Below are positions 1 through 21,703 of a stretch of DNA of 21,703 nucleotides, one piece after another. This DNA is from an uncultured Planctomycetia bacterium (GTDB lineage: Bacteria; Planctomycetota; MHYJ01; WSZJ01; CAZYRM01). Under the pieces are notes generated by a model that saw nothing but the letters and a program-made list of their open reading frames with translations, made no database searches and was not told the DNA's origin. The stretch is from NCBI GenBank assembly GCA_964649705.1, contig CAZYRM010000110.1, positions 1-21,703 on the forward strand, given 5' to 3'. How positions within the stretch are numbered: position 1 is the first letter of the stretch; each line of letters opens with the position of its first letter. Position numbers and translations under genes: made by a program.

Positions 1-1583
1 AGACCGGCAGCATCCAGCCGCGCGAGCAGCTCATCCTCAAGAACGAGGTCGAGGGACAGACCACGCTCCTCTACCTCATCCCCGAGGGGACCGCCGTCAA
101 GGCGGGGGACCTCCTCGCGCAGCTCGACGGGAGCAAGCTCACGGACCAGCGGCTGGAGCAGCAGATCACCGTCCAGAACGCCGAGGCCGGCTTCGTGCGC
201 GCACGCGAGACGCTCGAGGTGGAGAAGAGCGTCGCCGAGAGCAACGTCTCCAAGGAGGCCCTCGCCCTCAAGTTCGCCGGCGACGACCTGAAGAAGTACC
301 TCGAGGGCGACTACCCGAACCAGGTCAAGGAGGCGGAGGCGAGGATCACGCTGGCCGAGGGGGAGCTGAAGCGGGCCACGGAGAAGCTGGAGTGGTCGCG
401 GGTCCTGAGCAAGGAGAAGTACGTCTCCGGGACGGAGCTGGAGGGGGACGAGCTGGCCGAGCGCAAGGCGCGGCTCGACGTGGAGCTCGCGAAGAGCGCG
501 CTCGATCTGCTGCGCGGCTTCACGTACGAGCGGACGAAGACGAAGCTCGAGAGCGACCTGGAGCAGGCGAAGCTCTCGCTGGAGCGGACGAAGCGAAAGT
601 CCAACGCCGACCTGATCCAGGCCGAGGCGGACCTCAAGGCGAAGGAGAGCGAGCACCAGCGGCAGCAGGCGAAGCTCAAGAAGATGGAGGAGCAGCTCGG
701 CAAGACGAAGATCGTCGCGCCGCGCGACGGCCTCGTCGTCTACGCCACGTCGACGCAGGGGGGAGGGGGGCGCGGCGGGGGCTCCGAGCCGCTGGCGGAG
801 GGGCAGGCGATCCGCGAGCGCCAGGAGCTGATCAAGCTGCCGACCGCCGAGGACATGATGGCGGTGGTGAAGGTCCACGAGTCGCGCCTGGACAAGGTCC
901 GCCCCGGGCTGACCGTGCGGCTGACGATCGACGCGCTGCCGGGGAGGCAGTTCACGGGAAAGGTCGTCCGCATCGCGCCGCTCCCCGACGCGACGAACAT
1001 GTGGATGAACCCCGACCTGAAGGTCTACACGACGGAGATCTACATCGACCGGAACTCGGAGGGCCTCCGCACGGGGATGTCGTGCCAGGCCCAGGTCCTG
1101 GTGGCGGAGTACGACGACGCGGTCTCGGTGCCGATCCAGGCCGTGGTGAGGCAGGGCGCCCGCGCGCTGGTGTGGGTCGTGCGCGGAGGGCGCACGGAGG
1201 AGCGGGCCGTCGAGGTGGGCCTCGACAACAACAGGATGATCCACGTCGTCTCGGGGCTGGCGGAGGGGGAGGAGGTCCTCCTTGCGCCGCCGCTCGACGC
1301 GGGGGACCGCACGCCGGCGACTCCTGCGGGCGGCGCCGCGTTGTCGCCCTCCAGCCAGAAGATCGGGACGGGGGGCGCGGCAACGGAGGCGCCCGCACCC
1401 GCGGCGGAGCCGGCCGCCGAGAAGCCGCCCGAGGGCCGGGGCGGGCGGGGGGGCAGGACGCCCGAGGAGCGCGAGGCCTGGAAGAAGAAGATGGAGTCGA
1501 TGACGCCGGAGGAGCAGGAGAAGATGCGCGAGCAGATGCGGAACCGGAAGCCGCCCGAGGAAGGGGAGGGCGGACCGAAGTGA
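1..1583 (+). CDS. HlyD/MacA-family periplasmic adaptor (membrane fusion protein) of a tripartite efflux pump; 5' end lies outside the window
   Basis: The frame is open from position 3 with no stop until TGA at 1581-1583. The translation has long coiled-coil segments (…LEQQITVQNAEAGF…ELKRATEKLEWS…LESDLEQAKLSLERTK…) followed by a beta-barrel/MP domain (KIVAPRDGLVVYA, VRIAPLPDATN, SVPIQAVV), typical of HlyD/MacA adaptors. It has an internal GGGGRGGGS insert and an RGG/EK-rich C-terminal tail. Its stop overlaps the next gene's GTG start (GTGA). Confidence 0.85.
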   Translation, partial: TGSIQPREQLILKNEVEGQTTLLYLIPEGTAVKAGDLLAQLDGSKLTDQRLEQQITVQNAEAGFVRARETLEVEKSVAESNVSKEALALKFAGDDLKKYLEGDYPNQVKEAEARITLAEGELKRATEKLEWSRVLSKEKYVSGTELEGDELAERKARLDVELAKSALDLLRGFTYERTKTKLESDLEQAKLSLERTKRKSNADLIQAEADLKAKESEHQRQQAKLKKMEEQLGKTKIVAPRDGLVVYATSTQGGGGRGGGSEPLAEGQAIRERQELIKLPTAEDMMAVVKVHESRLDKVRPGLTVRLTIDALPGRQFTGKVVRIAPLPDATNMWMNPDLKVYTTEIYIDRNSEGLRTGMSCQAQVLVAEYDDAVSVPIQAVVRQGARALVWVVRGGRTEERAVEVGLDNNRMIHVVSGLAEGEEVLLAPPLDAGDRTPATPAGGAALSPSSQKIGTGGAATEAPAPAAEPAAEKPPEGRGGRGGRTPEEREAWKKKMESMTPEEQEKMREQMRNRKPPEEGEGGPK

Positions 1584-2314
1584 CCTCGGCGCCTGCGACC
1601 GTCGCCGACGGGGGGGCCGCGGCGACGCCTCCCGTCGTCGAGCTCCTCGACGTCCGGAAGACCTACCGCATGGGGGCCTCGGAGGTCCACGCGCTCGCGG
1701 GCGTCAGCGCCCGCTTCGAGCAGGGGAGCTACTGGGCGATCATGGGGCCCAGCGGGTCGGGCAAGAGCAGCATGCTGAACCTGCTCGGGTGCCTCGACCG
1801 CCCGACGAGCGGGACCTACCTGCTGCGGGGCCAGGACGTCAGCCGCCTGCCCGACAACGAGCTCAGCGAGCTGCGCCTCAGGCACCTGGGGTTCATCTTC
1901 CAGAGCTTCCACCTCATCCAGCAGCTCACGGTGAGGGAGAACATCGAGCTGCCGCTCTACTACCTGGGCTGGGAGCCTCACGTCGCGGCGGAGCGCGCCA
2001 CGCGGCTGGCGGAGCAGGTGGGGCTGGGGGACAGGCTGGAGCACCGCCCGAACGAGCTGTCGGGCGGGCAGCAGCAGCGCGTCGCGATCGCGAGGGCGCT
2101 GGCGAACGACCCGCCGATCCTGATGGCGGACGAGCCGACGGGGAACCTCGACTCCGCGACCGGCGAGCAGATCATGGCGCTGATCGCCCGCCTGAATAAT
2201 GAGGGGAAGACGGTCATCATGGTGACGCACGAGCCGGACATCGCGGCGCACGCCTCGTACCGGATGCACATGCGGGACGGCCGCGTGGAGAGCATCGAGG
2301 AGGGGAGGCGATGA
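1580..2314 (+). CDS. ABC transporter ATP-binding subunit, MacB/LolD-like (ATPase only, about 244 aa)
   Basis: GTG start at 1580 overlaps the upstream stop (GTGA), with a GGAGGGGAGG-like Shine-Dalgarno (SD) sequence upstream. Walker A GPSGSGKSS, Q-loop, ABC signature LSGGQQQRVAIARAL, Walker B ILMADEPTGNLD and H-loop VTHEP are all present. The N-terminal LLDVRKTYRMG is typical of the MacB/LolD family. The track's long 392..2314 ORF is only an N-terminal extension in another gene's space. Confidence 0.9.
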   Translation: MTSAPATVADGGAAATPPVVELLDVRKTYRMGASEVHALAGVSARFEQGSYWAIMGPSGSGKSSMLNLLGCLDRPTSGTYLLRGQDVSRLPDNELSELRLRHLGFIFQSFHLIQQLTVRENIELPLYYLGWEPHVAAERATRLAEQVGLGDRLEHRPNELSGGQQQRVAIARALANDPPILMADEPTGNLDSATGEQIMALIARLNNEGKTVIMVTHEPDIAAHASYRMHMRDGRVESIEEGRR

Positions 2315-2315
2315 C
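2280..2315 (+). repeat. 36-bp direct repeat, copy A (gccgcgtggagagcAtcgaggaggggaggcgatgac) covering the last 11 codons of the ATPase and its ATGA stop
   Basis: It is identical at 35 of 36 positions to 9558..9593, which sits immediately at the start of the FtsX permease gene. Both copies contain a GGAGGGGAGG SD sequence and ATGA. Confidence 0.85.
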
Positions 2316-2458
2316 CGCCTGCCGGGGAGTCTGCCACACGATTGAGGTCCGGAGGTTGCGCGACAGCCTGGAGTCTGGGACAATTCGCATCCGATTCTGG
2401 GTCCGAGGCGGTCGAGAGGCCGCCGGCCCTCGCCCGGTCGGATATCGCGGACTCCGCC

Positions 2459-4780
2459 ATGGTTCGAGTCGTCGTTGCCGGGCTGCCCGACATCGCGGTG
2501 TGGCTTGCCCGCCGCTTTCCCGGCGCGACGATGCTCGCTACGTCGACGGTCGAGGAGACACGCTCCGCACTCGCTGAGGGCGAGTGGACGGCGCTCCTCA
2601 TCGACGACCGTCTCGACGGCCAGCCGGGCAAGAGCCTGGTCGAGCGACTTCGCGCGCACCCATGCTACGCCCGTCTCCCCATCCTCTACTGTCTCGCCCA
2701 GCGGCCAGCGGGGGAGCAGGCGAAGCGGCTGGTCGCGGACCTGGGCGTCCACCGGCTCCTCGTTCAGCCCGTGGACCGGGAGGACATCGCGCGCCACATC
2801 GCCTCCCTCGCCAGGGTCCCCCTTCCCCCCACTCTCGAAGCGAGCGAGGTGGACCCGGAAGAGCGCGCCGAGTTGATCGAGATTTGGGAGAAGTACCGCG
2901 ACCAGCGCAGGGAGCGTATCGCGACGCTGGAGCTGGCGACCCTGGCGATCCGCTCGCGCACGCTCGACGCGTCGCTCGCCATGCGTGCGGAGGCCGCAGC
3001 GCACTGGCTCGCGGGCTCGGTCGGCACGTTCGGATATCTGGACGGCACACGCATCGCGCGTTCCCTCGAGCGCGTTTTCAAGGTGCTCGCCCCTTCGGGG
3101 TCGGCCGACGCGGAGCAGGTGGCCGAGCTCCTGGGGGCCCTGCAGGCGGAGCTTTCCCGTCCGCCGCTCGCCGCCACCCCGTCCGCGGCTCCCGCCGGAT
3201 CGATGACGGAGGGGGAGGATGCGCCGTACCTGCTGATCGCCGACGACGACCCGGCCGTGGGAGAGGCGCTGGCGAGGGAGGCGGGTGGGCGGGGCATGCG
3301 AACGACCGTGGCGACCGACATCGCCTCCGCGCGCGAGGCGGCGCGACGGGAACGGCCCTCGGCTGTCGTGCTCGACCTCGCCTTCCCGGGAAACACCGAG
3401 GGCGGCCTGGCCCTTCTGGCGGAGATGGGGTCGATTCAGCCGCCCATCCCGGTCCTGATCCACACTTCGTCGGACGAATTCTCGCACCGGGTCGAGACGG
3501 CGAGGCTCGGCGCGGGAGGGTTCCTGCACAAGCCGCTCTCCCCCGCGGCGGTCCTGACCGAGGTCCAGGGCCTGCTCCAGCGCGTGCGCTCGGCGCAACC
3601 GCACGTCCTCGCCGTGGACGACGACAGCGGCCTGCTGGCCGCCCTTCGCGCCCGCATCCAGGCGCAAGGCGTCCGCGTGACCACGCTCGACGACCCGCTC
3701 CGGTTCTGGGACGTGCTGGAACACGCCTCCCCCGACCTCCTCGTGCTGGACGTGGAGATGCCGCACGTCGGGGGCATCGAGCTCTGCCGCGTCGTGCGGA
3801 ACGACGCCCGATGGTCGAGGCTGCCGGTCCTTTTCCTGACGACCCACGTCGAGCCCGACGTCGTCGAGCGGCTCTTCGCCGCGGGCGCGGACGACTACGT
3901 GACGAAGCCGATCATTGGAGCGGAGCTGATCACGCGGATTCGCAACCGCCTCGACCGCGTCCGCCTGCACCGACGGCTCGCCGAGACCGACTTCCTCACC
4001 GGCGTCTCGAACCGCCAGCGCTCGGGCGAGACCCTCGAGAAGCTCCTGCGACTCGCCGAGCGGCAACGGGCGCCGTTGAGCGTGGGCCTCCTCGACCTGG
4101 ACCGCTTCAAGGACGTGAACGACACGCACGGCCACGCGGCGGGGGACGCCGTCCTCGCCCGTCTCGGGAGGCTGCTGCTGCGCACCTTCCGCGGAGAGGA
4201 CGTCGTCGCGCGGTGGGGCGGGGAGGAGTTCGTCGTCGGCATGTACGGGATGACGAGGAACGACGGCGTGGAGCGGCTCGCGCAGGCGCTCGAGGCCTGG
4301 CGCACGGAGGAATTCGCGGGGAAGGAAGATGCGAAGTTCCACTGCAGTTTCAGCGCGGGGATCTCCCAGTACCCGTGCGACGGGGGGAGCCTTGATGCGC
4401 TGTACCGGGTCGCGGACGAGGCGCTCTACCGGGCGAAGCACGAGGGACGCGACCGGATCGTACCGGCCGGACCAGGAACGGAAGCGGCGGGCGACGACGG
4501 GGCCATCGCCGTCGCCGTCGCGGACGATGCGACGGCCGCGATGGTCCGGCGTGCGCTCGTCACGCGGGGGTACCGCGTGTGGGCCGCGCGCGACCAGGAG
4601 GCGATGCCCCGCGGGAACGGAGCGCGCGTCGCCGTGATCGGCGGCGAGGGGCCGCCCGACGGGCTCGATGCGGCCGCGATCCTGCGGATCGAGAGTCCCG
4701 TGCTCCTGGCCGATGTCGTCAGGCGCGTGAGATTCGCCATGGAGGGGGACCTCCGCCGCGCGATGGCGGAGGCCCCGTAG
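2459..4780 (+). CDS. Multi-receiver response regulator with GGDEF diguanylate cyclase domain (PleD-like; REC-like, REC, REC, GGDEF, then a degenerate REC-like C-terminus)
   Basis: Receiver signatures include LLIADDDPAV…VVLDLAFPG…FLHKPL and HVLAVDDDSG…LLVLDVEMPHVGG…DYVTKPI. The GGDEF domain has the active-site motif RWGGEEFVV plus DLDRFKDVNDTHGH and YRAKHEGRDRIV. Start is placed at ATG 2459 (MVRVVVAGL). An in-frame TTG at 2342 is an alternative. No clear SD sequence is visible. Confidence 0.8.
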   Translation: MVRVVVAGLPDIAVWLARRFPGATMLATSTVEETRSALAEGEWTALLIDDRLDGQPGKSLVERLRAHPCYARLPILYCLAQRPAGEQAKRLVADLGVHRLLVQPVDREDIARHIASLARVPLPPTLEASEVDPEERAELIEIWEKYRDQRRERIATLELATLAIRSRTLDASLAMRAEAAAHWLAGSVGTFGYLDGTRIARSLERVFKVLAPSGSADAEQVAELLGALQAELSRPPLAATPSAAPAGSMTEGEDAPYLLIADDDPAVGEALAREAGGRGMRTTVATDIASAREAARRERPSAVVLDLAFPGNTEGGLALLAEMGSIQPPIPVLIHTSSDEFSHRVETARLGAGGFLHKPLSPAAVLTEVQGLLQRVRSAQPHVLAVDDDSGLLAALRARIQAQGVRVTTLDDPLRFWDVLEHASPDLLVLDVEMPHVGGIELCRVVRNDARWSRLPVLFLTTHVEPDVVERLFAAGADDYVTKPIIGAELITRIRNRLDRVRLHRRLAETDFLTGVSNRQRSGETLEKLLRLAERQRAPLSVGLLDLDRFKDVNDTHGHAAGDAVLARLGRLLLRTFRGEDVVARWGGEEFVVGMYGMTRNDGVERLAQALEAWRTEEFAGKEDAKFHCSFSAGISQYPCDGGSLDALYRVADEALYRAKHEGRDRIVPAGPGTEAAGDDGAIAVAVADDATAAMVRRALVTRGYRVWAARDQEAMPRGNGARVAVIGGEGPPDGLDAAAILRIESPVLLADVVRRVRFAMEGDLRRAMAEAP

Positions 4781-4855
4781 TCGCGCTCTCGAGGCGCACA
4801 CGTCGGCCGCCCCGCGGAAGGGCGGGGGGCCGCACACCGTGGAGGGATGGCCGAG

Positions 4856-5236
4856 ATGCCGAAGATCCTGCTTGTCGAAGACAACGAAATGAACCGCGAC
4901 ATGCTGTCGCGCCGACTCGAACGGCGCGGCTTCCAGGTCTCGATCGCCGTCGACGGCAAGGCGGCCCTCGATCTCGTCCGGACCGAGCTTCCCGACCTGG
5001 TCCTCATGGACATGAACCTCCCCGAGATCGACGGCTGGGAGGCCACCCGACGGCTCAAGGCGGACGAGGCCACGCGCCCGATCCCCGTTCTCGCGCTCAC
5101 CGCGCACGCCATGGCGGGCGACCGGGACAAGGCGCTCGCGGCGGGGGCCGACGACTACGACATCAAGCCGGTCGAGTTCGCGCGCCTCGTGGGGAAGATC
5201 GAGGCTCTCCTGAAGAGGACGCCGCCGAAGGCGTGA
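4856..5236 (+). CDS. Single-domain CheY-like response regulator receiver
   Basis: The translation reads MPKILLVEDNEMNRDML…DLVLMDMNLPEIDGWE…DYDIKPV. GGAGGG at 4841-4846 sits 9-10 nt upstream of ATG 4856. An in-frame ATG at 4847 is too close to the SD sequence to be the start. Stop is TGA at 5234-5236. Confidence 0.88.
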   Translation: MPKILLVEDNEMNRDMLSRRLERRGFQVSIAVDGKAALDLVRTELPDLVLMDMNLPEIDGWEATRRLKADEATRPIPVLALTAHAMAGDRDKALAAGADDYDIKPVEFARLVGKIEALLKRTPPKA

Positions 5237-5273
5237 TGCGCGCCGCCCCATTCGAATCCGCAGAGAGACCCGC

Positions 5274-7705
5274 ATGTTGAACGCCCTTCGCCGCGCCCTG
5301 GTCCGCCGACCGATCGTCGCCATCAGCGCGCTCGTCCTCATCGCCGGCGTCGCCATCGTCTTCCTCATGAACCGCCTGGCGACCAACCTCCTGGAGTTCA
5401 AGGCCGCCCGCGACGCGTCCCTCTACTCGACGGCGCTCGCCGAGTTCCGCACGCTCTACACGTCCGAGGTCGTCGCCACCGCCACGGCGAACGGGATCGA
5501 GGTCACCCACGACTACAAGAAGAAGAAGGGGGCCATCCCGCTGCCGGCGACGCTCAGCATGCTGCTGGGCGAAAGGATCGGGGTGCACGAGTCGGGGGCC
5601 GAGAGCCATCTCTATTCCCCGTATCCCTTCCCGTGGCGCGCCGCGGAGGGGGGCTTCGCGACGGGTTCCGCAAGGCGGCCTGGGACCATCTCAACGCGGA
5701 GCCCGAGGGCGCCTACTACCGGTTCGAGACGGTCGGCGGCAGCCCCGTGCTCCGGTACGCCACGGCTGACCGCATGCGGCAGGCGTGCGTGAACTGCCAC
5801 AACTCGCACCCCGACAGCCCGAAGACCGACTGGAAGGAGGGAGACGTCCGCGGCATCCTGGAGGTCGACCTCCCCATGGTGGCGGCGCAGACGGAGACGC
5901 GGAGGGAACTGCTCGGGACGACGGCCCTCCTGGCCGGGATGGCCGCGGTCGGGCTCGGCCTGCTCGCGCTCCTCATCGGCGGGCTGCGGAGGACGTCGAG
6001 CGACCTGGAGACGAACGTTCAGAAGCTCCGCGAAGCGCACGAGCAGCTCAGGGTCAGCTACAACACCGTCGAGGAAACGGTGCGGACGCGGACTTCCGAG
6101 CTTCAGACGAGCATGAACGACCTCGCGCGCGCGAACCAGGCGCTGGACGAGGCGCGGGAGCTTGCCGAGCAGGCGAACCGCACGAAGAGCGCCTTCCTCG
6201 CGAACATGAGCCACGAGCTGCGTACGCCCCTCAACGCGATCATCGGGTACAGCGAGATGCTTCAGGAGGAGATGTCGGGGGAGGGGCGCGACGCGCACGT
6301 CGCCGATGCGGAGAAGATCCGCGCCGCGGGACTCCACCTGCTGCGCCTGATCAACGAGGTGCTCGATCTGTCGAAGATCGAGGCGGGGAAGATGGTGCTC
6401 GCGCCGGAGACGTTTGACGTGGCGCGACTCGTCGATGACGTCGTCAGCACGGTCCGCCCCCTCGCGGAGCAGAACTCGAACCGTCTGATGGTCGAGGTCG
6501 CCCCCGACGCTGGCGACCTCTACGCAGATTTGACGCGGGTACGCCAGACGCTGTTCAACCTCCTCAGCAACGCGTGCAAGTTCACGCGGAACGGCGTGGT
6601 GACGGTGAAGGTCCGCCGGGAGAGCGCCGCGGATGGCGGCTGGATTTCGATGGCGGTCACGGACACCGGCATCGGGATGAGCCCGGAACAGGTCTCGAAG
6701 CTCTTCCAGGAGTTCCAGCAGGCGTCCTCCTCCACCGCGCGCGAATACGGCGGCACGGGATTGGGGCTCGCGATCACGCGCAGGCTCTGCACCCTGATGG
6801 GCGGGGAGGTGACCGTGACGAGCGAGCCGGGGAAGGGCTCCACGTTCACGGTGCGGCTCCCCGTCGCGCGGGAGGCCTCGCCTGCGCGAGAGGAGCCGAT
6901 CGTCGGCGCCTCACCCGCCCTTCGGCACGAAGCCGCTTCCGGACGCAACCTCGTCCTCTCGATCGACGACGAGCCATCGACCCTCGAGCTGCTCTCCCGC
7001 TTCCTGGGCAAGGAGGGCTTCACGATCGTCACGACGACCAGCGGGGTCGAGGGGGTGAACCTCGCACGGAAGCTGTCGCCGATCGCCATCACGCTCGATG
7101 TGATGATGCCCGGGACCGACGGCTGGGAGGTGCTGACGATGCTCAAGAGCGACCCGGCCACCAGGGACATCCCCGTCCTCGTGTTGAGCATTCTCGATCA
7201 GCAGCAGACGGGCTTCGCGCTCGGGGCGTCGCACTACCTCATGAAGCCGATCGACCGCGACGCGCTCGTAGGAGTGCTCGCCCCCTACCGCCGCGTCGAC
7301 GGCGCCGCAAAGGTCCTGGTCGTCGAGGACGACCCCGACAGCCGCGACCTCGCCCGGAGGATCGCGGAGCGGCAAGGCTGGAGCGTCACGGAAGCCGTGA
7401 ACGGGCGCGAGGGACTGGAGCGCATGGTCGAGGTGTCCCCCGACGTCGTCATCCTTGACCTCATGATGCCCGAGCTGGACGGGTTTGAGTTCCTGAAGGA
7501 GATGAGGCGCGAACCGAAGTGGCGCACCGTGCCGGTGATCGTCGTCACCTCGAAGGACCTGACGACGGAGGACCACATGCGCCTGAACAACGGCGTGCTG
7601 AAGATCCTCCAGAAGAGCAAGATCACGAAGGACGACCTGCTGAGCGAGATCCGCGACGCGCTGCATGGACGGATCGCGACCTCCATCCGCCCGCAGGTCT
7701 CGTGA
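5274..7705 (+). CDS. Hybrid sensor histidine kinase: N-terminal TM, periplasmic DUF3365/Tll0287-like heme-c sensor (CxxCH), TM, HisKA, HATPase_c, two REC. It is interrupted by a single-base frameshift in a G6 run (5648-5653), so it is a possible pseudogene or sequencing error
   Basis: Frame 0 (5274..) gives an N-terminal TM helix and the first half of the sensor (…[15 protein letters not shown]). Frame 2 (from 5633) continues seamlessly with [13 protein letters not shown]…YYRFE…[41 protein letters not shown]. That is followed by a TM helix, the H-box [23 protein letters not shown], a HATPase (GGTGLGLAI) and two receiver domains (ITLDVMMPG…YLMKP and [12 protein letters not shown]…). Inserting one G restores a continuous ORF. 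Confidence 0.8.
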
Positions 7706-9372
7706 CGACCGTCGGTCCCGGGCCTCGCCGCCCCGCGCCCAGCGCGACGTGGATCGCCCTGGTCGCTGCGGCCTACGTTGTCACCGGCCGGCTAGGGATC
7801 GCGGCAGCGCTCCAGCAGGTCACTTCTGTCTGGCCCCCGTCGGGTCTTGCCCTCGCCGCGGTCCTCCTCCTCGGTCCGCGCGCGGCGGCCGGGGTGGCCC
7901 TCGGCTCCTTCCTCCTCAATTTCGGCCTCACCTTCGACCGCGCCCGCCCGGTCGCGTCGGTCGCCGTCGTCGCGGCAATGGCGGTCGGGTCGACGATCGA
8001 GTGCCTGGTCGGGCGCGCGCTGCTCCTGCGCTTCGCCCGCGGCGCAGCCTGCCTCGACCGGGCCGCCGACGTCTTCCGCTTCGTGGCGCTGGCAGGGCTA
8101 CTCAGCCCGACGCTCGCAGCGACGATCGGCGCCGCTGCCCTGACCCTGGGAGGCCCGCCCTCGCACCGCGGATTTGGCCCCATCTGGTCCACCTGGTGGA
8201 TCGGGGACGCGGTCGGCGTCTTCGTCGTCGCGCCACTGCTGCTCGCCTGGGCGCGAGAGCCGCGCCTTGCGCGCGACCCCTGGCGCTGGGCGGAGGCCCT
8301 GCTCCTCGGCGGGGCGGTCCTCGCGGTCGCGCTGACTGCGTTCCGCGCCGGCTACCCCGTCGAAACGCTCGCGATCCCGTGTCTGGTCTGGGCCGCCTTC
8401 AGCTTCGGCGCTCGCGGCGCGACTCTGCTCACCGTCGTCCTCGCGGGGATCGCGGTCTGGGGAACCGTCCACGGGCACGGCACCTTCGCCCGGACGACGC
8501 TCGGCGAGTCGCTCGCCTTCCTCCAGACGTTTGTCGGCGTCGTCGCGGTCTCCTCCCTTGCCCTCTGCGCCGTGCTCGCCGAACGCGCGGCCCGGTCCGT
8601 CGACCTCCTCCGCGCCATGGAGGAGTCGACCGCCGCCCGCGTCGCGGCGGAATCGGCCAACCGCGCGAAGACCCTGTTCCTCGCCAATATGAGCCACGAG
8701 CTCCGCACGCCTCTCAACCACATCATCGGGTACGCCGAAATGCTCCAGGAGGACGCGGAGCGGGAAGGGCGCGCGGAGGCCGTGTCAGACCTGAAGAAGG
8801 TCGTCACGTCCGCGCGCTCGCTCCTGGGGGTCCTTCATTCGATCCTCGATGCCGCCCGGCTGGAGGCGGGCACGATCGACCTGACCATCGGCGAGTTCGA
8901 CCTCTCCTCGGTGGTCTACGAGGTGAGGGGCCTGACCCTCCCCCTGGCGGAGGCGAACGGCAACACGCTGGAGGTCCGGGTCGCCAACGGGATTGGCCCT
9001 GTTCGAGGTGACCGGGAGAAGGTGCGCCAGGCCCTCCTCCATGTCGTCGACAACGCGTGCAAATTCACCAGGAACGGCGCAATCTCCGTGGCGGCGTCGC
9101 GGGAGACCTGGGGAGGACGTCCCTGCCTTGCCATCGTCGTGTCGGACACGGGAATCGGGCTGGGTAAGGAGGAGATCGACGGGATCTTCCGTCCGTTCGT
9201 CCAGGTCGACGCCTCCCCCACGCGGCGCTACGGAGGCCTCGGTCTGGGCCTCTCGATCGCACGTCAGTTCCTTCAGATGCTCGACGGGGATCTATCGGTG
9301 ACAAGCGTGCCGGGCCAGGGATCGACGTTCACGCTGCGGCTGCCCGACGGCGTCCTGCCCAGCGGAACCTGA
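7702..9372 (+). CDS. MASE1-domain sensor histidine kinase (HisKA + HATPase_c)
   Basis: A GTG start at 7702 overlaps the upstream TGA (GTGA). The N-terminal polytopic membrane domain has the MASE1 signature (…[34 protein letters not shown]…). The H-box [23 protein letters not shown] is near-identical to that of the upstream kinase. The HATPase region carries DNACKFT…[12 protein letters not shown]…[11 protein letters not shown]. Stop is TGA at 9370-9372. Confidence 0.8.
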
Positions 9373-9557
9373 CGTCGTCGTGACCGCGCGAGCGGCTGCT
9401 TCGGACTCACCAGGATCCCCGCGCCCCGCGCGTCCGCTTCGGATGCGCTGCGGGGCGGGTGCGCGGATGCGGCGCTCGCAGCTTCGCGCTTGCCACGGCC
9501 GAGCGCCGCATGCTTCCATGTCGGACAGTCCGAGAGGGCGGGGACATGGCTCCTCGC

Positions 9558-9593
9558 GCCGCGTGGAGAGCGTCGAGGAGGGGAGGCGATGAC
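9558..9593 (+). repeat. 36-bp direct repeat, copy B (gccgcgtggagagcGtcgaggaggggaggcgatgac) at the start of the permease gene
   Basis: It differs from copy A by one mismatch. In one frame it encodes the orphan peptide …RVESVEEGRR*, and its ATGA supplies the ATG of the FtsX permease. Confidence 0.85.
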
Positions 9594-10857
9594 GTTGCGG
9601 AGGTGGCTCAGGGACGTCCGGCTCGGCGTGAAGACGCTGCTCCTGCACAAGCTGCGCTCCTTGCTGACGATGCTCGGCGTGGTGTTCGGCGTGGGGAGCG
9701 TGGTGGCGATGCTGGCGGTGGGGGAGGGGGCGAGCCGCGAGGCGCTGGAGCAGATCCGGAAGCTGGGGAGCCACAACGTCATCGTCACGGCAATGAAGCC
9801 GACCGAGGAGTCGACCTCGAGCACTCAGCGCATGCGGATGCTGATCTACGGGCTGACGTACGAGGACGAGGTGAGGGTCAGGGAGGGGTTCGCGTCGGCG
9901 ACGCGGGTCGTTCCGGCGAAGATCATCCGCAAGGAGGCGAGGCTCGGGGAGCGGACGCTGGAGCTCAGGGTGGTGGGGACGACGCCGGAGTGGTTCGAGC
10001 TGGTGCCTCGGCCGCTGCTGGCGGGGCGGATGCTCCTCGCGTCGGACCGCGAGCAGCGGACGAACGTGGCGGTGCTGACGGAGTACGGCGCGCGGAGGCT
10101 GCTGGCGGCCTCGAACACGCTGGGGCAGGTCCTCAGGGTGGGGACGCACGCCTTCGAGGTGGTGGGGATCGTGCGGAGCGAGGGGGGGCAGGGGAGCAGC
10201 GTGCAGACGCCGGACCAGGAGGTGGACGCCTACATCACGATCGACGTGGCGCGGGCGCGGTTCGGCGACGTGTTCACGAGGATGAGCTCGGGGTCGATGG
10301 AGCGGGAGCAGGTGGAGCTGCACCAGCTCATCGTGGAGGCGCGGTCGCTGGACGAGGTGGAGCCGATGGCCGCGGCGCTGCAGGCGATGTTCGACCGGTT
10401 CCACCCGAAGAAGGACGTGCGGATCAGCGTGCCTCTGGCGCTGCTGCGCCAGGCAGAGGCGACGAAGCGGACGTTCAACATCGTGCTGGGCTCCATCGCG
10501 GGGATCAGCCTGCTGGTGGGCGGGATCGGGATCATGAACATCATGCTGGCGAGCGTGACGGAGCGGACCAAGGAGATCGGGATCCGAAGGGCGATCGGGG
10601 CGAAGCGCAGGCAGATCGTGGGTCAGTTCCTGATCGAGACGGTGGTGCTCTCGTCGATCGGCGGTGTGATGGGGGTGGCGCTCGGGATGGCGATCCCGCG
10701 GGTGATCACATACGCGGCGGGGATGCCGACGGTGGTGACGCCGTGGAGCGTGGCGCTCGCGTTCGGCATCTCGGGGGCGGTGGGAGTCGTCTTCGGCCTG
10801 TACCCCGCGGTGCGCGCCGCGCGCCTGGACCCGATCGAGGCCCTGCGCCACGAGTAG
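9589..10857 (+). CDS. ABC transporter permease, FtsX/MacB family, with a large periplasmic domain
   Basis: ATG at 9589 is preceded by GGAGGGGAGG. The translation MTLRRWLRDVRLGVKTLLLHKLRSLLTMLGVVFGVGSVVAMLAVGEG shows the MacB N-terminal TM1. A periplasmic domain of about 200 aa follows, then three C-terminal TM helices with the FtsX motif (IMNIMLASVTERTKEIGIRRAIGAKRRQI…). The track start at 9490 is an upstream extension. Confidence 0.85.
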   Translation: MTLRRWLRDVRLGVKTLLLHKLRSLLTMLGVVFGVGSVVAMLAVGEGASREALEQIRKLGSHNVIVTAMKPTEESTSSTQRMRMLIYGLTYEDEVRVREGFASATRVVPAKIIRKEARLGERTLELRVVGTTPEWFELVPRPLLAGRMLLASDREQRTNVAVLTEYGARRLLAASNTLGQVLRVGTHAFEVVGIVRSEGGQGSSVQTPDQEVDAYITIDVARARFGDVFTRMSSGSMEREQVELHQLIVEARSLDEVEPMAAALQAMFDRFHPKKDVRISVPLALLRQAEATKRTFNIVLGSIAGISLLVGGIGIMNIMLASVTERTKEIGIRRAIGAKRRQIVGQFLIETVVLSSIGGVMGVALGMAIPRVITYAAGMPTVVTPWSVALAFGISGAVGVVFGLYPAVRAARLDPIEALRHE

Positions 10858-10865
10858 GGAGGCCT

Positions 10866-10900
10866 CTCGGGGCCCGCGTCGCAAGGCGGGGGCCCTCGCT
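10866..10900. terminator. Possible bidirectional GC-rich hairpin between the convergent permease and PDZ-protein genes
   Basis: The sequence ggggcccgcgtcgcaaggcgggggccc forms an imperfect stem (ggcccgc / gcgggggcc) with no U-tract. It lies in the 69-bp convergent intergenic gap. Confidence 0.25.
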
Positions 10901-10926
10901 CTTAATGGCTCGCACGGGCGCCTGCG

Positions 10927-12342
10927 CTACTTCTTCCCGAGATCGCCGGCGAGGAGCGGGAGCTTCCCCTTCGGGAGCTGCAGGATGAGGACGTAGCTCG
11001 CCGTGGTCCAGACCGGCCCCATCTCGCGGTCCAGGTTCCTGACGGATCCGAGCCCCGCCGCCGTGGGGTGCGCGCGGAACGCCCCGTCCAGGCATCGCGA
11101 CGAGAGCATCTCCAGGCGGAACACCTCGTTGAACGGCTTCCAGGATGCGCTGCCCAGGTGCGTGCACGCGAGGGCCGACGTCGTGAAGTGCATCACGGGG
11201 GAGATGTGGCTGGTCGGGATCTTGTCGAGCGACCCCTTGAAGAACGAGGACATCTTCGGGAAGAACGGGTGCTTCTGGAGGCCCAGGAGCGAGAACCCCC
11301 ACAGGCACCCCGACGTCCGTCCAGGCTCGCCGTTCCTCTGGCCCGCGCGGTAGCCGATCCCCCCGTCCCCTGGGCTCGCCGAGACCGCGTACGCGACCCC
11401 GCGATCGACCGTCTTCTGCGGGACCTTGAACCCCGCCTTCTTCAACGCCCCGAGCGCGCAGAGGCACCAGTTCCCCGCGATCTGCAGCTCGACGTACTTG
11501 AGCGCGTTCGGCCCGCCCGGCCCGTGCGCCCACCCGCCGCTCGCCTCCTGGCCCCGCTCGATCGCCGCCATGGTCTCCTCGAGCTTCGCCTTCAGCCCGT
11601 CGCTCGGCGCGATCTGGTAGACCTGGCAGAGGAAGATCGCGGTGTAGGCGTACCCCCAGTTCGTCTGGTTCCAGTTCCCCGGCGGGAATCCCGCCAGCTC
11701 CTCGGCCGTCGCCGCCTTGCCGCAGTTCTTCGAGACGAAGTCGACTCCCTTGCGGAGGTTCTCGGCGTACGGCCCCTCCGTCTGCGTGCTCCCTGAGGCG
11801 AGGAGCGCGAGGCAGACGAGGCTGGTCATCACGACTTCGCCGTTCGTGGCGCTGTACCTCGCGTCGTAGCCGCCGTCGCCCCGCTGCTTCGAGGCGATGT
11901 ACTTCAGCGACTCCTCGATCACCTTCTCGCAGCGCGCGCACCCGGTCGGACAGGTCGCGGCATGCGGACCCGGGGAGGGGAGCTCGATCGGGAGGTTCTG
12001 CTTCTTCCCGCCGCGCATGACGAGGAGCGAGAGCTTGGGGTCCTTCTTCGACTGGGCCTTCTCAAGGAGGTCGACGAGCTGGTAGACGAGCAGCGACTTC
12101 GGGTTCGTGAAGGCCTGGGTACCGACGCCCGCGATCACGTCCCCGGGCGCAAGGCCCGCGGCCTTTGCGGGCGCACCCTCCGCGACGGAGGTGACGCGGA
12201 GGCCCCAAGCCCCCCCGGCCAGCCCGTCGCCTCCCTTCTGCGGGAGGCCCTCCGCGCCAAGCGGGCCCAGGTTGAAGGACGGCTCCTCGGCGGCGACGGC
12301 GAGGCAGGAGCAGAGGAGGAGCACGGAGCGCAGGGTTGCCAT
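10927..12342 (-). CDS. Secreted PDZ-domain protein with prenyltransferase/squalene-cyclase-like alpha/alpha-toroid repeats
   Basis: ATG at 12342 has GGAGG 7 nt upstream. A signal peptide MATLRSVLLLCSCLAVAAEE is present. The PDZ region reads GLRVTSVAEGAPAKAAGLAPGDVIAGVG…LLVMRGGKKQNLPIEL. Repeated QxxDGG(W/Y)-type motifs (KQRGDGGYD, QEASGGWAHGPGG, PGDGGIGYRAGQ) are characteristic of prenyltransferase/terpene-cyclase repeats. Stop is TAG at 10927-10929. Confidence 0.7.
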   Translation of the reverse strand: MATLRSVLLLCSCLAVAAEEPSFNLGPLGAEGLPQKGGDGLAGGAWGLRVTSVAEGAPAKAAGLAPGDVIAGVGTQAFTNPKSLLVYQLVDLLEKAQSKKDPKLSLLVMRGGKKQNLPIELPSPGPHAATCPTGCARCEKVIEESLKYIASKQRGDGGYDARYSATNGEVVMTSLVCLALLASGSTQTEGPYAENLRKGVDFVSKNCGKAATAEELAGFPPGNWNQTNWGYAYTAIFLCQVYQIAPSDGLKAKLEETMAAIERGQEASGGWAHGPGGPNALKYVELQIAGNWCLCALGALKKAGFKVPQKTVDRGVAYAVSASPGDGGIGYRAGQRNGEPGRTSGCLWGFSLLGLQKHPFFPKMSSFFKGSLDKIPTSHISPVMHFTTSALACTHLGSASWKPFNEVFRLEMLSSRCLDGAFRAHPTAAGLGSVRNLDREMGPVWTTASYVLILQLPKGKLPLLAGDLGKK

Positions 12343-12357
12343 CGTTTCCTCCGACGA

Positions 12358-13380
12358 TCAGGGTGTCTGGGGAGGACCCGAGGCTACCATGCGTCCCTCC
12401 GCGCCGACCAGCTCCCTCAGGTAGTGCGTGAGGGCGAAGTCCAGCCAGCGCATCCGAGGGACTCCCTTCCCGACGTACCCCATGTGGCCGCCGAAGTCCT
12501 CGAGGTGGAGGTGCACCAGGTCCGACTTCTCCGCCGCCACGTGGTCGCGCCAGTCGATGAAGGGGTCGTCCCTGGCCGCCAGGACCACCGTGGGCCGGTC
12601 GATCTTCGCGAGGTGAGGCATGGCACTGCAACGGGCGTAGTAGTCCTCCCTGTCGCGGAATCCGCCGATCGGGGCGGTGACGAGGTCGTCGAAGCCGCGG
12701 AGCGTCGTCCAGCTCGGGATCCGGTAGCGATCCGGAATCAGCCCCGCCGCCACGCGCTCCCGCACCGCGCGGCGGCAGCGCAGGACGAATCGGAGGTCGT
12801 AGACGCGGTTGAGGCCGCGCTCGAGCAGGCGCGCCCCTTTCTCGAGGTCGATCGGAGGATTCACCGCGATGGCGAGGTCGGGCTTTTCGAACCGTCCGAT
12901 CCCCTCCCCCAGGTTCAGGAGGAGCGCGTTCCCGCTCAGGGAGAATCCCACGGCGACCAAGCGCTTGCCCGGATGGACCGCCCTCGCGTGCGCGAACACG
13001 GCGCCGAGGTCGTCGGCACGCCCGCTGTGGTAGATGCCCGCGGCGAGGCCCGCCCCGTCGCCGCAGCCGCGGTGGTTGAAGCTCCACGCCCCGTGGCCGA
13101 GCTCCTGCGCCACGGCGACGCCGCGGCGCATGTAGTCCGCGTCGTTGTCGCCTCCCAGGCCGTGGAAGAGGCAGACCAGCGTGTCGCCGCCTCCAGGGTA
13201 CTCGCGGCCCGCGAGGCGGTCCCCGTCCGGCAGGGTCAGCTCGATCCGTCGGAAGGCAGGGTTCGGCGGGGGCCCCGGGAGGGAGTTCCCGATCAGCGTC
13301 TGGAGATGGCCTCCCCGCGCCCACCACGGGGGCGTGCACGGAAGAGGGGGCGGAGCCGGGCAGAAGGCACCGCTCAGCAC
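12358..13380 (-). CDS. Alpha/beta hydrolase, YheT/ABHD-type
   Basis: The N-terminal motif PPWWARGGHLQTLIGN is typical of the YheT family. The nucleophile elbow reads VAVGFSLSGNALL. The C-terminal acid and His regions are VLAARDDPF and EDFGGHMGY. Start is chosen as GTG at 13380 (VLSGAF…), about 20 aa before GHLQT. The longest ORF extends to ATG 13527, so the start is uncertain. The stop lies 15 bp upstream of the PDZ gene, in a probable operon. Confidence 0.75.
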   Translation of the reverse strand: MLSGAFCPAPPPLPCTPPWWARGGHLQTLIGNSLPGPPPNPAFRRIELTLPDGDRLAGREYPGGGDTLVCLFHGLGGDNDADYMRRGVAVAQELGHGAWSFNHRGCGDGAGLAAGIYHSGRADDLGAVFAHARAVHPGKRLVAVGFSLSGNALLLNLGEGIGRFEKPDLAIAVNPPIDLEKGARLLERGLNRVYDLRFVLRCRRAVRERVAAGLIPDRYRIPSWTTLRGFDDLVTAPIGGFRDREDYYARCSAMPHLAKIDRPTVVLAARDDPFIDWRDHVAAEKSDLVHLHLEDFGGHMGYVGKGVPRMRWLDFALTHYLRELVGAEGRMVASGPPQTP

Positions 13381-13631
13381 GCCCGTCCGTCCGAGGCGGT
13401 CCGCGGCCGATCCGGTCGTCCCAGGGGGAGATGCCACTCGTGCCTGAACAACGCCGTGTGACTCCACTGCTCGACTTCCCGTCCCAAAGGTTGGGTCGAT
13501 CCTATCGGCAGGAGCCACCCACCGCAACGGCGGGGCGCGTCCCTTCGTTCTTGATCGCCCGCACGTGGGAGCCTATGCTCCGCAACGCTTGCCGCGAGGA
13601 CCGAGTCTCCACTGGCTGCCGCGAGTCGACG

Positions 13632-14156
13632 ATGACCGGGAATCAGGTGAAGGGCCTCCGCATCCGCGCGGCGCGTCCCTCCGACGGGAAGCCGTTCCTG
13701 GCGCTCGTCCTGGCCCTCGCGGAGTTCGAGAAGCTCCGCCCGCCGGACGCTGCCGCCCGGCGGAGGCTGCTCGCGGATGCGTTCGGGAGGCGGCCGCGAT
13801 TCAGGCTCTGGGTCGCCGAGCTCGACCGTCGCGTGGTCGGCTACGCCGTCTTCTACTTCACCTACTCCAGCTTCCTCGCCCGGCCGACGCTCTACCTGGA
13901 GGACCTCTTCGTCCATCCCGATGCCCGAGGGCGCGGGGTCGCGACTGCGGTGATGCAGGCCCTCGCTCGGGAGGCCGTGAAGCAGGGCTGCGGTCGGTTC
14001 GAGTGGACCGTGCTCGATTGGAACGAGCGAGCCATCCGGCTCTACCGCGGGCTCGGGGCGACGCAGATGAAGGAGTGGATCCTGTGTCGGGCCGCCGGCC
14101 ACGCGTTGAGGCGGATGGCGGCGCGAGGTGATCGAGCGGTCCCACGGCCTCGCTGA
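13632..14156 (+). CDS. GNAT-family N-acetyltransferase
   Basis: The translation reads MTGNQVKGLRIRAARPSDG…VVGYAVFYF…LYLEDLFVHPDARGRGVATAVM…RLYRGLGA. It carries GNAT motif A (RGRGVA). An alternative in-frame ATG at 13575 is preceded by GGGAG. Confidence 0.8.
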   Translation: MTGNQVKGLRIRAARPSDGKPFLALVLALAEFEKLRPPDAAARRRLLADAFGRRPRFRLWVAELDRRVVGYAVFYFTYSSFLARPTLYLEDLFVHPDARGRGVATAVMQALAREAVKQGCGRFEWTVLDWNERAIRLYRGLGATQMKEWILCRAAGHALRRMAARGDRAVPRPR

Positions 14157-14202
14157 GGAGGCGTGAAGCCGGGAAGAGCGAGATCGCTTTGCTCGCTGTC
14201 CG

Positions 14203-14237
14203 CTGGGAGGGGCTGCAGGGGTCACGGCCCCTCCCAG
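14203..14237. terminator. Perfect 11-bp inverted repeat hairpin (ctgggaggggc-N13-gcccctcccag) downstream of the GNAT gene and upstream of the toxin-antitoxin operon
   Basis: The stem and 13-nt loop can be read directly from the sequence. There is no U-tract, so it could be an intrinsic-terminator-like structure of a high-GC genome or an operator for the downstream toxin-antitoxin promoter. Confidence 0.35.
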
Positions 14238-14306
14238 GTCGCGCGCGCGTGGATGACCTTGGCGGCTCGCGGCCGCGGCTGTAAGATGCAGGCAAAGGAG
14301 GAGCCC

Positions 14307-14504
14307 ATGAATCCCTGGATCATAGAAGAACGCCGCCTCCTGGTGTGTCCGCCCAGCCAGAGGATTACAGTACGGATCGCGCCTGCCACCCCGACGCCGG
14401 AGTCGCGCCATCCCCTTTGTGGCGCCTGGGCGGATGAGCGCCCCGTAGAGGAGATCATCGAGTCGCTCAGGTCGCTGCGACGCCGCCTCTCGGGAGCTCG
14501 GTGA
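14307..14504 (+). CDS. Putative type II antitoxin (VapB-like partner of the downstream PIN toxin), 65 aa
   Basis: AAGGAGGAG SD sequence lies 5 nt upstream of ATG 14307. It is a small protein (MNPWIIEERRLLV…CGAWADERPVEEIIESLRSLRRR). Its stop is 7 nt before the PIN gene start. The assignment rests mainly on position and size, so it is weakly supported. Confidence 0.5.
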   Translation: MNPWIIEERRLLVCPPSQRITVRIAPATPTPESRHPLCGAWADERPVEEIIESLRSLRRRLSGAR

Positions 14505-14510
14505 ACGCCC

Positions 14511-14921
14511 TTGAAGTACCTCTGGGACACGAACACCCTAATCTACTGGCTGAACGGCGACACCCGCGTCGAGGCCCTCCGCCTGCAACGTGGGTCCGAC
14601 AACATCGGCCTGTGCTGGCCGGTTGTCCTGGAATTGGTCCTGTGCACCAGCCAGTCCACGAACGTCGAGCGCAATATCCGGAACGCTGTGGAGGTCATCG
14701 CTGCGTTCCAGCCTATCCTCGAGTCTGACGGCGCCGTGATGGACCGTTTCTGCGCCTTGCGCGCTCAATTCAAGGCGAAGGCGACCCCGAAGCCCGAGAT
14801 GGACGTGCTAATCGCCGCCCACGCCCTCGTTCACGACCTGACGCTCGTCACCTCCAACGGCGCGGACTTCGAAGGCACCCCAGACCTCCGGATCGAGGAT
14901 TGGAGGTCTAGTTCCCGATGA
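14511..14921 (+). CDS. PIN-domain toxin (VapC-like ribonuclease)
   Basis: A TTG start at 14511 gives (M)KYLWDTNTLIYWL. Conserved acidic residues match a PIN domain (DTN…, VVLELV, LVTSNGADF). Its stop overlaps the ATG of the next gene (ATGA at 14918-14921). Local GC is visibly lower than the surrounding DNA. Confidence 0.75.
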   Translation: MKYLWDTNTLIYWLNGDTRVEALRLQRGSDNIGLCWPVVLELVLCTSQSTNVERNIRNAVEVIAAFQPILESDGAVMDRFCALRAQFKAKATPKPEMDVLIAAHALVHDLTLVTSNGADFEGTPDLRIEDWRSSSR

Positions 14922-15703
14922 CAACGACTTCGCGCGAATACGAGCTCTTCACGCAGATCGTCTACCAGGCGCTGGTGCGCGAGGTCCCCGACACCCGGGT
15001 GGAGCACGACGTCCAACTCTCCGATCCCTCCGGGGTCGAGCACCAGGTGGATGTCTATCTTGAGTTCAAGATCGCCGGACACGTCTACCGGACGATCATC
15101 GAATGCAAGCAGTGGACGCGCATGGTAGACGTGGGACCTGTCACCGACTTCTACGGCCTGATCCAGTCCCTGGGCGTCGAGAAGGGGATCATGGTCTCCA
15201 AGCTGGGCTTCAGCGATCCGGCGAGGGAATTCGCGCACGCCAGGGGGATCGACCTCGTCCAACTTCGGAAGCCTAGCGAGGAGGACTTGGAGAGACGCAT
15301 CAAGAGGATGGTCGTCCGTGTCAGCTTCTACATCCCCGAAATCGCCGACGTTGCCCTCGAACCGGCGACGGCTGCAGTGTCGTCTCGGGATCTAGCCGTG
15401 AACACGGGCGAGGCCAGGATTGTGGATGCGGGGTCGGGGCGGGAGGAGACCTTGCAGTCCGTCCTGCAACGAACCCTGCCCAAGGGTTGGCCAGAGGACT
15501 GGCAGACTGTGACGATTCCTCTCGGCGCTGGAACTGTTCTGGCGGTGGGTGGCGAGCGCATACCCGTCTCCGAGCTGCGGTTCCGTGCGAGGTTTCACCG
15601 GGCCGATGAACAGGTACTCCTCGACGGGGAGGCCATCGTCCGCGCGATCCTGCGCGATGTCTTTACCGGCGAGATCCGCACGGTGCGCCGCGTCGGCGCC
15701 TGA
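14918..15703 (+). CDS. Mrr-like restriction endonuclease-fold protein (PD-(D/E)xK nuclease; N-terminal Mrr_cat domain plus an uncharacterised C-terminal domain of about 120 aa)
   Basis: The translation reads YELFTQIVYQAL…HQVDVYLEF…YRTIIECKQWTRMVDVGPVTDFYGLIQSLGVEKGIMVSKLGFSDPAREFA, with a D…E-C-K catalytic triad arrangement. It is translationally coupled to the PIN gene. Stop is TGA at 15701-15703. Confidence 0.72.
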   Translation: MTTTSREYELFTQIVYQALVREVPDTRVEHDVQLSDPSGVEHQVDVYLEFKIAGHVYRTIIECKQWTRMVDVGPVTDFYGLIQSLGVEKGIMVSKLGFSDPAREFAHARGIDLVQLRKPSEEDLERRIKRMVVRVSFYIPEIADVALEPATAAVSSRDLAVNTGEARIVDAGSGREETLQSVLQRTLPKGWPEDWQTVTIPLGAGTVLAVGGERIPVSELRFRARFHRADEQVLLDGEAIVRAILRDVFTGEIRTVRRVGA

Positions 15704-15854
15704 GATTCGCCGAGGGGGGGGACAGGTCGCAGAAGCGGCGGGAAGAGCAGGCCCAACGGGCTCCGCAGGCGAAGCGGGTCTCCGCTGTCGCGTCAGGGCC
15801 GTTCAGTTGGTCGGGGGCCCGGCGGGAAGGGTCCCGGGAAGGACGGTCGCCGCG

Positions 15855-18800
15855 TCACTTCCAGCTCAGGATCATGTCGACGAGCTTCCCCAGGACCGGC
15901 ACGTCCTTCACCGCGCCGAGGATGATGTTCTTCCTGGCCGCCTCGTTGAACGGCCCGCCGCCGACGTGCCCCTCGACGTCCTTCACGGCCGCGTCCAGCC
16001 GCTCCTGGGCACCCTGCTTCCCCTCGATCAGGTCCCCCAGCGCCTCCAGCGCGTTCGCCTCCTTGCGGAACCCCTTGTCGACGTAGTCGATCTCGGCCTG
16101 CAGCATCGCCTGGTGCAGCTTCGACATCCCGGGCGCGCTGCCGGCGATGCTGATCATCCCCTGGATCGCGTCTCCATTGTCCGCGTCCCCGCCCTTCACC
16201 CGGTCCCGCGCGTACCGCATGAGCTGGAGCACGCCGTCCAACCGGTTCAGCGACTCCGAGACCTTCTTCAGCGCGTCGGGCGTCTCGCTCTCTACGCCCG
16301 TCAGGATGCCCGAGAGCTCGCCATACTCGCCCGCCGAGCCCGCCGCGTTCGCCGTCGCCTGGACTCGGTTGCGCCACCAGGTGATCGTGTCCTTCGTCAC
16401 CGGGACGCCCGAGTCGAGCACCGCCGTCCGCGCGCCGACCAGCTCCGCGTGGATCGCCTTGAGCCTCTCCTGGTTCGCCGCGGGGTCCTTCGCGAGTTCC
16501 TCGACCTGTCGAAGCGCCTCGTCCACGCGCAGCCGGTGGACCTGCATCTCGACGGCCGCCTCCACGTGGCGGCAGGCGACCTCGGTCGCGGGGGTAGAGA
16601 CGTGCGCCCCCTTGAGCAGCGTGCGCATGACGCCGATCTGCACGCGCGCGTCGAGGTCCGTCGTCGCGGCGCGCACCTGCTCGAGGATCGCCGCCAGCTT
16701 CCCGAGGAGCTCGTCCTCGCCCGCCTTCTTCCCCTCCTCGTCAGGGACGTAGAGCGGGACGTCGATCTCGCAGACGTTGTTCCCCTCGTCCATCTCCTCC
16801 AGCTTCCCGTCGGCGTCGATCCTGGCCGAGAGCCGCGTGTCGCCCATCTCCAGCGTCCACGACATCGCGTACTTGTTCATGTACCAGTCCTGCACGACCT
16901 TCGGCCTCGCCTCGAACGTCTTCCACTCGCCGGGGCGCCATCCGTCGGCGCCGAAGAGCCTCACGTCGATGGTCCGCTTCCCCTCGCCGCTCTGCGGGTT
17001 CAAGACCGAGAAGCGGACGGAGAGCACGCCGCCCTTCTCCACGGCCTTCCCGACGTTCCGGGCGCGGAGCGTCAGCGTCGTCTCCTCGCCCGGTCTCGGC
17101 ACGGAGGGCTCCACGACGAGCTCCGCGGCGACGAGGTCGGGCTTGTCCTTCTTCGGGGGCACGAGGAACGCCAGCGGGAAGGTCATCGACGCGCGGGCCT
17201 TGTCCACCCGCAGCCGGAGCGTCACCGTTCCCTCGGCGATCTTCTCCAATGGGATCAGCTTCCCCGTCGCGAGCCCCTCGCCCTCCCCCTCGACCGGCAG
17301 GGGCGCGCTGACGACGACCCCGTCCTCGTCGAGCATCCCGACCTCCCCGGCGATCGGCGCGAAGCCGGGAATTCGGACCTCGGCCTCGGGGAAGAGGGTG
17401 GAGAGGGTGATCGAGATGGCCACGCCGCCGATGGCGCCCGCGAGGCTGCCGTCGGTGCCCTGGCTCGTGCGGTACTTCACCTGGAAAGGGAGCCTCAGGG
17501 CGTTGTCGACGATCTCTCCCTCCTTGGGGACAACCGTGCATCGGAGCGTCGCCCAGGCGGAGCGGTCGCCGATGGTCAGCACGCGCGTCTGCGCCCCCGC
17601 GATCGCGCCGAAGCGGCGGAACTCGAGGTCCTCGAGCGCGAAATCGGCGATCGGGTTTCCCGCGCGCTTCCTCAGCTTCCCCTCGCCGTCGTGGAAGTCG
17701 AGTCCCAGGCCTTCGGTGACCCAGGTCAGCGTGTCGCCGGAGGCGTCGTTCCAGAGCTCATCGGCGATGCGCGTGATCCACGCCGTGCCGCAGATCCGGC
17801 CCTCCTCGGGGGTCCGCGGGAGGCGGAAGATCAGCGACCAGATGTTGTCCTCCTCGTCCAACCCGAGGACGCGGTCACGGACGCCGCGTGCCTGGTTGGC
17901 GCGGGCCGCCATCCACGGCGGTGCGTCCTCGCCGGCGGCCTCCATCACGATGTGCGGGCCCCACTCGGACGGCGCGCGGGCCAGGATGCGGAGGCGCGTG
18001 ATCGCGGAGGAGGGGGCGCGATCGGCGCCCAGGCCGAGGAGGGGAGAGGCGAACCCGAGGCGGCCGAGGATGACGGAGGCGTGCCAGCGCGTCTCCGCGT
18101 CGTCGGAGGCGAGGGCGTCACGGAGCGCCTGGAGTGCACTTGCGTCGCCCCTCCGCGCGAGCACCCCGAGCAGGTAGAGGACCACGCCGGGTCCAGGTTT
18201 CCTTTCAAGGGCGGCCATCAAGGGGTCGGGCGTGCCCTCAATTAGCAACCTGGGCCTGGCCAGGGCCCCCTCGGTCGCCAGGCGGAAGATCGCGGCGGCC
18301 GCGGCCGAAGCGACCTCTTTGTCCTCCGAGGCCGTCAATCCGAAGAGCTTGGGAAGGTCCTCTCGCGTCGCGAGGGACTCCAGCGCCCCGAGCGCGACGT
18401 CGGGCCGCTCCGAGCGGGGGGCTTCCTCCGCGAGGACTGGCCAGGCGTCGTGCGCGCGCACGGTCTCAAGACCGGCGTACGCACCGAAGCACGAGTCGCC
18501 CCGAAGGAGTGCCACGAGGTGTTCGCGCATCGTCCCGGGGAGCGCCCGTCGGGGGGGCGGGCCGCCGAATCCAAGGGCCGAGAGCAGGCGGTGGACCTCT
18601 TCGTCGTCGTCGGGGCGGCCGGTGATCTCGGCGCGCAGCTCCTCCGCGGCCCCGACGGCGCCCTCGCTGTCGGCGATGGCGCGCTCGGCGCGCTCGAGAA
18701 CTGCGCGGCGGCGGCGCTCCTCCGCCTGGCCGGCGGCGGCGAGGAGCGGGTCGCGCACGGAGGCCTCGGCGTCCCGCGCCAGCGCCTGCAGAATCCGCGC

Positions 18801-19616
18801 CTCGAGGCCCGGGTCGCCCGCCTCGCGGGCGTCGAGGAGGGCCTGGGGCAGGACGCCGGGCGTACCGCCTGCCTGCGAGAGCAGGAGGCGCGCCTCGGAG
18901 CGTCCCGAGGCGCAGCCGCGTCCGTCGAAGAAGGCGAGCGCCTTTTCCAGCGAGGCGCGGATGGCGGTCGTGTCGGCCGCGTGCGCGTCGAGGCGGAGGC
19001 GCGCCGAGCGGAGGCGCAGCGTAGCGGGCGTCAGGGAGAGCCCGGCCTTCTCGGCCGCCTCGATGGCGGAGTCGAGCGTGTCGGCCGCGGCGACGAGGTC
19101 GAGCCCGCCCTCCTGCAGCGAGGCGGCGGCGATGGCGTCCAGCAGATCGAAGGCGATTTGGACGTCCCGCTCGAAGAAGAGCTGATCGCCGAGCCACTGG
19201 AAGTCCCGCGCCAGGACGGCCGCGTCGAGCACGTCGACGCCGTCGGGCGCGTTCCCCATCACCTCGAGCTGGACGAGGCACGCGGCCTCCAGGCCCACGT
19301 CGCCGGCCGCGGCGGCCTCCCTGGCGGCCTCGGCCATGAGGCGGCCCGCGAGCATCGGCACGTCCTTCCCCTCGGCGGCCCCCGCGGCCTCGGCCTCGTA
19401 TCGGATTTCGGCGAGGTCGCTCAGGCAGCGCGCGGCCTCGGCGTGGAGCCGGTCACGACGCGCGGCCGCGACGCACAGGCGAAGCGTCTCGGTCGCCTCC
19501 GCGACCTGATGGGCGTCTCTCTGATCGGCGGCGAGTCGTCGCTGATCGCGGATCCACGAGGCGGTGTCGGCGGAGGCGACGACGGTAGCGATGAGGAGGA
19601 CGAGGGCGGTGCGCAT
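15855..19616 (-). CDS. Large secreted protein (1253 aa): signal peptide, Ala/Leu-rich helical region, HEAT/PBS-lyase-like repeats, Ig-like CARDB-type domain, C-terminal helical/coiled-coil region
   Basis: ATG at 19616 has AGGAG about 9 nt upstream and gives the signal peptide MRTALVLLIATVVASA. The track's GTG at 19646 adds 10 aa. HEAT-like repeats are visible (…LYLLGVLARRGDASALQALRDALASDDAETRWHASVILGRLG…). A beta-rich segment reads …PDLVAAELVVEPSVPRPGEETTLTLRARNVGKA…MDEGNNVCEIDVPLYV (CARDB-like). Stop is TGA at 15855-15857. Confidence 0.65.
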   Translation of the reverse strand: MRTALVLLIATVVASADTASWIRDQRRLAADQRDAHQVAEATETLRLCVAAARRDRLHAEAARCLSDLAEIRYEAEAAGAAEGKDVPMLAGRLMAEAAREAAAAGDVGLEAACLVQLEVMGNAPDGVDVLDAAVLARDFQWLGDQLFFERDVQIAFDLLDAIAAASLQEGGLDLVAAADTLDSAIEAAEKAGLSLTPATLRLRSARLRLDAHAADTTAIRASLEKALAFFDGRGCASGRSEARLLLSQAGGTPGVLPQALLDAREAGDPGLEARILQALARDAEASVRDPLLAAAGQAEERRRRAVLERAERAIADSEGAVGAAEELRAEITGRPDDDEEVHRLLSALGFGGPPPRRALPGTMREHLVALLRGDSCFGAYAGLETVRAHDAWPVLAEEAPRSERPDVALGALESLATREDLPKLFGLTASEDKEVASAAAAAIFRLATEGALARPRLLIEGTPDPLMAALERKPGPGVVLYLLGVLARRGDASALQALRDALASDDAETRWHASVILGRLGFASPLLGLGADRAPSSAITRLRILARAPSEWGPHIVMEAAGEDAPPWMAARANQARGVRDRVLGLDEEDNIWSLIFRLPRTPEEGRICGTAWITRIADELWNDASGDTLTWVTEGLGLDFHDGEGKLRKRAGNPIADFALEDLEFRRFGAIAGAQTRVLTIGDRSAWATLRCTVVPKEGEIVDNALRLPFQVKYRTSQGTDGSLAGAIGGVAISITLSTLFPEAEVRIPGFAPIAGEVGMLDEDGVVVSAPLPVEGEGEGLATGKLIPLEKIAEGTVTLRLRVDKARASMTFPLAFLVPPKKDKPDLVAAELVVEPSVPRPGEETTLTLRARNVGKAVEKGGVLSVRFSVLNPQSGEGKRTIDVRLFGADGWRPGEWKTFEARPKVVQDWYMNKYAMSWTLEMGDTRLSARIDADGKLEEMDEGNNVCEIDVPLYVPDEEGKKAGEDELLGKLAAILEQVRAATTDLDARVQIGVMRTLLKGAHVSTPATEVACRHVEAAVEMQVHRLRVDEALRQVEELAKDPAANQERLKAIHAELVGARTAVLDSGVPVTKDTITWWRNRVQATANAAGSAGEYGELSGILTGVESETPDALKKVSESLNRLDGVLQLMRYARDRVKGGDADNGDAIQGMISIAGSAPGMSKLHQAMLQAEIDYVDKGFRKEANALEALGDLIEGKQGAQERLDAAVKDVEGHVGGGPFNEAARKNIILGAVKDVPVLGKLVDMILSWK

Positions 19617-19729
19617 GGCGGGGCTCCTGTTGAGGTCGAGGTGCACGGTCTACCGTGCGCGGGCGCGGAGGTCAACGCGAATCAGGCATCGCGCGCCTCG
19701 CCCCGATCGAGGCCCTGCGGCCGTGTCGC

Positions 19730-21586
19730 TCACGCCTCTTCCACGGCCGCGAGCAGTTCGCCCGCGTTGGCGGGGCGGCGGTCGCTCCTTGGCGAGAGCG
19801 ACCGCTGCACGGCGAGCCTGAGCCGTTCGGGGATCCCGTCCGCGAGCGGCTCGAAGGCCCCGATCGGCGGCTCCCCGGTGAGCATCTCATACAGCACCAC
19901 GCCCGCCGCGAAGACGTCCGTCCGCGCGTCCAACTCCCCTCCGGCGCGCACCTGCTCCGGCGCCATGTAGTGCGGCGTTCCGGCGCCGGTCAGGAGCGAC
20001 CTCATTCCATCCAGACCTATCGCGCGCGCCAGGCCGAGGTCCGCGAGCTTCACCTCGCCGTTCTTCCCGAGCAGGATGTTCTCCGGCTTCACGTCGAGGT
20101 GCAGGACGCCCTTCGTGTGGGCGTGCGCAAGCCCGGTGAGGAACCCGCGCGCGATCGACAGGGCCTCCGCCAGCGGGATCGCGCCGCGGGCAAGCCGCGC
20201 GCGCATCGTCGTCCCCTCCACCAGCTCCATGTGGAGGTAGGGTCTCCCGTTCGCGTCGCCGACGTCATGGACACGCACGATGTTCGGGTGCGTCAGTTCC
20301 ATCGCGAGGTTCACCTCCTTGCCGAAGCGGCCCCGCGCCGCACCGTCCTGGAGGAGCGCCCGCGTGAGGACCTTCAGGGCCACCTCCTTGTCCCGCCTCC
20401 GGTCTCGGACCCGGTACACCTCCCCCATGCCGCCGATCCCCAGCAGCTCGATCACCTCGAATCGCCCGTCGAACGCCTCGCCGACCTCCAGCGGTCGCGC
20501 CACGCCGAGCCGCTCGTGAGTCGCCGCGAGGAGGCTGTGCCGCACGGCCGCGGAGTCCGTCAACGCCTTGCAGGACGCTTCCAGCGCGAGAGGCTTGCCG
20601 GCGACGACTGACTCCGCCAGCTCGCGGAGGACCTTCTCCAGCGACCCGCGCTCCGGTGGCGTCATTCGGGAGAGGGCACCCCGCACGGCCGCCTGGATCC
20701 CCGCGACGGAGAGTCCCCGCAAGGCGCGCGACCGGTCCGGGTCGCCCCCGCTCGCCCCTTCCAGGAGCGCGTCTACCCAGCGATCGAGCTCGTCGAAGTT
20801 GACGTCGACGCGGTCCTGGAGGCCGGCCGTAATCCGCGCGATCGGCTCCGCGAGGTGCGGCGCAGCCTGGGCGATGCCCTGAAGCGCGGCACCGAACGCA
20901 CGCAGCGGGATCCCGCCGCAGCCGTCCGAGTCGGCCTCCGTCGGTGACGGGGACGACTTCCTTCGGAGCATCACTTCCAGGGCTGCGCCGAACACCCAGG
21001 ACTTCTTCCCCTTGAAGGCTCGCAAGGGAGCGGCCCGGTCCGCCTCGGCGCGGACGATCGTGAAGCTGACGAGCTTGAGGCCGAGCGCGGCGAGGTCCGG
21101 CTCGGACGCCTCGCGGACGCGGGCCGCAAGGCCCTCACGATCGTCGCAGACCTGCGCAGCCGTGGAGCGGGCGGCAAGACCGAGGAGATGCGGTGCGAGG
21201 ATGCGCTCCGCGACTCCCATCACTTCGCTCGGGAGTGTTCCGACGAACACCTCGGCGGCGCGGGCGATCATCGGCTCGGTCGAGTCCACTTTGACCTCGG
21301 CGTGCGCATCCAGGCTCACGGGGCAGCCGTCGAGGGCGATCACCGGGTGAGACGGGATGGGGACGGCGACGAGGTCCAGGGAGACGACGTCCACCCTCTC
21401 GAGGATAGGCCAGATGAACGCGCCCCCGTGTACCACGATGCGTCGTCCCGAGGGCCCGCCGGTGACGACGAGCGCCTCGTTCGGGCGGGCGACCACGCGC
21501 CGAGAGGCGAGGAAGCGGAAAAGGAGGACGACCGCCGCGAGCGCGGCGCCGAGGATCAGCAGCGGGGTGCCCAGGGGACCGGGCAT
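19730..21586 (-). CDS. Membrane-anchored SPFH (band-7/flotillin-like) domain fused to a Hanks-type Ser/Thr protein kinase
   Basis: ATG at 21586 has GGGAGGA 8 nt upstream. An N-terminal TM helix ([15 protein letters not shown]) is followed by the SPFH core ([11 protein letters not shown]…[43 protein letters not shown]). The C-terminal kinase carries [11 protein letters not shown]…[22 protein letters not shown] and GTPHYMAPE. Stop is TGA at 19730-19732. Confidence 0.85.
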
Positions 21587-21703
21587 GGTGCGAGTCCTCC
21601 CGCACGATGATCGCACCGGGCGGTTCGCCGCGCAACGCCGGGATAGTTCTACAACGCTACTCTCCAGCCGAATCGGTGGCGGTGGCGTGCTCGTAATCGG
21701 GCT

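Follow-up and report, generated by a model that had tools for sequence, protein, structure and literature searches.

A four-gene signalling cassette that probably entered a predicted split-MacB efflux pump operon by insertion with a 36-bp target duplication

How did four signalling genes come to lie between the ATPase and permease genes of a predicted efflux pump operon, with a copy of the same 36-bp sequence on either side, and do they act on the pump? The locus lies in a stretch of 21,703 nucleotides, here called the window, and it comes from an uncultured groundwater bacterium that is probably a planctomycete. The pump genes and the two repeat copies are arranged as follows.

3-1583, + strand: membrane-fusion (periplasmic adaptor) protein (MFP), truncated by the left window end (Pfam HlyD_D23/HlyD_3)
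1580-2314, + strand: ABC ATPase, nucleotide-binding half of a split MacB (Pfam ABC_tran 1.1e-33)
2280-2315, + strand: repeat copy A, GCCGCGTGGAGAGCATCGAGGAGGGGAGGCGATGAC, comprising the last 11 ATPase codons and the stop, and ATGAC, which would have begun the ancestral permease gene
9558-9593, + strand: repeat copy B, GCCGCGTGGAGAGCGTCGAGGAGGGGAGGCGATGAC, which repeats the ATPase 3' end, is non-coding here and gives the permease its Shine-Dalgarno sequence and ATG
9589-10857, + strand: MacB-type permease, 422 aa, membrane half of the split MacB (Pfam MacB_PCD 1.2e-31, FtsX 2.3e-23)

The MFP frame is open from base 3 (GC3 0.97). In another assembly, L090, MFP is full length (583 aa) and scores 151.7 bits with NCBIfam RND_mfp against a cutoff of 94.9, and a fragment of a TolC-like OEP lies upstream of it (NCBIfam 33.3 bits, below the 225.15 cutoff); PF02321 OEP was found in the relatives L081, L083 and L086 (weak). 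The top NCBIfam match of the ATPase covers positions 3-221 of the 648 positions of the MacB profile, and the permease matches positions 262-648 of the same profile. In all relatives, as in the window, ATPase and permease are separate genes, and the score stays below the MacB equivalog cutoff of 966 bits. The permease is 87% identical to P0002, the start of which aligns with its own; the exact window permease sequence had no record in the contig index. The MFP stop and the ATPase start overlap by GTGA at 1580-1583, and the operon's other junctions are all 4-bp overlaps. In total, the operon is predicted to encode a MacAB-TolC-type efflux pump with a split MacB, and the initial annotation of a MacAB-type pump is borne out by Pfam and NCBIfam for the MFP, the MacB-type ATPase and the permease with its MacB_PCD and FtsX domains.

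The two repeat copies are 35/36 identical, the single mismatch being A/G at positions 2294/9572, and both coordinates and identity reproduce what had been annotated. Because the bases flanking the 36-mer differ at once on either side, the repeat is exactly 36 bp long. When up to three mismatches were allowed (<=3), the 36-mer had two matches in the window and none in 100 dinucleotide-preserving shuffles, and there is no other near-perfect long repeat within the 21.7-kb window. As initially described, the ABC ATPase ends in frame within copy A (...RDGRVESIEEGRR, with the stop at 2312-2314). Equally, copy B supplies the FtsX permease with a Shine-Dalgarno sequence (GGAGG, 9577-9581) and with its ATG (9589-9591), which is overlapped by a TGA at 9590-9592.

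The insert between the copies (2316-9557; 7,242 bp) consists of four signalling genes and two spacers of 143 nt and 185 nt; the intergenic gaps that flank the cassette measure 144 and 216 nt.

2316-2458, + strand: left spacer of the insert, non-coding (folding z-score -0.58)
2459-4780, + strand: Hpt-REC-REC-GGDEF diguanylate cyclase, PleD-like, 773 aa (Pfam Hpt, Response_reg in two stretches, GGDEF)
4856-5236, + strand: CheY-like single-domain response regulator, 126 aa (Pfam Response_reg 2.8e-27)
5274-7705, + strand: hybrid histidine kinase composed of TM, Tll0287/heme-c Cache (CVNCH), TM, HisKA, HATPase, REC and REC, with a -1 frameshift
7702-9372, + strand: MASE1-HisKA-HATPase sensor kinase, 556 aa (Pfam MASE1 3.4e-38, HisKA, HATPase_c)
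9373-9557, + strand: right spacer of the insert, non-coding, under a chance 70-codon ORF (folding z-score -0.59)

In the diguanylate cyclase, the REC segments occupy residues 255-375 and 380-500, and the GGEEF active site and the RxxD inhibitory site are both intact (RGEDVVARWGGEEF). Its PleD equivalog score of 205.6 falls below the NCBIfam cutoff of 474, and the protein is thus PleD-like and no equivalog. The CheY-like gene was also called in the assemblies L082 and L090. The heme-Cache kinase, the sensor domain of which is Tll0287 (DUF3365), is read in frame 0 from the ATG at 5274 up to a run of six G (G6, 5648-5653) and then in frame 2, i.e. the -1 frameshift falls within the sensor domain; CVNCH is present, but the Cache domain is split and so not intact. 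Adding one G to the run yields an 810-aa protein and extends the coverage of Tll0287 from profile positions 76-144 to 34-144. L082, L090 and L091 have the identical G6 run, and the frameshift is shared by all assemblies covering this kinase. The MASE1 kinase gene starts in a GTGA overlap with the heme-Cache kinase gene. Pfam agrees with the gene content that had been given for the four inserted genes and shows signalling domains only in the insert; the frameshift in the heme kinase had been missed. From these domains, we predict that the cassette encodes a self-contained phosphorelay in which the heme-Cache hybrid kinase and the MASE1 kinase would signal to Hpt/REC and from there to GGDEF and c-di-GMP.

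The ends of the insert were examined for traces of how it arrived. The right spacer shares no homology with the ATPase gene (218/300 shuffles scored equal or better), and the left spacer shares none with the 5' end of the permease or with the right spacer in local alignments compared with shuffles. Because these alignments are no better than shuffles, the homology ends with the 36-mer, and the duplication is one of 36 bp and not the remnant of a longer one; the further decayed ATPase homology that had been suspected in 9373-9557 was not found. Copy B terminates a 70-codon ORF that begins with GTG (9380-9592) and ends in ...RRVESVEEGRR. The initial annotation regarded this as a dead ORF and gave its end correctly; it is not a decayed ATPase, however, but is derived from the ATPase only in its last 11 codons. 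As a gene or a coupling ORF it was rejected (GC3 0.69, without a Pfam match), and by our own estimate an open frame of this kind has a chance of about 1 in 4 in DNA of 70% GC. Terminal inverted repeats are absent from the insert ends (185/300 shuffles scored equal or better), no transposase or integrase domain was detected by Pfam in the insert or in the 21.7-kb window, and the window contains no tRNA. Neither spacer has a promoter or terminator consensus, a weak result as the scan does not cover planctomycete promoters. The folding energies of the spacers are ordinary. For the spacers, an RNA element such as a c-di-GMP riboswitch was considered and dismissed: there was no Rfam match at the gathering threshold over the window, and a permissive search returned nothing in the right spacer and one chance-level match in the left spacer (E=0.48).

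The closest relatives found, by amino acid identity of the permease, are L081 (87%), L086 (78%) and L083 (75%). In L081, the operon has the order OEP-MFP-ATPase-permease, and the ATPase TGA overlaps the permease ATG; L083 has the same order and the same TGA/ATG overlap, and L086 has the same order and a junction consistent with a GTGA overlap. Hence the empty site anticipated in the initial annotation, in which the ATPase stop overlaps the permease start, is found in L081 and L083, and L086 is consistent with it; relatives lacking an adjacent ATPase-permease pair, which would have spoken against an insertion, are not what was seen. In blastn, positions 3-2317 of the window align with 2382-4735 of L081, and 9568-10858 with 4706-5998. 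Since both window blocks meet at L081 4706-4735, both repeat copies map to one junction. This nearest empty-site relative is ~78% identical in DNA. Copy A matches the L081 junction in 27/36 positions; overall, the two copies are 97% identical to each other and 72-75% identical to the L081 junction, and the flanking genes are 77-79% identical. That the copies are so alike and yet so much less like the L081 junction shows that the duplication is recent and derived. Among 80 distant loci across phyla, the ATPase lies directly upstream of the permease in 22, and 49 were classed as 'other', with ATPase and permease often unlinked. A 630-nt gap between ATPase and permease genes in L015 was inspected as a possible second insertion of this kind and rejected, as the gap contains no gene and the junction is not repeated.

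Insertions with long target duplication form a descriptive class, for which we know of no demonstrated mechanism. The class (Nobusato et al. 2000, Gene 259:99; Furuta et al. 2010, NAR, PMC2853133) is characterized by duplications of >30 bp, the lack of mobility genes and repeats over start/stop codons, and PMC2853133 notes that a repeat over a start/stop codon leaves the target genes intact. The screen in that study required restriction and modification genes as cargo, which was a criterion of the screen and not a part of the mechanism. We consider it likely that a single insertion of 2316-9557 into the pump operon, with a 36-bp target duplication, gave rise to the locus, and that it belongs to this class. 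Such an event had already been read from the locus in the initial annotation, as an insertion of four genes at an ancestral overlapping junction with duplication of that junction, and the empty site and the alignment of the copies support that reading.

The target would have been the 4-bp overlap of the ATPase stop with the permease start in the OEP-MFP-ATPase-permease operon. With 36 bp of the target doubled, the ATPase C-terminus and stop would have stayed in copy A, and copy B would have retained the ribosome-binding site and start codon of the permease. Because copy A saves the ATPase end and copy B the permease start, both pump genes survive, and ATPase and permease are indeed both intact despite the insert. 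The DNA may have entered through a pair of nicks at a distance of 36 bp, which were filled in as foreign DNA was captured, or through one Campbell-type crossover of a circular DNA bearing the 36-bp segment, and selection may have removed any event that left the overlap unduplicated. Translational coupling between ATPase and permease would have been lost through the insertion, and the permease would now be expressed via read-through from the operon or from the cassette.

Where the cassette came from can be approached through its homologues and its composition. The diguanylate cyclase has its best non-self match at 52% identity, in a neighbourhood without the cassette; its closest GGDEF homologues (<=52%) are found in unrelated contexts, e.g. 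REC-GGDEF-HEAT-glycosyltransferase. Relatives of the MASE1 kinase in metagenomes are ~34% identical, and none is co-located with other cassette genes. The cassette as a unit was not found elsewhere in the genome and metagenome loci searched, and the plasmid collection gave domain-level matches to it only. As to the GC comparison of insert and flanks raised in the initial annotation, GC3 does set the cassette genes (0.878-0.952) below the pump genes (0.971-0.974), but overall GC is flat at ~0.70 across the window. The GC3 gap is real, but it falls within the spread of the other window genes (0.80-0.95), and composition was rejected as proof of foreign origin; with cassette GC3 inside that range and GC flat, a foreign origin is not proven by composition. 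Composition is thus suggestive only of a foreign or unsampled origin, and an alternative is that the cassette moved within the same genome rather than coming from outside.

Integrative elements typically insert at a gene's 3' end and restore it, and many genomic islands bring a replacement copy of that end. PMC2853133 treats this type of integration, and the repeats could be attL and attR of an element of a site-specific (tyrosine or serine) recombinase that brought a replacement 3' end, its integrase being lost or supplied in trans; 36 bp is within the range of att core lengths, and the borders are sharp and lack inverted repeats. We regard this as quite unlikely, as integrase and excisionase domains are absent from the insert and the window, there is no tRNA, and no related element was found in plasmids, metagenome or genome loci. 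Moreover, because the insert is wholly made up of four signalling genes and two short spacers, there is no room for a decayed recombinase gene. An identical end product would result from two steps, i.e. slippage giving a 36-bp tandem duplication of the junction that uncoupled the genes, followed later by DNA landing between the copies; the tandem duplication would offer a neutral landing site, and the alignments and spacer homology tests fit two steps as well as one. However, this history needs two independent events, the second at one exact phosphodiester bond, and none of L081, L083 and L086 has the tandem intermediate, so that it appears decidedly unlikely. If instead the cassette were ancestral, relatives could have lost it through recombination between the 36-bp repeats, and such a deletion would leave a perfect single junction, as in L081 and L083. 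Yet copy B is ATPase coding sequence in a non-coding context and hence derives from the duplication of a junction that was already adjacent. Adjacent ATPase-permease order is also spread over several phyla, the copies are 97% alike, against a divergence of 21-23% between the lineages, and no relative has any cassette gene above 52% identity; an ancestral cassette is highly improbable. As to an assembly artefact, coverage of the contigs in their metagenomes is low (5-8 per the contig names). Still, both junctions are spanned in L082, which represents a different haplotype, and in L090, and L091 and L092 cover the left one; with the insert structure present in four other assemblies, two of them at the left junction only, the locus is no assembly artefact. 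Likewise, a chance match or a generic ribosome-binding motif, the latter already considered in the initial annotation, conflicts with the finding of two copies only in the window and none in the shuffles, and we give practically no credence to any of these three.

Single insertion with target duplication being the likely origin, the cassette might nevertheless have become functionally integrated, as an NO/redox- and membrane-signal-responsive c-di-GMP relay that is co-transcribed with the pump and controls the pump or the permease dosage. All genes share one orientation, neither spacer has a terminator-like site, the active and inhibitory sites of the GGDEF protein are intact, and all assemblies seen have this same fixed arrangement. 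On the other hand, of the two sensor kinases one has a frameshift, which recurs in all assemblies covering that gene; signalling genes inside such an operon were seen in no relative and no distant homologue; and among the matches listed in a full-text search for MacAB and diguanylate cyclase neither term appeared in a title or abstract. As ATPase and permease are often unlinked in the family (49/80 'other'), their separation need not be regulatory. On these grounds a functional link is unlikely. It is similarly doubtful that the cassette, through its place between the two pump genes, is not passive in the sense that permease synthesis hinges on transcription through the relay genes, which would tie pump assembly to second-messenger signalling. 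In total, the cassette is most likely a passenger and no dedicated pump regulator, one of its kinases being already frameshifted.

An equally doubtful extension is that a long target duplication free of restriction-modification genes would indicate that the insertion route is a general host process and does not depend on restriction-modification activity. If the proposed insertion is correct, the locus would add to a poorly understood class a case without such genes and from an uncultured lineage. It would also provide a well-documented natural example, with empty sites, of genes entering the middle of an operon while translationally coupled neighbours are both spared; since the overlapping stop/start region is duplicated, genes can enter without loss of either neighbour. 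Lastly, it is a defined place for asking whether co-regulation has arisen between a pump operon and a c-di-GMP relay.

With regard to known systems, the pump resembles MacAB-TolC (E. coli MacB, type VII ABC) in having an OEP, an MFP, a MacB-type ATPase and a permease with MacB_PCD and FtsX; by contrast with E. coli MacB, ATPase and permease are two polypeptides here, and their genes are 7.3 kb of unrelated genes apart. Cyanobacterial DevBCA is, like the window pump, a split relative of the MacAB-TolC pump. The cyclase shares REC-REC-GGDEF with GGEEF and RxxD with PleD and has an additional N-terminal Hpt domain. The heme-Cache kinase resembles the Tll0287/sCache_heme sensor kinases (PMC12889525), in which a CXXCH heme-c Cache sensor is fused to a kinase core; unlike these, it is frameshifted inside the sensor domain.

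Transposons similarly duplicate their target directly around the inserted DNA; however, these duplications are typically <10 bp, the longest cited being 19-26 bp for IS1630 (PMC2853133), compared with 36 bp here, and the window insert has neither terminal inverted repeats nor a transposase. With attL/attR of integrative genomic islands, the locus shares direct repeats of tens of bp and a restored 3' end of the target gene, and it differs from such islands in that an integrase, a tRNA target and room for mobility genes are all lacking. The closest likeness is to insertions with long target duplication (PMC2853133): the duplication of 36 bp exceeds 30 bp, both repeats align to one empty site, the insert of 7,242 bp is shorter than 20 kb and carries no mobility genes, and the repeat spans stop and start with the target genes intact. 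In most published cases the cargo consists of restriction-modification genes, and the hosts are mainly naturally competent Proteobacteria; here the cargo is a two-component/c-di-GMP module, and the target is an overlapping junction within an operon of an uncultured bacterium, probably a planctomycete. The initial annotation took the arrangement as not described before. This applies to the cargo and the target; the type of event has been published (PMC2853133), and novelty is therefore limited to these two. We conclude that the arrangement is no new kind of molecular system but a known kind of insertion, with a new cargo in a new target.

The pump and cassette genes were assigned from Pfam and NCBIfam.

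Genes of the pump operon and of the signalling cassette (Pfam/NCBIfam)
3-1583: membrane-fusion protein (MFP), truncated by the left window edge
1580-2314: MacB-type ABC ATPase, GTGA overlap with the MFP stop
2459-4780: Hpt-REC-REC-GGDEF cyclase with GGEEF and RxxD motifs
4856-5236: CheY-like protein
5274-7705: Tll0287-HisKA-HATPase-REC-REC hybrid kinase
7702-9372: MASE1 kinase, GTGA overlap
9589-10857: MacB_PCD+FtsX permease

In the E. coli MacB model, the best match of the ATPase covers positions 3-221, and the permease matches positions 262-648; thus, the two proteins together represent a split MacB. Contig L090, from a replicate assembly (R2), reaches 716 nt further upstream and contains a gene for a TolC-like outer-membrane factor (OEP) before the MFP gene, with a 4-bp overlap. 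GTGA/ATGA overlaps of 4 bp are present at the remaining pump junctions, i.e. OEP/MFP (L090 548-551) and MFP/ATPase (1580-1583), so that ATPase/permease is the sole broken junction of the operon; the two cassette kinase genes are likewise joined by a 4-bp overlap (7702-7705).

The initial annotation reported a 36-bp direct repeat with one mismatch at 2280-2315 (copy A) and 9558-9593 (copy B), and we confirmed the coordinates as well as the mismatch, a single A/G difference. Because the outer bases differ at once on both sides, the repeat is exactly 36 bp and its borders are sharp. At ≤3 mismatches, the 36-mer had two matches in the window and none in 100 dinucleotide-preserving shuffles, which argues against a recurrent ribosome-binding element; moreover, no other long repeat in the families reported for the window is near-perfect. 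Copy A codes for the in-frame ATPase end (...RVESIEEGRR*), as had been proposed. In agreement with the proposal that copy B supplies the permease start signals, it contains GGAGG 7 bases 5' of the permease ATG, and this ATG overlaps a TGA. Accordingly, the ATPase is unaltered, and the permease remains intact, having a Shine-Dalgarno sequence and an ATG of its own. The 70-codon ORF ending in copy B, previously described as dead, is indeed non-coding (GC3 of 0.69 outside the repeat, no family match), but just its last 11 codons are ATPase-derived.

The structure is not an assembly artefact. Both copies, together with the complete cassette between them, are spanned by contig L082 (ENA, 'Hain_H51_02um_R1'), which is 99.73% identical to the window. 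L090 is 100% identical across 10,586 nt, and the left junction was also recovered at 100% identity in other sequencing runs (Logan contigs L091 and L092). The window and L082 differ at one base over 1196-10586 and at 25 positions (23 synonymous) over 10587-10848, and they are unrelated beyond the permease stop; the L090 contig ends precisely at 10586. The two permease 3' ends share 90.8% identity and are equally distant from outgroups. Downstream of the permease, L082 has a DUF5674 gene (break region L082 9392-9949) and the window a minus-strand DUF6288-PDZ gene. The break near 10587 indicates either co-existing haplotypes with a recombination breakpoint in the permease gene or a strain-to-strain switch of the assembly path. 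Because L082 spans the whole structure, the break leaves the main finding untouched.

A scan of the genome collection yielded nothing closely related to the window's organism, the best match being 64% identical. A protein search identified permeases that are 87% (P0002), 78% (P0004) and 75% (P0003) identical, all from contigs with the order OEP-MFP-ATPase-permease. The predicted empty site, in which the ATPase stop overlaps the permease start, was found in relatives: the overlap is 4 bp in L081 (the locus of P0002) and L083, and a GTGA overlap would fit the sequence of L086. Using blastn, window 3-2317 matched L081 2382-4735 (77% identity) and window 9568-10858 matched L081 4706-5998 (79% identity), while 2318-9567 had no match anywhere in L081. 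These matches overlap on L081 and, therefore, ~30 bp of L081 are matched by both copies. The copies are identical to each other at 35/36 positions and to the L081 junction at 27/36 and 26/36, which places the duplication long after the divergence from L081. Altogether, these observations support that four genes were inserted into an ancestral ATGA-coupled junction and that this junction was duplicated, as originally suggested.

Among 80 more distant loci, the ATPase gene lies directly upstream of the permease gene in 22 and directly downstream in 3; in 49, it is at another position or missing. Thus, unlinked ATPase and permease genes are frequent in the family, and adjacency is both widespread and the ancestral state in this clade. 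The reverse polarity, i.e. an ancestral cassette deleted in relatives, is contradicted by this widespread adjacency, by the ATPase codons in copy B, which stand there in non-coding DNA, and by the 97% similarity of the copies.

Directly past the permease stop, each relative has a different gene (glyoxalase in L081, VWA in L083, AhpC/TSA in L086, DUF5674 in L082), identifying the region where the operon ends on its 3' side as variable. In an Isosphaeraceae MAG (L015 9365-9995), a 630-nt non-coding gap with neither a junction repeat nor a convincing ORF separates the ATPase stop from the start of a homologous permease. In a Phycisphaerae MAG (L029 8297-11302), a histidine kinase gene lies directly 5' of a 40%-identical permease with no ATPase or MFP gene within 10 kb on either side; thus, orphan permeases beside signalling genes occur elsewhere in the family.

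We judged similarity scores of the spacers, i.e. the non-coding ends of the insert (2316-2458 and 9373-9557), against shuffle distributions. Scores against the ATPase gene, the permease 5' end and each other were all within the shuffle range, as was that for terminal inverted repeats, of which none were found; the suggested search of 9373-9557 for further decayed ATPase homology gave nothing above shuffles. Domains of a transposase, integrase or recombinase are absent from the window (Pfam/NCBIfam), as are tRNAs and credible Rfam matches (the sole match, E=0.48, is chance-level and far under its gathering score), and the plasmid collection gave domain-level matches only.

Insertion with duplication could have occurred by two single-strand breaks 36 bp apart followed by fill-in and capture of incoming DNA, or by a single crossover of a circular molecule bearing the 36-bp segment. 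A site-specific integrase acting in trans is possible, but nothing was found in its support; a two-step history, in which a tandem junction duplication preceded the insertion, is also possible. With an ATGA overlap, and with the ribosome-binding site lying within the gene before it, both genes can be spared only if the insertion also duplicates the junction; selection may therefore have acted as a filter after insertion, with both genes kept only if the junction was duplicated.

A search of 5.8 billion protein clusters with the GGDEF protein gave a best non-self match of 52% identity, and the named entries among the top matches belong to Gemmatimonadota, Symbiobacteriia and similar groups; the other cassette genes were absent from the inspected contexts. 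In JGI metagenomes, the MASE1 kinase has full-length relatives of ~34% identity, none of which adjoins other cassette genes. A proposed comparison of composition between insert and flanks gave a divided result: GC3 is lower in the cassette genes (0.878-0.952) than in the three uniform pump genes (0.971-0.974), but overall GC is flat across the window and its other genes have GC3 values of 0.80-0.95. Together, GC3, matches and contexts indicate that the history of the cassette differs from that of the pump genes; it may have come from a foreign donor whose GC is similar or have moved within the same genome. Separately, a low-GC islet at 14400-15700 (0.62-0.64 vs ~0.70) contains genes for a PIN-domain protein (14511-14921) and a Mrr_cat restriction-endonuclease-like protein (14918-15703) with a 4-nt overlap, possibly an acquired toxin or defence pair.

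On paper, the cassette is a self-contained phosphorelay in which the hybrid and the plain kinase would feed the Hpt/REC domains of the cyclase and the CheY-like protein. The hybrid kinase, read from ATG 5274, leaves frame in a G6 run (5648-5653), and the CVNCH part is in the -1 frame; with one G added, the protein is 810 aa long and its Tll0287 match grows to model positions 34-144, compared with 76-144 before. All three other assemblies covering the site (L082, L090 and L091) carry an identical G6 run, so that the frameshift is probably genuine and the gene probably a pseudogene or a split gene. This argues that selection is relaxed on this part of the cassette at least. Neither spacer contains a terminator-like or sigma-70-like site, making read-through transcription of all genes plausible. 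Termination-reinitiation coupling, inferred for the relatives from their 4-bp overlaps, is lost in the window. No functional link between cassette and pump was found, and the 10 papers listed of 15 full-text matches for MacAB and diguanylate cyclase have neither term in title or abstract. That a c-di-GMP module might be coupled to the pump is speculation, weakened by the frameshifted heme kinase.

The sensor of the hybrid kinase is of the same type as the heme-c Cache (Tll0287/DUF3365) domains fused to signalling modules that were recently proposed to sense NO (PMC12889525). The event itself can be assigned to a class that is already known, though descriptive: insertion with long target duplication. 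Furuta et al. required direct repeats >30 bp, both aligning to an empty site present as a single copy, together with an insert <20 kb and the absence of any other mobile element (PMC2853133); the 7,242-bp insert with its 36-bp repeats falls within this operational definition. In the cases of that study, the repeats often cover a start or stop codon, sparing the target gene, and the insertions carry restriction-modification genes (PMC2853133), whereas the cargo in the window has none.

Follow-up and report, generated by a model that had tools for sequence, protein, structure and literature searches.

A phosphorelay that controls c-di-GMP synthesis has been described in Anabaena, where the kinase CdgK (HK, REC1, REC2, Hpt) signals to CdgS, a REC-GGDEF protein. 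This pathway was established by phosphotransfer assays and mutants, and phosphorylation raises the activity of the cyclase (PMC9927289). The signaling cassette described here is similar in that its parts could form a His-Asp-His-Asp relay leading from a two-receiver hybrid kinase to a receiver-GGDEF cyclase. However, the Hpt domain of CdgK is at the C terminus of the kinase, whereas in the cassette it is fused to the cyclase, upstream of the cyclase receivers. Two kinases and a stand-alone receiver are further features of the cassette, and its cyclase has six domains, whereas CdgS is a simple REC-GGDEF protein.

The best solved relatives of residues 371–668 of the cyclase are PleD of Caulobacter (PDB 1w25), DgcR (6zxm) and WspR (3bre), which are likewise receiver-controlled GGDEF cyclases with an RxxD I-site. 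All three lack an Hpt domain, an N-terminal pseudo-receiver and a C-terminal receiver. PleD additionally shares the tandem-receiver layout. In PleD, however, the second receiver acts as an adaptor and is not known to carry a phospho-Asp, whereas both tandem receivers of our cyclase are canonical. Against the NCBIfam PleD model the protein scores 205.6 bits, where the cut-off is 474.

The genes around the cassette resemble those of MacAB-TolC and YknXYZ pumps in their set of OEP, MFP, ATPase and MacB_PCD/FtsX permease and, as in YknYZ, the ATPase and permease are encoded by separate genes. The difference is a gap of 7.3 kb between these two genes, which holds the cassette and is unique to the window (the whole 21,703-nucleotide stretch of DNA that was analyzed). 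On balance, domain content suggests that the cassette probably encodes a four-gene, multistep His-Asp-His-Asp relay with c-di-GMP synthesis as its output, inserted into a conserved efflux operon in one lineage.

Insertion of the cassette into an efflux operon

The first-pass annotation regarded the cassette as embedded in an efflux operon, and Pfam identifies ABC-pump genes on both sides of it. The features of this region are as follows.

1–1583, + strand: MFP, YknX/MacA-like periplasmic adaptor of an ABC efflux pump (Pfam HlyD_D23, HlyD_3)
1580–2314, + strand: ABC ATPase subunit, MacB/LolD-like (Pfam ABC_tran, E 1.1e-33)
2280–2315, + strand: left 36-nt direct repeat, with the native ATPase 3′ end, an SD-like GGAGG and ATGAC (repeat search)
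2316–9557, + strand: inserted signaling cassette of 7242 nt, with cyclase, CheY, split kinase 1 and kinase 2 (absent in orthologous operons)
9558–9593, + strand: right 36-nt direct repeat, with the native SD-like sequence and ATG of the permease (repeat search)
9589–10857, + strand: MacB-type permease, MacB_PCD + FtsX (Pfam)

The MFP reading frame is open at the 5′ end of the window, with no stop codon in positions 3–200, and the gene is 583 codons long in assembly L001. Its product scores 132 bits against NCBIfam RND_mfp, above the cut-off. An OEP gene is seen upstream of the pump genes in assembly L004. The top NCBIfam partial match of the ATPase is the N-terminal half of MacB. The MFP and ATPase are 78% and 81% identical, respectively, to their L128 orthologs. 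The permease is 87%, 78% and 75% identical to its counterparts in planctomycete-like MAGs, in which the permease gene comes straight after the ATPase gene.

In the three closest relatives of the pump, the genes for OEP, MFP, ATPase and permease are contiguous, and the cassette and other signaling genes are absent. The called ATPase and permease genes share 4 nt in two of these three operons. The junction between them is single-copy in relatives L128 and L129, and its duplicate forms the 36-nt repeat that flanks the cassette. The two copies match at 35 of 36 nt with a spacing of 7278 nt, and no similarity was found past the repeat ends at the cassette flanks. The best homologs of the cassette proteins are at most about 50%–53% identical, compared with 75%–87% for the permease. 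These findings indicate that the cassette is, as judged by comparison of operons, an insertion specific to one lineage within a conserved efflux operon. Insertion between the ATPase and permease genes would have duplicated 36 nt of the junction, so that the ATPase retained its stop codon while the ribosome-binding site and start codon of the permease were also preserved. Pfam detects neither an integrase nor a transposase domain in the cassette.

A cyclase with a built-in Hpt domain

The cyclase gene (2459–4780) encodes the following domains.

2459–2815, + strand: residues 1–119, pseudo-receiver (hhalign, AF2, family alignment of 24 members)
2879–3148, + strand: residues 141–230, Hpt domain (Pfam Hpt, E 8.9e-7, 29.5 bits against a cut-off of 24.6)
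3230–3592, + strand: residues 258–378, canonical receiver REC2 with DDD 262–264, D306, T336 and K358 (Pfam Response_reg, family alignment)
3605–3943, + strand: residues 383–495, canonical receiver REC3 with DDD 387–389, D431, T461 and K483 (Pfam Response_reg)
3980–4456, + strand: residues 508–666, GGDEF catalytic domain (Pfam GGDEF, E 9.2e-37)
4505–4777, + strand: residues 683–773, degenerate C-terminal receiver remnant (family alignment, hhalign, AF2)

This order, pseudoREC-Hpt-REC-REC-GGDEF followed by the REC remnant, matches that of a family of pseudoREC-Hpt-REC-REC-GGDEF-REC proteins that are 41%–52% identical to the window cyclase and that include database entries named “response regulator” or “diguanylate cyclase (GGDEF)-like protein.” The family includes cyanobacterial Trans_reg_C forms such as Leptolyngbya boryana Dgc4/8/9, which have been listed without study (10.1101/2022.01.10.475764). 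The family shows no variation in the Hpt His, the receiver Asp residues, GGEEF or RxxD.

An intact GGEEF site and two canonical plus two degenerate receiver-like domains had been noted previously, and this description holds. GGEEF is found at residues 587–591, after the RxxD I-site at residues 578–581. Both candidate phospho-acceptors of the tandem receivers, D306 and D431, are present, and hhalign and AF2 provide fold evidence for the receiver-like domains. In REC3, the DDD motif, D431, T461 and K483 are all invariant in the family alignment. The pseudo-receiver lacks the acidic pair and carries C at the T position and Q at the K position. It is aligned with REC3 by hhalign at 92% probability (E 5e-7), and it has a full (beta-alpha)5 fold in the AF2 model, with a pLDDT of about 90. 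The C-terminal receiver-like domain is aligned by hhalign at 98%, but its phospho-Asp is replaced (VIGGEG), about 36 residues that include the T and K positions are deleted, and AF2 models it as a shortened fold with a pLDDT of 54–85. Phosphorylation of these two domains is not expected, and the window cyclase thus differs from the family in having no working C-terminal receiver. “Four-receiver integration” is overstated, since a full phospho-acceptor pocket is kept in only two of the four receiver-like domains.

The Hpt domain had been missed in the first-pass annotation. Its phospho-acceptor, His182, is encoded at 3002–3004 and is invariant in 24 of 24 family members, and AF2 predicts a helical bundle over residues 133–232. 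The residue after His182 is W, where the family has K.

Two hybrid-type kinases and a stand-alone receiver

Downstream from the cyclase gene, the cassette contains the following features.

4847–5236, + strand: stand-alone CheY-like receiver with D12, D55, T84 and K107 (Pfam Response_reg, E 2.8e-27)
5274–5792, + strand: kinase 1 5′ ORF, with an N-terminal membrane helix and the first half of an sCache_heme (Tll0287/DUF3365) sensor (translation, homolog alignment)
5633–7705, + strand: kinase 1 3′ ORF, with the second sensor half (CVNCH), a second membrane helix, HisKA, HATPase, REC-a and REC-b (Pfam)
5648–5653, + strand: G6 run, where loss of one base splits kinase 1 (comparison with intact homologs)
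6185–6388, + strand: kinase 1 HisKA (H314 in repaired numbering)
6527–6868, + strand: kinase 1 HATPase (Pfam HATPase_c)
about 6950–7288, + strand: kinase 1 REC-a (D609; Pfam Response_reg)
7313–7651, + strand: kinase 1 REC-b (D729; Pfam Response_reg)
7702–9372, + strand: kinase 2, which has no receiver (Pfam)
7756–8586, + strand: kinase 2 MASE1 (Pfam, E 2.6e-38)
8665–8871, + strand: kinase 2 HisKA (H332)
9007–9348, + strand: kinase 2 HATPase (Pfam)

Much of what had been recorded for these genes is seen again. The CheY gene lies between those for the cyclase and the kinases (gene callers place its start at 4856). GTGA at 7702–7705 combines the kinase 1 stop with the GTG start of kinase 2, on which gene callers on four assemblies agree. 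The near-identical 25-residue H-boxes both read as quoted. The different sensors are also found: the membrane MASE1 domain of kinase 2, and for kinase 1 a Tll0287/DUF3365 match with CVNCH, though frameshifted, in which the 3′ ORF covers profile positions 76–144 (Pfam).

The kinases had further been called paralogous. Their H-boxes are indeed alike, but the motif is invariant in 10 kinase-1 homologs, and kinase 1 is closer to other hybrid kinases in the database (54%–59% identity) than to kinase 2 (47% between the cores). The likeness therefore appears to reflect a subfamily consensus and gives no sign of recent paralogy.

The catalytic boxes are intact in both kinases. The top NCBIfam partial matches of the two cores are BarA, TorS and LuxQ, and both cores are assigned on this basis to the hybrid-kinase class. 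Kinase 1 is a hybrid kinase by virtue of its two C-terminal receivers. Kinase 2 is colinear with a MASE1 hybrid kinase (P0238; 38% identity over 585 aligned positions) but stops 8 residues past the end of this alignment, whereas P0238 continues for about 270 residues into one or more receivers. Several strong partial NCBIfam matches of the CheY protein are likewise receivers of hybrid kinases (BarA, TorS, RcsC, LuxQ, HrmK).

A proposed phosphorelay and its alternatives

A self-contained phosphorelay controlling c-di-GMP had been proposed for these genes. The domain content agrees with this proposal, and the Hpt domain and the kinase 1 receivers add support. Kinase 2, CheY, the Hpt domain, REC2, REC3 and the GGDEF domain retain their full sets of catalytic and phospho-acceptor residues. 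In the relay that we envision, the kinases would autophosphorylate on His, at H332 in kinase 2 and, if it is made at all, at H314 in kinase 1. The phosphoryl group would then pass to the Asp of an intermediate receiver, for which CheY D55 and kinase 1 D609 and D729 are candidates, from there to His182 in the cyclase's own Hpt domain, and then to D306 and/or D431 of the tandem receivers. Phosphorylation would cause dimerization of the GGDEF domain, as in PleD, WspR and DgcR, with product inhibition via RxxD. Because kinase 2 has a hybrid-type core without its own receiver, it most likely acts in trans via CheY or the kinase 1 receivers. With the heme sensor disrupted by the frameshift, the MASE1 kinase is probably the sole input with an intact sensor in the population. 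We infer these partner assignments from gene neighborhood and domain logic.

Relatives of the cyclase, which are mostly Gemmatimonadota-like, have comparable neighbors. A stand-alone receiver is encoded just upstream of the cyclase in 15 of 28 relative loci and a histidine-kinase core upstream in 14 loci, and genes for a HEAT-repeat protein and a GT2 glycosyltransferase lie 3′ of the cyclase in 14 of 21 loci. The window differs in that its CheY gene is downstream from the cyclase gene. Since CheY precedes the cyclase in most relatives, even beside a receiver-bearing kinase, it may be a branch output or phosphate sink instead of a required intermediate. At another locus (L045), a kinase-1 ortholog (53%–61% identical) and a CheY (61% identical to that of the window) adjoin a stand-alone Hpt protein and a REC-GGDEF-REC protein. 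This locus is predicted to carry the same relay parts, divided differently among proteins.

The HEAT-repeat and GT2 glycosyltransferase genes are absent from the window, and this absence is one reason to consider that the cassette could be a relocated, degenerating copy of the widespread kinase/CheY/Hpt-cyclase/HEAT/GT2 module that no longer signals. Kinase 1 is frameshifted in all assemblies seen, and of 218 highly conserved family columns the cyclase departs from 44, a count exceeded by only one of the 24 members, with the C-terminal receiver, which has lost its Asp and about 36 residues, deviating at 13 of 28. However, deviations are few in the GGDEF domain (4 of 70) and REC3 (4 of 51), and the kinases retain their catalytic boxes. 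Moreover, all ORFs are open except for the one frameshift, GC3 is 0.88–0.92, typical of coding sequence in this genome, and the phylogenetic distance to relatives that are mostly Gemmatimonadota-like may account for much of the divergence. We consider a complete loss of signaling unlikely, and the cassette is best described, from its sequence, as a partly decayed relay, specific to its lineage, of a planctomycete-like bacterium from groundwater.

A direct two-step scheme, in which the kinases phosphorylate the cyclase receivers and the Hpt domain is vestigial or serves dimerization or back-transfer, seems quite unlikely. The receiver-free kinase 2 could act as a classical kinase, and no functional domain of the window cyclase has diverged more than the Hpt region, in which 11 of 28 conserved columns deviate. 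Against this scheme, neither the Hpt His nor the motif around it varies within the family, the cyclase of the relatives is paired with hybrid kinases, for which an Hpt step is necessary, and the NCBIfam matches place both kinase cores in the hybrid-kinase class.

The frameshift in kinase 1

The sCache_heme domain of kinase 1 resembles other DUF3365/Tll0287 sensors: it is of the Cache type, is periplasmic, contains CxxCH and is fused to a histidine kinase. Domains of this type that are fused to signaling modules are reported to have properties typical of NO sensors (preprint 10.64898/2026.02.01.703092), and a role in NO sensing has been proposed for the class. Here, however, a frameshift divides the domain into two parts. 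Both this frameshift and the kinase 1 receivers had been overlooked earlier.

Kinase 1 had been treated as one intact gene, but its sensor is divided between the two ORFs, the second of which is in the −1 frame. The first ORF aligns with intact homologs until its last 46 codons, which are out of frame. Export of the heme-binding half of the sensor would need the N-terminal membrane anchor, which this half lacks. With one G added to the G6 run, the gene encodes an 810-residue protein that is colinear with intact homologs of 780–820 residues (P0123–P0135), with a repaired junction of EGGLRDGF compared with EGGLRDDF in P0124.

That kinase 1 is nevertheless made intact, through an assembly artifact, a phase-variable G tract or bypass by ribosomes or RNA polymerase, is very doubtful. 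The shift does sit in a homopolymer, where a −1 slip on G GGG GGC would bring the two ORFs into one frame, and homolog alignment reveals no further damage in the rest of the gene. Heptamers made up of G alone are not known to be efficient slippery sites. There is also no stimulatory structure downstream from the G6 run (z = 0.15), and such runs are common in the window (n = 22, fewer than the chance expectation). The G6 run is identical in L001, L002, L004 and L005, which comprise three replicate ENA assemblies and an independent Logan assembly. A database of 5.8 billion proteins holds no intact allele; the best match is a 652-residue truncated call and the next is 53% identical. The rcsD gene of Y. 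pestis offers a precedent for a phosphorelay-gene frameshift that is fixed in a natural population, and it gives both full-length protein and a functional C-terminal Hpt fragment (PMC10191623). The products of rcsD were shown to be functional.

The cassette and the pump

It had also been suggested that the pump is regulated by, or acts on, the c-di-GMP signal. A functional tie of this kind, whether through control by c-di-GMP or the relay or through export of something tied to the signal, is not supported and appears highly improbable: a MacB permease or MFP gene occurs within 9–10 kb in 0 of 29 loci with cyclase relatives, the three closest pump operons carry no signaling genes, no Rfam family (including c-di-GMP riboswitches) matches the window or the two spacers, Pfam and NCBIfam reveal neither PilZ nor any other known c-di-GMP receptor domain in the pump proteins (MFP, ATPase and permease), and the titles and abstracts retrieved by a literature search for MacB and c-di-GMP describe no link of this kind. 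In favor of some coupling, all genes are on the same strand and consensus promoter and terminator scans, which gave no clear boundaries of transcription units, show no recognizable terminator between them, so the permease may be transcribed by read-through from the cassette. Because the duplicated junction has kept the translation signals of the permease, the pump is probably still made.

A signaling cassette within a MacB-type pump operon

Exact-protein look-ups matched the window DNA, which has a GC content of ∼70%, to groundwater metagenomes from Hainich well H51. The same DNA is present in three replicate ENA assemblies (L001, L004, and L005) and in independent Logan assemblies. The locus in assembly L004 is that of L001 except for runs of N, and there an outer-membrane factor (OEP) gene lies upstream of the pump genes. 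The gene map of the region was built from Pfam, NCBIfam, and codon-position GC.

Gene map of the pump operon and cassette (each gene placed by Pfam, NCBIfam, and codon-position GC)
<1-1583, + strand, periplasmic adaptor (MFP)
1580-2314, + strand, ABC ATPase
2459-4780, + strand, cyclase
4847-5236, + strand, CheY-like receiver (CheY)
5274-5792 and 5633-7705, + strand, kinase 1, in two pieces
7702-9372, + strand, kinase 2
9589-10857, + strand, MacB-type permease

Together, the MFP, ABC ATPase, MacB_PCD/FtsX permease, and OEP constitute a pump of the MacAB/YknXYZ type. In three relative loci, whose permeases are 87%, 78%, and 75% identical to that of the window and are annotated as belonging to Planctomycetes or Phycisphaerae MAGs, the OEP, MFP, ATPase, and permease genes are contiguous without exception. 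Given these closest permease relatives, the source of the window DNA is probably a planctomycete. The remaining pump proteins are 66-81% identical to those of the same loci, which indicates that the operons are orthologous. In two of these three operons (L128 and L129), the ATPase and permease genes as called share 4 nt, whereas the ATPase stop (2314) and the permease start (9589) of the window are 7274 nt apart, and the adjacency seen in the closest orthologues is lost.

A 36-nt direct repeat, GCCGCGTGGAGAGC(A/G)TCGAGGAGGGGAGGCGATGAC, is found at 2280-2315 and again at 9558-9593, with 35 of 36 positions identical. The repeat corresponds to the ancestral junction, comprising the final ATPase codons, an SD-like GGAGG, and ATGAC; homology does not extend further, as alignment scores before and after the 36 nt fall within the shuffled range. 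Since the junction is duplicated, the native end of the ATPase and the native translation start of the permease are both retained. The cassette (2316-9557) is an insertion in a conserved pump operon. A multi-gene cassette has here been dropped into a tightly coupled gene pair, and a 36-nt duplication saved the expression signals of both flanking genes, which is of interest for genome evolution.

Among the features of a mobile element, only the flanking direct repeats were found. Pfam detects no integrase or transposase among the cassette proteins, all four of which are signaling proteins, and a repeat search gave no convincing terminal inverted repeats at the cassette. When the ATPase protein was looked up by exact match, every contig returned carried the cassette, and no empty-site allele appeared. 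GC3 is 0.97 in the pump genes, 0.88-0.92 in the cassette genes, and 0.81-0.95 in the other genes of the window, and this gap is weak evidence of a foreign origin.

Two minor features of the pump genes were recorded. The ancestral permease ATG, kept at 2311 in the left repeat, opens an 88-codon ORF without homology (2311-2577, + strand) that overlaps the cyclase start out of frame and could be translated by ribosomes re-initiating after the ATPase stop. In addition, positions 1380-1583 (+ strand) of the MFP gene encode a low-complexity G/R/E/K-rich tail (…GRGGRGGRTPEEREAWKKKMESMTPEEQEKMREQMRNRK…), which is unusual for periplasmic adaptor proteins.

Domain architecture of the cyclase

The first-pass annotation described the cyclase as having a GGEEF site, two canonical receivers, and two degenerate ones. 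The GGEEF motif is present, and the receiver assignment is upheld by an alignment of the cyclase family (A2), residue numbering, hhalign, and AF2. Both canonical receivers, REC2 (D306, T336, K358) and REC3 (D431, T461, K483), carry residues that are conserved family-wide in A2. They lie directly upstream of the GGDEF domain (Pfam, A2) and are thus terminal receivers coupled to the output domain. The N-terminal 119 residues give no Pfam match and align to receiver profiles with hhalign (92-94% probability, E ∼1e-7); a full (beta-alpha)5 fold is predicted for them by AF2 (pLDDT ∼90). In this domain (pseudoREC) the acidic pair is missing, and the T and K positions are taken by C and Q. The C-terminal 90 residues are a receiver remnant, whereas the counterpart in relatives is canonical (A2, hhalign). 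In the window cyclase the phospho-Asp of this domain is replaced, ∼36 residues are deleted (A2), and the fold is truncated (AF2).

An Hpt domain within the cyclase (aa 141-230) had been overlooked. It scores above the Pfam gathering threshold, every one of the 24 family members in the alignment has its His182, and a helical bundle is predicted by AF2. Deviations of the cyclase from the family consensus are concentrated in the Hpt region (11 of 28 conserved columns) and at the C-terminus (13 of 28), and the GGDEF domain and REC3 are well kept (4 of 70 and 4 of 51 columns, respectively).

With tandem receivers followed by a GGDEF domain that bears GG[DE]EF and RxxD, the cyclase has a PleD-type layout, and it scores 205.6 bits against the NCBIfam PleD equivalog cut-off of 474. 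The second receiver of PleD is a non-phosphorylatable adaptor. In contrast, the window cyclase has kept the Asp, T, and K residues in both tandem receivers.

Kinase 1 is a frameshifted hybrid kinase

The CVNCH heme motif attributed to kinase 1 is present and fits the pattern CxxCH. It accompanies a Tll0287-like match (Pfam E 1.7e-11) that covers profile positions 76-144 only. HisKA and HATPase_c domains were matched by Pfam, and H314, the N-box, DTGIG, and GGxGLGL were located. Behind the catalytic domain Pfam identifies two receivers that had escaped earlier notice, which makes kinase 1 a hybrid kinase. The first (REC-a) carries the phospho-acceptor Asp D609 along with K658, and the second (REC-b) carries D729 along with T759 and K781.

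The ORF that should join anchor, sensor, and kinase is interrupted by a frameshift at a G6 run (5648-5653). The first half of the Tll0287-like domain is read from the ATG at 5274, and the second half, including CVNCH, is in the −1 frame together with everything downstream. With one G added to the run, an 810-aa protein results, 97-99% of which aligns colinearly with intact homologues (780-820 aa), and the repaired junction, EGGLRDGF, resembles EGGLRDDF of one such homologue (P0124). The G6 run is reproduced in four assemblies (L001, L002, L004, and L005), and the sole version of kinase 1 in a collection of 5.8 billion proteins is a truncated 652-aa call. We conclude that the population truly carries the frameshift, which breaks up the periplasmic heme sensor.

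Programmed frameshifting was considered and rejected, since folding of the 80 nt that follow the G run is no stronger than that of shuffled sequences (z = 0.15) and the window contains many G6 runs without enrichment. Frameshifted relay genes can remain functional, as for rcsD of Y. pestis (PMC10191623). For the sensor class to which kinase 1 belongs (sCache_heme), NO binding has been proposed (preprint 10.64898/2026.02.01.703092). An annotation that silently reads through the frameshift in such a sensor kinase overstates the sensing capacity of the organism.

Kinase 2, CheY, and the relationship between the kinases

Kinase 2 contains, in order, MASE1, HisKA, and HATPase_c domains (Pfam E 2.6e-38, 5.8e-16, and 1.6e-23), so that the earlier assignment of MASE1 is confirmed; H332, the N-box, DTGIG, and GGxGLGL were located. 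A MASE1 hybrid kinase of 853 aa (P0238) is colinear with kinase 2, which ends 8 aa past the end of the alignment. Beyond that point the hybrid kinase extends ∼270 aa into one or more receivers. The stand-alone CheY lies between the cyclase and the kinases, as first described, and has the phospho-acceptor Asp D55 along with T84 and K107.

The GTGA overlap that joins the two kinase genes (7702-7705) is present, and the two H-boxes read as originally quoted. The kinases had been called paralogous, and a recent origin of such a pair was rejected. The two cores share 47% identity in a gap-free alignment of 248 residues, compared with 54-59% identity between kinase 1 and many other hybrid kinases in the database, which argues against recent paralogy. 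Moreover, the H-box of kinase 1 is invariant among ten homologues (alignment A1). The likeness of the kinases thus reflects a subfamily consensus and is not evidence of a recent duplication. The best partial NCBIfam matches of both cores are to hybrid kinases such as BarA, TorS, and LuxQ.

A proposed phosphorelay

All parts of a putative His-Asp-His-Asp relay can be recognized in the cassette: kinase His and ATP boxes, an intermediate receiver Asp, an Hpt His, and terminal receivers joined to a GGDEF domain. In the most likely scheme, kinase 2 would sense its signal through MASE1 and autophosphorylate on His, and kinase 1, if any is made, would do the same through what is left of its sensor. 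The phosphoryl group would pass to an intermediate Asp of CheY or of a kinase 1 receiver, next to His182 of the cyclase Hpt domain, and then to D306 and/or D431. By analogy with the models of phosphorylation-driven GGDEF control for PleD, WspR, and DgcR, phosphorylation of the cyclase would favor GGDEF dimerization and c-di-GMP synthesis, capped by the RxxD I-site. The closest characterized analogue is the CdgK → CdgS relay of Anabaena (PMC9927289). Judged by its sequence, the cassette appears to be a well-formed yet partly decayed multi-step relay with a cyclase output, and it is new in architecture, not in principle. The cassette offers a clear example of a cyclase architecture, widespread and unstudied, that places the Hpt step of a phosphorelay inside the output enzyme, beside four receiver-like domains.

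The cyclase family and its usual neighbors

The window cyclase is colinear over six domains with relatives of 800 aa (96% query coverage) that share the order pseudoREC-Hpt-REC-REC-GGDEF-REC; the best non-self identity is 52%. This family is widespread, with members in MAGs labeled Gemmatimonadota/Longimicrobiaceae, Symbiobacteriia, and Solirubrobacterales, and its cyanobacterial members carry an extra Trans_reg_C domain. Species-representative genomes scanned with the cyclase contained no orthologous locus and gave only generic domain matches (28-44% identity over parts).

Neighborhoods were collected by exact look-up and by a metagenome scan followed by tblastn, which yielded 29 loci with Hpt-containing cyclase relatives. 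Of the 28 loci with sufficient upstream sequence, 15 have a stand-alone receiver on the same strand within ∼530 nt upstream of the relative, and a histidine-kinase core is found upstream in 14 loci. Of the 21 loci with sufficient downstream sequence, 14 have a HEAT_2 protein next on the same strand, followed in 13 cases by a GT2 glycosyltransferase that resembles chitin and cellulose synthases (L040, L041, L046, L047, L050-L052, L054, L061, L068, and L070-L072).

The window departs from this pattern in several respects. Where the family usually has HEAT_2 and GT2 genes directly downstream, the window cyclase is followed by CheY and the kinases; CheY, typically upstream in the family, is downstream here; and the C-terminal receiver, canonical in the family, has decayed. 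By these comparisons the window version of the cyclase module is atypical. At L045, the nearest intact kinase 1 homologue adjoins a CheY that is 61% identical to that of the window, and the locus also encodes a stand-alone Hpt protein, a REC-GGDEF-REC protein, a HEAT protein, and a GT2 enzyme. The functional parts of the relay are thus found again, divided differently, which supports a chain from kinase through receiver and Hpt to receiver-GGDEF.

Relay, cyclase, and polysaccharide synthase together look like an uncharacterized widespread module. A literature search found no title or abstract on a characterized Hpt-containing cyclase or a HEAT-GT2 partner. The pairing of HEAT-repeat and GT2 proteins in the cyclase family points to control of a polysaccharide, and this family-wide association, which is situated outside the window, is the more promising lead and would be the more rewarding object of study.

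The cassette and the pump

It had also been proposed that the pump is regulated by, or acts on, the c-di-GMP signal, and we found no evidence to support this link. A MacB permease or MFP is near a cyclase relative in none of the 29 loci. Rfam gave no match in the whole window at gathering thresholds, including no c-di-GMP riboswitch, or in the two cassette spacers at E up to 1. Pfam and NCBIfam detect no known c-di-GMP receptor domain in the pump proteins, and the literature search returned no title or abstract describing a MacB/c-di-GMP link.

Scanning 1500-11000 with consensus patterns, which are ill-suited to a non-model genome of 70% GC, gave no promoter-like sites and three terminator-like sites versus 2.3 expected. 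Cotranscription of cassette and pump is possible, given their shared orientation and the lack of recognizable terminators. Any such cotranscription would be a consequence of the insertion and not evidence of a shared function, and for annotation the case illustrates that operon neighborhood need not imply one.

A more elaborate scenario starts from the precise insertion into a translationally coupled junction and the duplication of that junction. Permease expression might then hang on transcription through the relay cassette, and the repeats might permit reversible excision. As a separate possibility, the G6 tract could be a mutational on/off switch for heme-sensor input. We consider these scenarios improbable. 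If the first were true, it would represent a natural rewiring in which signaling genes and a pump subunit are coexpressed and functionally linked.

Additional features of the locus

Assembly L005, from replicate R1, equals the window through the cassette with the exception of one substitution. Its positions 9392-9949, set against window positions 10587-10858 and beyond, share only ∼93% identity in the final 270 nt of the permease gene and diverge downstream. Possible explanations are another allele or paralogue within the community, a recombination tract, and a chimeric contig.

At 14511-15703 (+ strand), a PIN-domain gene (14511-14921) overlaps an Mrr_cat restriction-endonuclease-like gene (14918-15703) by 4 nt. 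The pair lies in the lowest-GC stretch of the window (0.62-0.66) and may be a small acquired toxin or defense island; PADLOC returned no matches for either gene. A 628-aa protein encoded at 19730-21616 (− strand) combines an N-terminal SPFH/Band 7 domain with a Ser/Thr protein kinase domain, and the latter strongly matches the PADLOC PD-T4-6 models, which may reflect no more than a generic kinase fold. A 1263-aa ORF at 15855-19646 (− strand) has a coding-like GC3 of 0.93, and its only matches, to HEAT_2 and CARDB, are weak. Finally, a gene at 10927-12342 (− strand), convergent to the permease gene, encodes a DUF6288 protein with an N-terminal PDZ domain.

What the first reader, a model, noticed from the sequence alone, without database searches (positions are those of the whole stretch)
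5630..5660. Frameshift inside a G6 homopolymer splits the sensor domain of the hybrid histidine kinase
Frame 0 reads …[15 protein letters not shown] and then degenerates into Arg/Pro-rich nonsense. Frame 2 from the same spot reads [25 protein letters not shown]…, the natural continuation of a DUF3365-type domain. Adding one G to the run at 5648-5653 gives the continuous …[20 protein letters not shown]…. Either the kinase is a recent pseudogene, a rare event for the main sensor of a cassette, or this is a homopolymer sequencing error. If the frameshift is real, the intact downstream ORF (GTG 5633) would yield a kinase lacking its signal-anchor and half its sensor.
Basis: seen in the sequence. 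Interest (0 to 1): 0.55.

Follow-up and report, generated by a model that had tools for sequence, protein, structure and literature searches.

The report
Real one-base frameshift in sensor kinase
A single missing base at a run of six Gs cuts a haem-type (probably nitric-oxide-sensing) histidine kinase gene of an uncultured groundwater bacterium in two; the break recurs in every independent assembly, so it is very probably a real, recent, ordinary gene-inactivating mutation and not a sequencing error.

Summary
G6 lies at 5648-5653. ORF A (5274-5792) and ORF B (5633-7705) are two halves of one 810-aa hybrid histidine kinase: TM1, sCache_heme/DUF3365 with CXXCH, TM2, HisKA, HATPase_c, two REC domains.

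Twenty-four homologues align over the junction without any indel (…PFPWRxxEGGLRD…). This places the lesion at one lost base within 5649-5654, the third position of the Gly127 codon. The ancestral state could be G7, or GGC followed by CTT.

The break is not a random read error. The exact truncated product is on record on 7 contigs. The six fetched come from six samples or runs (Illumina Hainich well H51 replicates and Logan assemblies of other runs), and all carry the identical G6. G7/C7 runs in four other genes of the contig are in frame. No intact allele exists among about 15 billion proteins, and the nearest relative is only 57-60% identical.

Both halves keep GC3 of 0.93-0.97 and all catalytic motifs, so the lesion is recent.

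A -1 slip on G_GGG_GGC would restore the exact conserved sequence. However, the downstream hairpin is unremarkable, homologues have no frameshift and no G-run there, and no length variation is seen.

Verdict: an ordinary recent frameshift pseudogene, fixed in one population. Low interest.

The parts
5274..5654 (+). 5' part of the kinase gene in its native frame, residues 1-127. It holds the signal-anchor TM1 (5310-5369), the long N-terminal helix, helix 91-107 and the first strand of the sCache_heme domain. It ends …[10 protein letters not shown].
   Evidence: The exact 172-aa product (with its nonsense tail) is on record on 7 contigs.
5648..5653 (+). The G6 run. One base is missing within 5649-5654, the third position of the Gly127 codon. 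Formally the run is also an X_XXY_YYZ heptamer, G_GGG_GGC, at 5648-5654.
   Evidence: It is identical in L001-L006.
5655..5792 (+). Out-of-frame tail of ORF A: 45 nonsense codons plus TGA at 5790-5792.
   Evidence: GC3 follows the other frame here.
5654..7705 (+). 3' part of the kinase gene in its native frame, residues 128-810, with stop at 7703-7705. The formal ORF B is open from GTG 5633.
5786..5800 (+). CXXCH c-type haem-binding motif (C172-V-N-C175-H176) of the sCache_heme domain. It lies downstream of the break.
   Evidence: C172, C175 and H176 are invariant in 25 sequences. It sits in helix 170-178 of the model. It is the defining motif of the family (PMC12889525).
5909..5983 (+). Second hydrophobic segment (TM2, residues 213-237) linking the sensor to the cytoplasmic coiled coil.
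   Evidence: Sequence reading, and the continuous helix 203-332 in the model.
6185..6388 (+). HisKA dimerisation/phospho-acceptor domain. The H-box SHELRTPLN is intact; His314 is at 6212-6214.
   Evidence: (69 bits).
6527..6868 (+). HATPase_c catalytic domain. The N, G1 and G2 boxes are intact.
   Evidence: 110 bits.
6947..7651 (+). Two receiver (REC) domains, about 6947-7273 and 7313-7651. These make the protein a hybrid kinase.
   Evidence: (Response_reg, 2 stretches, 145 bits).
5662..5705 (+). Predicted 10-bp-stem hairpin starting 7 nt after the heptamer. It is not distinguishable from background.
   Evidence: -21.8 kcal/mol, equalled or beaten at 17% of 1,500 control positions. The region's z-score is -0.2.
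2459..5236 (+). Upstream partners in the same cassette: an Hpt-REC-GGDEF protein (2459-4780) and a single-domain response regulator (4856-5236).
7702..9372 (+). Second kinase of the cassette (MASE1-HisKA-HATPase_c). Its GTG start overlaps the hybrid kinase's stop (GTGA at 7702-7705).

Best explanation
A genuine one-base deletion at the G-run (ancestrally G7, or GGC followed by CTT) has interrupted the gene for a membrane-bound hybrid histidine kinase. Its extracytoplasmic sensor is a c-haem Cache domain (sCache_heme/DUF3365).

The mutation is fixed, at consensus level, in the one groundwater population where this organism has been sequenced. It is recent, because nothing else in the gene has decayed.

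Expected products (inferred, not shown):
- Ribosomes starting at ATG 5274 make a 172-aa product: TM1, the first part of the sensor and a 45-residue nonsense tail.
- The remainder (haem motif, TM2, kinase core, two receivers) has no convincing start site of its own. Without the signal anchor it could not place the haem-binding half outside the membrane.
- The protein is therefore lost as a sensor, apart from whatever trace of full-length product spontaneous -1 slippage on the G-run gives.
- The cassette keeps a second kinase (MASE1 type), which may make the loss tolerable.
For: - One gene, one break: Pfam PF11845 spans the junction only after repair. The 25-sequence alignment has no indel there, with G127 and D130 invariant and G126 and L128 at least 90% conserved. 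There is a single GC3 phase switch. The AlphaFold model (pLDDT 88.8) puts residues 127/128 in the loop between strand 110-114 and helix 131-142, inside the sensor fold.
- Real, not artefact: the exact 172-aa product is on 7 contigs. The six fetched come from ERZ1292639, ERZ1292634 and ERZ1292641 (Hainich H51 replicates R3, R2, R1) and from Logan assemblies of ERR3858132, SRR32696701 and SRR32696703. All six have the identical G6 and are 100% identical over the gene.
- The contig names match the Hainich data set, which is Illumina NextSeq 2x150 with each replicate assembled separately by metaSPAdes (PMC8672522).
- G7/C7 runs at 1610, 10182, 12210 and 18551 lie in genes that are in frame.
- No intact allele: the repaired 810-aa sequence is absent from about 15 billion proteins, and both fragments are singleton clusters at 90% identity. 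No near-identical junction-spanning protein was found.
- Recent: GC3 is 0.93-0.97 on both sides, and the HisKA, HATPase_c and REC domains all score fully.
- No good restart: three different starts were chosen by gene callers (5747, 5774, 5789).
Against: - No reads were inspected, so a minority G7 sub-population or a systematic error common to all the Illumina runs cannot be formally excluded.
- Coverage is low: 5-8x according to the contig names.
- ERR3858132 may be the raw data of one of the three ERZ assemblies. The provenance of the two SRR runs was not verified. Independence is therefore at least 3 libraries and probably 5, not 7.
- An intact 2 kb downstream frame fits a very recent loss, but it fits continued selection equally well (leaky decoding or reversible switching).
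- No close relative (more than 60% identity) exists to show the ancestral state.
Confidence: 0.72

Rival explanations
1. Sequencing or assembly artefact: the genome really has an intact frame, and one base was dropped at the homopolymer.
For: - The lesion lies at a homopolymer, the classic site of indel errors.
- Coverage is low (cov 5-8 in the contig names).
- Everything else in the gene is intact.
Against: - The identical G6 is found in six separately assembled contigs plus the window, produced by at least two assembly pipelines (the ENA assemblies and Logan).
- The matching data set is Illumina, which is not prone to homopolymer errors at 6-7 nt (the platform's error behaviour is from general knowledge).
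- Four G7/C7 runs in other genes of the same contig are in frame.
Confidence: 0.07
2. Functional recoding or switching.

Either ribosomes slip -1 on G_GGG_GGC (5648-5654) and so make the full-length kinase at a set low level, as in 'compensatory' frameshifting on the G-run of herpes simplex thymidine kinase mutants. Or the G-run is a reversible slipped-strand ON/OFF switch (phase variation).
For: - A -1 slip on this heptamer yields exactly the conserved …AEGGLRD… with the right residue count.
- A 10-bp-stem hairpin starts 7 nt downstream.
- The downstream 2 kb is undecayed.
- Low-level frameshift suppression at many sites, 1-10% in aggregate, has been measured in E. coli (PMC10861913).
- The G7±1 precedent is described in PMC5009743.
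Against: - The hairpin is ordinary for this 70% G+C sequence. 17% of 1,500 control positions do as well, and the region's z-score is -0.2.
- No Rfam frameshift element matches.
- No homologue has a frameshift at this point.
- The seven homologous loci read at DNA level have no G-run longer than 3 there.
- From general knowledge, GGG as the YYY triplet is not a canonical slippery codon, and the GGAGG overlapping the site is not at the roughly 10-nt spacing that stimulates -1 shifts.
- For phase variation, G6 is shorter than typical contingency tracts (general knowledge), it is one of 15 G/C runs of at least 6 in the window, and all seven sequences show the same length.
Confidence: 0.09
3. A functional split gene: the two ORFs are translated separately, and either reassemble or work independently. 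For example, a truncated, signal-blind kinase might restart at the GTGA stop/start overlap at 5789-5792.
For: - ORF A's TGA (5790-5792) overlaps an in-frame GTG of ORF B (5789), a typical coupling arrangement.
- One gene caller started ORF B there (L005 and L006).
- The kinase core and receivers are intact.
Against: - The break lies inside a compact fold, and the N-terminal fragment carries 45 residues of nonsense.
- A restart at 5789 would delete C172 of the CXXCH motif.
- No homologue is organised as two ORFs.
- Without TM1 the remaining extracytoplasmic piece has no export signal (inference).
- Three gene callers disagree on the start.
Confidence: 0.05

Closest known systems
sCache_heme (DUF3365 / Tll0287-like, PF11845) sensor histidine kinases, proposed nitric-oxide sensors (Deshpande et al. 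2026 preprint, PMC12889525)
   Same: - PF11845 match above the Pfam threshold.
- Strictly conserved CXXCH.
- Sensor flanked by two hydrophobic segments.
- Fused to HisKA and HATPase_c.
   Different: - Here the sensor-coding region is interrupted by a frameshift.
- The protein also carries two C-terminal receiver domains, which most of the closest homologues lack according to the Pfam columns.
- Haem or NO binding was not tested.
Frameshift pseudogenes at short homopolymer runs in bacterial genomes (a general category; own knowledge)
   Same: - A single-base indel at a mononucleotide run.
- Both halves are still recognisable and undecayed.
- Homologues are intact.
   Different: Nothing essential. 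The unusual points are only that the break is documented in several environmental assemblies and that no intact allele is on record.
Herpes simplex virus thymidine kinase G7±1 mutants, with low-level compensatory ribosomal frameshifting on the G-run (reviewed in Atkins et al. 2016, PMC5009743)
   Same: An indel in a G-run. A slip on the same run would restore the native protein sequence.
   Different: That case is a eukaryotic virus under drug selection with measured frameshifting. Here there is no measurement and no evidence of selection for a leaky allele.
Poly-G/poly-C phase-variable contingency genes of Neisseria, Haemophilus and Campylobacter (own knowledge)
   Same: A homopolymeric G tract inside the 5' part of a coding region, where a ±1 change toggles the reading frame.
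   Different: - The tract has only 6 G.
- No length polymorphism is seen among seven sequences.
- The tract is not conserved in homologues.
- The gene is a cytoplasmic-membrane sensor kinase of a free-living groundwater bacterium, not a surface antigen.

Membership tests
sCache_heme / DUF3365 / Tll0287-like sensor domain (PF11845) | Profile match above Pfam's gathering score | tested here: met
   The repaired protein scores 52.7 bits against a cut-off of 24.1, over residues 71-201. ORF B alone scores 45.2 bits.
sCache_heme / DUF3365 / Tll0287-like sensor domain (PF11845) | Canonical CXXCH c-haem motif | tested here: met
   C172-VN-C175-H176, encoded at window 5786-5800, is invariant in 25 aligned sequences. 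The motif is 99% conserved in the family (PMC12889525).
sCache_heme / DUF3365 / Tll0287-like sensor domain (PF11845) | Extracytoplasmic position between two transmembrane segments | tested here: met
   Hydrophobic stretches at residues 13-32 and 213-237 were read from the sequence and are helical in the model. No dedicated topology predictor was run.
sCache_heme / DUF3365 / Tll0287-like sensor domain (PF11845) | Cache-like fold | tested here: inconclusive
   The model has pLDDT 88.8. The Foldseek pdb search gave only weak hits: GSU0935 haem-c sensor 3b42 (E 1e-2, probability 0.89), CHASE4, CitA and DctB. Tll0287 (5B82) was not among the 50 matches listed. A phmmer search of the PDB found nothing.
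sCache_heme / DUF3365 / Tll0287-like sensor domain (PF11845) | Covalent haem c, and NO binding | not testable with these tools
   This needs a biochemical test.
Hybrid histidine kinase (HisKA type) | HisKA with phospho-acceptor His, HATPase_c, and fused receiver domain(s) | tested here: met
   HisKA 69 bits, HATPase_c 110 bits, Response_reg 145 bits in two stretches. The H-box SHELRTPLN is present.
Hybrid histidine kinase (HisKA type) | One uninterrupted reading frame | tested here: not met
   There is a frame change at 5649-5654.
Programmed -1 ribosomal frameshift site | Slippery heptamer X_XXY_YYZ in the zero frame | tested here: inconclusive
   G_GGG_GGC at 5648-5654 fits the pattern formally. 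From general knowledge, YYY = GGG is not among the efficient slippery triplets.
Programmed -1 ribosomal frameshift site | Downstream stimulatory structure that stands out from background | tested here: not met
   The hairpin at 5662-5705 has -21.8 kcal/mol, equalled at 17% of control positions. The region's z-score is -0.2. No Rfam element matches.
Programmed -1 ribosomal frameshift site | Frameshift and slippery site conserved among homologues | tested here: not met
   None of the 24 aligned homologues, and none of about 90 further homologues, is broken at this point. Seven homologous loci read at DNA level have no G-run longer than 3 there.
Phase-variable contingency locus (simple-sequence repeat) | Tract-length polymorphism between samples or cells | tested here: not met
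   G6 is present in the window and in all six fetched contigs. This is at consensus level only; minority variants would need the reads.
Phase-variable contingency locus (simple-sequence repeat) | Unusually long repeat tract relative to the genome | tested here: not met
   It is one of 15 G/C runs of at least 6 nt in 21.7 kb. Longer runs (G7, G8) occur elsewhere in the window.
Homopolymer sequencing error | Not reproducible across independent libraries, or confined to an indel-prone platform | tested here: not met
   The G6 is reproduced in at least 3 replicate libraries and further runs. The platform is Illumina. G7/C7 runs elsewhere are in frame.

The most novel reading that the evidence does not exclude
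The G-run is not a dead lesion but a working device. Low-level -1 ribosomal slippage on G_GGG_GGC, or reversible G6/G7 slipped-strand switching, would set or toggle the amount of a full-length haem-based (NO-type) sensor kinase in a free-living aquifer bacterium. That would explain why the downstream 2 kb is undecayed and why only the 'broken' allele is ever seen.
Probability: 0.06. Interest if true: 0.5.

Novelty: new member of a known kind. Interest (0 to 1): 0.14.

Why it matters
The main value is for annotation. The two ORFs (172 aa and about 652-690 aa) should be merged and flagged as one frameshifted sCache_heme hybrid histidine kinase, not as two proteins.

The case also shows that a homopolymer frameshift in a metagenome-assembled contig can be judged real without the reads, by checking whether the exact truncated product recurs in independent assemblies.

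Biologically it suggests that this population has recently lost, or strongly down-tuned, one of two kinases feeding an Hpt-REC-GGDEF / response-regulator cassette. This is a small, ordinary step of regulatory gene loss. It would become interesting only if the G-run proved to be decoded or switched on purpose.

Tried and rejected
- **Population dN/dS across the break.** Impossible, because all contigs are 100% identical over the gene. L003's 26 differences all lie outside the kinase: one in the Hpt-REC-GGDEF gene (4554) and 25 at the 3' end of the FtsX gene (10587-10848). L001's 'gap' is a run of 10 N.
- **Search for an intact allele.** The exact look-up of the repaired protein found nothing. 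A short junction-centred protein search found only the truncated product as a near-identical hit. A DNA pattern with a variable-length G-run found nothing in JGI metagenome contigs.
- **Search for close relatives.** The GTDB species genomes gave at best 51% identity, in a Latescibacterota MAG, so the ancestral codon cannot be inferred.
- **A recurrent break in other organisms.** P0211 and P0212 are simply fragments that end near the junction. P0153 (L030) is a half-domain in a different gene context, not a frameshift at this site.
- **A second pseudogene at 14163-14921.** These two same-frame ORFs are a small upstream ORF with no Pfam hit followed by a PIN-domain protein, probably a toxin-antitoxin pair.
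- **Sequence search of the PDB with the sensor domain.** No hit.
- **Provenance of SRR32696701 and SRR32696703.** Not found, because no supplementary files are held for the paper. It is plausible but unverified that they are the 2022 NovaSeq re-sampling, PRJNA1236243.
Full report
**1. The observation**

The window reads …CCG TGG CGC GCC GCG GAG GGG GGC TTC GCG… in the frame of the ATG at 5274. The G-run is exactly 5648-5653.
- ORF A (5274-5792, 172 aa) reads …[15 protein letters not shown]. It then runs through 45 Arg/Pro/Ser/Thr-rich codons to TGA 5790-5792.
- ORF B (5633-7705, 690 aa) lies in the -1 frame. From 5654 it reads [25 protein letters not shown]….

**2. Two halves of one gene**

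After one base is inserted, the 810-aa product has this domain order:
- hydrophobic segment 13-32;
- PF11845 (Tll0287-like/DUF3365) over residues 71-201, matching profile positions 34-144 at 52.7 bits, so the match runs straight across the junction at 127/128;
- hydrophobic segment 213-237;
- HisKA, HATPase_c and two Response_reg domains.

ORF B alone matches only profile positions 76-144, and ORF A alone gives no PF11845 hit.

The consensus is [20 protein letters not shown]. G127 and D130 are invariant, G126 and L128 are at least 90% conserved, and C172, C175 and H176 (CXXCH) are invariant.

A codon-position GC plot shows a single clean phase switch at about 5580-5650. GC3 is 0.93-1.00 just before it and 0.93-0.97 after it. 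No other unexplained phase switch occurs in the 21.7 kb.

An AlphaFold model built from the alignment (mean pLDDT 88.8) places residues 127/128 in the loop between strand 110-114 and helix 131-142. The haem motif lies in helix 170-178, so the break falls inside the sensor fold.

**3. Position and nature of the lesion**

Frame 0 agrees with the homologues up to G127, and the -1 frame agrees from L128. The missing base is therefore the third position of the Gly127 codon, within 5649-5654.
- GGC-CTT with one C lost is another and gives the same protein.
- Gly codon usage in the window is 44% GGC and 39% GGG, so usage does not decide between them.
- Slippage in a 7-nt run is the more likely mutational route. 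This is inference.
- A two-base insertion is unlikely, because G127 is invariant and G126 is conserved in at least 90% of the sequences.

**4. Real or artefact**

The exact 172-aa truncated product is on record on 7 contigs. The six that could be fetched are:
- ENA assemblies Hain_H51_02um_R1, R2 and R3 (ERZ1292641, ERZ1292634, ERZ1292639);
- Logan assemblies of ERR3858132, SRR32696701 and SRR32696703.

All six carry GAGGGGGGCTT and are 100% identical to the window over the kinase.

The contig names match the Hainich Critical Zone Exploratory data set. That set comprises 32 filter replicates sequenced on Illumina NextSeq 500 (2x150), each assembled separately with metaSPAdes (PMC8672522). A later campaign in 2022 used NovaSeq (PMC12960796). 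Whether the two SRR runs belong to it could not be verified.

The window itself is a whole 21,703-bp contig held by NCBI. G7 or C7 runs at 1610, 10182, 12210 and 18551 sit in genes that stay in frame, so runs of this length were read correctly elsewhere in the same contig. A random or platform-typical homopolymer error is therefore unlikely.

Caveats:
- Coverage is low (5-8x).
- ERR3858132 may be the raw data behind one of the ERZ assemblies.
- No reads were inspected.

**5. No intact allele, no close relative**
- The repaired 810-aa sequence is not among about 15 billion proteins, and both fragments are singleton clusters at 90% identity.
- The best homologues are 57-60% identical.
- A junction-centred query found no near-identical protein that spans the break.
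- A DNA pattern allowing 4-9 bases at the run found nothing in JGI metagenomes.
- GTDB species genomes hold nothing closer than 51%.
- The only taxonomic hint is a Planctomycetota MAG protein in the same 90% cluster as the neighbouring FtsX permease.

**6. Age of the lesion**

There are no secondary lesions. The HisKA H-box, the HATPase_c boxes and both receivers score as intact domains, and codon bias is undiminished. The deletion is either recent, or the downstream frame is still under selection. These data cannot separate the two.

**7. Consequences (inferred)**

The family is now described as sCache_heme, an extracytoplasmic Cache domain with covalently bound c-haem. When fused to signalling modules, it behaves as a nitric-oxide sensor rather than an oxygen sensor (PMC12889525).
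- The frameshift leaves TM1 and the first part of the fold on a 172-aa product with a nonsense tail.
- The remainder has no convincing start. GTG 5633 has no purine-rich motif upstream, and the gene callers on record chose GTG 5747, ATG 5774 or GTG 5789.
- The GTG at 5789 overlaps ORF A's stop (GTGA), but a restart there would remove C172 of the haem motif.
- Without the signal anchor, the haem-binding half could not be exported for haem attachment. This follows from general knowledge of c-type cytochrome maturation.
- The kinase's stop overlaps the start of the next gene, a MASE1 kinase (GTGA at 7702-7705), so a polar effect on that gene is possible.

**8. Rival explanations**

*Programmed or compensatory -1 frameshifting.* G_GGG_GGC (5648-5654) fits X_XXY_YYZ formally, and a -1 slip would give exactly …AEGGLRD…. 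That property is automatic for a deletion inside a run. Against this reading:
- The hairpin at 5662-5705 (spacer 7 nt, -21.8 kcal/mol) is matched at 17% of 1,500 control positions, and the region's z-score is -0.2.
- Rfam has no match.
- No homologue is frameshifted at this point.
- The seven homologous loci read at DNA level have no G-run longer than 3 at this site.

Trace suppression remains plausible, given measurements in E. coli (PMC10861913) and the herpes simplex thymidine kinase G-run precedent (PMC5009743).

*Phase variation.* The tract is short, it is one of 15 G/C runs of at least 6 nt in the window, and its length is invariant in seven sequences.

*Functional split gene.* There is no precedent among the homologues, and the cut lies inside the fold.

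**9. Context**

The gene sits in a signalling cassette flanked by MacAB-type exporter genes:
- membrane-fusion protein (to 1583) and ABC ATPase (1580-2314);
- Hpt-REC-GGDEF (2459-4780);
- single REC response regulator (4856-5236);
- the frameshifted hybrid kinase;
- MASE1 kinase (7702-9372);
- MacB/FtsX permease (9589-10857).

Because a second kinase is present, calling the broken one the 'main sensor' is not justified.

**10. Verdict**

This is a correctly observed, real and recent one-base frameshift that inactivates a sCache_heme hybrid histidine kinase in one uncultured groundwater population. It is a new instance of a very familiar kind of event. Interest is low. The only reading that would raise it, deliberate decoding or switching at the G-run, has no positive support.

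Noticed in passing
window 15855-19646 (-): A 1,263-aa ORF with very strong codon bias (GC3 0.9-0.98) and no Pfam match at E <= 1e-4. It is a large protein of unknown family.
   Followed up: partly
window 19730-21616 (-): A 628-aa protein combining an N-terminal SPFH/Band 7 domain with a C-terminal Ser/Thr protein kinase domain. This is an uncommon fusion.
   Followed up: partly
window 14163-15703 (+): A small ORF (14163-14504, no Pfam hit) is followed by a PIN-domain protein (14511-14921), which looks like a VapBC-type toxin-antitoxin pair. An Mrr_cat restriction-endonuclease-like protein follows (14918-15703). GC3 is lower here (0.72-0.88) than in the rest of the contig, hinting at a mobile or defence islet.
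   Followed up: partly
window 5789-5792 and 7702-7705: There are two GTGA stop/start overlaps. At 5789-5792, ORF A's out-of-frame stop overlaps an in-frame GTG of the kinase, inside the CXXCH-coding stretch. At 7702-7705, the kinase's stop overlaps the GTG start of the MASE1 kinase, suggesting translational coupling of the two kinases.
   Followed up: partly
L003 9392-9653 = window 10587-10848: The last ~260 bp of the aligned part of contig L003 differ from the window at 25 positions in the FtsX permease gene. 24 are synonymous and one changes Pro385 to Ala. The other 9.4 kb differ at a single position (4554, Ala to Glu in the GGDEF protein). This points to a second strain or paralogue joined in the assembly, and shows purifying selection on that gene.
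   Followed up: partly
whole window: G/C homopolymers of at least 6 nt are strongly depleted: 15 observed against about 53 ± 7 in mononucleotide shuffles. The longest, a G8, lies between genes at 15714-15721.
   Followed up: no
L030 576-1106 (ENA ERZ1758402, JX_forest scaffold): In an unrelated organism, a 176-aa protein carries only the C-terminal half of an sCache_heme domain (from …GGPHD… onward, including CXXCH and a TM segment) behind an unrelated N-terminus. No N-terminal half is present upstream. It is possibly a domain remnant or a different architecture.
   Followed up: partly
window 10927-12342 (-): A 471-aa protein matches DUF6288 over its full length and has an N-terminal PDZ domain. 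The function of the family is unknown.
   Followed up: no

Follow-up and report, generated by a model that had tools for sequence, protein, structure and literature searches.

The stretch of DNA analyzed here, called the window (21,703 nt from an uncultured Planctomycetia bacterium; assembly GCA_964649705.1, contig CAZYRM010000110.1, positions 1-21,703, forward strand), carries a gene that we read as a hybrid histidine kinase with a periplasmic sCache_heme sensor domain, which would bind its heme covalently and tune a c-di-GMP relay in response to NO or redox state, and which appears to have become a pseudogene recently. We give this reading as a whole a probability of about 0.75. The family to which the sensor belongs is already known, having thousands of members and a description in 2026 under the name sCache_heme, and in that respect the gene is an ordinary find, adding one more, probably inactive, member. 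Its setting is of wider interest, as a fused heme-c sensor beside a complete Hpt-REC-GGDEF relay is a clean candidate for periplasmic control of c-di-GMP by NO or redox.

Architecture of the repaired kinase

The sensor-kinase gene occupies positions 5274-7705 and, once its frame is repaired, is predicted to be a single gene for a membrane-bound hybrid histidine kinase of 810 aa; it and all other features described below lie on the + strand. Its 5' part (5274-5653, frame 0, residues 1-126) encodes the cytoplasmic N-terminus, a first transmembrane helix (TM1) and the N-terminal half of the sCache_heme domain. The 3' part (5654-7705, frame 2) encodes the C-terminal half of that domain, a second transmembrane helix (TM2), a coiled-coil linker, HisKA, HATPase_c and two receivers, and ends with the stop codon. 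As encoded, these parts belong to different open reading frames, ORF-A (5274-5792, frame 0, closed by a TGA at 5790-5792, with a 172-aa product, P0021) and ORF-B (5633-7705, frame 2), so that the reading frame of the hybrid kinase is interrupted by one frame change, at 5648-5653. An earlier note on this DNA had stated that a frameshift cuts the kinase off from the TM helix and the N-terminal half of the sensor, and the frames of the two ORFs (0 and 2) agree with it.

By hydropathy, the repaired protein has only two hydrophobic segments, at about 8-40 and 213-239, which bracket a loop of ~183 aa and thus bear out the earlier suggestion of a periplasmic segment of roughly 190 aa between two TM helices. 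TM1 (5313-5369, residues ~14-32) is placed by hydropathy, and its region is spanned by a helix (residues 13-72) in an AlphaFold2 model; TM2 (5918-5986, residues ~216-238) is placed by hydropathy and by the model. The N-terminus preceding TM1 is Arg-rich, in agreement with the positive-inside rule. In the topology predicted for the repaired frame, and for that frame only, the sensor domain (5370-5917, residues ~33-215, spanning the frameshift) is extracytoplasmic, forming the loop that joins the two TM helices, whose cytoplasmic flanks are basic.

The remainder of the protein was delimited with Pfam. HisKA, the dimerization and phospho-acceptor domain (6185-6388, residues 305-372, 69 bits), contains the H-box SHELRTPLN, and is followed by the HATPase_c catalytic domain (6527-6868, residues 419-532, 110 bits). 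Response_reg matches in two stretches (145 bits), corresponding to receiver 1 (6947-7288, approximately residues 559-672), where a DD...D...S...K pattern is seen by inspection, and receiver 2 (7313-7651, residues 681-793). The parts of a two-receiver hybrid kinase, which is what the earlier note had called this protein, are therefore all present: the phospho-acceptor His, HATPase_c, and receivers whose acceptor Asp and acidic-pocket residues can be seen in the sequence. The kinase core also resembles the NahK/ErcS hybrid kinases in NCBIfam, though below threshold (191 bits; cutoff 400).

The predicted heme-binding domain

The predicted c-type heme site is the motif CVNCH at 5786-5800 (TGC GTG AAC TGC CAC), which lies exactly where the earlier note had placed it, in the frame of ORF 5633-7705. 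The same note had ascribed the surrounding domain to the Tll0287/DUF3365 family, and a search with the profile PF11845 (Tll0287-like, formerly DUF3365) matches residues 71-201 of the repaired protein at 52.7 bits (E 8e-14), above the gathering cutoff of 24.1. Of the unrepaired halves, only ORF-B has a match on its own (45.2 bits), ORF-A having none; this is a concrete case of annotation pipelines splitting a sensor into two “genes”, with the N-terminal half losing its domain call. The flanking residues (YYRFE...) fit the family as proposed, the homolog consensus being FYRFE...LRYATADLMR.

Conservation was read from an alignment of 120 sequences (the query and 119 homologs). C175 and N177 are present in all 120 sequences, and C172 and H176 in 119 each. 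At all the conserved positions checked, whether before or after the frameshift, the window protein has the consensus residue. From this pattern, C172 and C175 would form the thioether bonds of a c-type heme and H176 would be its proximal axial ligand. H79, M168 and H179 are nearly invariant as well, and could be sixth ligands or residues of the pocket. Within residues 1-434 the CxxCH pair supplies the only cysteines, and no other Cys is conserved in the subfamily.

The AlphaFold2 model, built from the 120-sequence alignment, has a mean pLDDT of 93.3. CVNCH sits on a short helix (170-178) between two strands (157-167 and 192-201), and the domain is a single Cache fold with an insertion, the CXXCH helix, between beta3 and beta4. 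The published description of the family (Deshpande, Xing, Gumerov, Crane and Zhulin, February 2026; bioRxiv 10.64898/2026.02.01.703092) likewise assigns its fold to Cache rather than PAS, describes the heme motif as carried by a helical insertion between beta3 and beta4, and gives the domain the name sCache_heme. The earlier note was therefore right about the heme-c family, while its label “PAS-like” gives way to this reclassification. The Foldseek matches listed for the model are WalK, DctB, the heme-c sensor GSU0935 and CitA. In the PDB, 5B82, the Tll0287 structure, was not found from sequence, either by phmmer or with a subfamily profile, and we consequently view the subfamily as divergent, with the Pfam profile and the fold securing its place in the family.

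A word-indexed protein search gave 559 homologs of the sensor. When 1.84 billion cluster representatives were searched exhaustively, 2,728 clusters matched at E<=1e-3 and 764 at E<=1e-30. Among the top matches listed, the proteins are mostly 450-1200 aa long with the domain near the N-terminus. The outputs carried by close relatives are HisKA, HisKA_2, GGDEF, GGDEF-EAL, PAS, GAF and protein kinase (Pkinase) domains; the Pseudomonas relatives are sCache_heme-GGDEF cyclases with 51-59% identity. About half of the family members stand alone and make up Cluster 1, with Cys/His ligation like that of Tll0287 and redox-like behavior (10.64898/2026.02.01.703092). The window protein has neither the axial Cys (there is no third Cys) nor the stand-alone architecture of that cluster, being fused to a kinase. 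Because it has no Cys beyond the CxxCH pair and is joined to TM helices and a signaling output, its sequence places it by both criteria in Cluster 2, the signaling-fused members, which are proposed to sense NO.

A frameshift in a G-run

The frame changes from 0 to 2 in a run of six G residues (G6) at 5648-5653. One base added to this run joins ORF-A and ORF-B colinearly, and a -1 slip on G_GGG_GGC (5648-5654) would restore the protein as well. ORF-A comprises the Arg-rich N-terminus, the TM helix and ~95 residues, after which its resemblance to the family ends, while the repaired junction, ...AAEGGLRDGF..., matches the homolog consensus in both sequence and length. Apart from this single shift, both halves of the gene are undamaged. 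In nearly all of 67 GTDB relatives the tblastn match is continuous over the position.

The 172-aa ORF-A product is recorded from seven contigs, namely the NCBI MAG contig, three from ENA (Hain_H51 R1, R2 and R3; Hainich well H51) and three from Logan (ERR3858132, SRR32696701 and SRR32696703), and all seven share the frame change. The exact 101-nt stretch around G6 is present in six retrieved contigs, which are 99.7-100% identical to the window. Since separately assembled contigs carry the identical G6 allele, an assembly accident is unlikely, and the frameshift is, judging from these sequences, a real allele, a genuine 1-nt deletion (G7 to G6) at 5648-5653. Its best reading is as a recent inactivating deletion, and the gene is most likely a recent pseudogene on an accessory cassette. 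The heme sensor as encoded is probably not made, because ORF-B alone lacks TM1 and half of the Cache fold.

No intact copy at >=90% identity was found among 5.8 billion protein clusters. A scan of GTDB genomes gave no close relative of the sensor, the best having 56-59% identity, and in the absence of a close ortholog the frameshift cannot be dated from GTDB. Neither the G6 nor the G7 allele was found in JGI metagenome contigs, the organism being absent from that collection. There are no SNPs inside the kinase gene among the seven contigs, which are essentially clonal, and for this reason they carry no dN/dS signal from which selection on the gene could be measured.

Two other explanations of the frameshift bear on whether the sensor is active, and both would leave a working gene. 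It could be functional despite the shift, through a programmed -1 ribosomal slip on G_GGG_GGC or through transcriptional or replicative slippage (phase variation) in a fraction of the molecules or cells. In favor of this, G6 is the only allele seen in the seven contigs, from several libraries, the heptamer formally fits X_XXY_YYZ, a -1 slip yields the consensus junction at the right length, and consensus residues persist in both halves. However, the 81 nt of RNA downstream of the slip site are no more stable than shuffled sequences (z = 0.32), the shift is not conserved (P0250, an uninterrupted metagenomic relative, is continuous there, as are nearly all of the GTDB relatives), six G residues are short for phase variation or transcriptional slippage, and the unchanged sequence of clonal contigs is uninformative on selection. 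We consider slippage unlikely, and find still less credible its extension, in which the G-run is a switch whose slippage gates a heme-c NO/redox sensor kinase on a recently acquired c-di-GMP cassette, although, if true, it would make the gas sensor of this uncultured planctomycete from groundwater a phase-variable or recoded one. A sequencing or assembly artifact, with the real gene intact, might be suspected at a G homopolymer in DNA of 70% GC on contigs of low coverage (5-8x per contig names), but the same allele recurs in the NCBI MAG contig, in three separate ENA replicate assemblies and in three Logan assemblies, and Illumina indel errors at G6 seldom reach the consensus. Moreover, 12 G-runs and 3 C-runs of at least six bases occur in the window, and the other genes checked are uninterrupted ORFs. 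An artifact is thus quite improbable, and inactivation by a real deletion remains the most likely explanation.

Gene neighborhood and cassette

The genes around the sensor kinase are also those of signaling proteins, and the MASE1 kinase and diguanylate cyclase that the earlier note had described as its neighbors were both found. The cyclase gene (2459-4780, 773 aa) encodes an Hpt-REC-REC-GGDEF protein that has the His motif of an Hpt domain (AAHWLAGSVGTFG) together with a GGEEF active site and an RxxD I-site; this protein is likely the target and output of the phosphorelay. The predicted link to c-di-GMP is in this way more specific than the earlier note had it, as the GGDEF protein carries the Hpt domain and two receivers, which a hybrid kinase without Hpt needs. 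A single-domain response regulator (4856-5236, 126 aa) follows the GGDEF gene and lies immediately upstream of the sensor kinase. Downstream, the MASE1 histidine kinase gene (7702-9372, 556 aa) begins with a GTG (7702-7704) on the stop codon of the sensor kinase (7703-7705), a 4-nt overlap at 7702-7705, and the two kinases have nearly identical H-boxes. The almost identical H-boxes and the gene overlap suggest that the MASE1 kinase is a second input to the same relay.

The four genes form a 7.28-kb signaling cassette bounded by a direct repeat of 36 bp; its two copies are identical at 35/36 positions, and no such repeat is expected by chance. The left copy (2280-2315) consists of the 3' end of an ABC ATPase gene and an ATGA junction, and the right copy (9558-9593) supplies the RBS and ATG of a MacB permease gene. 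The cassette is inserted exactly at the ATGA in which the ATPase stop and the permease start overlap, and the repeat re-creates the start of the permease gene. The nearest related loci (L074 and L075), with 82-89% nucleotide identity, have the gene order of the window (OEP, MFP, ABC ATPase, MacB permease, DUF6288/PDZ, abhydrolase, giant protein) and are without 2316-9557, which is the four signaling genes; they are also without 13377-15856 (GNAT, PIN and Mrr-like genes). In the 67 related loci the four-gene cassette is not kept as a block, and only the upstream REC gene recurs, in the closest relative (L007). The G+C content of the cassette equals that of its flanks. The named best matches of the ABC ATPase are in Planctomycetota/Phycisphaerae.

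The heme sensor kinase, then, belongs to an accessory module, a setting that fits relaxed selection on the sensor gene and its decay. More generally, the locus illustrates that such sensor modules travel as accessory cassettes from one genome to another among close relatives.

Proposed signal and relay

For an intact protein, we would expect export of the apo-domain and attachment of heme at C172 and C175 by the cytochrome-c maturation system of the cell, with H176 as the proximal ligand; no cytochrome-c maturation genes are encoded within the 21.7-kb window. The signal would be a small diatomic ligand on the ferrous heme, most likely NO, or a change in the redox state of the heme, and would be passed as a change in conformation through TM2 and the coiled coil, altering how the HisKA His is autophosphorylated. 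The receiver(s) within the kinase might then take up the phosphoryl group and hand it to the Hpt domain of the Hpt-REC-REC-GGDEF protein, from which it would reach a receiver of that protein, setting the level of c-di-GMP synthesis. Such a His-Asp-His-Asp relay would be the natural wiring, because the kinase has two receivers and no Hpt domain whereas its neighbor carries one. The MASE1 kinase and the single-domain REC protein probably feed the same relay.

Whether the domain would bind heme at all, and what that heme would sense, are questions with different degrees of certainty. Mononucleotide shuffles of the window contain a mean of 0.86 CxxCH motifs in six frames, and CVNCH is the one actually present, so the bare motif is not significant by itself and could in principle be a chance occurrence in a domain without heme. 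It derives its significance instead from its context, that is, the family match and the conserved position; it is near-invariant in the family alignment at the position that defines the family, and CXXCH is kept in 99% of more than 5,000 InterPro and about 20,000 NR family sequences (10.64898/2026.02.01.703092). A chance motif is accordingly hardly credible. The choice of ligand is closer. The single fused member that has been studied, the P. azotoformans TM-sCache_heme-TM-HAMP receptor, is without an axial Cys, releases NO with a koff of 6e-4 s-1, comparable to H-NOX and NosP, and autoxidizes with no stable O2 complex (10.64898/2026.02.01.703092); phosphorylation by its bound Ser/Thr kinase is altered more by NO than by redox state (10.64898/2026.05.25.727664). 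The window protein, with only two Cys in its periplasmic domain, likewise has no axial Cys, and together these observations favor NO over redox. We therefore take NO to be the best-supported candidate ligand, at roughly even odds, and the description “gas (NO) sensor” to be somewhat better supported than “redox sensor”. A heme-c sensor of redox state (Fe2+/Fe3+), of O2 or of some other ligand is less likely, yet it has several points in its favor. Redox roles have been assigned to the stand-alone Tll0287 and to a P. putida protein (10.64898/2026.02.01.703092), GSU0582 and GSU0935 bind NO but may be redox sensors (CHH preprint, 10.64898/2026.05.25.727664), H79, M168 or H179 could provide a stable sixth ligand, and the authors of the work on the one fused member allow that another heme ligand is its true signal (10.64898/2026.05.25.727664).

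Relation to characterized systems

The founding structure of PF11845/DUF3365 is that of Tll0287 from Thermosynechococcus elongatus (PDB 5B82), which has only 13% identity to the window subfamily. Tll0287 is soluble, stands alone and has Cys and His as axial ligands, whereas the window domain has no third Cys, is flanked by two TM helices and is fused to a hybrid kinase. Structurally characterized members with a fused output are the periplasmic single-heme-c chemoreceptor domains of Geobacter sulfurreducens GSU0582 and GSU0935 (PDB 3B47 and 3B42), which the 2026 analysis counts in this family. These are joined to MCP signaling domains rather than to a kinase, and the structural match of the window domain to GSU0935 is weak (Foldseek E 1e-2, TM 0.24-0.48).

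Another counterpart is the P. azotoformans Cache_heme-HAMP (CHH) receptor (WP_033902098/A0A127HZT3), a Cluster 2 NO binder, which shares with the window protein the domain family, the TM-sCache_heme-TM-signaling topology and the missing axial Cys. Its output is a HAMP domain with a bound Ser/Thr kinase, while that of the window protein is HisKA-HATPase-REC-REC, and it differs also from the window gene in that the latter is frameshifted. NO binding has been shown for the receptor, and by likeness of architecture and Cys content may be expected of the window protein. The H-NOX/HnoK and NosP/NahK-HptB systems provide a functional analogy only, in which a heme gas sensor acts on a (hybrid) histidine kinase and, through an Hpt/REC relay, on c-di-GMP enzymes; unlike the window sensor, H-NOX and NosP have unrelated folds, hold heme b non-covalently, are cytoplasmic and are usually separate proteins from the kinase. 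An intact protein of this architecture is the metagenomic P0250 (801 aa), which has the same domain order as the window kinase (sCache_heme-HisKA-HATPase-REC-REC) and aligns with the repaired protein at 50% identity over 805 aligned positions, colinearly across the frameshift site.

Organization of the signalling cassette

The four signalling genes lie in a single 7.28-kb block (2280-9593 of the window, including its terminal repeats), which encodes, in order, an Hpt-REC-REC-GGDEF protein, a REC protein, the sCache_heme hybrid histidine kinase and a MASE1 kinase. The nearest relatives, L074 and L075 (82-89% nucleotide identity), do not have the four-gene block. Its point of insertion is exactly the ATGA sequence that the ABC ATPase and MacB permease genes share where they overlap, and the cassette is flanked there by a 36-bp direct repeat (2280-2315 and 9558-9593), which is a duplicate of the 3' end of the ATPase gene together with the start of the permease gene. 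The G+C content of the cassette is the same as that of its flanks, and its annotated genes include neither a transposase nor an integrase.

The MASE1 kinase gene (7702-9372) begins 4 nt before the stop codon of the sensor-kinase gene, and the H-box regions of the two proteins (25 residues each; in the sensor kinase within the HisKA domain, 6185-6388) are nearly identical. This near-identity suggests that the two are paralogous kinases with common partners.

Within the sensor-kinase gene, gene callers treat the N-terminal fragment (5274-5792) as a 172-aa protein of its own, without a Pfam match, and place the start of the kinase at 5747. TM1 and the N-terminal half of the sensor domain are therefore missing from the automated annotation; this loss applies to ENA contigs with a complete downstream gene call. 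In the closest GTDB relative, from a Nitrospinota MAG (L007, 9743-12539), the sensor ORF stops approximately 15 residues past TM2, and a kinase core that shares 41% identity with the one in the window carries on from 11070. This break may be another frameshift, or it may be a long-read homopolymer error in the L007 assembly.

Other features of the window

One contig, L003, is identical to the window over 9.4 kb except for one SNP, and then diverges where the MacB permease gene nears its 3' end (10587-10858), with 25 mismatches in 270 bp. These are spaced mostly by multiples of 3 nt, a pattern like that of codon positions. Recombination between strains may account for the stretch, or the assembly may have joined a paralogue there.

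A 628-aa protein that combines an SPFH/Band-7 domain with a Ser/Thr protein kinase in one chain (19730-21616, minus strand) adjoins a 1263-aa protein (15855-19646, minus strand) whose only matches, to HEAT and CARDB, are weak. Both are kept in the relatives.

A second block, at 13377-15856, is missing from L074 and L075. It encodes a GNAT acetyltransferase (13431-14156), a PIN-domain protein (14511-14921) and an Mrr_cat restriction-endonuclease-like protein (14918-15703). With a reduced G+C content (0.62-0.66 versus ∼0.70), the block has the look of a small island of defence/toxin genes.

Follow-up and report, generated by a model that had tools for sequence, protein, structure and literature searches.

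In the 21,703-nt stretch of planctomycetial DNA analysed here (the window), we found a compact cassette of three plus-strand genes for a small antitoxin-like protein, a VapC-type PIN protein and a two-domain nuclease, which probably represents a previously undescribed defence or addiction unit. Our preferred reading, held tentatively and with confidence that stops a little short of even, is that this cassette is horizontally mobile and would act as one working unit, in two layers, against mobile genetic elements. An earlier reading made from the sequence alone had proposed a coupled, acquired and non-canonical three-gene toxin-antitoxin/defence candidate, and both the recurrence of the trio and its GC shifts supported that proposal.

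Layout and borders of the cassette

A check of the reading frames confirmed the three coupled ORFs that had been described, closely packed on one strand (Table 1). The small ORF had been started at 14286, an in-frame upstream ATG that would give a 72-aa product; we prefer the ATG at 14307, as the upstream ATG falls within the putative −10 hexamer and finds no support in the distant homologue L097. The gap between the small ORF and the TTG start of the PIN gene was corrected from 7 to 6 nt (stop codon at 14502-14504, TTG at 14511), and the ATGA in which the PIN stop and the nuclease start overlap was confirmed at 14918-14921. The small ORF was overlooked by automatic gene calling.

Table 1 Positions in the window of the cassette genes, the nuclease domains and the flanking signals
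Feature	Position	Strand	Description
Antitoxin-like gene	14307..14504	+	65 aa; ATG 14307; RBS AGGAGG 14296-14301
PIN/VapC-type gene	14511..14921	+	136 aa; TTG start
Nuclease gene (Mrr_cat)	14918..15703	+	261 aa
Nuclease N-terminal PD-(D/E)xK (Mrr_cat) domain	14918..15280	+	part of 261-aa protein
Nuclease C-terminal beta-rich domain	15281..15703	+	residues ~122-261
Putative cassette promoter	14259..14287	+	TTGGCG 14259-14264, 17-nt spacer, TAAGAT 14282-14287
Perfect stem, 11 bp, with 13-nt loop	14203..14237	+	host flank; left cassette edge

The cassette (14244-15703) has a GC content of 63.8% and the remainder of the window one of 70.8%; same-size segments elsewhere averaged 70.9% (sd 1.7) with a minimum of 66.8%. 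The region was therefore less GC-rich than its neighbours, as had been noticed, at about 64% rather than the ~60% first given. Its convergent flanks were likewise borne out, with a GNAT acetyltransferase gene on the plus strand ending at 14156 and a gene for a 1253-aa HEAT/CARDB protein on the minus strand ending at 15855. The cassette consists of three genes between these two flanks, with no DNA methyltransferase beside the nuclease as a restriction-modification system would have.

The perfect 11-bp hairpin reported ahead of the cassette is present: CTGGGAGGGGC at 14203-14213 pairs with 14227-14237, the predicted fold reaches −36.9 kcal/mol (z = −2.4), and the structure begins 47 nt past the GNAT stop codon. 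Homology to the related locus L001 begins only at 14244, directly past this hairpin. The hairpin belongs to the host flank and probably terminates transcription of the GNAT gene ahead of it; as a T-run is absent, this role is one that we infer. The putative promoter fits the consensus at only 8/12 positions, and L001 carries TTGGCG-17-TATCAT at the equivalent position; a strict sigma-70 scan found nothing, this candidate included, and no significant terminator structure was detected downstream of the cassette. Since the strict scans back neither element, co-transcription of the three genes is likewise something that we infer. RNA scans returned no Rfam family, no tRNA and no ToxI-like repeats.

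Recurrence of the three-gene order

The earlier reading had staked itself on homologous loci keeping the three genes together, and L001 and L097 both keep all three. The L001 locus is 82% identical to the window overall (77% by a second estimate), its three genes encode proteins 77-85% identical to those of the cassette, and they follow a different upstream gene. L097 encodes the same three proteins at far lower identity (38% for the small protein, 35% for the PIN protein and 30-32% for the nuclease), and its junctions are again tight, with the small-ORF stop overlapping a GTG start of the PIN gene and the PIN and nuclease genes overlapping by 8 nt; in its nuclease, S replaces E62. The L097 cassette has 42.9% GC against flanks of 62-63%, a 20-point drop. 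In L096, on a short contig, the C-terminus of a VapC ends a few bases ahead of the nuclease ATG.

The four nucleases of this branch are mutual best matches, and a PIN gene lies upstream in 4/4 of them, compared with none of 77 loci of the wider family in GTDB and none of 4 further close representatives (0/81 together). The cassette occurs in three genomic contexts (GNAT, TPR and glycosyltransferase/LPG synthase neighbours) and in hosts of 33%, about 60% and 71% GC. Searches of proteins, plasmids, viral contigs and JGI motifs placed the small-protein family in this module only. The low GC in the window, the drop at L097 and the three contexts support the acquisition that had been suggested. Because the same trio is found in very distant bacteria, it is probably one unit rather than a chance neighbourhood, and such persistently close coupling points to a functional, perhaps even physical, link between the nuclease and the toxin-antitoxin pair. 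The four loci represent three lineages, all of them singletons among ~15 billion proteins, and with four loci only the conservation statistics are thin.

The PIN protein

The PIN protein matched Pfam PF01850 over residues 4-122 with 41.8 bits (cut-off 23.6; E 1.9e-10). Its closest solved relative is the VapC of 6ifc (E 1.7e-11), aligned over residues 1-131, and such end-to-end alignment with solved VapCs supports the TTG start. Its four acidic residues (D6, E41, D98 and D119) are in place and align with the catalytic positions of 6ifc VapC and its relatives, and dN/dS against L001 was 0.166. By these features we predict that the gene encodes a PIN ribonuclease of the VapC type whose acidic active site is complete. 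The closest solved VapCs halt translation by cleaving initiator tRNA. Against the tRNA(fMet)-specific VapC equivalogs NF047863 and NF010285, the PIN protein scored 66 bits (cut-off 140) and 47.9 bits (cut-off 143), respectively, and because it falls below these NCBIfam cut-offs the tRNA substrate is not transferable to it.

The canonical relatives of the PIN protein belong to ordinary two-gene pairs, which have 75-77-aa antitoxins of the MazE/AbrB or RHH type and lack a third gene; this makes the third gene and the new antitoxin candidate specific to this module. The PIN proteins of the module share ~34-38% identity with each other and with ordinary VapCs alike, so they are not clearly closer to one another. 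Two apparent relatives were set aside: a 261-aa gene beside a related vapBC (L088) is unrelated to the nuclease, its equal length being coincidental, and the VapC-like protein P0185 contains a local 64%-identical stretch in a locus that differs, with TrmD downstream.

The small 65-aa protein

Compared with L001, the small ORF has a dN/dS of 0.115, indicating purifying selection, against ~2 in the other two frames, and its differences fall mostly at third codon positions (7/4/25). Its product shares 83% identity with P0152 and 38% with the L097 small ORF, and carries the conserved motif PLCGxWxDxRxxEEI. No match to it was found in Pfam or NCBIfam at E up to 1, among PDB sequences at E up to 10, or in PADLOC, PHROGs, plasmids and viral contigs, and a word-indexed search of 5.8 billion proteins returned the L001 copy as its sole relative. 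Two matches in a motif scan of JGI metagenomes were false positives from an alpha/beta-hydrolase gene containing GHPLCGAWADE.

No DNA-binding domain of VapB type (MazE/AbrB, RHH, Phd/YefM or HTH) is recognisable in the protein. The idea of a degenerate antitoxin of the AbrB/MazE or RHH type arose when MAFFT paired its ITVRI segment with a VapB beta-strand, and was rejected as hhalign was unsupportive, giving a probability of 0.1 in a comparison with the MazE-type VapB that accompanies a related VapC. Judging from its position, size and selection, the small protein is most likely a labile antitoxin that binds and silences the PIN protein, and on its sequence it defines a new antitoxin-like family.

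The two-domain nuclease and its family

Both domain calls of the sequence-only reading, PIN and Mrr_cat, were correct, and the C-terminal domain of the nuclease is indeed without assignment. Residues 31-115 matched Mrr_cat (PF04471) with an E value of 4.5e-12, above the gathering score and with the D...(D/E)xK signature; the catalytic residues E9, D45 and E62-x-K64 are intact, and dN/dS against L001 was 0.165. The profile of a NACHT-associated inactive REase (NA-iREase1) reached only 17 bits (cut-off 27). The domain order also departs from that of E. coli Mrr-like Type IV enzymes, as the catalytic domain is N-terminal and the other half has neither a Pfam family nor a solved fold.

For residues ~122-261 we found no Pfam match, and this half has no structural neighbour in the PDB. 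Across the family it is preceded by the linker motif LRxPxxxDWxGR and closes with a conserved DGE...A-I-x-K-D...G motif. Structures predicted for the isolated domain and for the full-length protein differ at the extreme C-terminus (helix versus strands), and this disagreement suggests that the last ~25 residues may pack on the nuclease domain. The C-terminal domain presumably serves to choose the nucleic-acid target or to bring about assembly.

Two-domain nucleases of this kind are not confined to this locus; they form a large family whose members normally lack a PIN partner. The wider family comprises 3461 representative clusters, mostly solitary, from Bacteroidota, Proteobacteria, Firmicutes, conjugative plasmids and the prophage-type Bacillus phage phi3T. 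As members outside the branch evidently work without a PIN partner, the nuclease needs no VapBC for activity. When the neighbours of 77 family loci were clustered, no widespread partner emerged, and the groups that did form were small and came from closely related genomes. In a listing of the 25 commonest families among 105 such neighbours, no family matched more than three of them, which holds for methyltransferases too. The family often lies beside known defence genes: its immediate neighbours matched AbiH, Shedu SduA, DRT, SIR2, AbiEi, PD-T7-5, GmrSD and several PADLOC candidate systems, and one member, P0009, adjoins a HEPN-domain protein.

In PADLOC-DB 2.0.0, no model matched the small or the PIN protein, and the nuclease gave no significant match, reaching E ~0.01 only, to PD_DExK, mREase_IV and PDC-S02; throughout the nuclease family, PADLOC matches were weak and confined to the catalytic core domain. 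Because no PADLOC model matches the proteins of the window, the defence role is assigned by association.

Functional interpretation

The arrangement that we favour would work as follows. A promoter within the cassette would drive one mRNA with translationally coupled genes, the first of which would supply a labile antitoxin silencing the product of the second, a VapC-type RNase whose target may be a tRNA. The third product would be an endonuclease attacking incoming DNA, with the VapBC-like pair providing a back-up growth arrest, in the manner of abortive infection, should this first layer break down or the antitoxin be degraded. The same pair would also stabilise the cassette by post-segregational killing.

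Toxin-antitoxin genes often lie in defence islands, and the main competitor of this two-layer unit is an ordinary VapBC addiction module that merely travels with, and stabilises, an independent solitary restriction-like nuclease, the two neither interacting nor cooperating and staying linked just because the block moves whole. We consider this appreciably less probable, though it deserves weight: most nuclease family members are solitary and without a conserved partner, the VapC relatives form two-gene pairs, and the trio is seen in three lineages only. Against it, gene order and overlapping junctions outlast a fall to ~30% protein identity and the full range of host GC given above, the small-protein family is confined to this module, and PIN linkage stands at 4/4 in the branch and 0/81 elsewhere. 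Chance adjacency, or decaying remnants without current function, would suit the rarity of the cassette and the small ORF's absence from automatic gene calls; it is nonetheless highly improbable, given that the reading frames are intact, each of the three genes has a dN/dS within 0.12-0.17, catalytic residues are retained and the same arrangement occurs in independent lineages.

Closer integration than we propose is also conceivable, if unlikely. In a tripartite system of the guard type, the toxin-antitoxin complex would include the nuclease, or just its C-terminal domain, as a sensor, and would release VapC upon contact with foreign DNA or inhibition by a phage anti-restriction protein, much as the EcoprrI restriction enzyme keeps the anticodon nuclease PrrC latent. 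Translational coupling of PIN and nuclease in 4/4 loci fits such a scheme, the conserved, unassigned C-terminal domain would be free for protein-protein or ligand sensing, and the HEPN protein beside P0009, itself of an RNase-toxin fold, hints at recurrent pairing of nuclease and RNase. However, the HEPN pairing comes from one locus, where the score barely clears its threshold (22.8 bits, cut-off 22), and solitary members conserve the C-terminal domain to the same degree, which argues that binding VapBC is not what it evolved for. One may go further and picture a PrrC-EcoprrI-like logic assembled from unrelated components, in which a nuclease with a new sensor fold in its C-terminal half is wired to VapC through a mini-antitoxin, foreign DNA or a block by a phage anti-restriction factor would unleash VapC on tRNA and halt growth, and the nuclease family would pair with further RNase toxins such as HEPN; we rate this version just as unlikely. 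Still less probable, and by a clear step, is that the 65-aa protein is a transcriptional regulator or has another role, with PIN being controlled in some other way, for example through neutralisation by the nuclease protein or auto-inhibition. The small protein does lack similarity to MazE/AbrB, RHH, Phd and HTH antitoxins, and defence proteins built on a PIN domain but lacking a cognate antitoxin have been reported (PMC13092281). Its place directly upstream of the toxin gene, at a distance of 6 nt or overlapping it, and its length of 64-65 aa nevertheless follow the classic type II layout, and it is under strong purifying selection and inherited with the PIN gene.

Relation to known systems and significance

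Among characterised systems, the tRNA(fMet)-cleaving VapBC clade (Shigella/Salmonella MvpT/VapC and Leptospira VapC; 6ifc, 3tnd, 5ecw) resembles the cassette in the full-length PIN alignment, the four acidic residues, the ...IEDW C-terminal ending and the small gene upstream. The cassette differs in that its PIN protein scores under the equivalog cut-off, its 65-aa upstream protein is unrelated to the 75-77-aa VapBs, and a third, translationally coupled nuclease gene follows. With Mrr and Type IV enzymes (E. coli Mrr, AF1548, MspJI/AspBHI) it shares the Mrr_cat catalytic domain, whereas its nuclease has the reversed order and lacks an Mrr_N winged helix, an SRA domain or a known reader.

In PrrC-EcoprrI, as in RloC, a tRNA anticodon nuclease is embedded in, and held latent by, a DNA restriction system. 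The cassette likewise links an RNase toxin, possibly directed at tRNA, to a restriction-type nuclease, and the logic of a direct first and a suicidal second line of defence may match, but no component is homologous: its RNase is a PIN protein with an antitoxin-like partner rather than an ABC-ATPase fusion, its DNA nuclease is one small protein rather than a Type I enzyme, and any regulatory contact is hypothetical. The toxin-antitoxin-SecB-like chaperone (TAC) and PaaR-PaaA-ParE systems also place three co-directional, close genes around a type II pair, whereas the third gene of the cassette encodes a nuclease with an intact active site rather than a chaperone or regulator. Our literature search returned nothing relevant on a three-gene system of VapC with an Mrr or restriction endonuclease, nor on phi3T_78.

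If the linkage is functional, a compact three-gene architecture would join the toxin-antitoxin-based immune modules and a new antitoxin-like protein family would be defined. The cassette would then also provide a first way into the function of the large family of two-domain, restriction-like nucleases with its thousands of clusters, and a tractable case for the coupling of DNA- and RNA-targeting defence layers.

Three coupled genes under purifying selection

The cassette lies between a GNAT acetyltransferase gene and a gene for a 1253-aa protein with HEAT and CARDB matches, both weak. Its GC content is 63.8%, against 70.8% in the remaining window, and it falls ~4 sd under same-size windows.

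Features of the cassette and its flanks in window coordinates
Feature	Position	Strand	Remarks
Putative promoter, TTGGCG-17-TAAGAT	14259-14287	+	kept in L001, the closest homologue
Gene 1, 65-aa small protein	14307-14504	+	ATG start; AGGAGG at 14296-14301 ahead of start
Gene 2, 136-aa PIN/VapC-like protein	14511-14921	+	TTG start, 6 nt past gene 1 stop
Gene 3, 261-aa nuclease	14918-15703	+	start ATG overlaps gene 2 stop (ATGA)
GNAT acetyltransferase gene, left flank	ends 14156	+	
1253-aa gene, right flank	15855-19646	-	
Band_7 and Ser/Thr protein kinase fusion	19730-21616	-	beyond the 1253-aa gene

Selection was evaluated against L001, the closest related locus, whose DNA is 82% identical to the window across 14244-15678. 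Substitutions were concentrated at third codon positions, with dN/dS values of 0.115 for the small ORF, 0.166 for the PIN gene and 0.165 for the nuclease gene. When the small ORF is read in either of its other two frames, dN/dS is ~2. By this comparison all three genes are real and under purifying selection. Automatic gene calls on the window's sister contigs skip the 65-aa ORF, which explains why the small protein is missing from protein databases. On these contigs a 33-aa opposite-strand ORF just upstream is called instead (L002:3691-3792; window 14222-14536, minus strand).

The three genes would be expressed as one transcript from the weak putative promoter, which agrees with the consensus at 8 of 12 positions and escaped a strict promoter scan. 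Its spacer contains a perfect 10-bp palindrome, CGCGGCCGCG (14268-14277), which is not conserved in L001 and is therefore probably no operator. The sequence-only reading had placed the left end of the operon at 14286, where an in-frame ATG would give a 72-aa gene 1 product. This codon overlaps the likely -10 hexamer, and in the distant homologue the start corresponds to 14307. The perfect 11-bp hairpin that it described was confirmed at 14203-14237. Since similarity to L001 starts only at 14244, the hairpin is part of the host flank, and the simplest reading makes it the GNAT gene's terminator. Rfam families, tRNAs and repeat arrays were not found in the searched sequence.

A VapC-like protein and a candidate mini-antitoxin

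The gene 2 product matched Pfam PIN over the cut-off (1.9e-10), aligned through residues 1-131 with solved tRNA(fMet)-specific VapC toxins (top match 6ifc, 1.7e-11) and kept D6, E41, D98 and D119. Against the NCBIfam tRNA(fMet) VapC equivalog it scored 66 bits, under the cut-off of 140, and it is a PIN/VapC family member that is not demonstrably the tRNA(fMet) equivalog. Its canonical relatives (35-40% identity) belong to plain two-gene pairs with unrelated genes downstream, and their antitoxins are 77-aa MazE or RHH proteins; what sets the module apart is therefore the small protein together with the nuclease.

An odd PIN-tRNA-enzyme layout, unrelated to the cassette, was seen at L104:3001-4081 and L105:666-1800, where the gene for a 116-aa VapC-like PIN protein (P0185) is followed by an overlapping gene for a 107-aa protein without a Pfam match and then by the overlapping gene for TrmD, a tRNA (m1G37) methyltransferase.

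Searches of Pfam, NCBIfam, PADLOC, PHROGs and PDB sequences returned zero matches for the 65-aa protein, and hhalign gave no sign of kinship with the MazE-type VapB that partners a related VapC. It belongs to no known antitoxin family, represents a putative new mini-antitoxin family and would act as the VapC antitoxin.

A large, usually solitary family of two-domain nucleases

The gene 3 product carries an N-terminal Mrr_cat domain (Pfam, 4.5e-12) with D45 and E62-x-K64 present, and its AlphaFold2 model was confident (pLDDT 93.9, pTM 0.77); the C-terminal half, residues ~122-261, matched no Pfam family. With reversed domain order and no known reader, it is an Mrr_cat member and not an Mrr-type Type IV enzyme; encoded without a methyltransferase, it does not belong to an R-M system. 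The nuclease would cut DNA, and its C-terminal domain may provide target choice or assembly.

HMMER, run exhaustively over 1.84 billion representative proteins, found 3461 matches at E<=1e-3 and 676 at E<=1e-10, many of them 260-300 aa long and aligned across both domains. Conserved across the family were the residues E9, D45 and K64, the linker LRxPxxxDWxGR and, near the C-terminus, a DGE...AIxKD...G motif. P0006, the nuclease of the very distant three-gene locus L097 (3404-4189), carries S-C-K rather than E-C-K where the (D/E)xK motif has its E62 equivalent, and a few other members have S-A-K. The family-invariant E9 might make up for this acid, on the pattern of Cfr10I/NgoMIV-type enzymes.

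GTDB genomes contained 271 loci of the family, chiefly in Bacteroidota and also in Proteobacteria, Paenibacillus, Acidobacteriota and others. Among 77 GTDB loci, neither an adjacent PIN gene (0/77) nor a widely conserved partner gene was found. The family has a defence-gene neighbourhood: immediate neighbours often match models for AbiH, Shedu SduA, a defence reverse transcriptase, SIR2, AbiEi, PD-T7-5, GmrSD, a Type I S subunit or one of several PADLOC candidates. This association suggests that members of the wider family are stand-alone defence nucleases, which have no partner methyltransferase or known reader domain. Plasmid-borne homologues carry the sole annotation 'restriction endonuclease'.

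Several individual homologues were also recorded. The SPbeta-like temperate Bacillus phage phi3T and its hybrids encode phi3T_78 (L101:3902-4855; KY030782.1 63483-64436), a full-length two-domain homologue (~25% identity, Mrr_cat E 1.6e-12) annotated as hypothetical, and our literature search found no mention of it. Five Bacteroidales/Prolixibacteraceae loci (L048, L056, L063, L069, L081) share an upstream gene of ~121 aa starting MKTAIITIGNG..., 36-56 nt ahead of the nuclease in 4/5 loci (in L056 the ORF has just 62 aa and lies 151 nt away). Either this gene is a partner specific to the lineage, or its presence may just reflect close kinship of the genomes. At L107 (Logan SRR18572989), a main-clade nuclease, P0009 (642-1454, 34% identical), follows a same-strand gene for a HEPN-domain protein (1-639) at a distance of 2 nt. 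The encoded protein is at least 212 aa long and, with a borderline 22.8 bits, just passes the HEPN PF05168 cut-off of 22. HEPN would be a second type of RNase-toxin fold found beside this nuclease family; this single locus is a hint of a wider nuclease/RNase-toxin theme.

The three-gene module in one nuclease branch

The window nuclease (P0001) forms a branch with P0002, P0003 and P0006, its nearest relatives and mutual best matches, and a PIN gene precedes every branch nuclease wherever upstream DNA exists. L001 (nuclease P0002) has the three genes at equal spacing and a different left neighbour, a TPR protein. In L097, the 261-aa nuclease P0006 is 30-32% identical and its gene overlaps the PIN gene by 8 nt; the PIN protein (134 aa, 35% identical) has a GTG start overlapped by the stop of the small ORF, whose 64-aa product is 38% identical to that of the window with the common pattern M-P-I-E...ITxR...PLCGxWxDxRxxEEI. 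L096 (nuclease P0003) is a short contig of 33% GC that opens within the upstream gene. The product of this gene terminates in ...FDILIAA...LTLVTNNQKHF...LENWKMS, which is a VapC C-terminus, and the nuclease ATG follows after a few bases. The gene order, the coupling signals and intact catalytic motifs in the PIN protein and the nuclease are shown by sequence.

The L097 cassette (2780-4189) is a striking island in composition, with 42.9% GC against 62-63% in both flanks. A GT2 glycosyltransferase gene borders it on one side and an LPG_synthase_TM gene on the other, and no mobility gene was seen nearby. These comparisons indicate that the cassette is mobile between unrelated genomes. The module is very rare: its non-window members are all singletons in a collection of ~15 billion proteins, further scans found no more, and three lineages are known to have it.

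Possible function of the cassette

No PADLOC 2.0.0 model covers the cassette proteins, and full-text literature searches found no description of a trio of this type. The nearest known functional precedent is PrrC-EcoprrI, which ties a tRNA nuclease to a restriction enzyme; it shares no homologous part with the cassette. We tentatively favour, at slightly below an even chance, an integrated two-layer module in which the nuclease would attack directly and VapC would add growth arrest and addiction. Close representatives outside the branch (P0004, P0005, P0009, P0010) are without an upstream PIN gene, and PIN linkage is 4/4 inside the branch versus 0/81 outside. This tally bears on the main rival, that an addiction pair simply co-travels with an independent nuclease, which we regard as somewhat unlikely; the stand-alone character of the wider family sits with it, and the constant linkage in the branch sits with the two-layer module.

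A guard-type complex, with VapC release under the control of the nuclease, would also fit tightly coupled genes and is improbable. That the small protein has some role other than antitoxin seems very unlikely, given its conserved place ahead of VapC, even with its lack of known relatives. A cassette without function is hardly credible beside the purifying selection on all three genes.

The whole is best classed as a putative toxin-antitoxin-linked defence or addiction cassette. Toxin-antitoxin pairs beside nucleases are unsurprising in themselves, and three lineages are few. Experiments are nevertheless worthwhile, since three genes are conserved together, the small protein would found a new mini-antitoxin family, and the nuclease comes from a large family whose C-terminal fold is unrecognised.

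Follow-up and report, generated by a model that had tools for sequence, protein, structure and literature searches.

An SPFH-Ser/Thr kinase fusion in uncultured groundwater bacteria: a new domain architecture of a known kind of kinase, not a two-gene system

Flotillins scaffold signalling kinases such as KinC of Bacillus subtilis (background in PMC4928834 and PMC7360373). Hanks-type Ser/Thr kinases of the PknB kind are built in the order kinase, transmembrane (TM) helix, and extracellular PASTA domains. Other kinases are arranged as helical domain, kinase, and FGE-sulfatase module (P0005, P0124, and P0204), and carry the NCBI name [quoted passage not shown].

The window analyzed here, 21,703 nucleotides of DNA from an uncultured Planctomycetia bacterium, encodes a protein that shares features with each of these. 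A first-pass annotation had described a TM helix and SPFH domain fused to a complete Hanks kinase, next to a gene for a large secreted HEAT/CARDB protein, and had proposed that the two form a membrane-microdomain signalling or envelope-surveillance pair. The fusion is borne out by Pfam matches to Band_7 and Pkinase, by an AF2 model, and by the catalytic residues. The pair is not: adjacency was found in none of three kinase loci and neither of two large-protein loci that are orthologous. Probably these are two independent genes, adjacent by chance in one lineage of uncultured groundwater bacteria, and the kinase is a stand-alone, membrane-anchored enzyme. The fusion thus adds a domain architecture to a known kind of kinase and is not half of a two-gene system.

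The fusion gene (19730..21586, minus strand, stop codon included) encodes 618 aa. Its ATG lies at 21586, 9 nt from an upstream ribosome-binding site (GGGAGG, 21596-21601). The open reading frame and its translation are backed by the two Pfam domains, by full-length orthologues (P0002-P0004), and by the AF2 model, whose mean pLDDT is 83.5. The protein has a single hydrophobic segment (residues 2-33), and Kyte-Doolittle windows exceed 1.6 at the N-terminus only. The membrane anchor predicted there (residues ~7-27; 21506..21568, minus) is modelled as a helix covering residues 6-28, directly before the SPFH domain. On its C-terminal side lies an Arg-rich stretch of 11 residues, which by the positive-inside rule suggests an N-out/C-in topology: the SPFH and kinase domains would be cytoplasmic, with about six residues outside the membrane.

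The SPFH/Band 7 domain is of the flotillin type (residues 32-181; 21044..21493, minus). Pfam Band_7 (PF01145) matches these residues with an E-value of 3.7e-15 and 56.9 bits against a gathering cut-off (GA) of 23.6; human flotillin-1/2 are the top PDB sequence matches of the N-terminal part (E 1e-16); and pLDDT across the domain is mostly 80-96. The first-pass reading of the domains is right. NCBIfam FloT covers the SPFH part alone (positions 11-181 of the 477 in the model), with 75 bits where the cut-off is 700, and no Flot-type Pfam match exists; the long flotillin coiled-coil/C-terminal region, which drives ring or cage assembly, is absent. In the model, the domain is followed by a helix of ~24 residues and then by a disordered Ser/Pro/Ala-rich linker (residues ~197-225; 20912..20998, minus), with pLDDT below 50 and weak conservation among orthologues.

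The stretch before the kinase had originally been described as a linker of about 150 aa. This holds for residues 197-226, which are disordered, but residues 226-360 form a folded helical domain (~135 aa; 20507..20911, minus), modelled as eight helices with block-mean pLDDT of 76-91. It has no Pfam match and no PDB sequence match. The Hanks-type Ser/Thr kinase domain completes the protein (residues 370-618; 19733..20479, minus). Pkinase (PF00069) matches residues 376-576 (E 5e-46; 157.6 bits, cut-off 31.7), and the domain has the bilobal protein-kinase fold. The catalytic set is present (G383/G385/G388, K405, E424, D498, K500, N503, D516, and A542-P543-E544) and invariant among orthologues. The kinase is non-RD: HLD (H496-L497-D498) replaces HRD, and DLG replaces DFG. 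Its activation loop carries T533/T537. By its residues, this is apparently an active Hanks kinase.

Could a chimeric contig, or a frameshift merging two genes, account for the fusion or for the adjacency? The window is a metagenome contig whose end, in two assemblies, lies 117 bp upstream of the kinase gene. However, the uninterrupted TM-SPFH-helical-kinase architecture recurs in four full-length orthologues that are independent and come from different samples; dN/dS is 0.2-0.34 for the closer orthologue pairs; AF2 models every domain with confidence; and the junction between the kinase gene and the large gene is present on more than one contig. In both genes, GC1/GC2/GC3 also follow the usual pattern of coding frames in this 70% GC DNA. 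Both are real genes. An artefact of assembly or annotation is extremely improbable, and as an account of the fusion it is effectively refuted by these comparisons.

The fusion is extremely rare. Among 5.8 billion clusters it occurs in only four at 90% identity; among 1.84 billion representatives it forms one 50% cluster, whose only full-length match is itself. The JGI metagenomes contain one locus. No relatives occur in 185,579 species genomes or in the viral contigs of IMG/VR. The first-pass annotation did not recognise the pair as a described system; the literature searches yielded no description of an SPFH-Hanks kinase fusion.

The closest relatives of the fusion kinase combine other parts: helical domain-kinase-FGE-sulfatase, helical domain-kinase-LRR, and TIR-kinase-FGE. 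The helical pre-kinase domain is kept at the extreme N-terminus of relatives that lack SPFH (P0005, P0124, P0129, P0169, and P0204). With proteins of this kind as nearest relatives, the fusion arose by domain shuffling, through addition of a TM helix and SPFH domain to a modular helical-domain-kinase subfamily.

The TIR domain in one relative (P0008) and the LRRs in another (P0169) also fit a different reading, in which the fusion is a membrane-associated conflict or anti-phage kinase of the PD-T4-6, Stk2, or MADS Mad6 type, near a small toxin/nuclease islet. PADLOC models for PD-T4-6 reach up to 237 bits and mad6 211 bits, and NCBIfam MADS6 reaches 146 bits, but all of these matches are confined to the generic kinase domain (residues ~370-580), and NCBIfam cut-offs are far from reached (MADS6, 146 versus 460 bits; PglW, 75 versus 990). 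The islet would consist of PIN and Mrr_cat genes (14511-15703) in DNA whose GC content dips, and a PIN gene also follows one kinase orthologue (L001). The two PIN proteins, however, have no detectable relation to each other, and the window PIN and Mrr genes are on the opposite strand, with the 3.8-kb large gene between them and the kinase. Viral contigs hold no relatives, as noted; no partner gene is conserved beside the kinase; and the window contains none of the partner genes of PD-T4-6, MADS Mad6, or BREX PglW. A role in defence is very unlikely.

The large gene (15855..19616, minus strand, stop codon included) encodes 1253 aa. Its ATG at 19616 lies 7 nt from an upstream AGGAG (19624-19628); position 15855 is the first base, in forward numbering, of the stop codon. 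The open reading frame and its translation are matched by orthologues P0122 (68% identity) and P0123 (51%), and dN/dS is 0.34 against the orthologue at locus L004. Only two homologues occur among 5.8 billion clusters, and none among species-representative genomes. The N-terminus consists of MR, a hydrophobic stretch, and the motif ASADT, kept as ASADT or AAADT in all three orthologues; the protein has a hydrophobic window at the N-terminus only. Motif conservation and this window predict a Sec signal peptide without lipobox Cys (residues 1-16, cleaved between ASA and DT; 19569..19616, minus), as the first-pass annotation had claimed for its 1253-aa protein. The product is thus predicted to be a Sec-exported, non-lipoprotein repeat protein that would act in the envelope or outside the cell.

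Behind the signal peptide lies an Ala/Leu/Arg-rich region, probably helical (residues 17-460; 18237..19568, minus; 22% A, 13% L, 10% R, 9% E), with no Pfam match even at E <= 1. HEAT-like repeats follow (residues ~464-576; 17889..18227, minus). HEAT_2 scores 35.9 bits (GA 27.7) on segment 380-600 and a sub-threshold 22.6 bits on the whole protein, and chains of AlphaRep, a designed HEAT protein, are the sole PDB sequence matches of the large protein (E 0.002-0.06). A beta-rich region (residues 590-824; 17145..17849, minus) is well conserved among the three orthologues and has no Pfam match; its strands come from a low-confidence model. The CARDB (Ig-like) domain (residues 825-949; 16770..17144, minus) matches PF07705 with 28.1 bits (GA 22.7) on segment 815-965 and with 20.9 bits, below threshold, on the whole protein; in orthologue P0123 it scores 27.9 bits. 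The C-terminal region (residues 961-1253; 15858..16736, minus) is highly conserved, has no Pfam, NCBIfam, or PDB match, and is helical in the low-confidence model only (pLDDT 42 overall). The HEAT and CARDB assignments therefore hold, both exceeding Pfam cut-offs when scanned as segments; more than 70% of the length is without a family match.

The spacer between the two genes (19617..19729, minus) is 113 bp long, exactly as first described, and holds the AGGAG ribosome-binding site of the large gene. A scan of the genes' strand recognised neither a terminator nor a sigma-70 promoter in it, and its fold z-score is -0.54. Co-transcription is thus possible in this genome, and the junction is found on at least two assembled contigs. 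These features are what a lineage-specific functional pair would show, co-transcribed here and cooperating; for example, the periplasmic repeat protein might sense the envelope and signal via the kinase TM helix. At L004, too, the large-protein orthologue has another (TPR) Ser/Thr kinase and a HEAT_2 protein within 2-5 kb of it. That kinase, however, lacks SPFH, and its kinase domain is only 36% identical; Ser/Thr kinases are apparently numerous in such genomes (paralogue diversity), so that a nearby kinase is weak evidence. The fusion kinase has only ~6 residues outside the membrane and no periplasmic sensor domain. With the SPFH and kinase domains predicted to be cytoplasmic and the large protein exported, topology likewise makes it unlikely that the kinase touches the large protein directly as its substrate.

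Orthologous loci bear on the pair directly. The sample is small (three kinase and two large-protein contexts, all on metagenome contigs, two of them short), and the pairing occurs in none of the five. Kinase orthologues are 78% (L010), 69% (L001/L012), and 52% (L002) identical. In the first, the kinase is flanked by orthologues of the window hydrolase (74%) and FtsX (86%), without the large gene; in the second, it is followed by an 83-aa gene and the PIN gene, with no large gene within 5 kb downstream or 10 kb upstream; in the third, the next gene downstream encodes 347 aa and is convergent. One large-protein orthologue (L004-L008) has a divergent 361-aa membrane-protein gene upstream and an abutting 659-aa heparinase-II/III-like gene downstream; upstream of the other (L009) lies a divergent gene for 173 aa. 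Apart from the L010 flanks, no neighbour matches one at another locus or in the window. Groundwater sample ERZ909605 contains both orthologues (L012 and L004), each on its own contig (26.7 kb and 24.4 kb), and the two are not proven to share a genome. Their dS values from the window are similar (0.70 and 0.64), and their tetranucleotide correlation is 0.98.

The first-pass annotation had named two observations that would speak against its pair, genes that are never neighbours elsewhere and a terminator in the gap; the former was made, and the latter was not. Lacking adjacency in related genomes, the two genes do not look like a conserved system, and a functional pair is unlikely.

How might the stand-alone kinase work? 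Its single TM helix would hold the SPFH domain, a helical regulatory domain, and the kinase at the cytoplasmic face of the membrane. The SPFH module would tether the kinase there, possibly in ordered, polyisoprenoid-rich patches, and by self-association would concentrate it locally. High local concentration could then promote trans-autophosphorylation or activation, for which T533 and T537 are candidate sites, as well as phosphorylation of membrane-proximal substrates. In effect, the kinase would carry within its own chain the scaffold that flotillins provide to signalling kinases in trans. The helical domain, drawn from the modular kinase subfamily, most likely serves as a dimerisation or regulatory element. 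In this oligomerisation-driven model, SPFH-kinase self-association is an assumption, because the domain comes with a ~24-residue helix in place of the cage-building coiled-coil/C-terminal region.

A bolder reading treats the protein as a "Rosetta-stone" fusion: bacterial flotillin-type domains would recruit Ser/Thr kinases to patches ordered by polyisoprenoids or hopanoids, and the fusion would be a lipid-microdomain-gated kinase that reports membrane order. One hint is that the 69% identical kinase (L001/L012) is next to a hopanoid cluster, in divergent arrangement with a 265-aa and a 162-aa gene between; in the cluster are IspH/LytB, squalene-hopene cyclase, an HpnH-like radical SAM gene, and an HpnG-like nucleosidase. 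We consider this reading unlikely.

As a two-gene "system" the locus has no importance: the adjacency is lineage-specific, and nothing links both proteins. The value of the fusion is modest. An SPFH scaffold and a Hanks kinase in one chain provide the kind of gene-fusion evidence that favours an SPFH-kinase signalling link in bacteria, and a compact construct for asking whether SPFH without the coiled-coil tail localises or activates an enzyme. The weight of this evidence is limited by extreme rarity (one small clade of uncultured groundwater bacteria), and by membership in a kinase subfamily whose partner domains are freely exchanged.

Among known systems, CARDB/HEAT secreted repeat proteins resemble the large protein, which has a Sec signal peptide, HEAT_2, and one CARDB. 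The kinase shares with PknB/Stk1 the complete catalytic residues, a single-TM anchor, and activation-loop threonines. Its domain order, however, is reversed (TM-SPFH-helical-kinase), with no extracytoplasmic sensor; it is non-RD (HLD), with DLG instead of DFG; and its match to NCBIfam PknB_PASTA reaches 235 bits, with the cut-off at 450.

Like flotillins (FloT/FloA and flotillin-1/2), the fusion places a flotillin-type SPFH domain after an N-terminal anchor, on the predicted cytoplasmic side. It lacks their long coiled-coil/C-terminal oligomerisation region, and a gene for their operon partner NfeD is absent downstream of the kinase, both in the window, which begins to run out 117 bp upstream of that gene, and at the orthologous loci. 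Unlike the flotillin-kinase association, scaffold and kinase form one polypeptide, and the kinase is of the Hanks type, not a histidine kinase.

The FGE-sulfatase kinases introduced above (P0005, P0124, and P0204) are ~50% identical to the fusion over the helical domain and kinase, and have the same non-RD HLD motif. Where the fusion has its TM helix and SPFH domain, these and other relatives have neither, and instead have FGE-sulfatase or LRR modules at the C-terminus or a TIR module at the N-terminus.

The window, a contig from a Hainich groundwater metagenome with a GC content of 70%, carries two successive minus-strand genes. One encodes the kinase protein, a 618-aa SPFH-Ser/Thr kinase fusion (ATG at 21586, stop codon at 19730-19732; GGGAGG lies 9 nt 5' of the ATG), and the other a 1253-aa HEAT/CARDB protein, here termed the large protein (ATG at 19616, stop codon at 15855-15857; AGGAG lies 7 nt 5' of the ATG). 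Both frames across 15855-21586 display a real coding pattern: GC1/GC2/GC3 is 0.76/0.50/0.89 in one and 0.74/0.49/0.93 in the other. The ATG starts are preferred over longer GTG-initiated ORFs because orthologues of both proteins begin at the equivalent Met. The window scan revealed no tRNA and no Rfam family. The contig breaks 117 bp 5' of the kinase ATG, hiding the upstream neighbours, and a separate assembly (L003, its positions 1-117) breaks at the same place. This shared end (window 21587-21703) suggests a repeat or strain-variable region.

The fusion of a transmembrane (TM) helix and SPFH domain to a Hanks kinase, proposed in the first-pass annotation, is borne out. Pfam identifies SPFH/Band_7 at residues 32-181 (56.9 bits; cut-off, 23.6) and Pkinase at residues 376-576 (157.6 bits), and the sole hydrophobic segment is the extreme N-terminus, followed by a stretch of 11 residues (sequence not shown). 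The SPFH part matches NCBIfam FloT (model positions 11-181), and the solved structures closest to it in sequence are those of human flotillin-1 and flotillin-2 (E 1e-16); these sequence matches assign it to the flotillin type. The positive-inside rule, together with the need of the kinase for ATP, would place the SPFH and kinase domains in the cytoplasm, with about six residues outside. All of the catalytic residues are present and invariant: the Gly loop (383-388); K405; E424; D498; K500; N503; D516; and APE (542-544). The kinase is non-RD (HLD), and DLG replaces DFG.

The AlphaFold2 model of the kinase protein (alignment of 23 sequences; mean pLDDT, 83.5) comprises the TM helix (residues 6-28); the SPFH α/β domain, up to residue 182; a helix (185-208); a disordered stretch (197-226); a confidently modelled eight-helix domain (226-360); and the kinase domain (370-618). 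What had been described as a linker of about 150 aa is thus a linker only in part: residues 197-226 form a short disordered tether, but the remainder is modelled as a folded helical domain.

The helical domain has no match in Pfam or the PDB. Together with the kinase, it is about 50% identical to proteins that lack SPFH and carry this helical domain at their very N-terminus. The architectures among these relatives are helical domain-kinase-FGE-sulfatase (P0124 and P0204 by Pfam; P0005 by precomputed Pfam domains); helical domain-kinase-LRR (P0169; Pfam); and TIR-kinase-FGE-sulfatase (P0008; Pfam). Such varied partner modules indicate that the SPFH-kinase is one of the combinations generated by domain shuffling within a modular, non-RD subfamily of kinases. 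The fusion appears to have arisen through gain of the TM helix and SPFH domain at the N-terminus and loss of the C-terminal modules. As a separate matter, in this subfamily (P0008, P0169, P0124, P0204, and P0005, relatives of window 19733-20911) a conserved helical pre-kinase domain of about 135 aa accompanies TIR, LRR or FGE-sulfatase modules; TIR or LRR joined to a non-RD kinase is reminiscent of the kinases of eukaryotic innate immunity.

The full architecture occurs in just three other clusters (78, 69, and 52% identity) among 5.8 billion protein clusters, a count that, like those that follow, covers relatives of this kinase; independent SPFH fusions to unrelated kinase domains may lie outside it. 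The sole full-length profile match among all 1.84 billion 50%-identity representatives is the protein's own cluster, and an SPFH-only HMM run over the 272 retrieved proteins matched these four fusion proteins and no others. No relatives were found among 185,579 species genomes (one genome per species) or in the IMG/VR viral scan, and the JGI metagenome scan recovered only a contig already known (L001, which carries the 69% orthologue). The literature searched contained no description of SPFH or Band_7 fused to a kinase, and kinases go unmentioned in a 2009 survey of SPFH proteins from prokaryotes. The SPFH-kinase represents a genuine domain architecture that is very rare and has apparently not been described before. 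For the fusion, an assembly artefact can be dismissed: four independent orthologues exist and are under purifying selection.

The large protein belongs to a family with three known members: the window protein, P0122 (68%), and P0123 (51%). None was found in species-representative genomes or viral contigs. All three members begin with MR, a hydrophobic stretch, and A-S/A-A followed by D-T (predicted cleavage lies between A and D, after A16 in the window protein), with no Cys; this conserved N-terminus fits a Sec signal peptide rather than a lipoprotein, in keeping with the export first predicted. The only other comparably hydrophobic spot, residues 724-725, is marginal and lies within a β-rich region. 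HEAT_2 and CARDB fell below threshold when the whole protein was scanned, but segment scans placed both above their Pfam cut-offs (HEAT_2, 35.9 bits versus 27.7; CARDB, 28.1 versus 22.7), upholding the original domain description. PDB sequence matches were to designed HEAT (alphaRep) chains only. Three regions had no match in Pfam, NCBIfam, or the PDB: the Ala/Leu/Arg-rich residues 17-460; the β-rich residues 590-824; and the very conserved helical residues 961-1253. An AlphaFold2 model of residues 590-1253 (three-sequence alignment; mean pLDDT, 42) was unusable for fold search. The description that fits the large protein best is that of an exported protein with a scaffold or binding role.

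Do these two proteins form a membrane-microdomain signalling or envelope-surveillance pair, as the first-pass annotation suggested? Orthologous loci contradict this, as the genes are adjacent in none of three kinase loci and in neither of two large-protein loci. In L010 (78%), an orthologue of the window α/β hydrolase gene (74% identity; window 12358-13527) lies upstream of the kinase gene in the same orientation, and a convergent orthologue of the FtsX permease gene (86% identity; window 9490-10857) lies downstream, a stretch with no space for a 3.8-kb gene. In L001, L012, and L013 (69%), an 83-aa gene, a PIN gene, and five more small genes follow over 5 kb; the large gene is absent from these 5 kb downstream and from 10 kb upstream. 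In L002 (52%), a convergent 347-aa gene lies 20 bp after the kinase gene. For the large protein, the 68% orthologue (L004-L008) has a divergent 361-aa membrane protein gene upstream and a 659-aa heparinase-II/III-like gene that begins at the base right after its stop codon, with no SPFH-kinase in the 6.7 kb visible upstream; the 51% orthologue (L009) has a divergent 173-aa gene upstream. When all of these neighbours were compared by tblastn with every locus and with the window, none proved to be shared. Moreover, in ERZ909605 (also GCA_900218215.1), the 69% kinase and 68% large-protein orthologues are carried by two separate contigs (26.7 and 24.4 kb). Their dS values to the window genes are alike (0.70 and 0.64) and the tetranucleotide profiles of the contigs correlate at 0.98, which is consistent with, though not proof of, one sister organism with the genes apart.

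Local features are all that favour a lineage-specific operon pair: the genes share a strand, and the sequence confirms the 113-bp gap between them, which has neither a terminator-like nor a promoter-like site. (The hairpin that spans the kinase stop codon lacks a U-tract, and shuffled sequences fold as well as this region does; z -0.54.) No terminator was detected between the two genes here, but in none of the five orthologous loci are they neighbours, leaving an operon pair with no comparative support. Direct kinase-substrate contact is also disfavoured, because the kinase would be cytoplasmic and the large protein exported. An operon pair therefore seems improbable, and the reading of the two genes as a system is not supported.

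The L010 kinase gene sits between the hydrolase and FtsX genes, revealing local rearrangement between close relatives. The L010 order is hydrolase-kinase-FtsX, versus kinase-large gene-[GNAT, PIN, Mrr]-hydrolase-DUF6288-FtsX in the window; this rearrangement is too complex for the large gene merely to have been inserted into an otherwise conserved neighbourhood. The DUF6288 gene (10927-12342, minus strand), downstream of the hydrolase gene, encodes a 471-aa protein that also contains PDZ.

Several other observations concern the surroundings of these genes. On the plus strand, a PIN (VapC-like) gene (14511-14921) shares 4 bp with an Mrr_cat restriction-endonuclease-fold gene (14918-15703), with a possible small antitoxin ORF just 5' (frame 14163-14504). 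GC is about 0.66 over 14-16 kb versus about 0.70 elsewhere in the window. This interval (14163-15703), which runs convergently to the large gene, may represent a small islet of toxin or defence genes. Farther away, also on the plus strand, are genes for a MacA-like HlyD protein (195-1583); an ABC ATPase (1586-2314); Hpt-REC-GGDEF (2342-4780); a single REC (4847-5236); a hybrid histidine kinase with a Tll0287-like domain (5633-7705); a MASE1 histidine kinase (7519/7665-9372); and the FtsX/MacB-type permease (9490-10857). Four signalling genes thus split HlyD and the ABC ATPase from their permease (195-10857). In L004 (10452-15989), the 659-aa gene abutting the large-protein orthologue gives a weak heparinase II/III C-terminal match and is followed by a convergent gene for a 384-aa HEAT_2 protein and then one for a 675-aa TPR Ser/Thr kinase. 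These three genes have no counterpart in the window. A polysaccharide-lyase-like gene tight behind the orthologue in this one relative offers a faint hint of envelope-glycan biology. Finally, a hopanoid-type cluster (L001 3215-9085, minus strand; likewise in L012) lies near the 69% kinase orthologue (10001-11848): PNP_UDP_1 (HpnG-like); radical SAM+DUF3463 (HpnH-like); squalene-hopene cyclase; and LytB/IspH. About 0.9 kb, including a 162-aa gene, separates this divergent cluster from the kinase orthologue, upstream of which it lies. A flotillin-like kinase adjoining polyisoprenoid-lipid genes is suggestive, at one locus; the window stops before the equivalent region.

PADLOC returns strong kinase matches, which raised the reading of a defence kinase, but these and the NCBIfam matches are confined to the generic kinase domain and lie far below family cut-offs, making that role very unlikely. 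The kinase is most likely a stand-alone signalling enzyme. Its TM-SPFH module would hold it at the membrane, on the cytoplasmic side, and probably raise its concentration there; such clustering may promote trans-activation and the phosphorylation of targets close to the membrane (T533 and T537 are the predicted phosphorylation sites of the kinase itself), with the inherited helical domain as a putative regulatory or dimerisation element.

The coiled-coil/flotillin tail builds SPFH rings. By Pfam, NCBIfam, and the AlphaFold2 model, the kinase protein differs from flotillin proper in missing this tail, and oligomerisation of the SPFH-kinase is consequently an assumption, not a result. Its proposed mode resembles the action in trans proposed for flotillins on kinases such as Bacillus subtilis KinC (background in PMC4928834 and PMC7360373).
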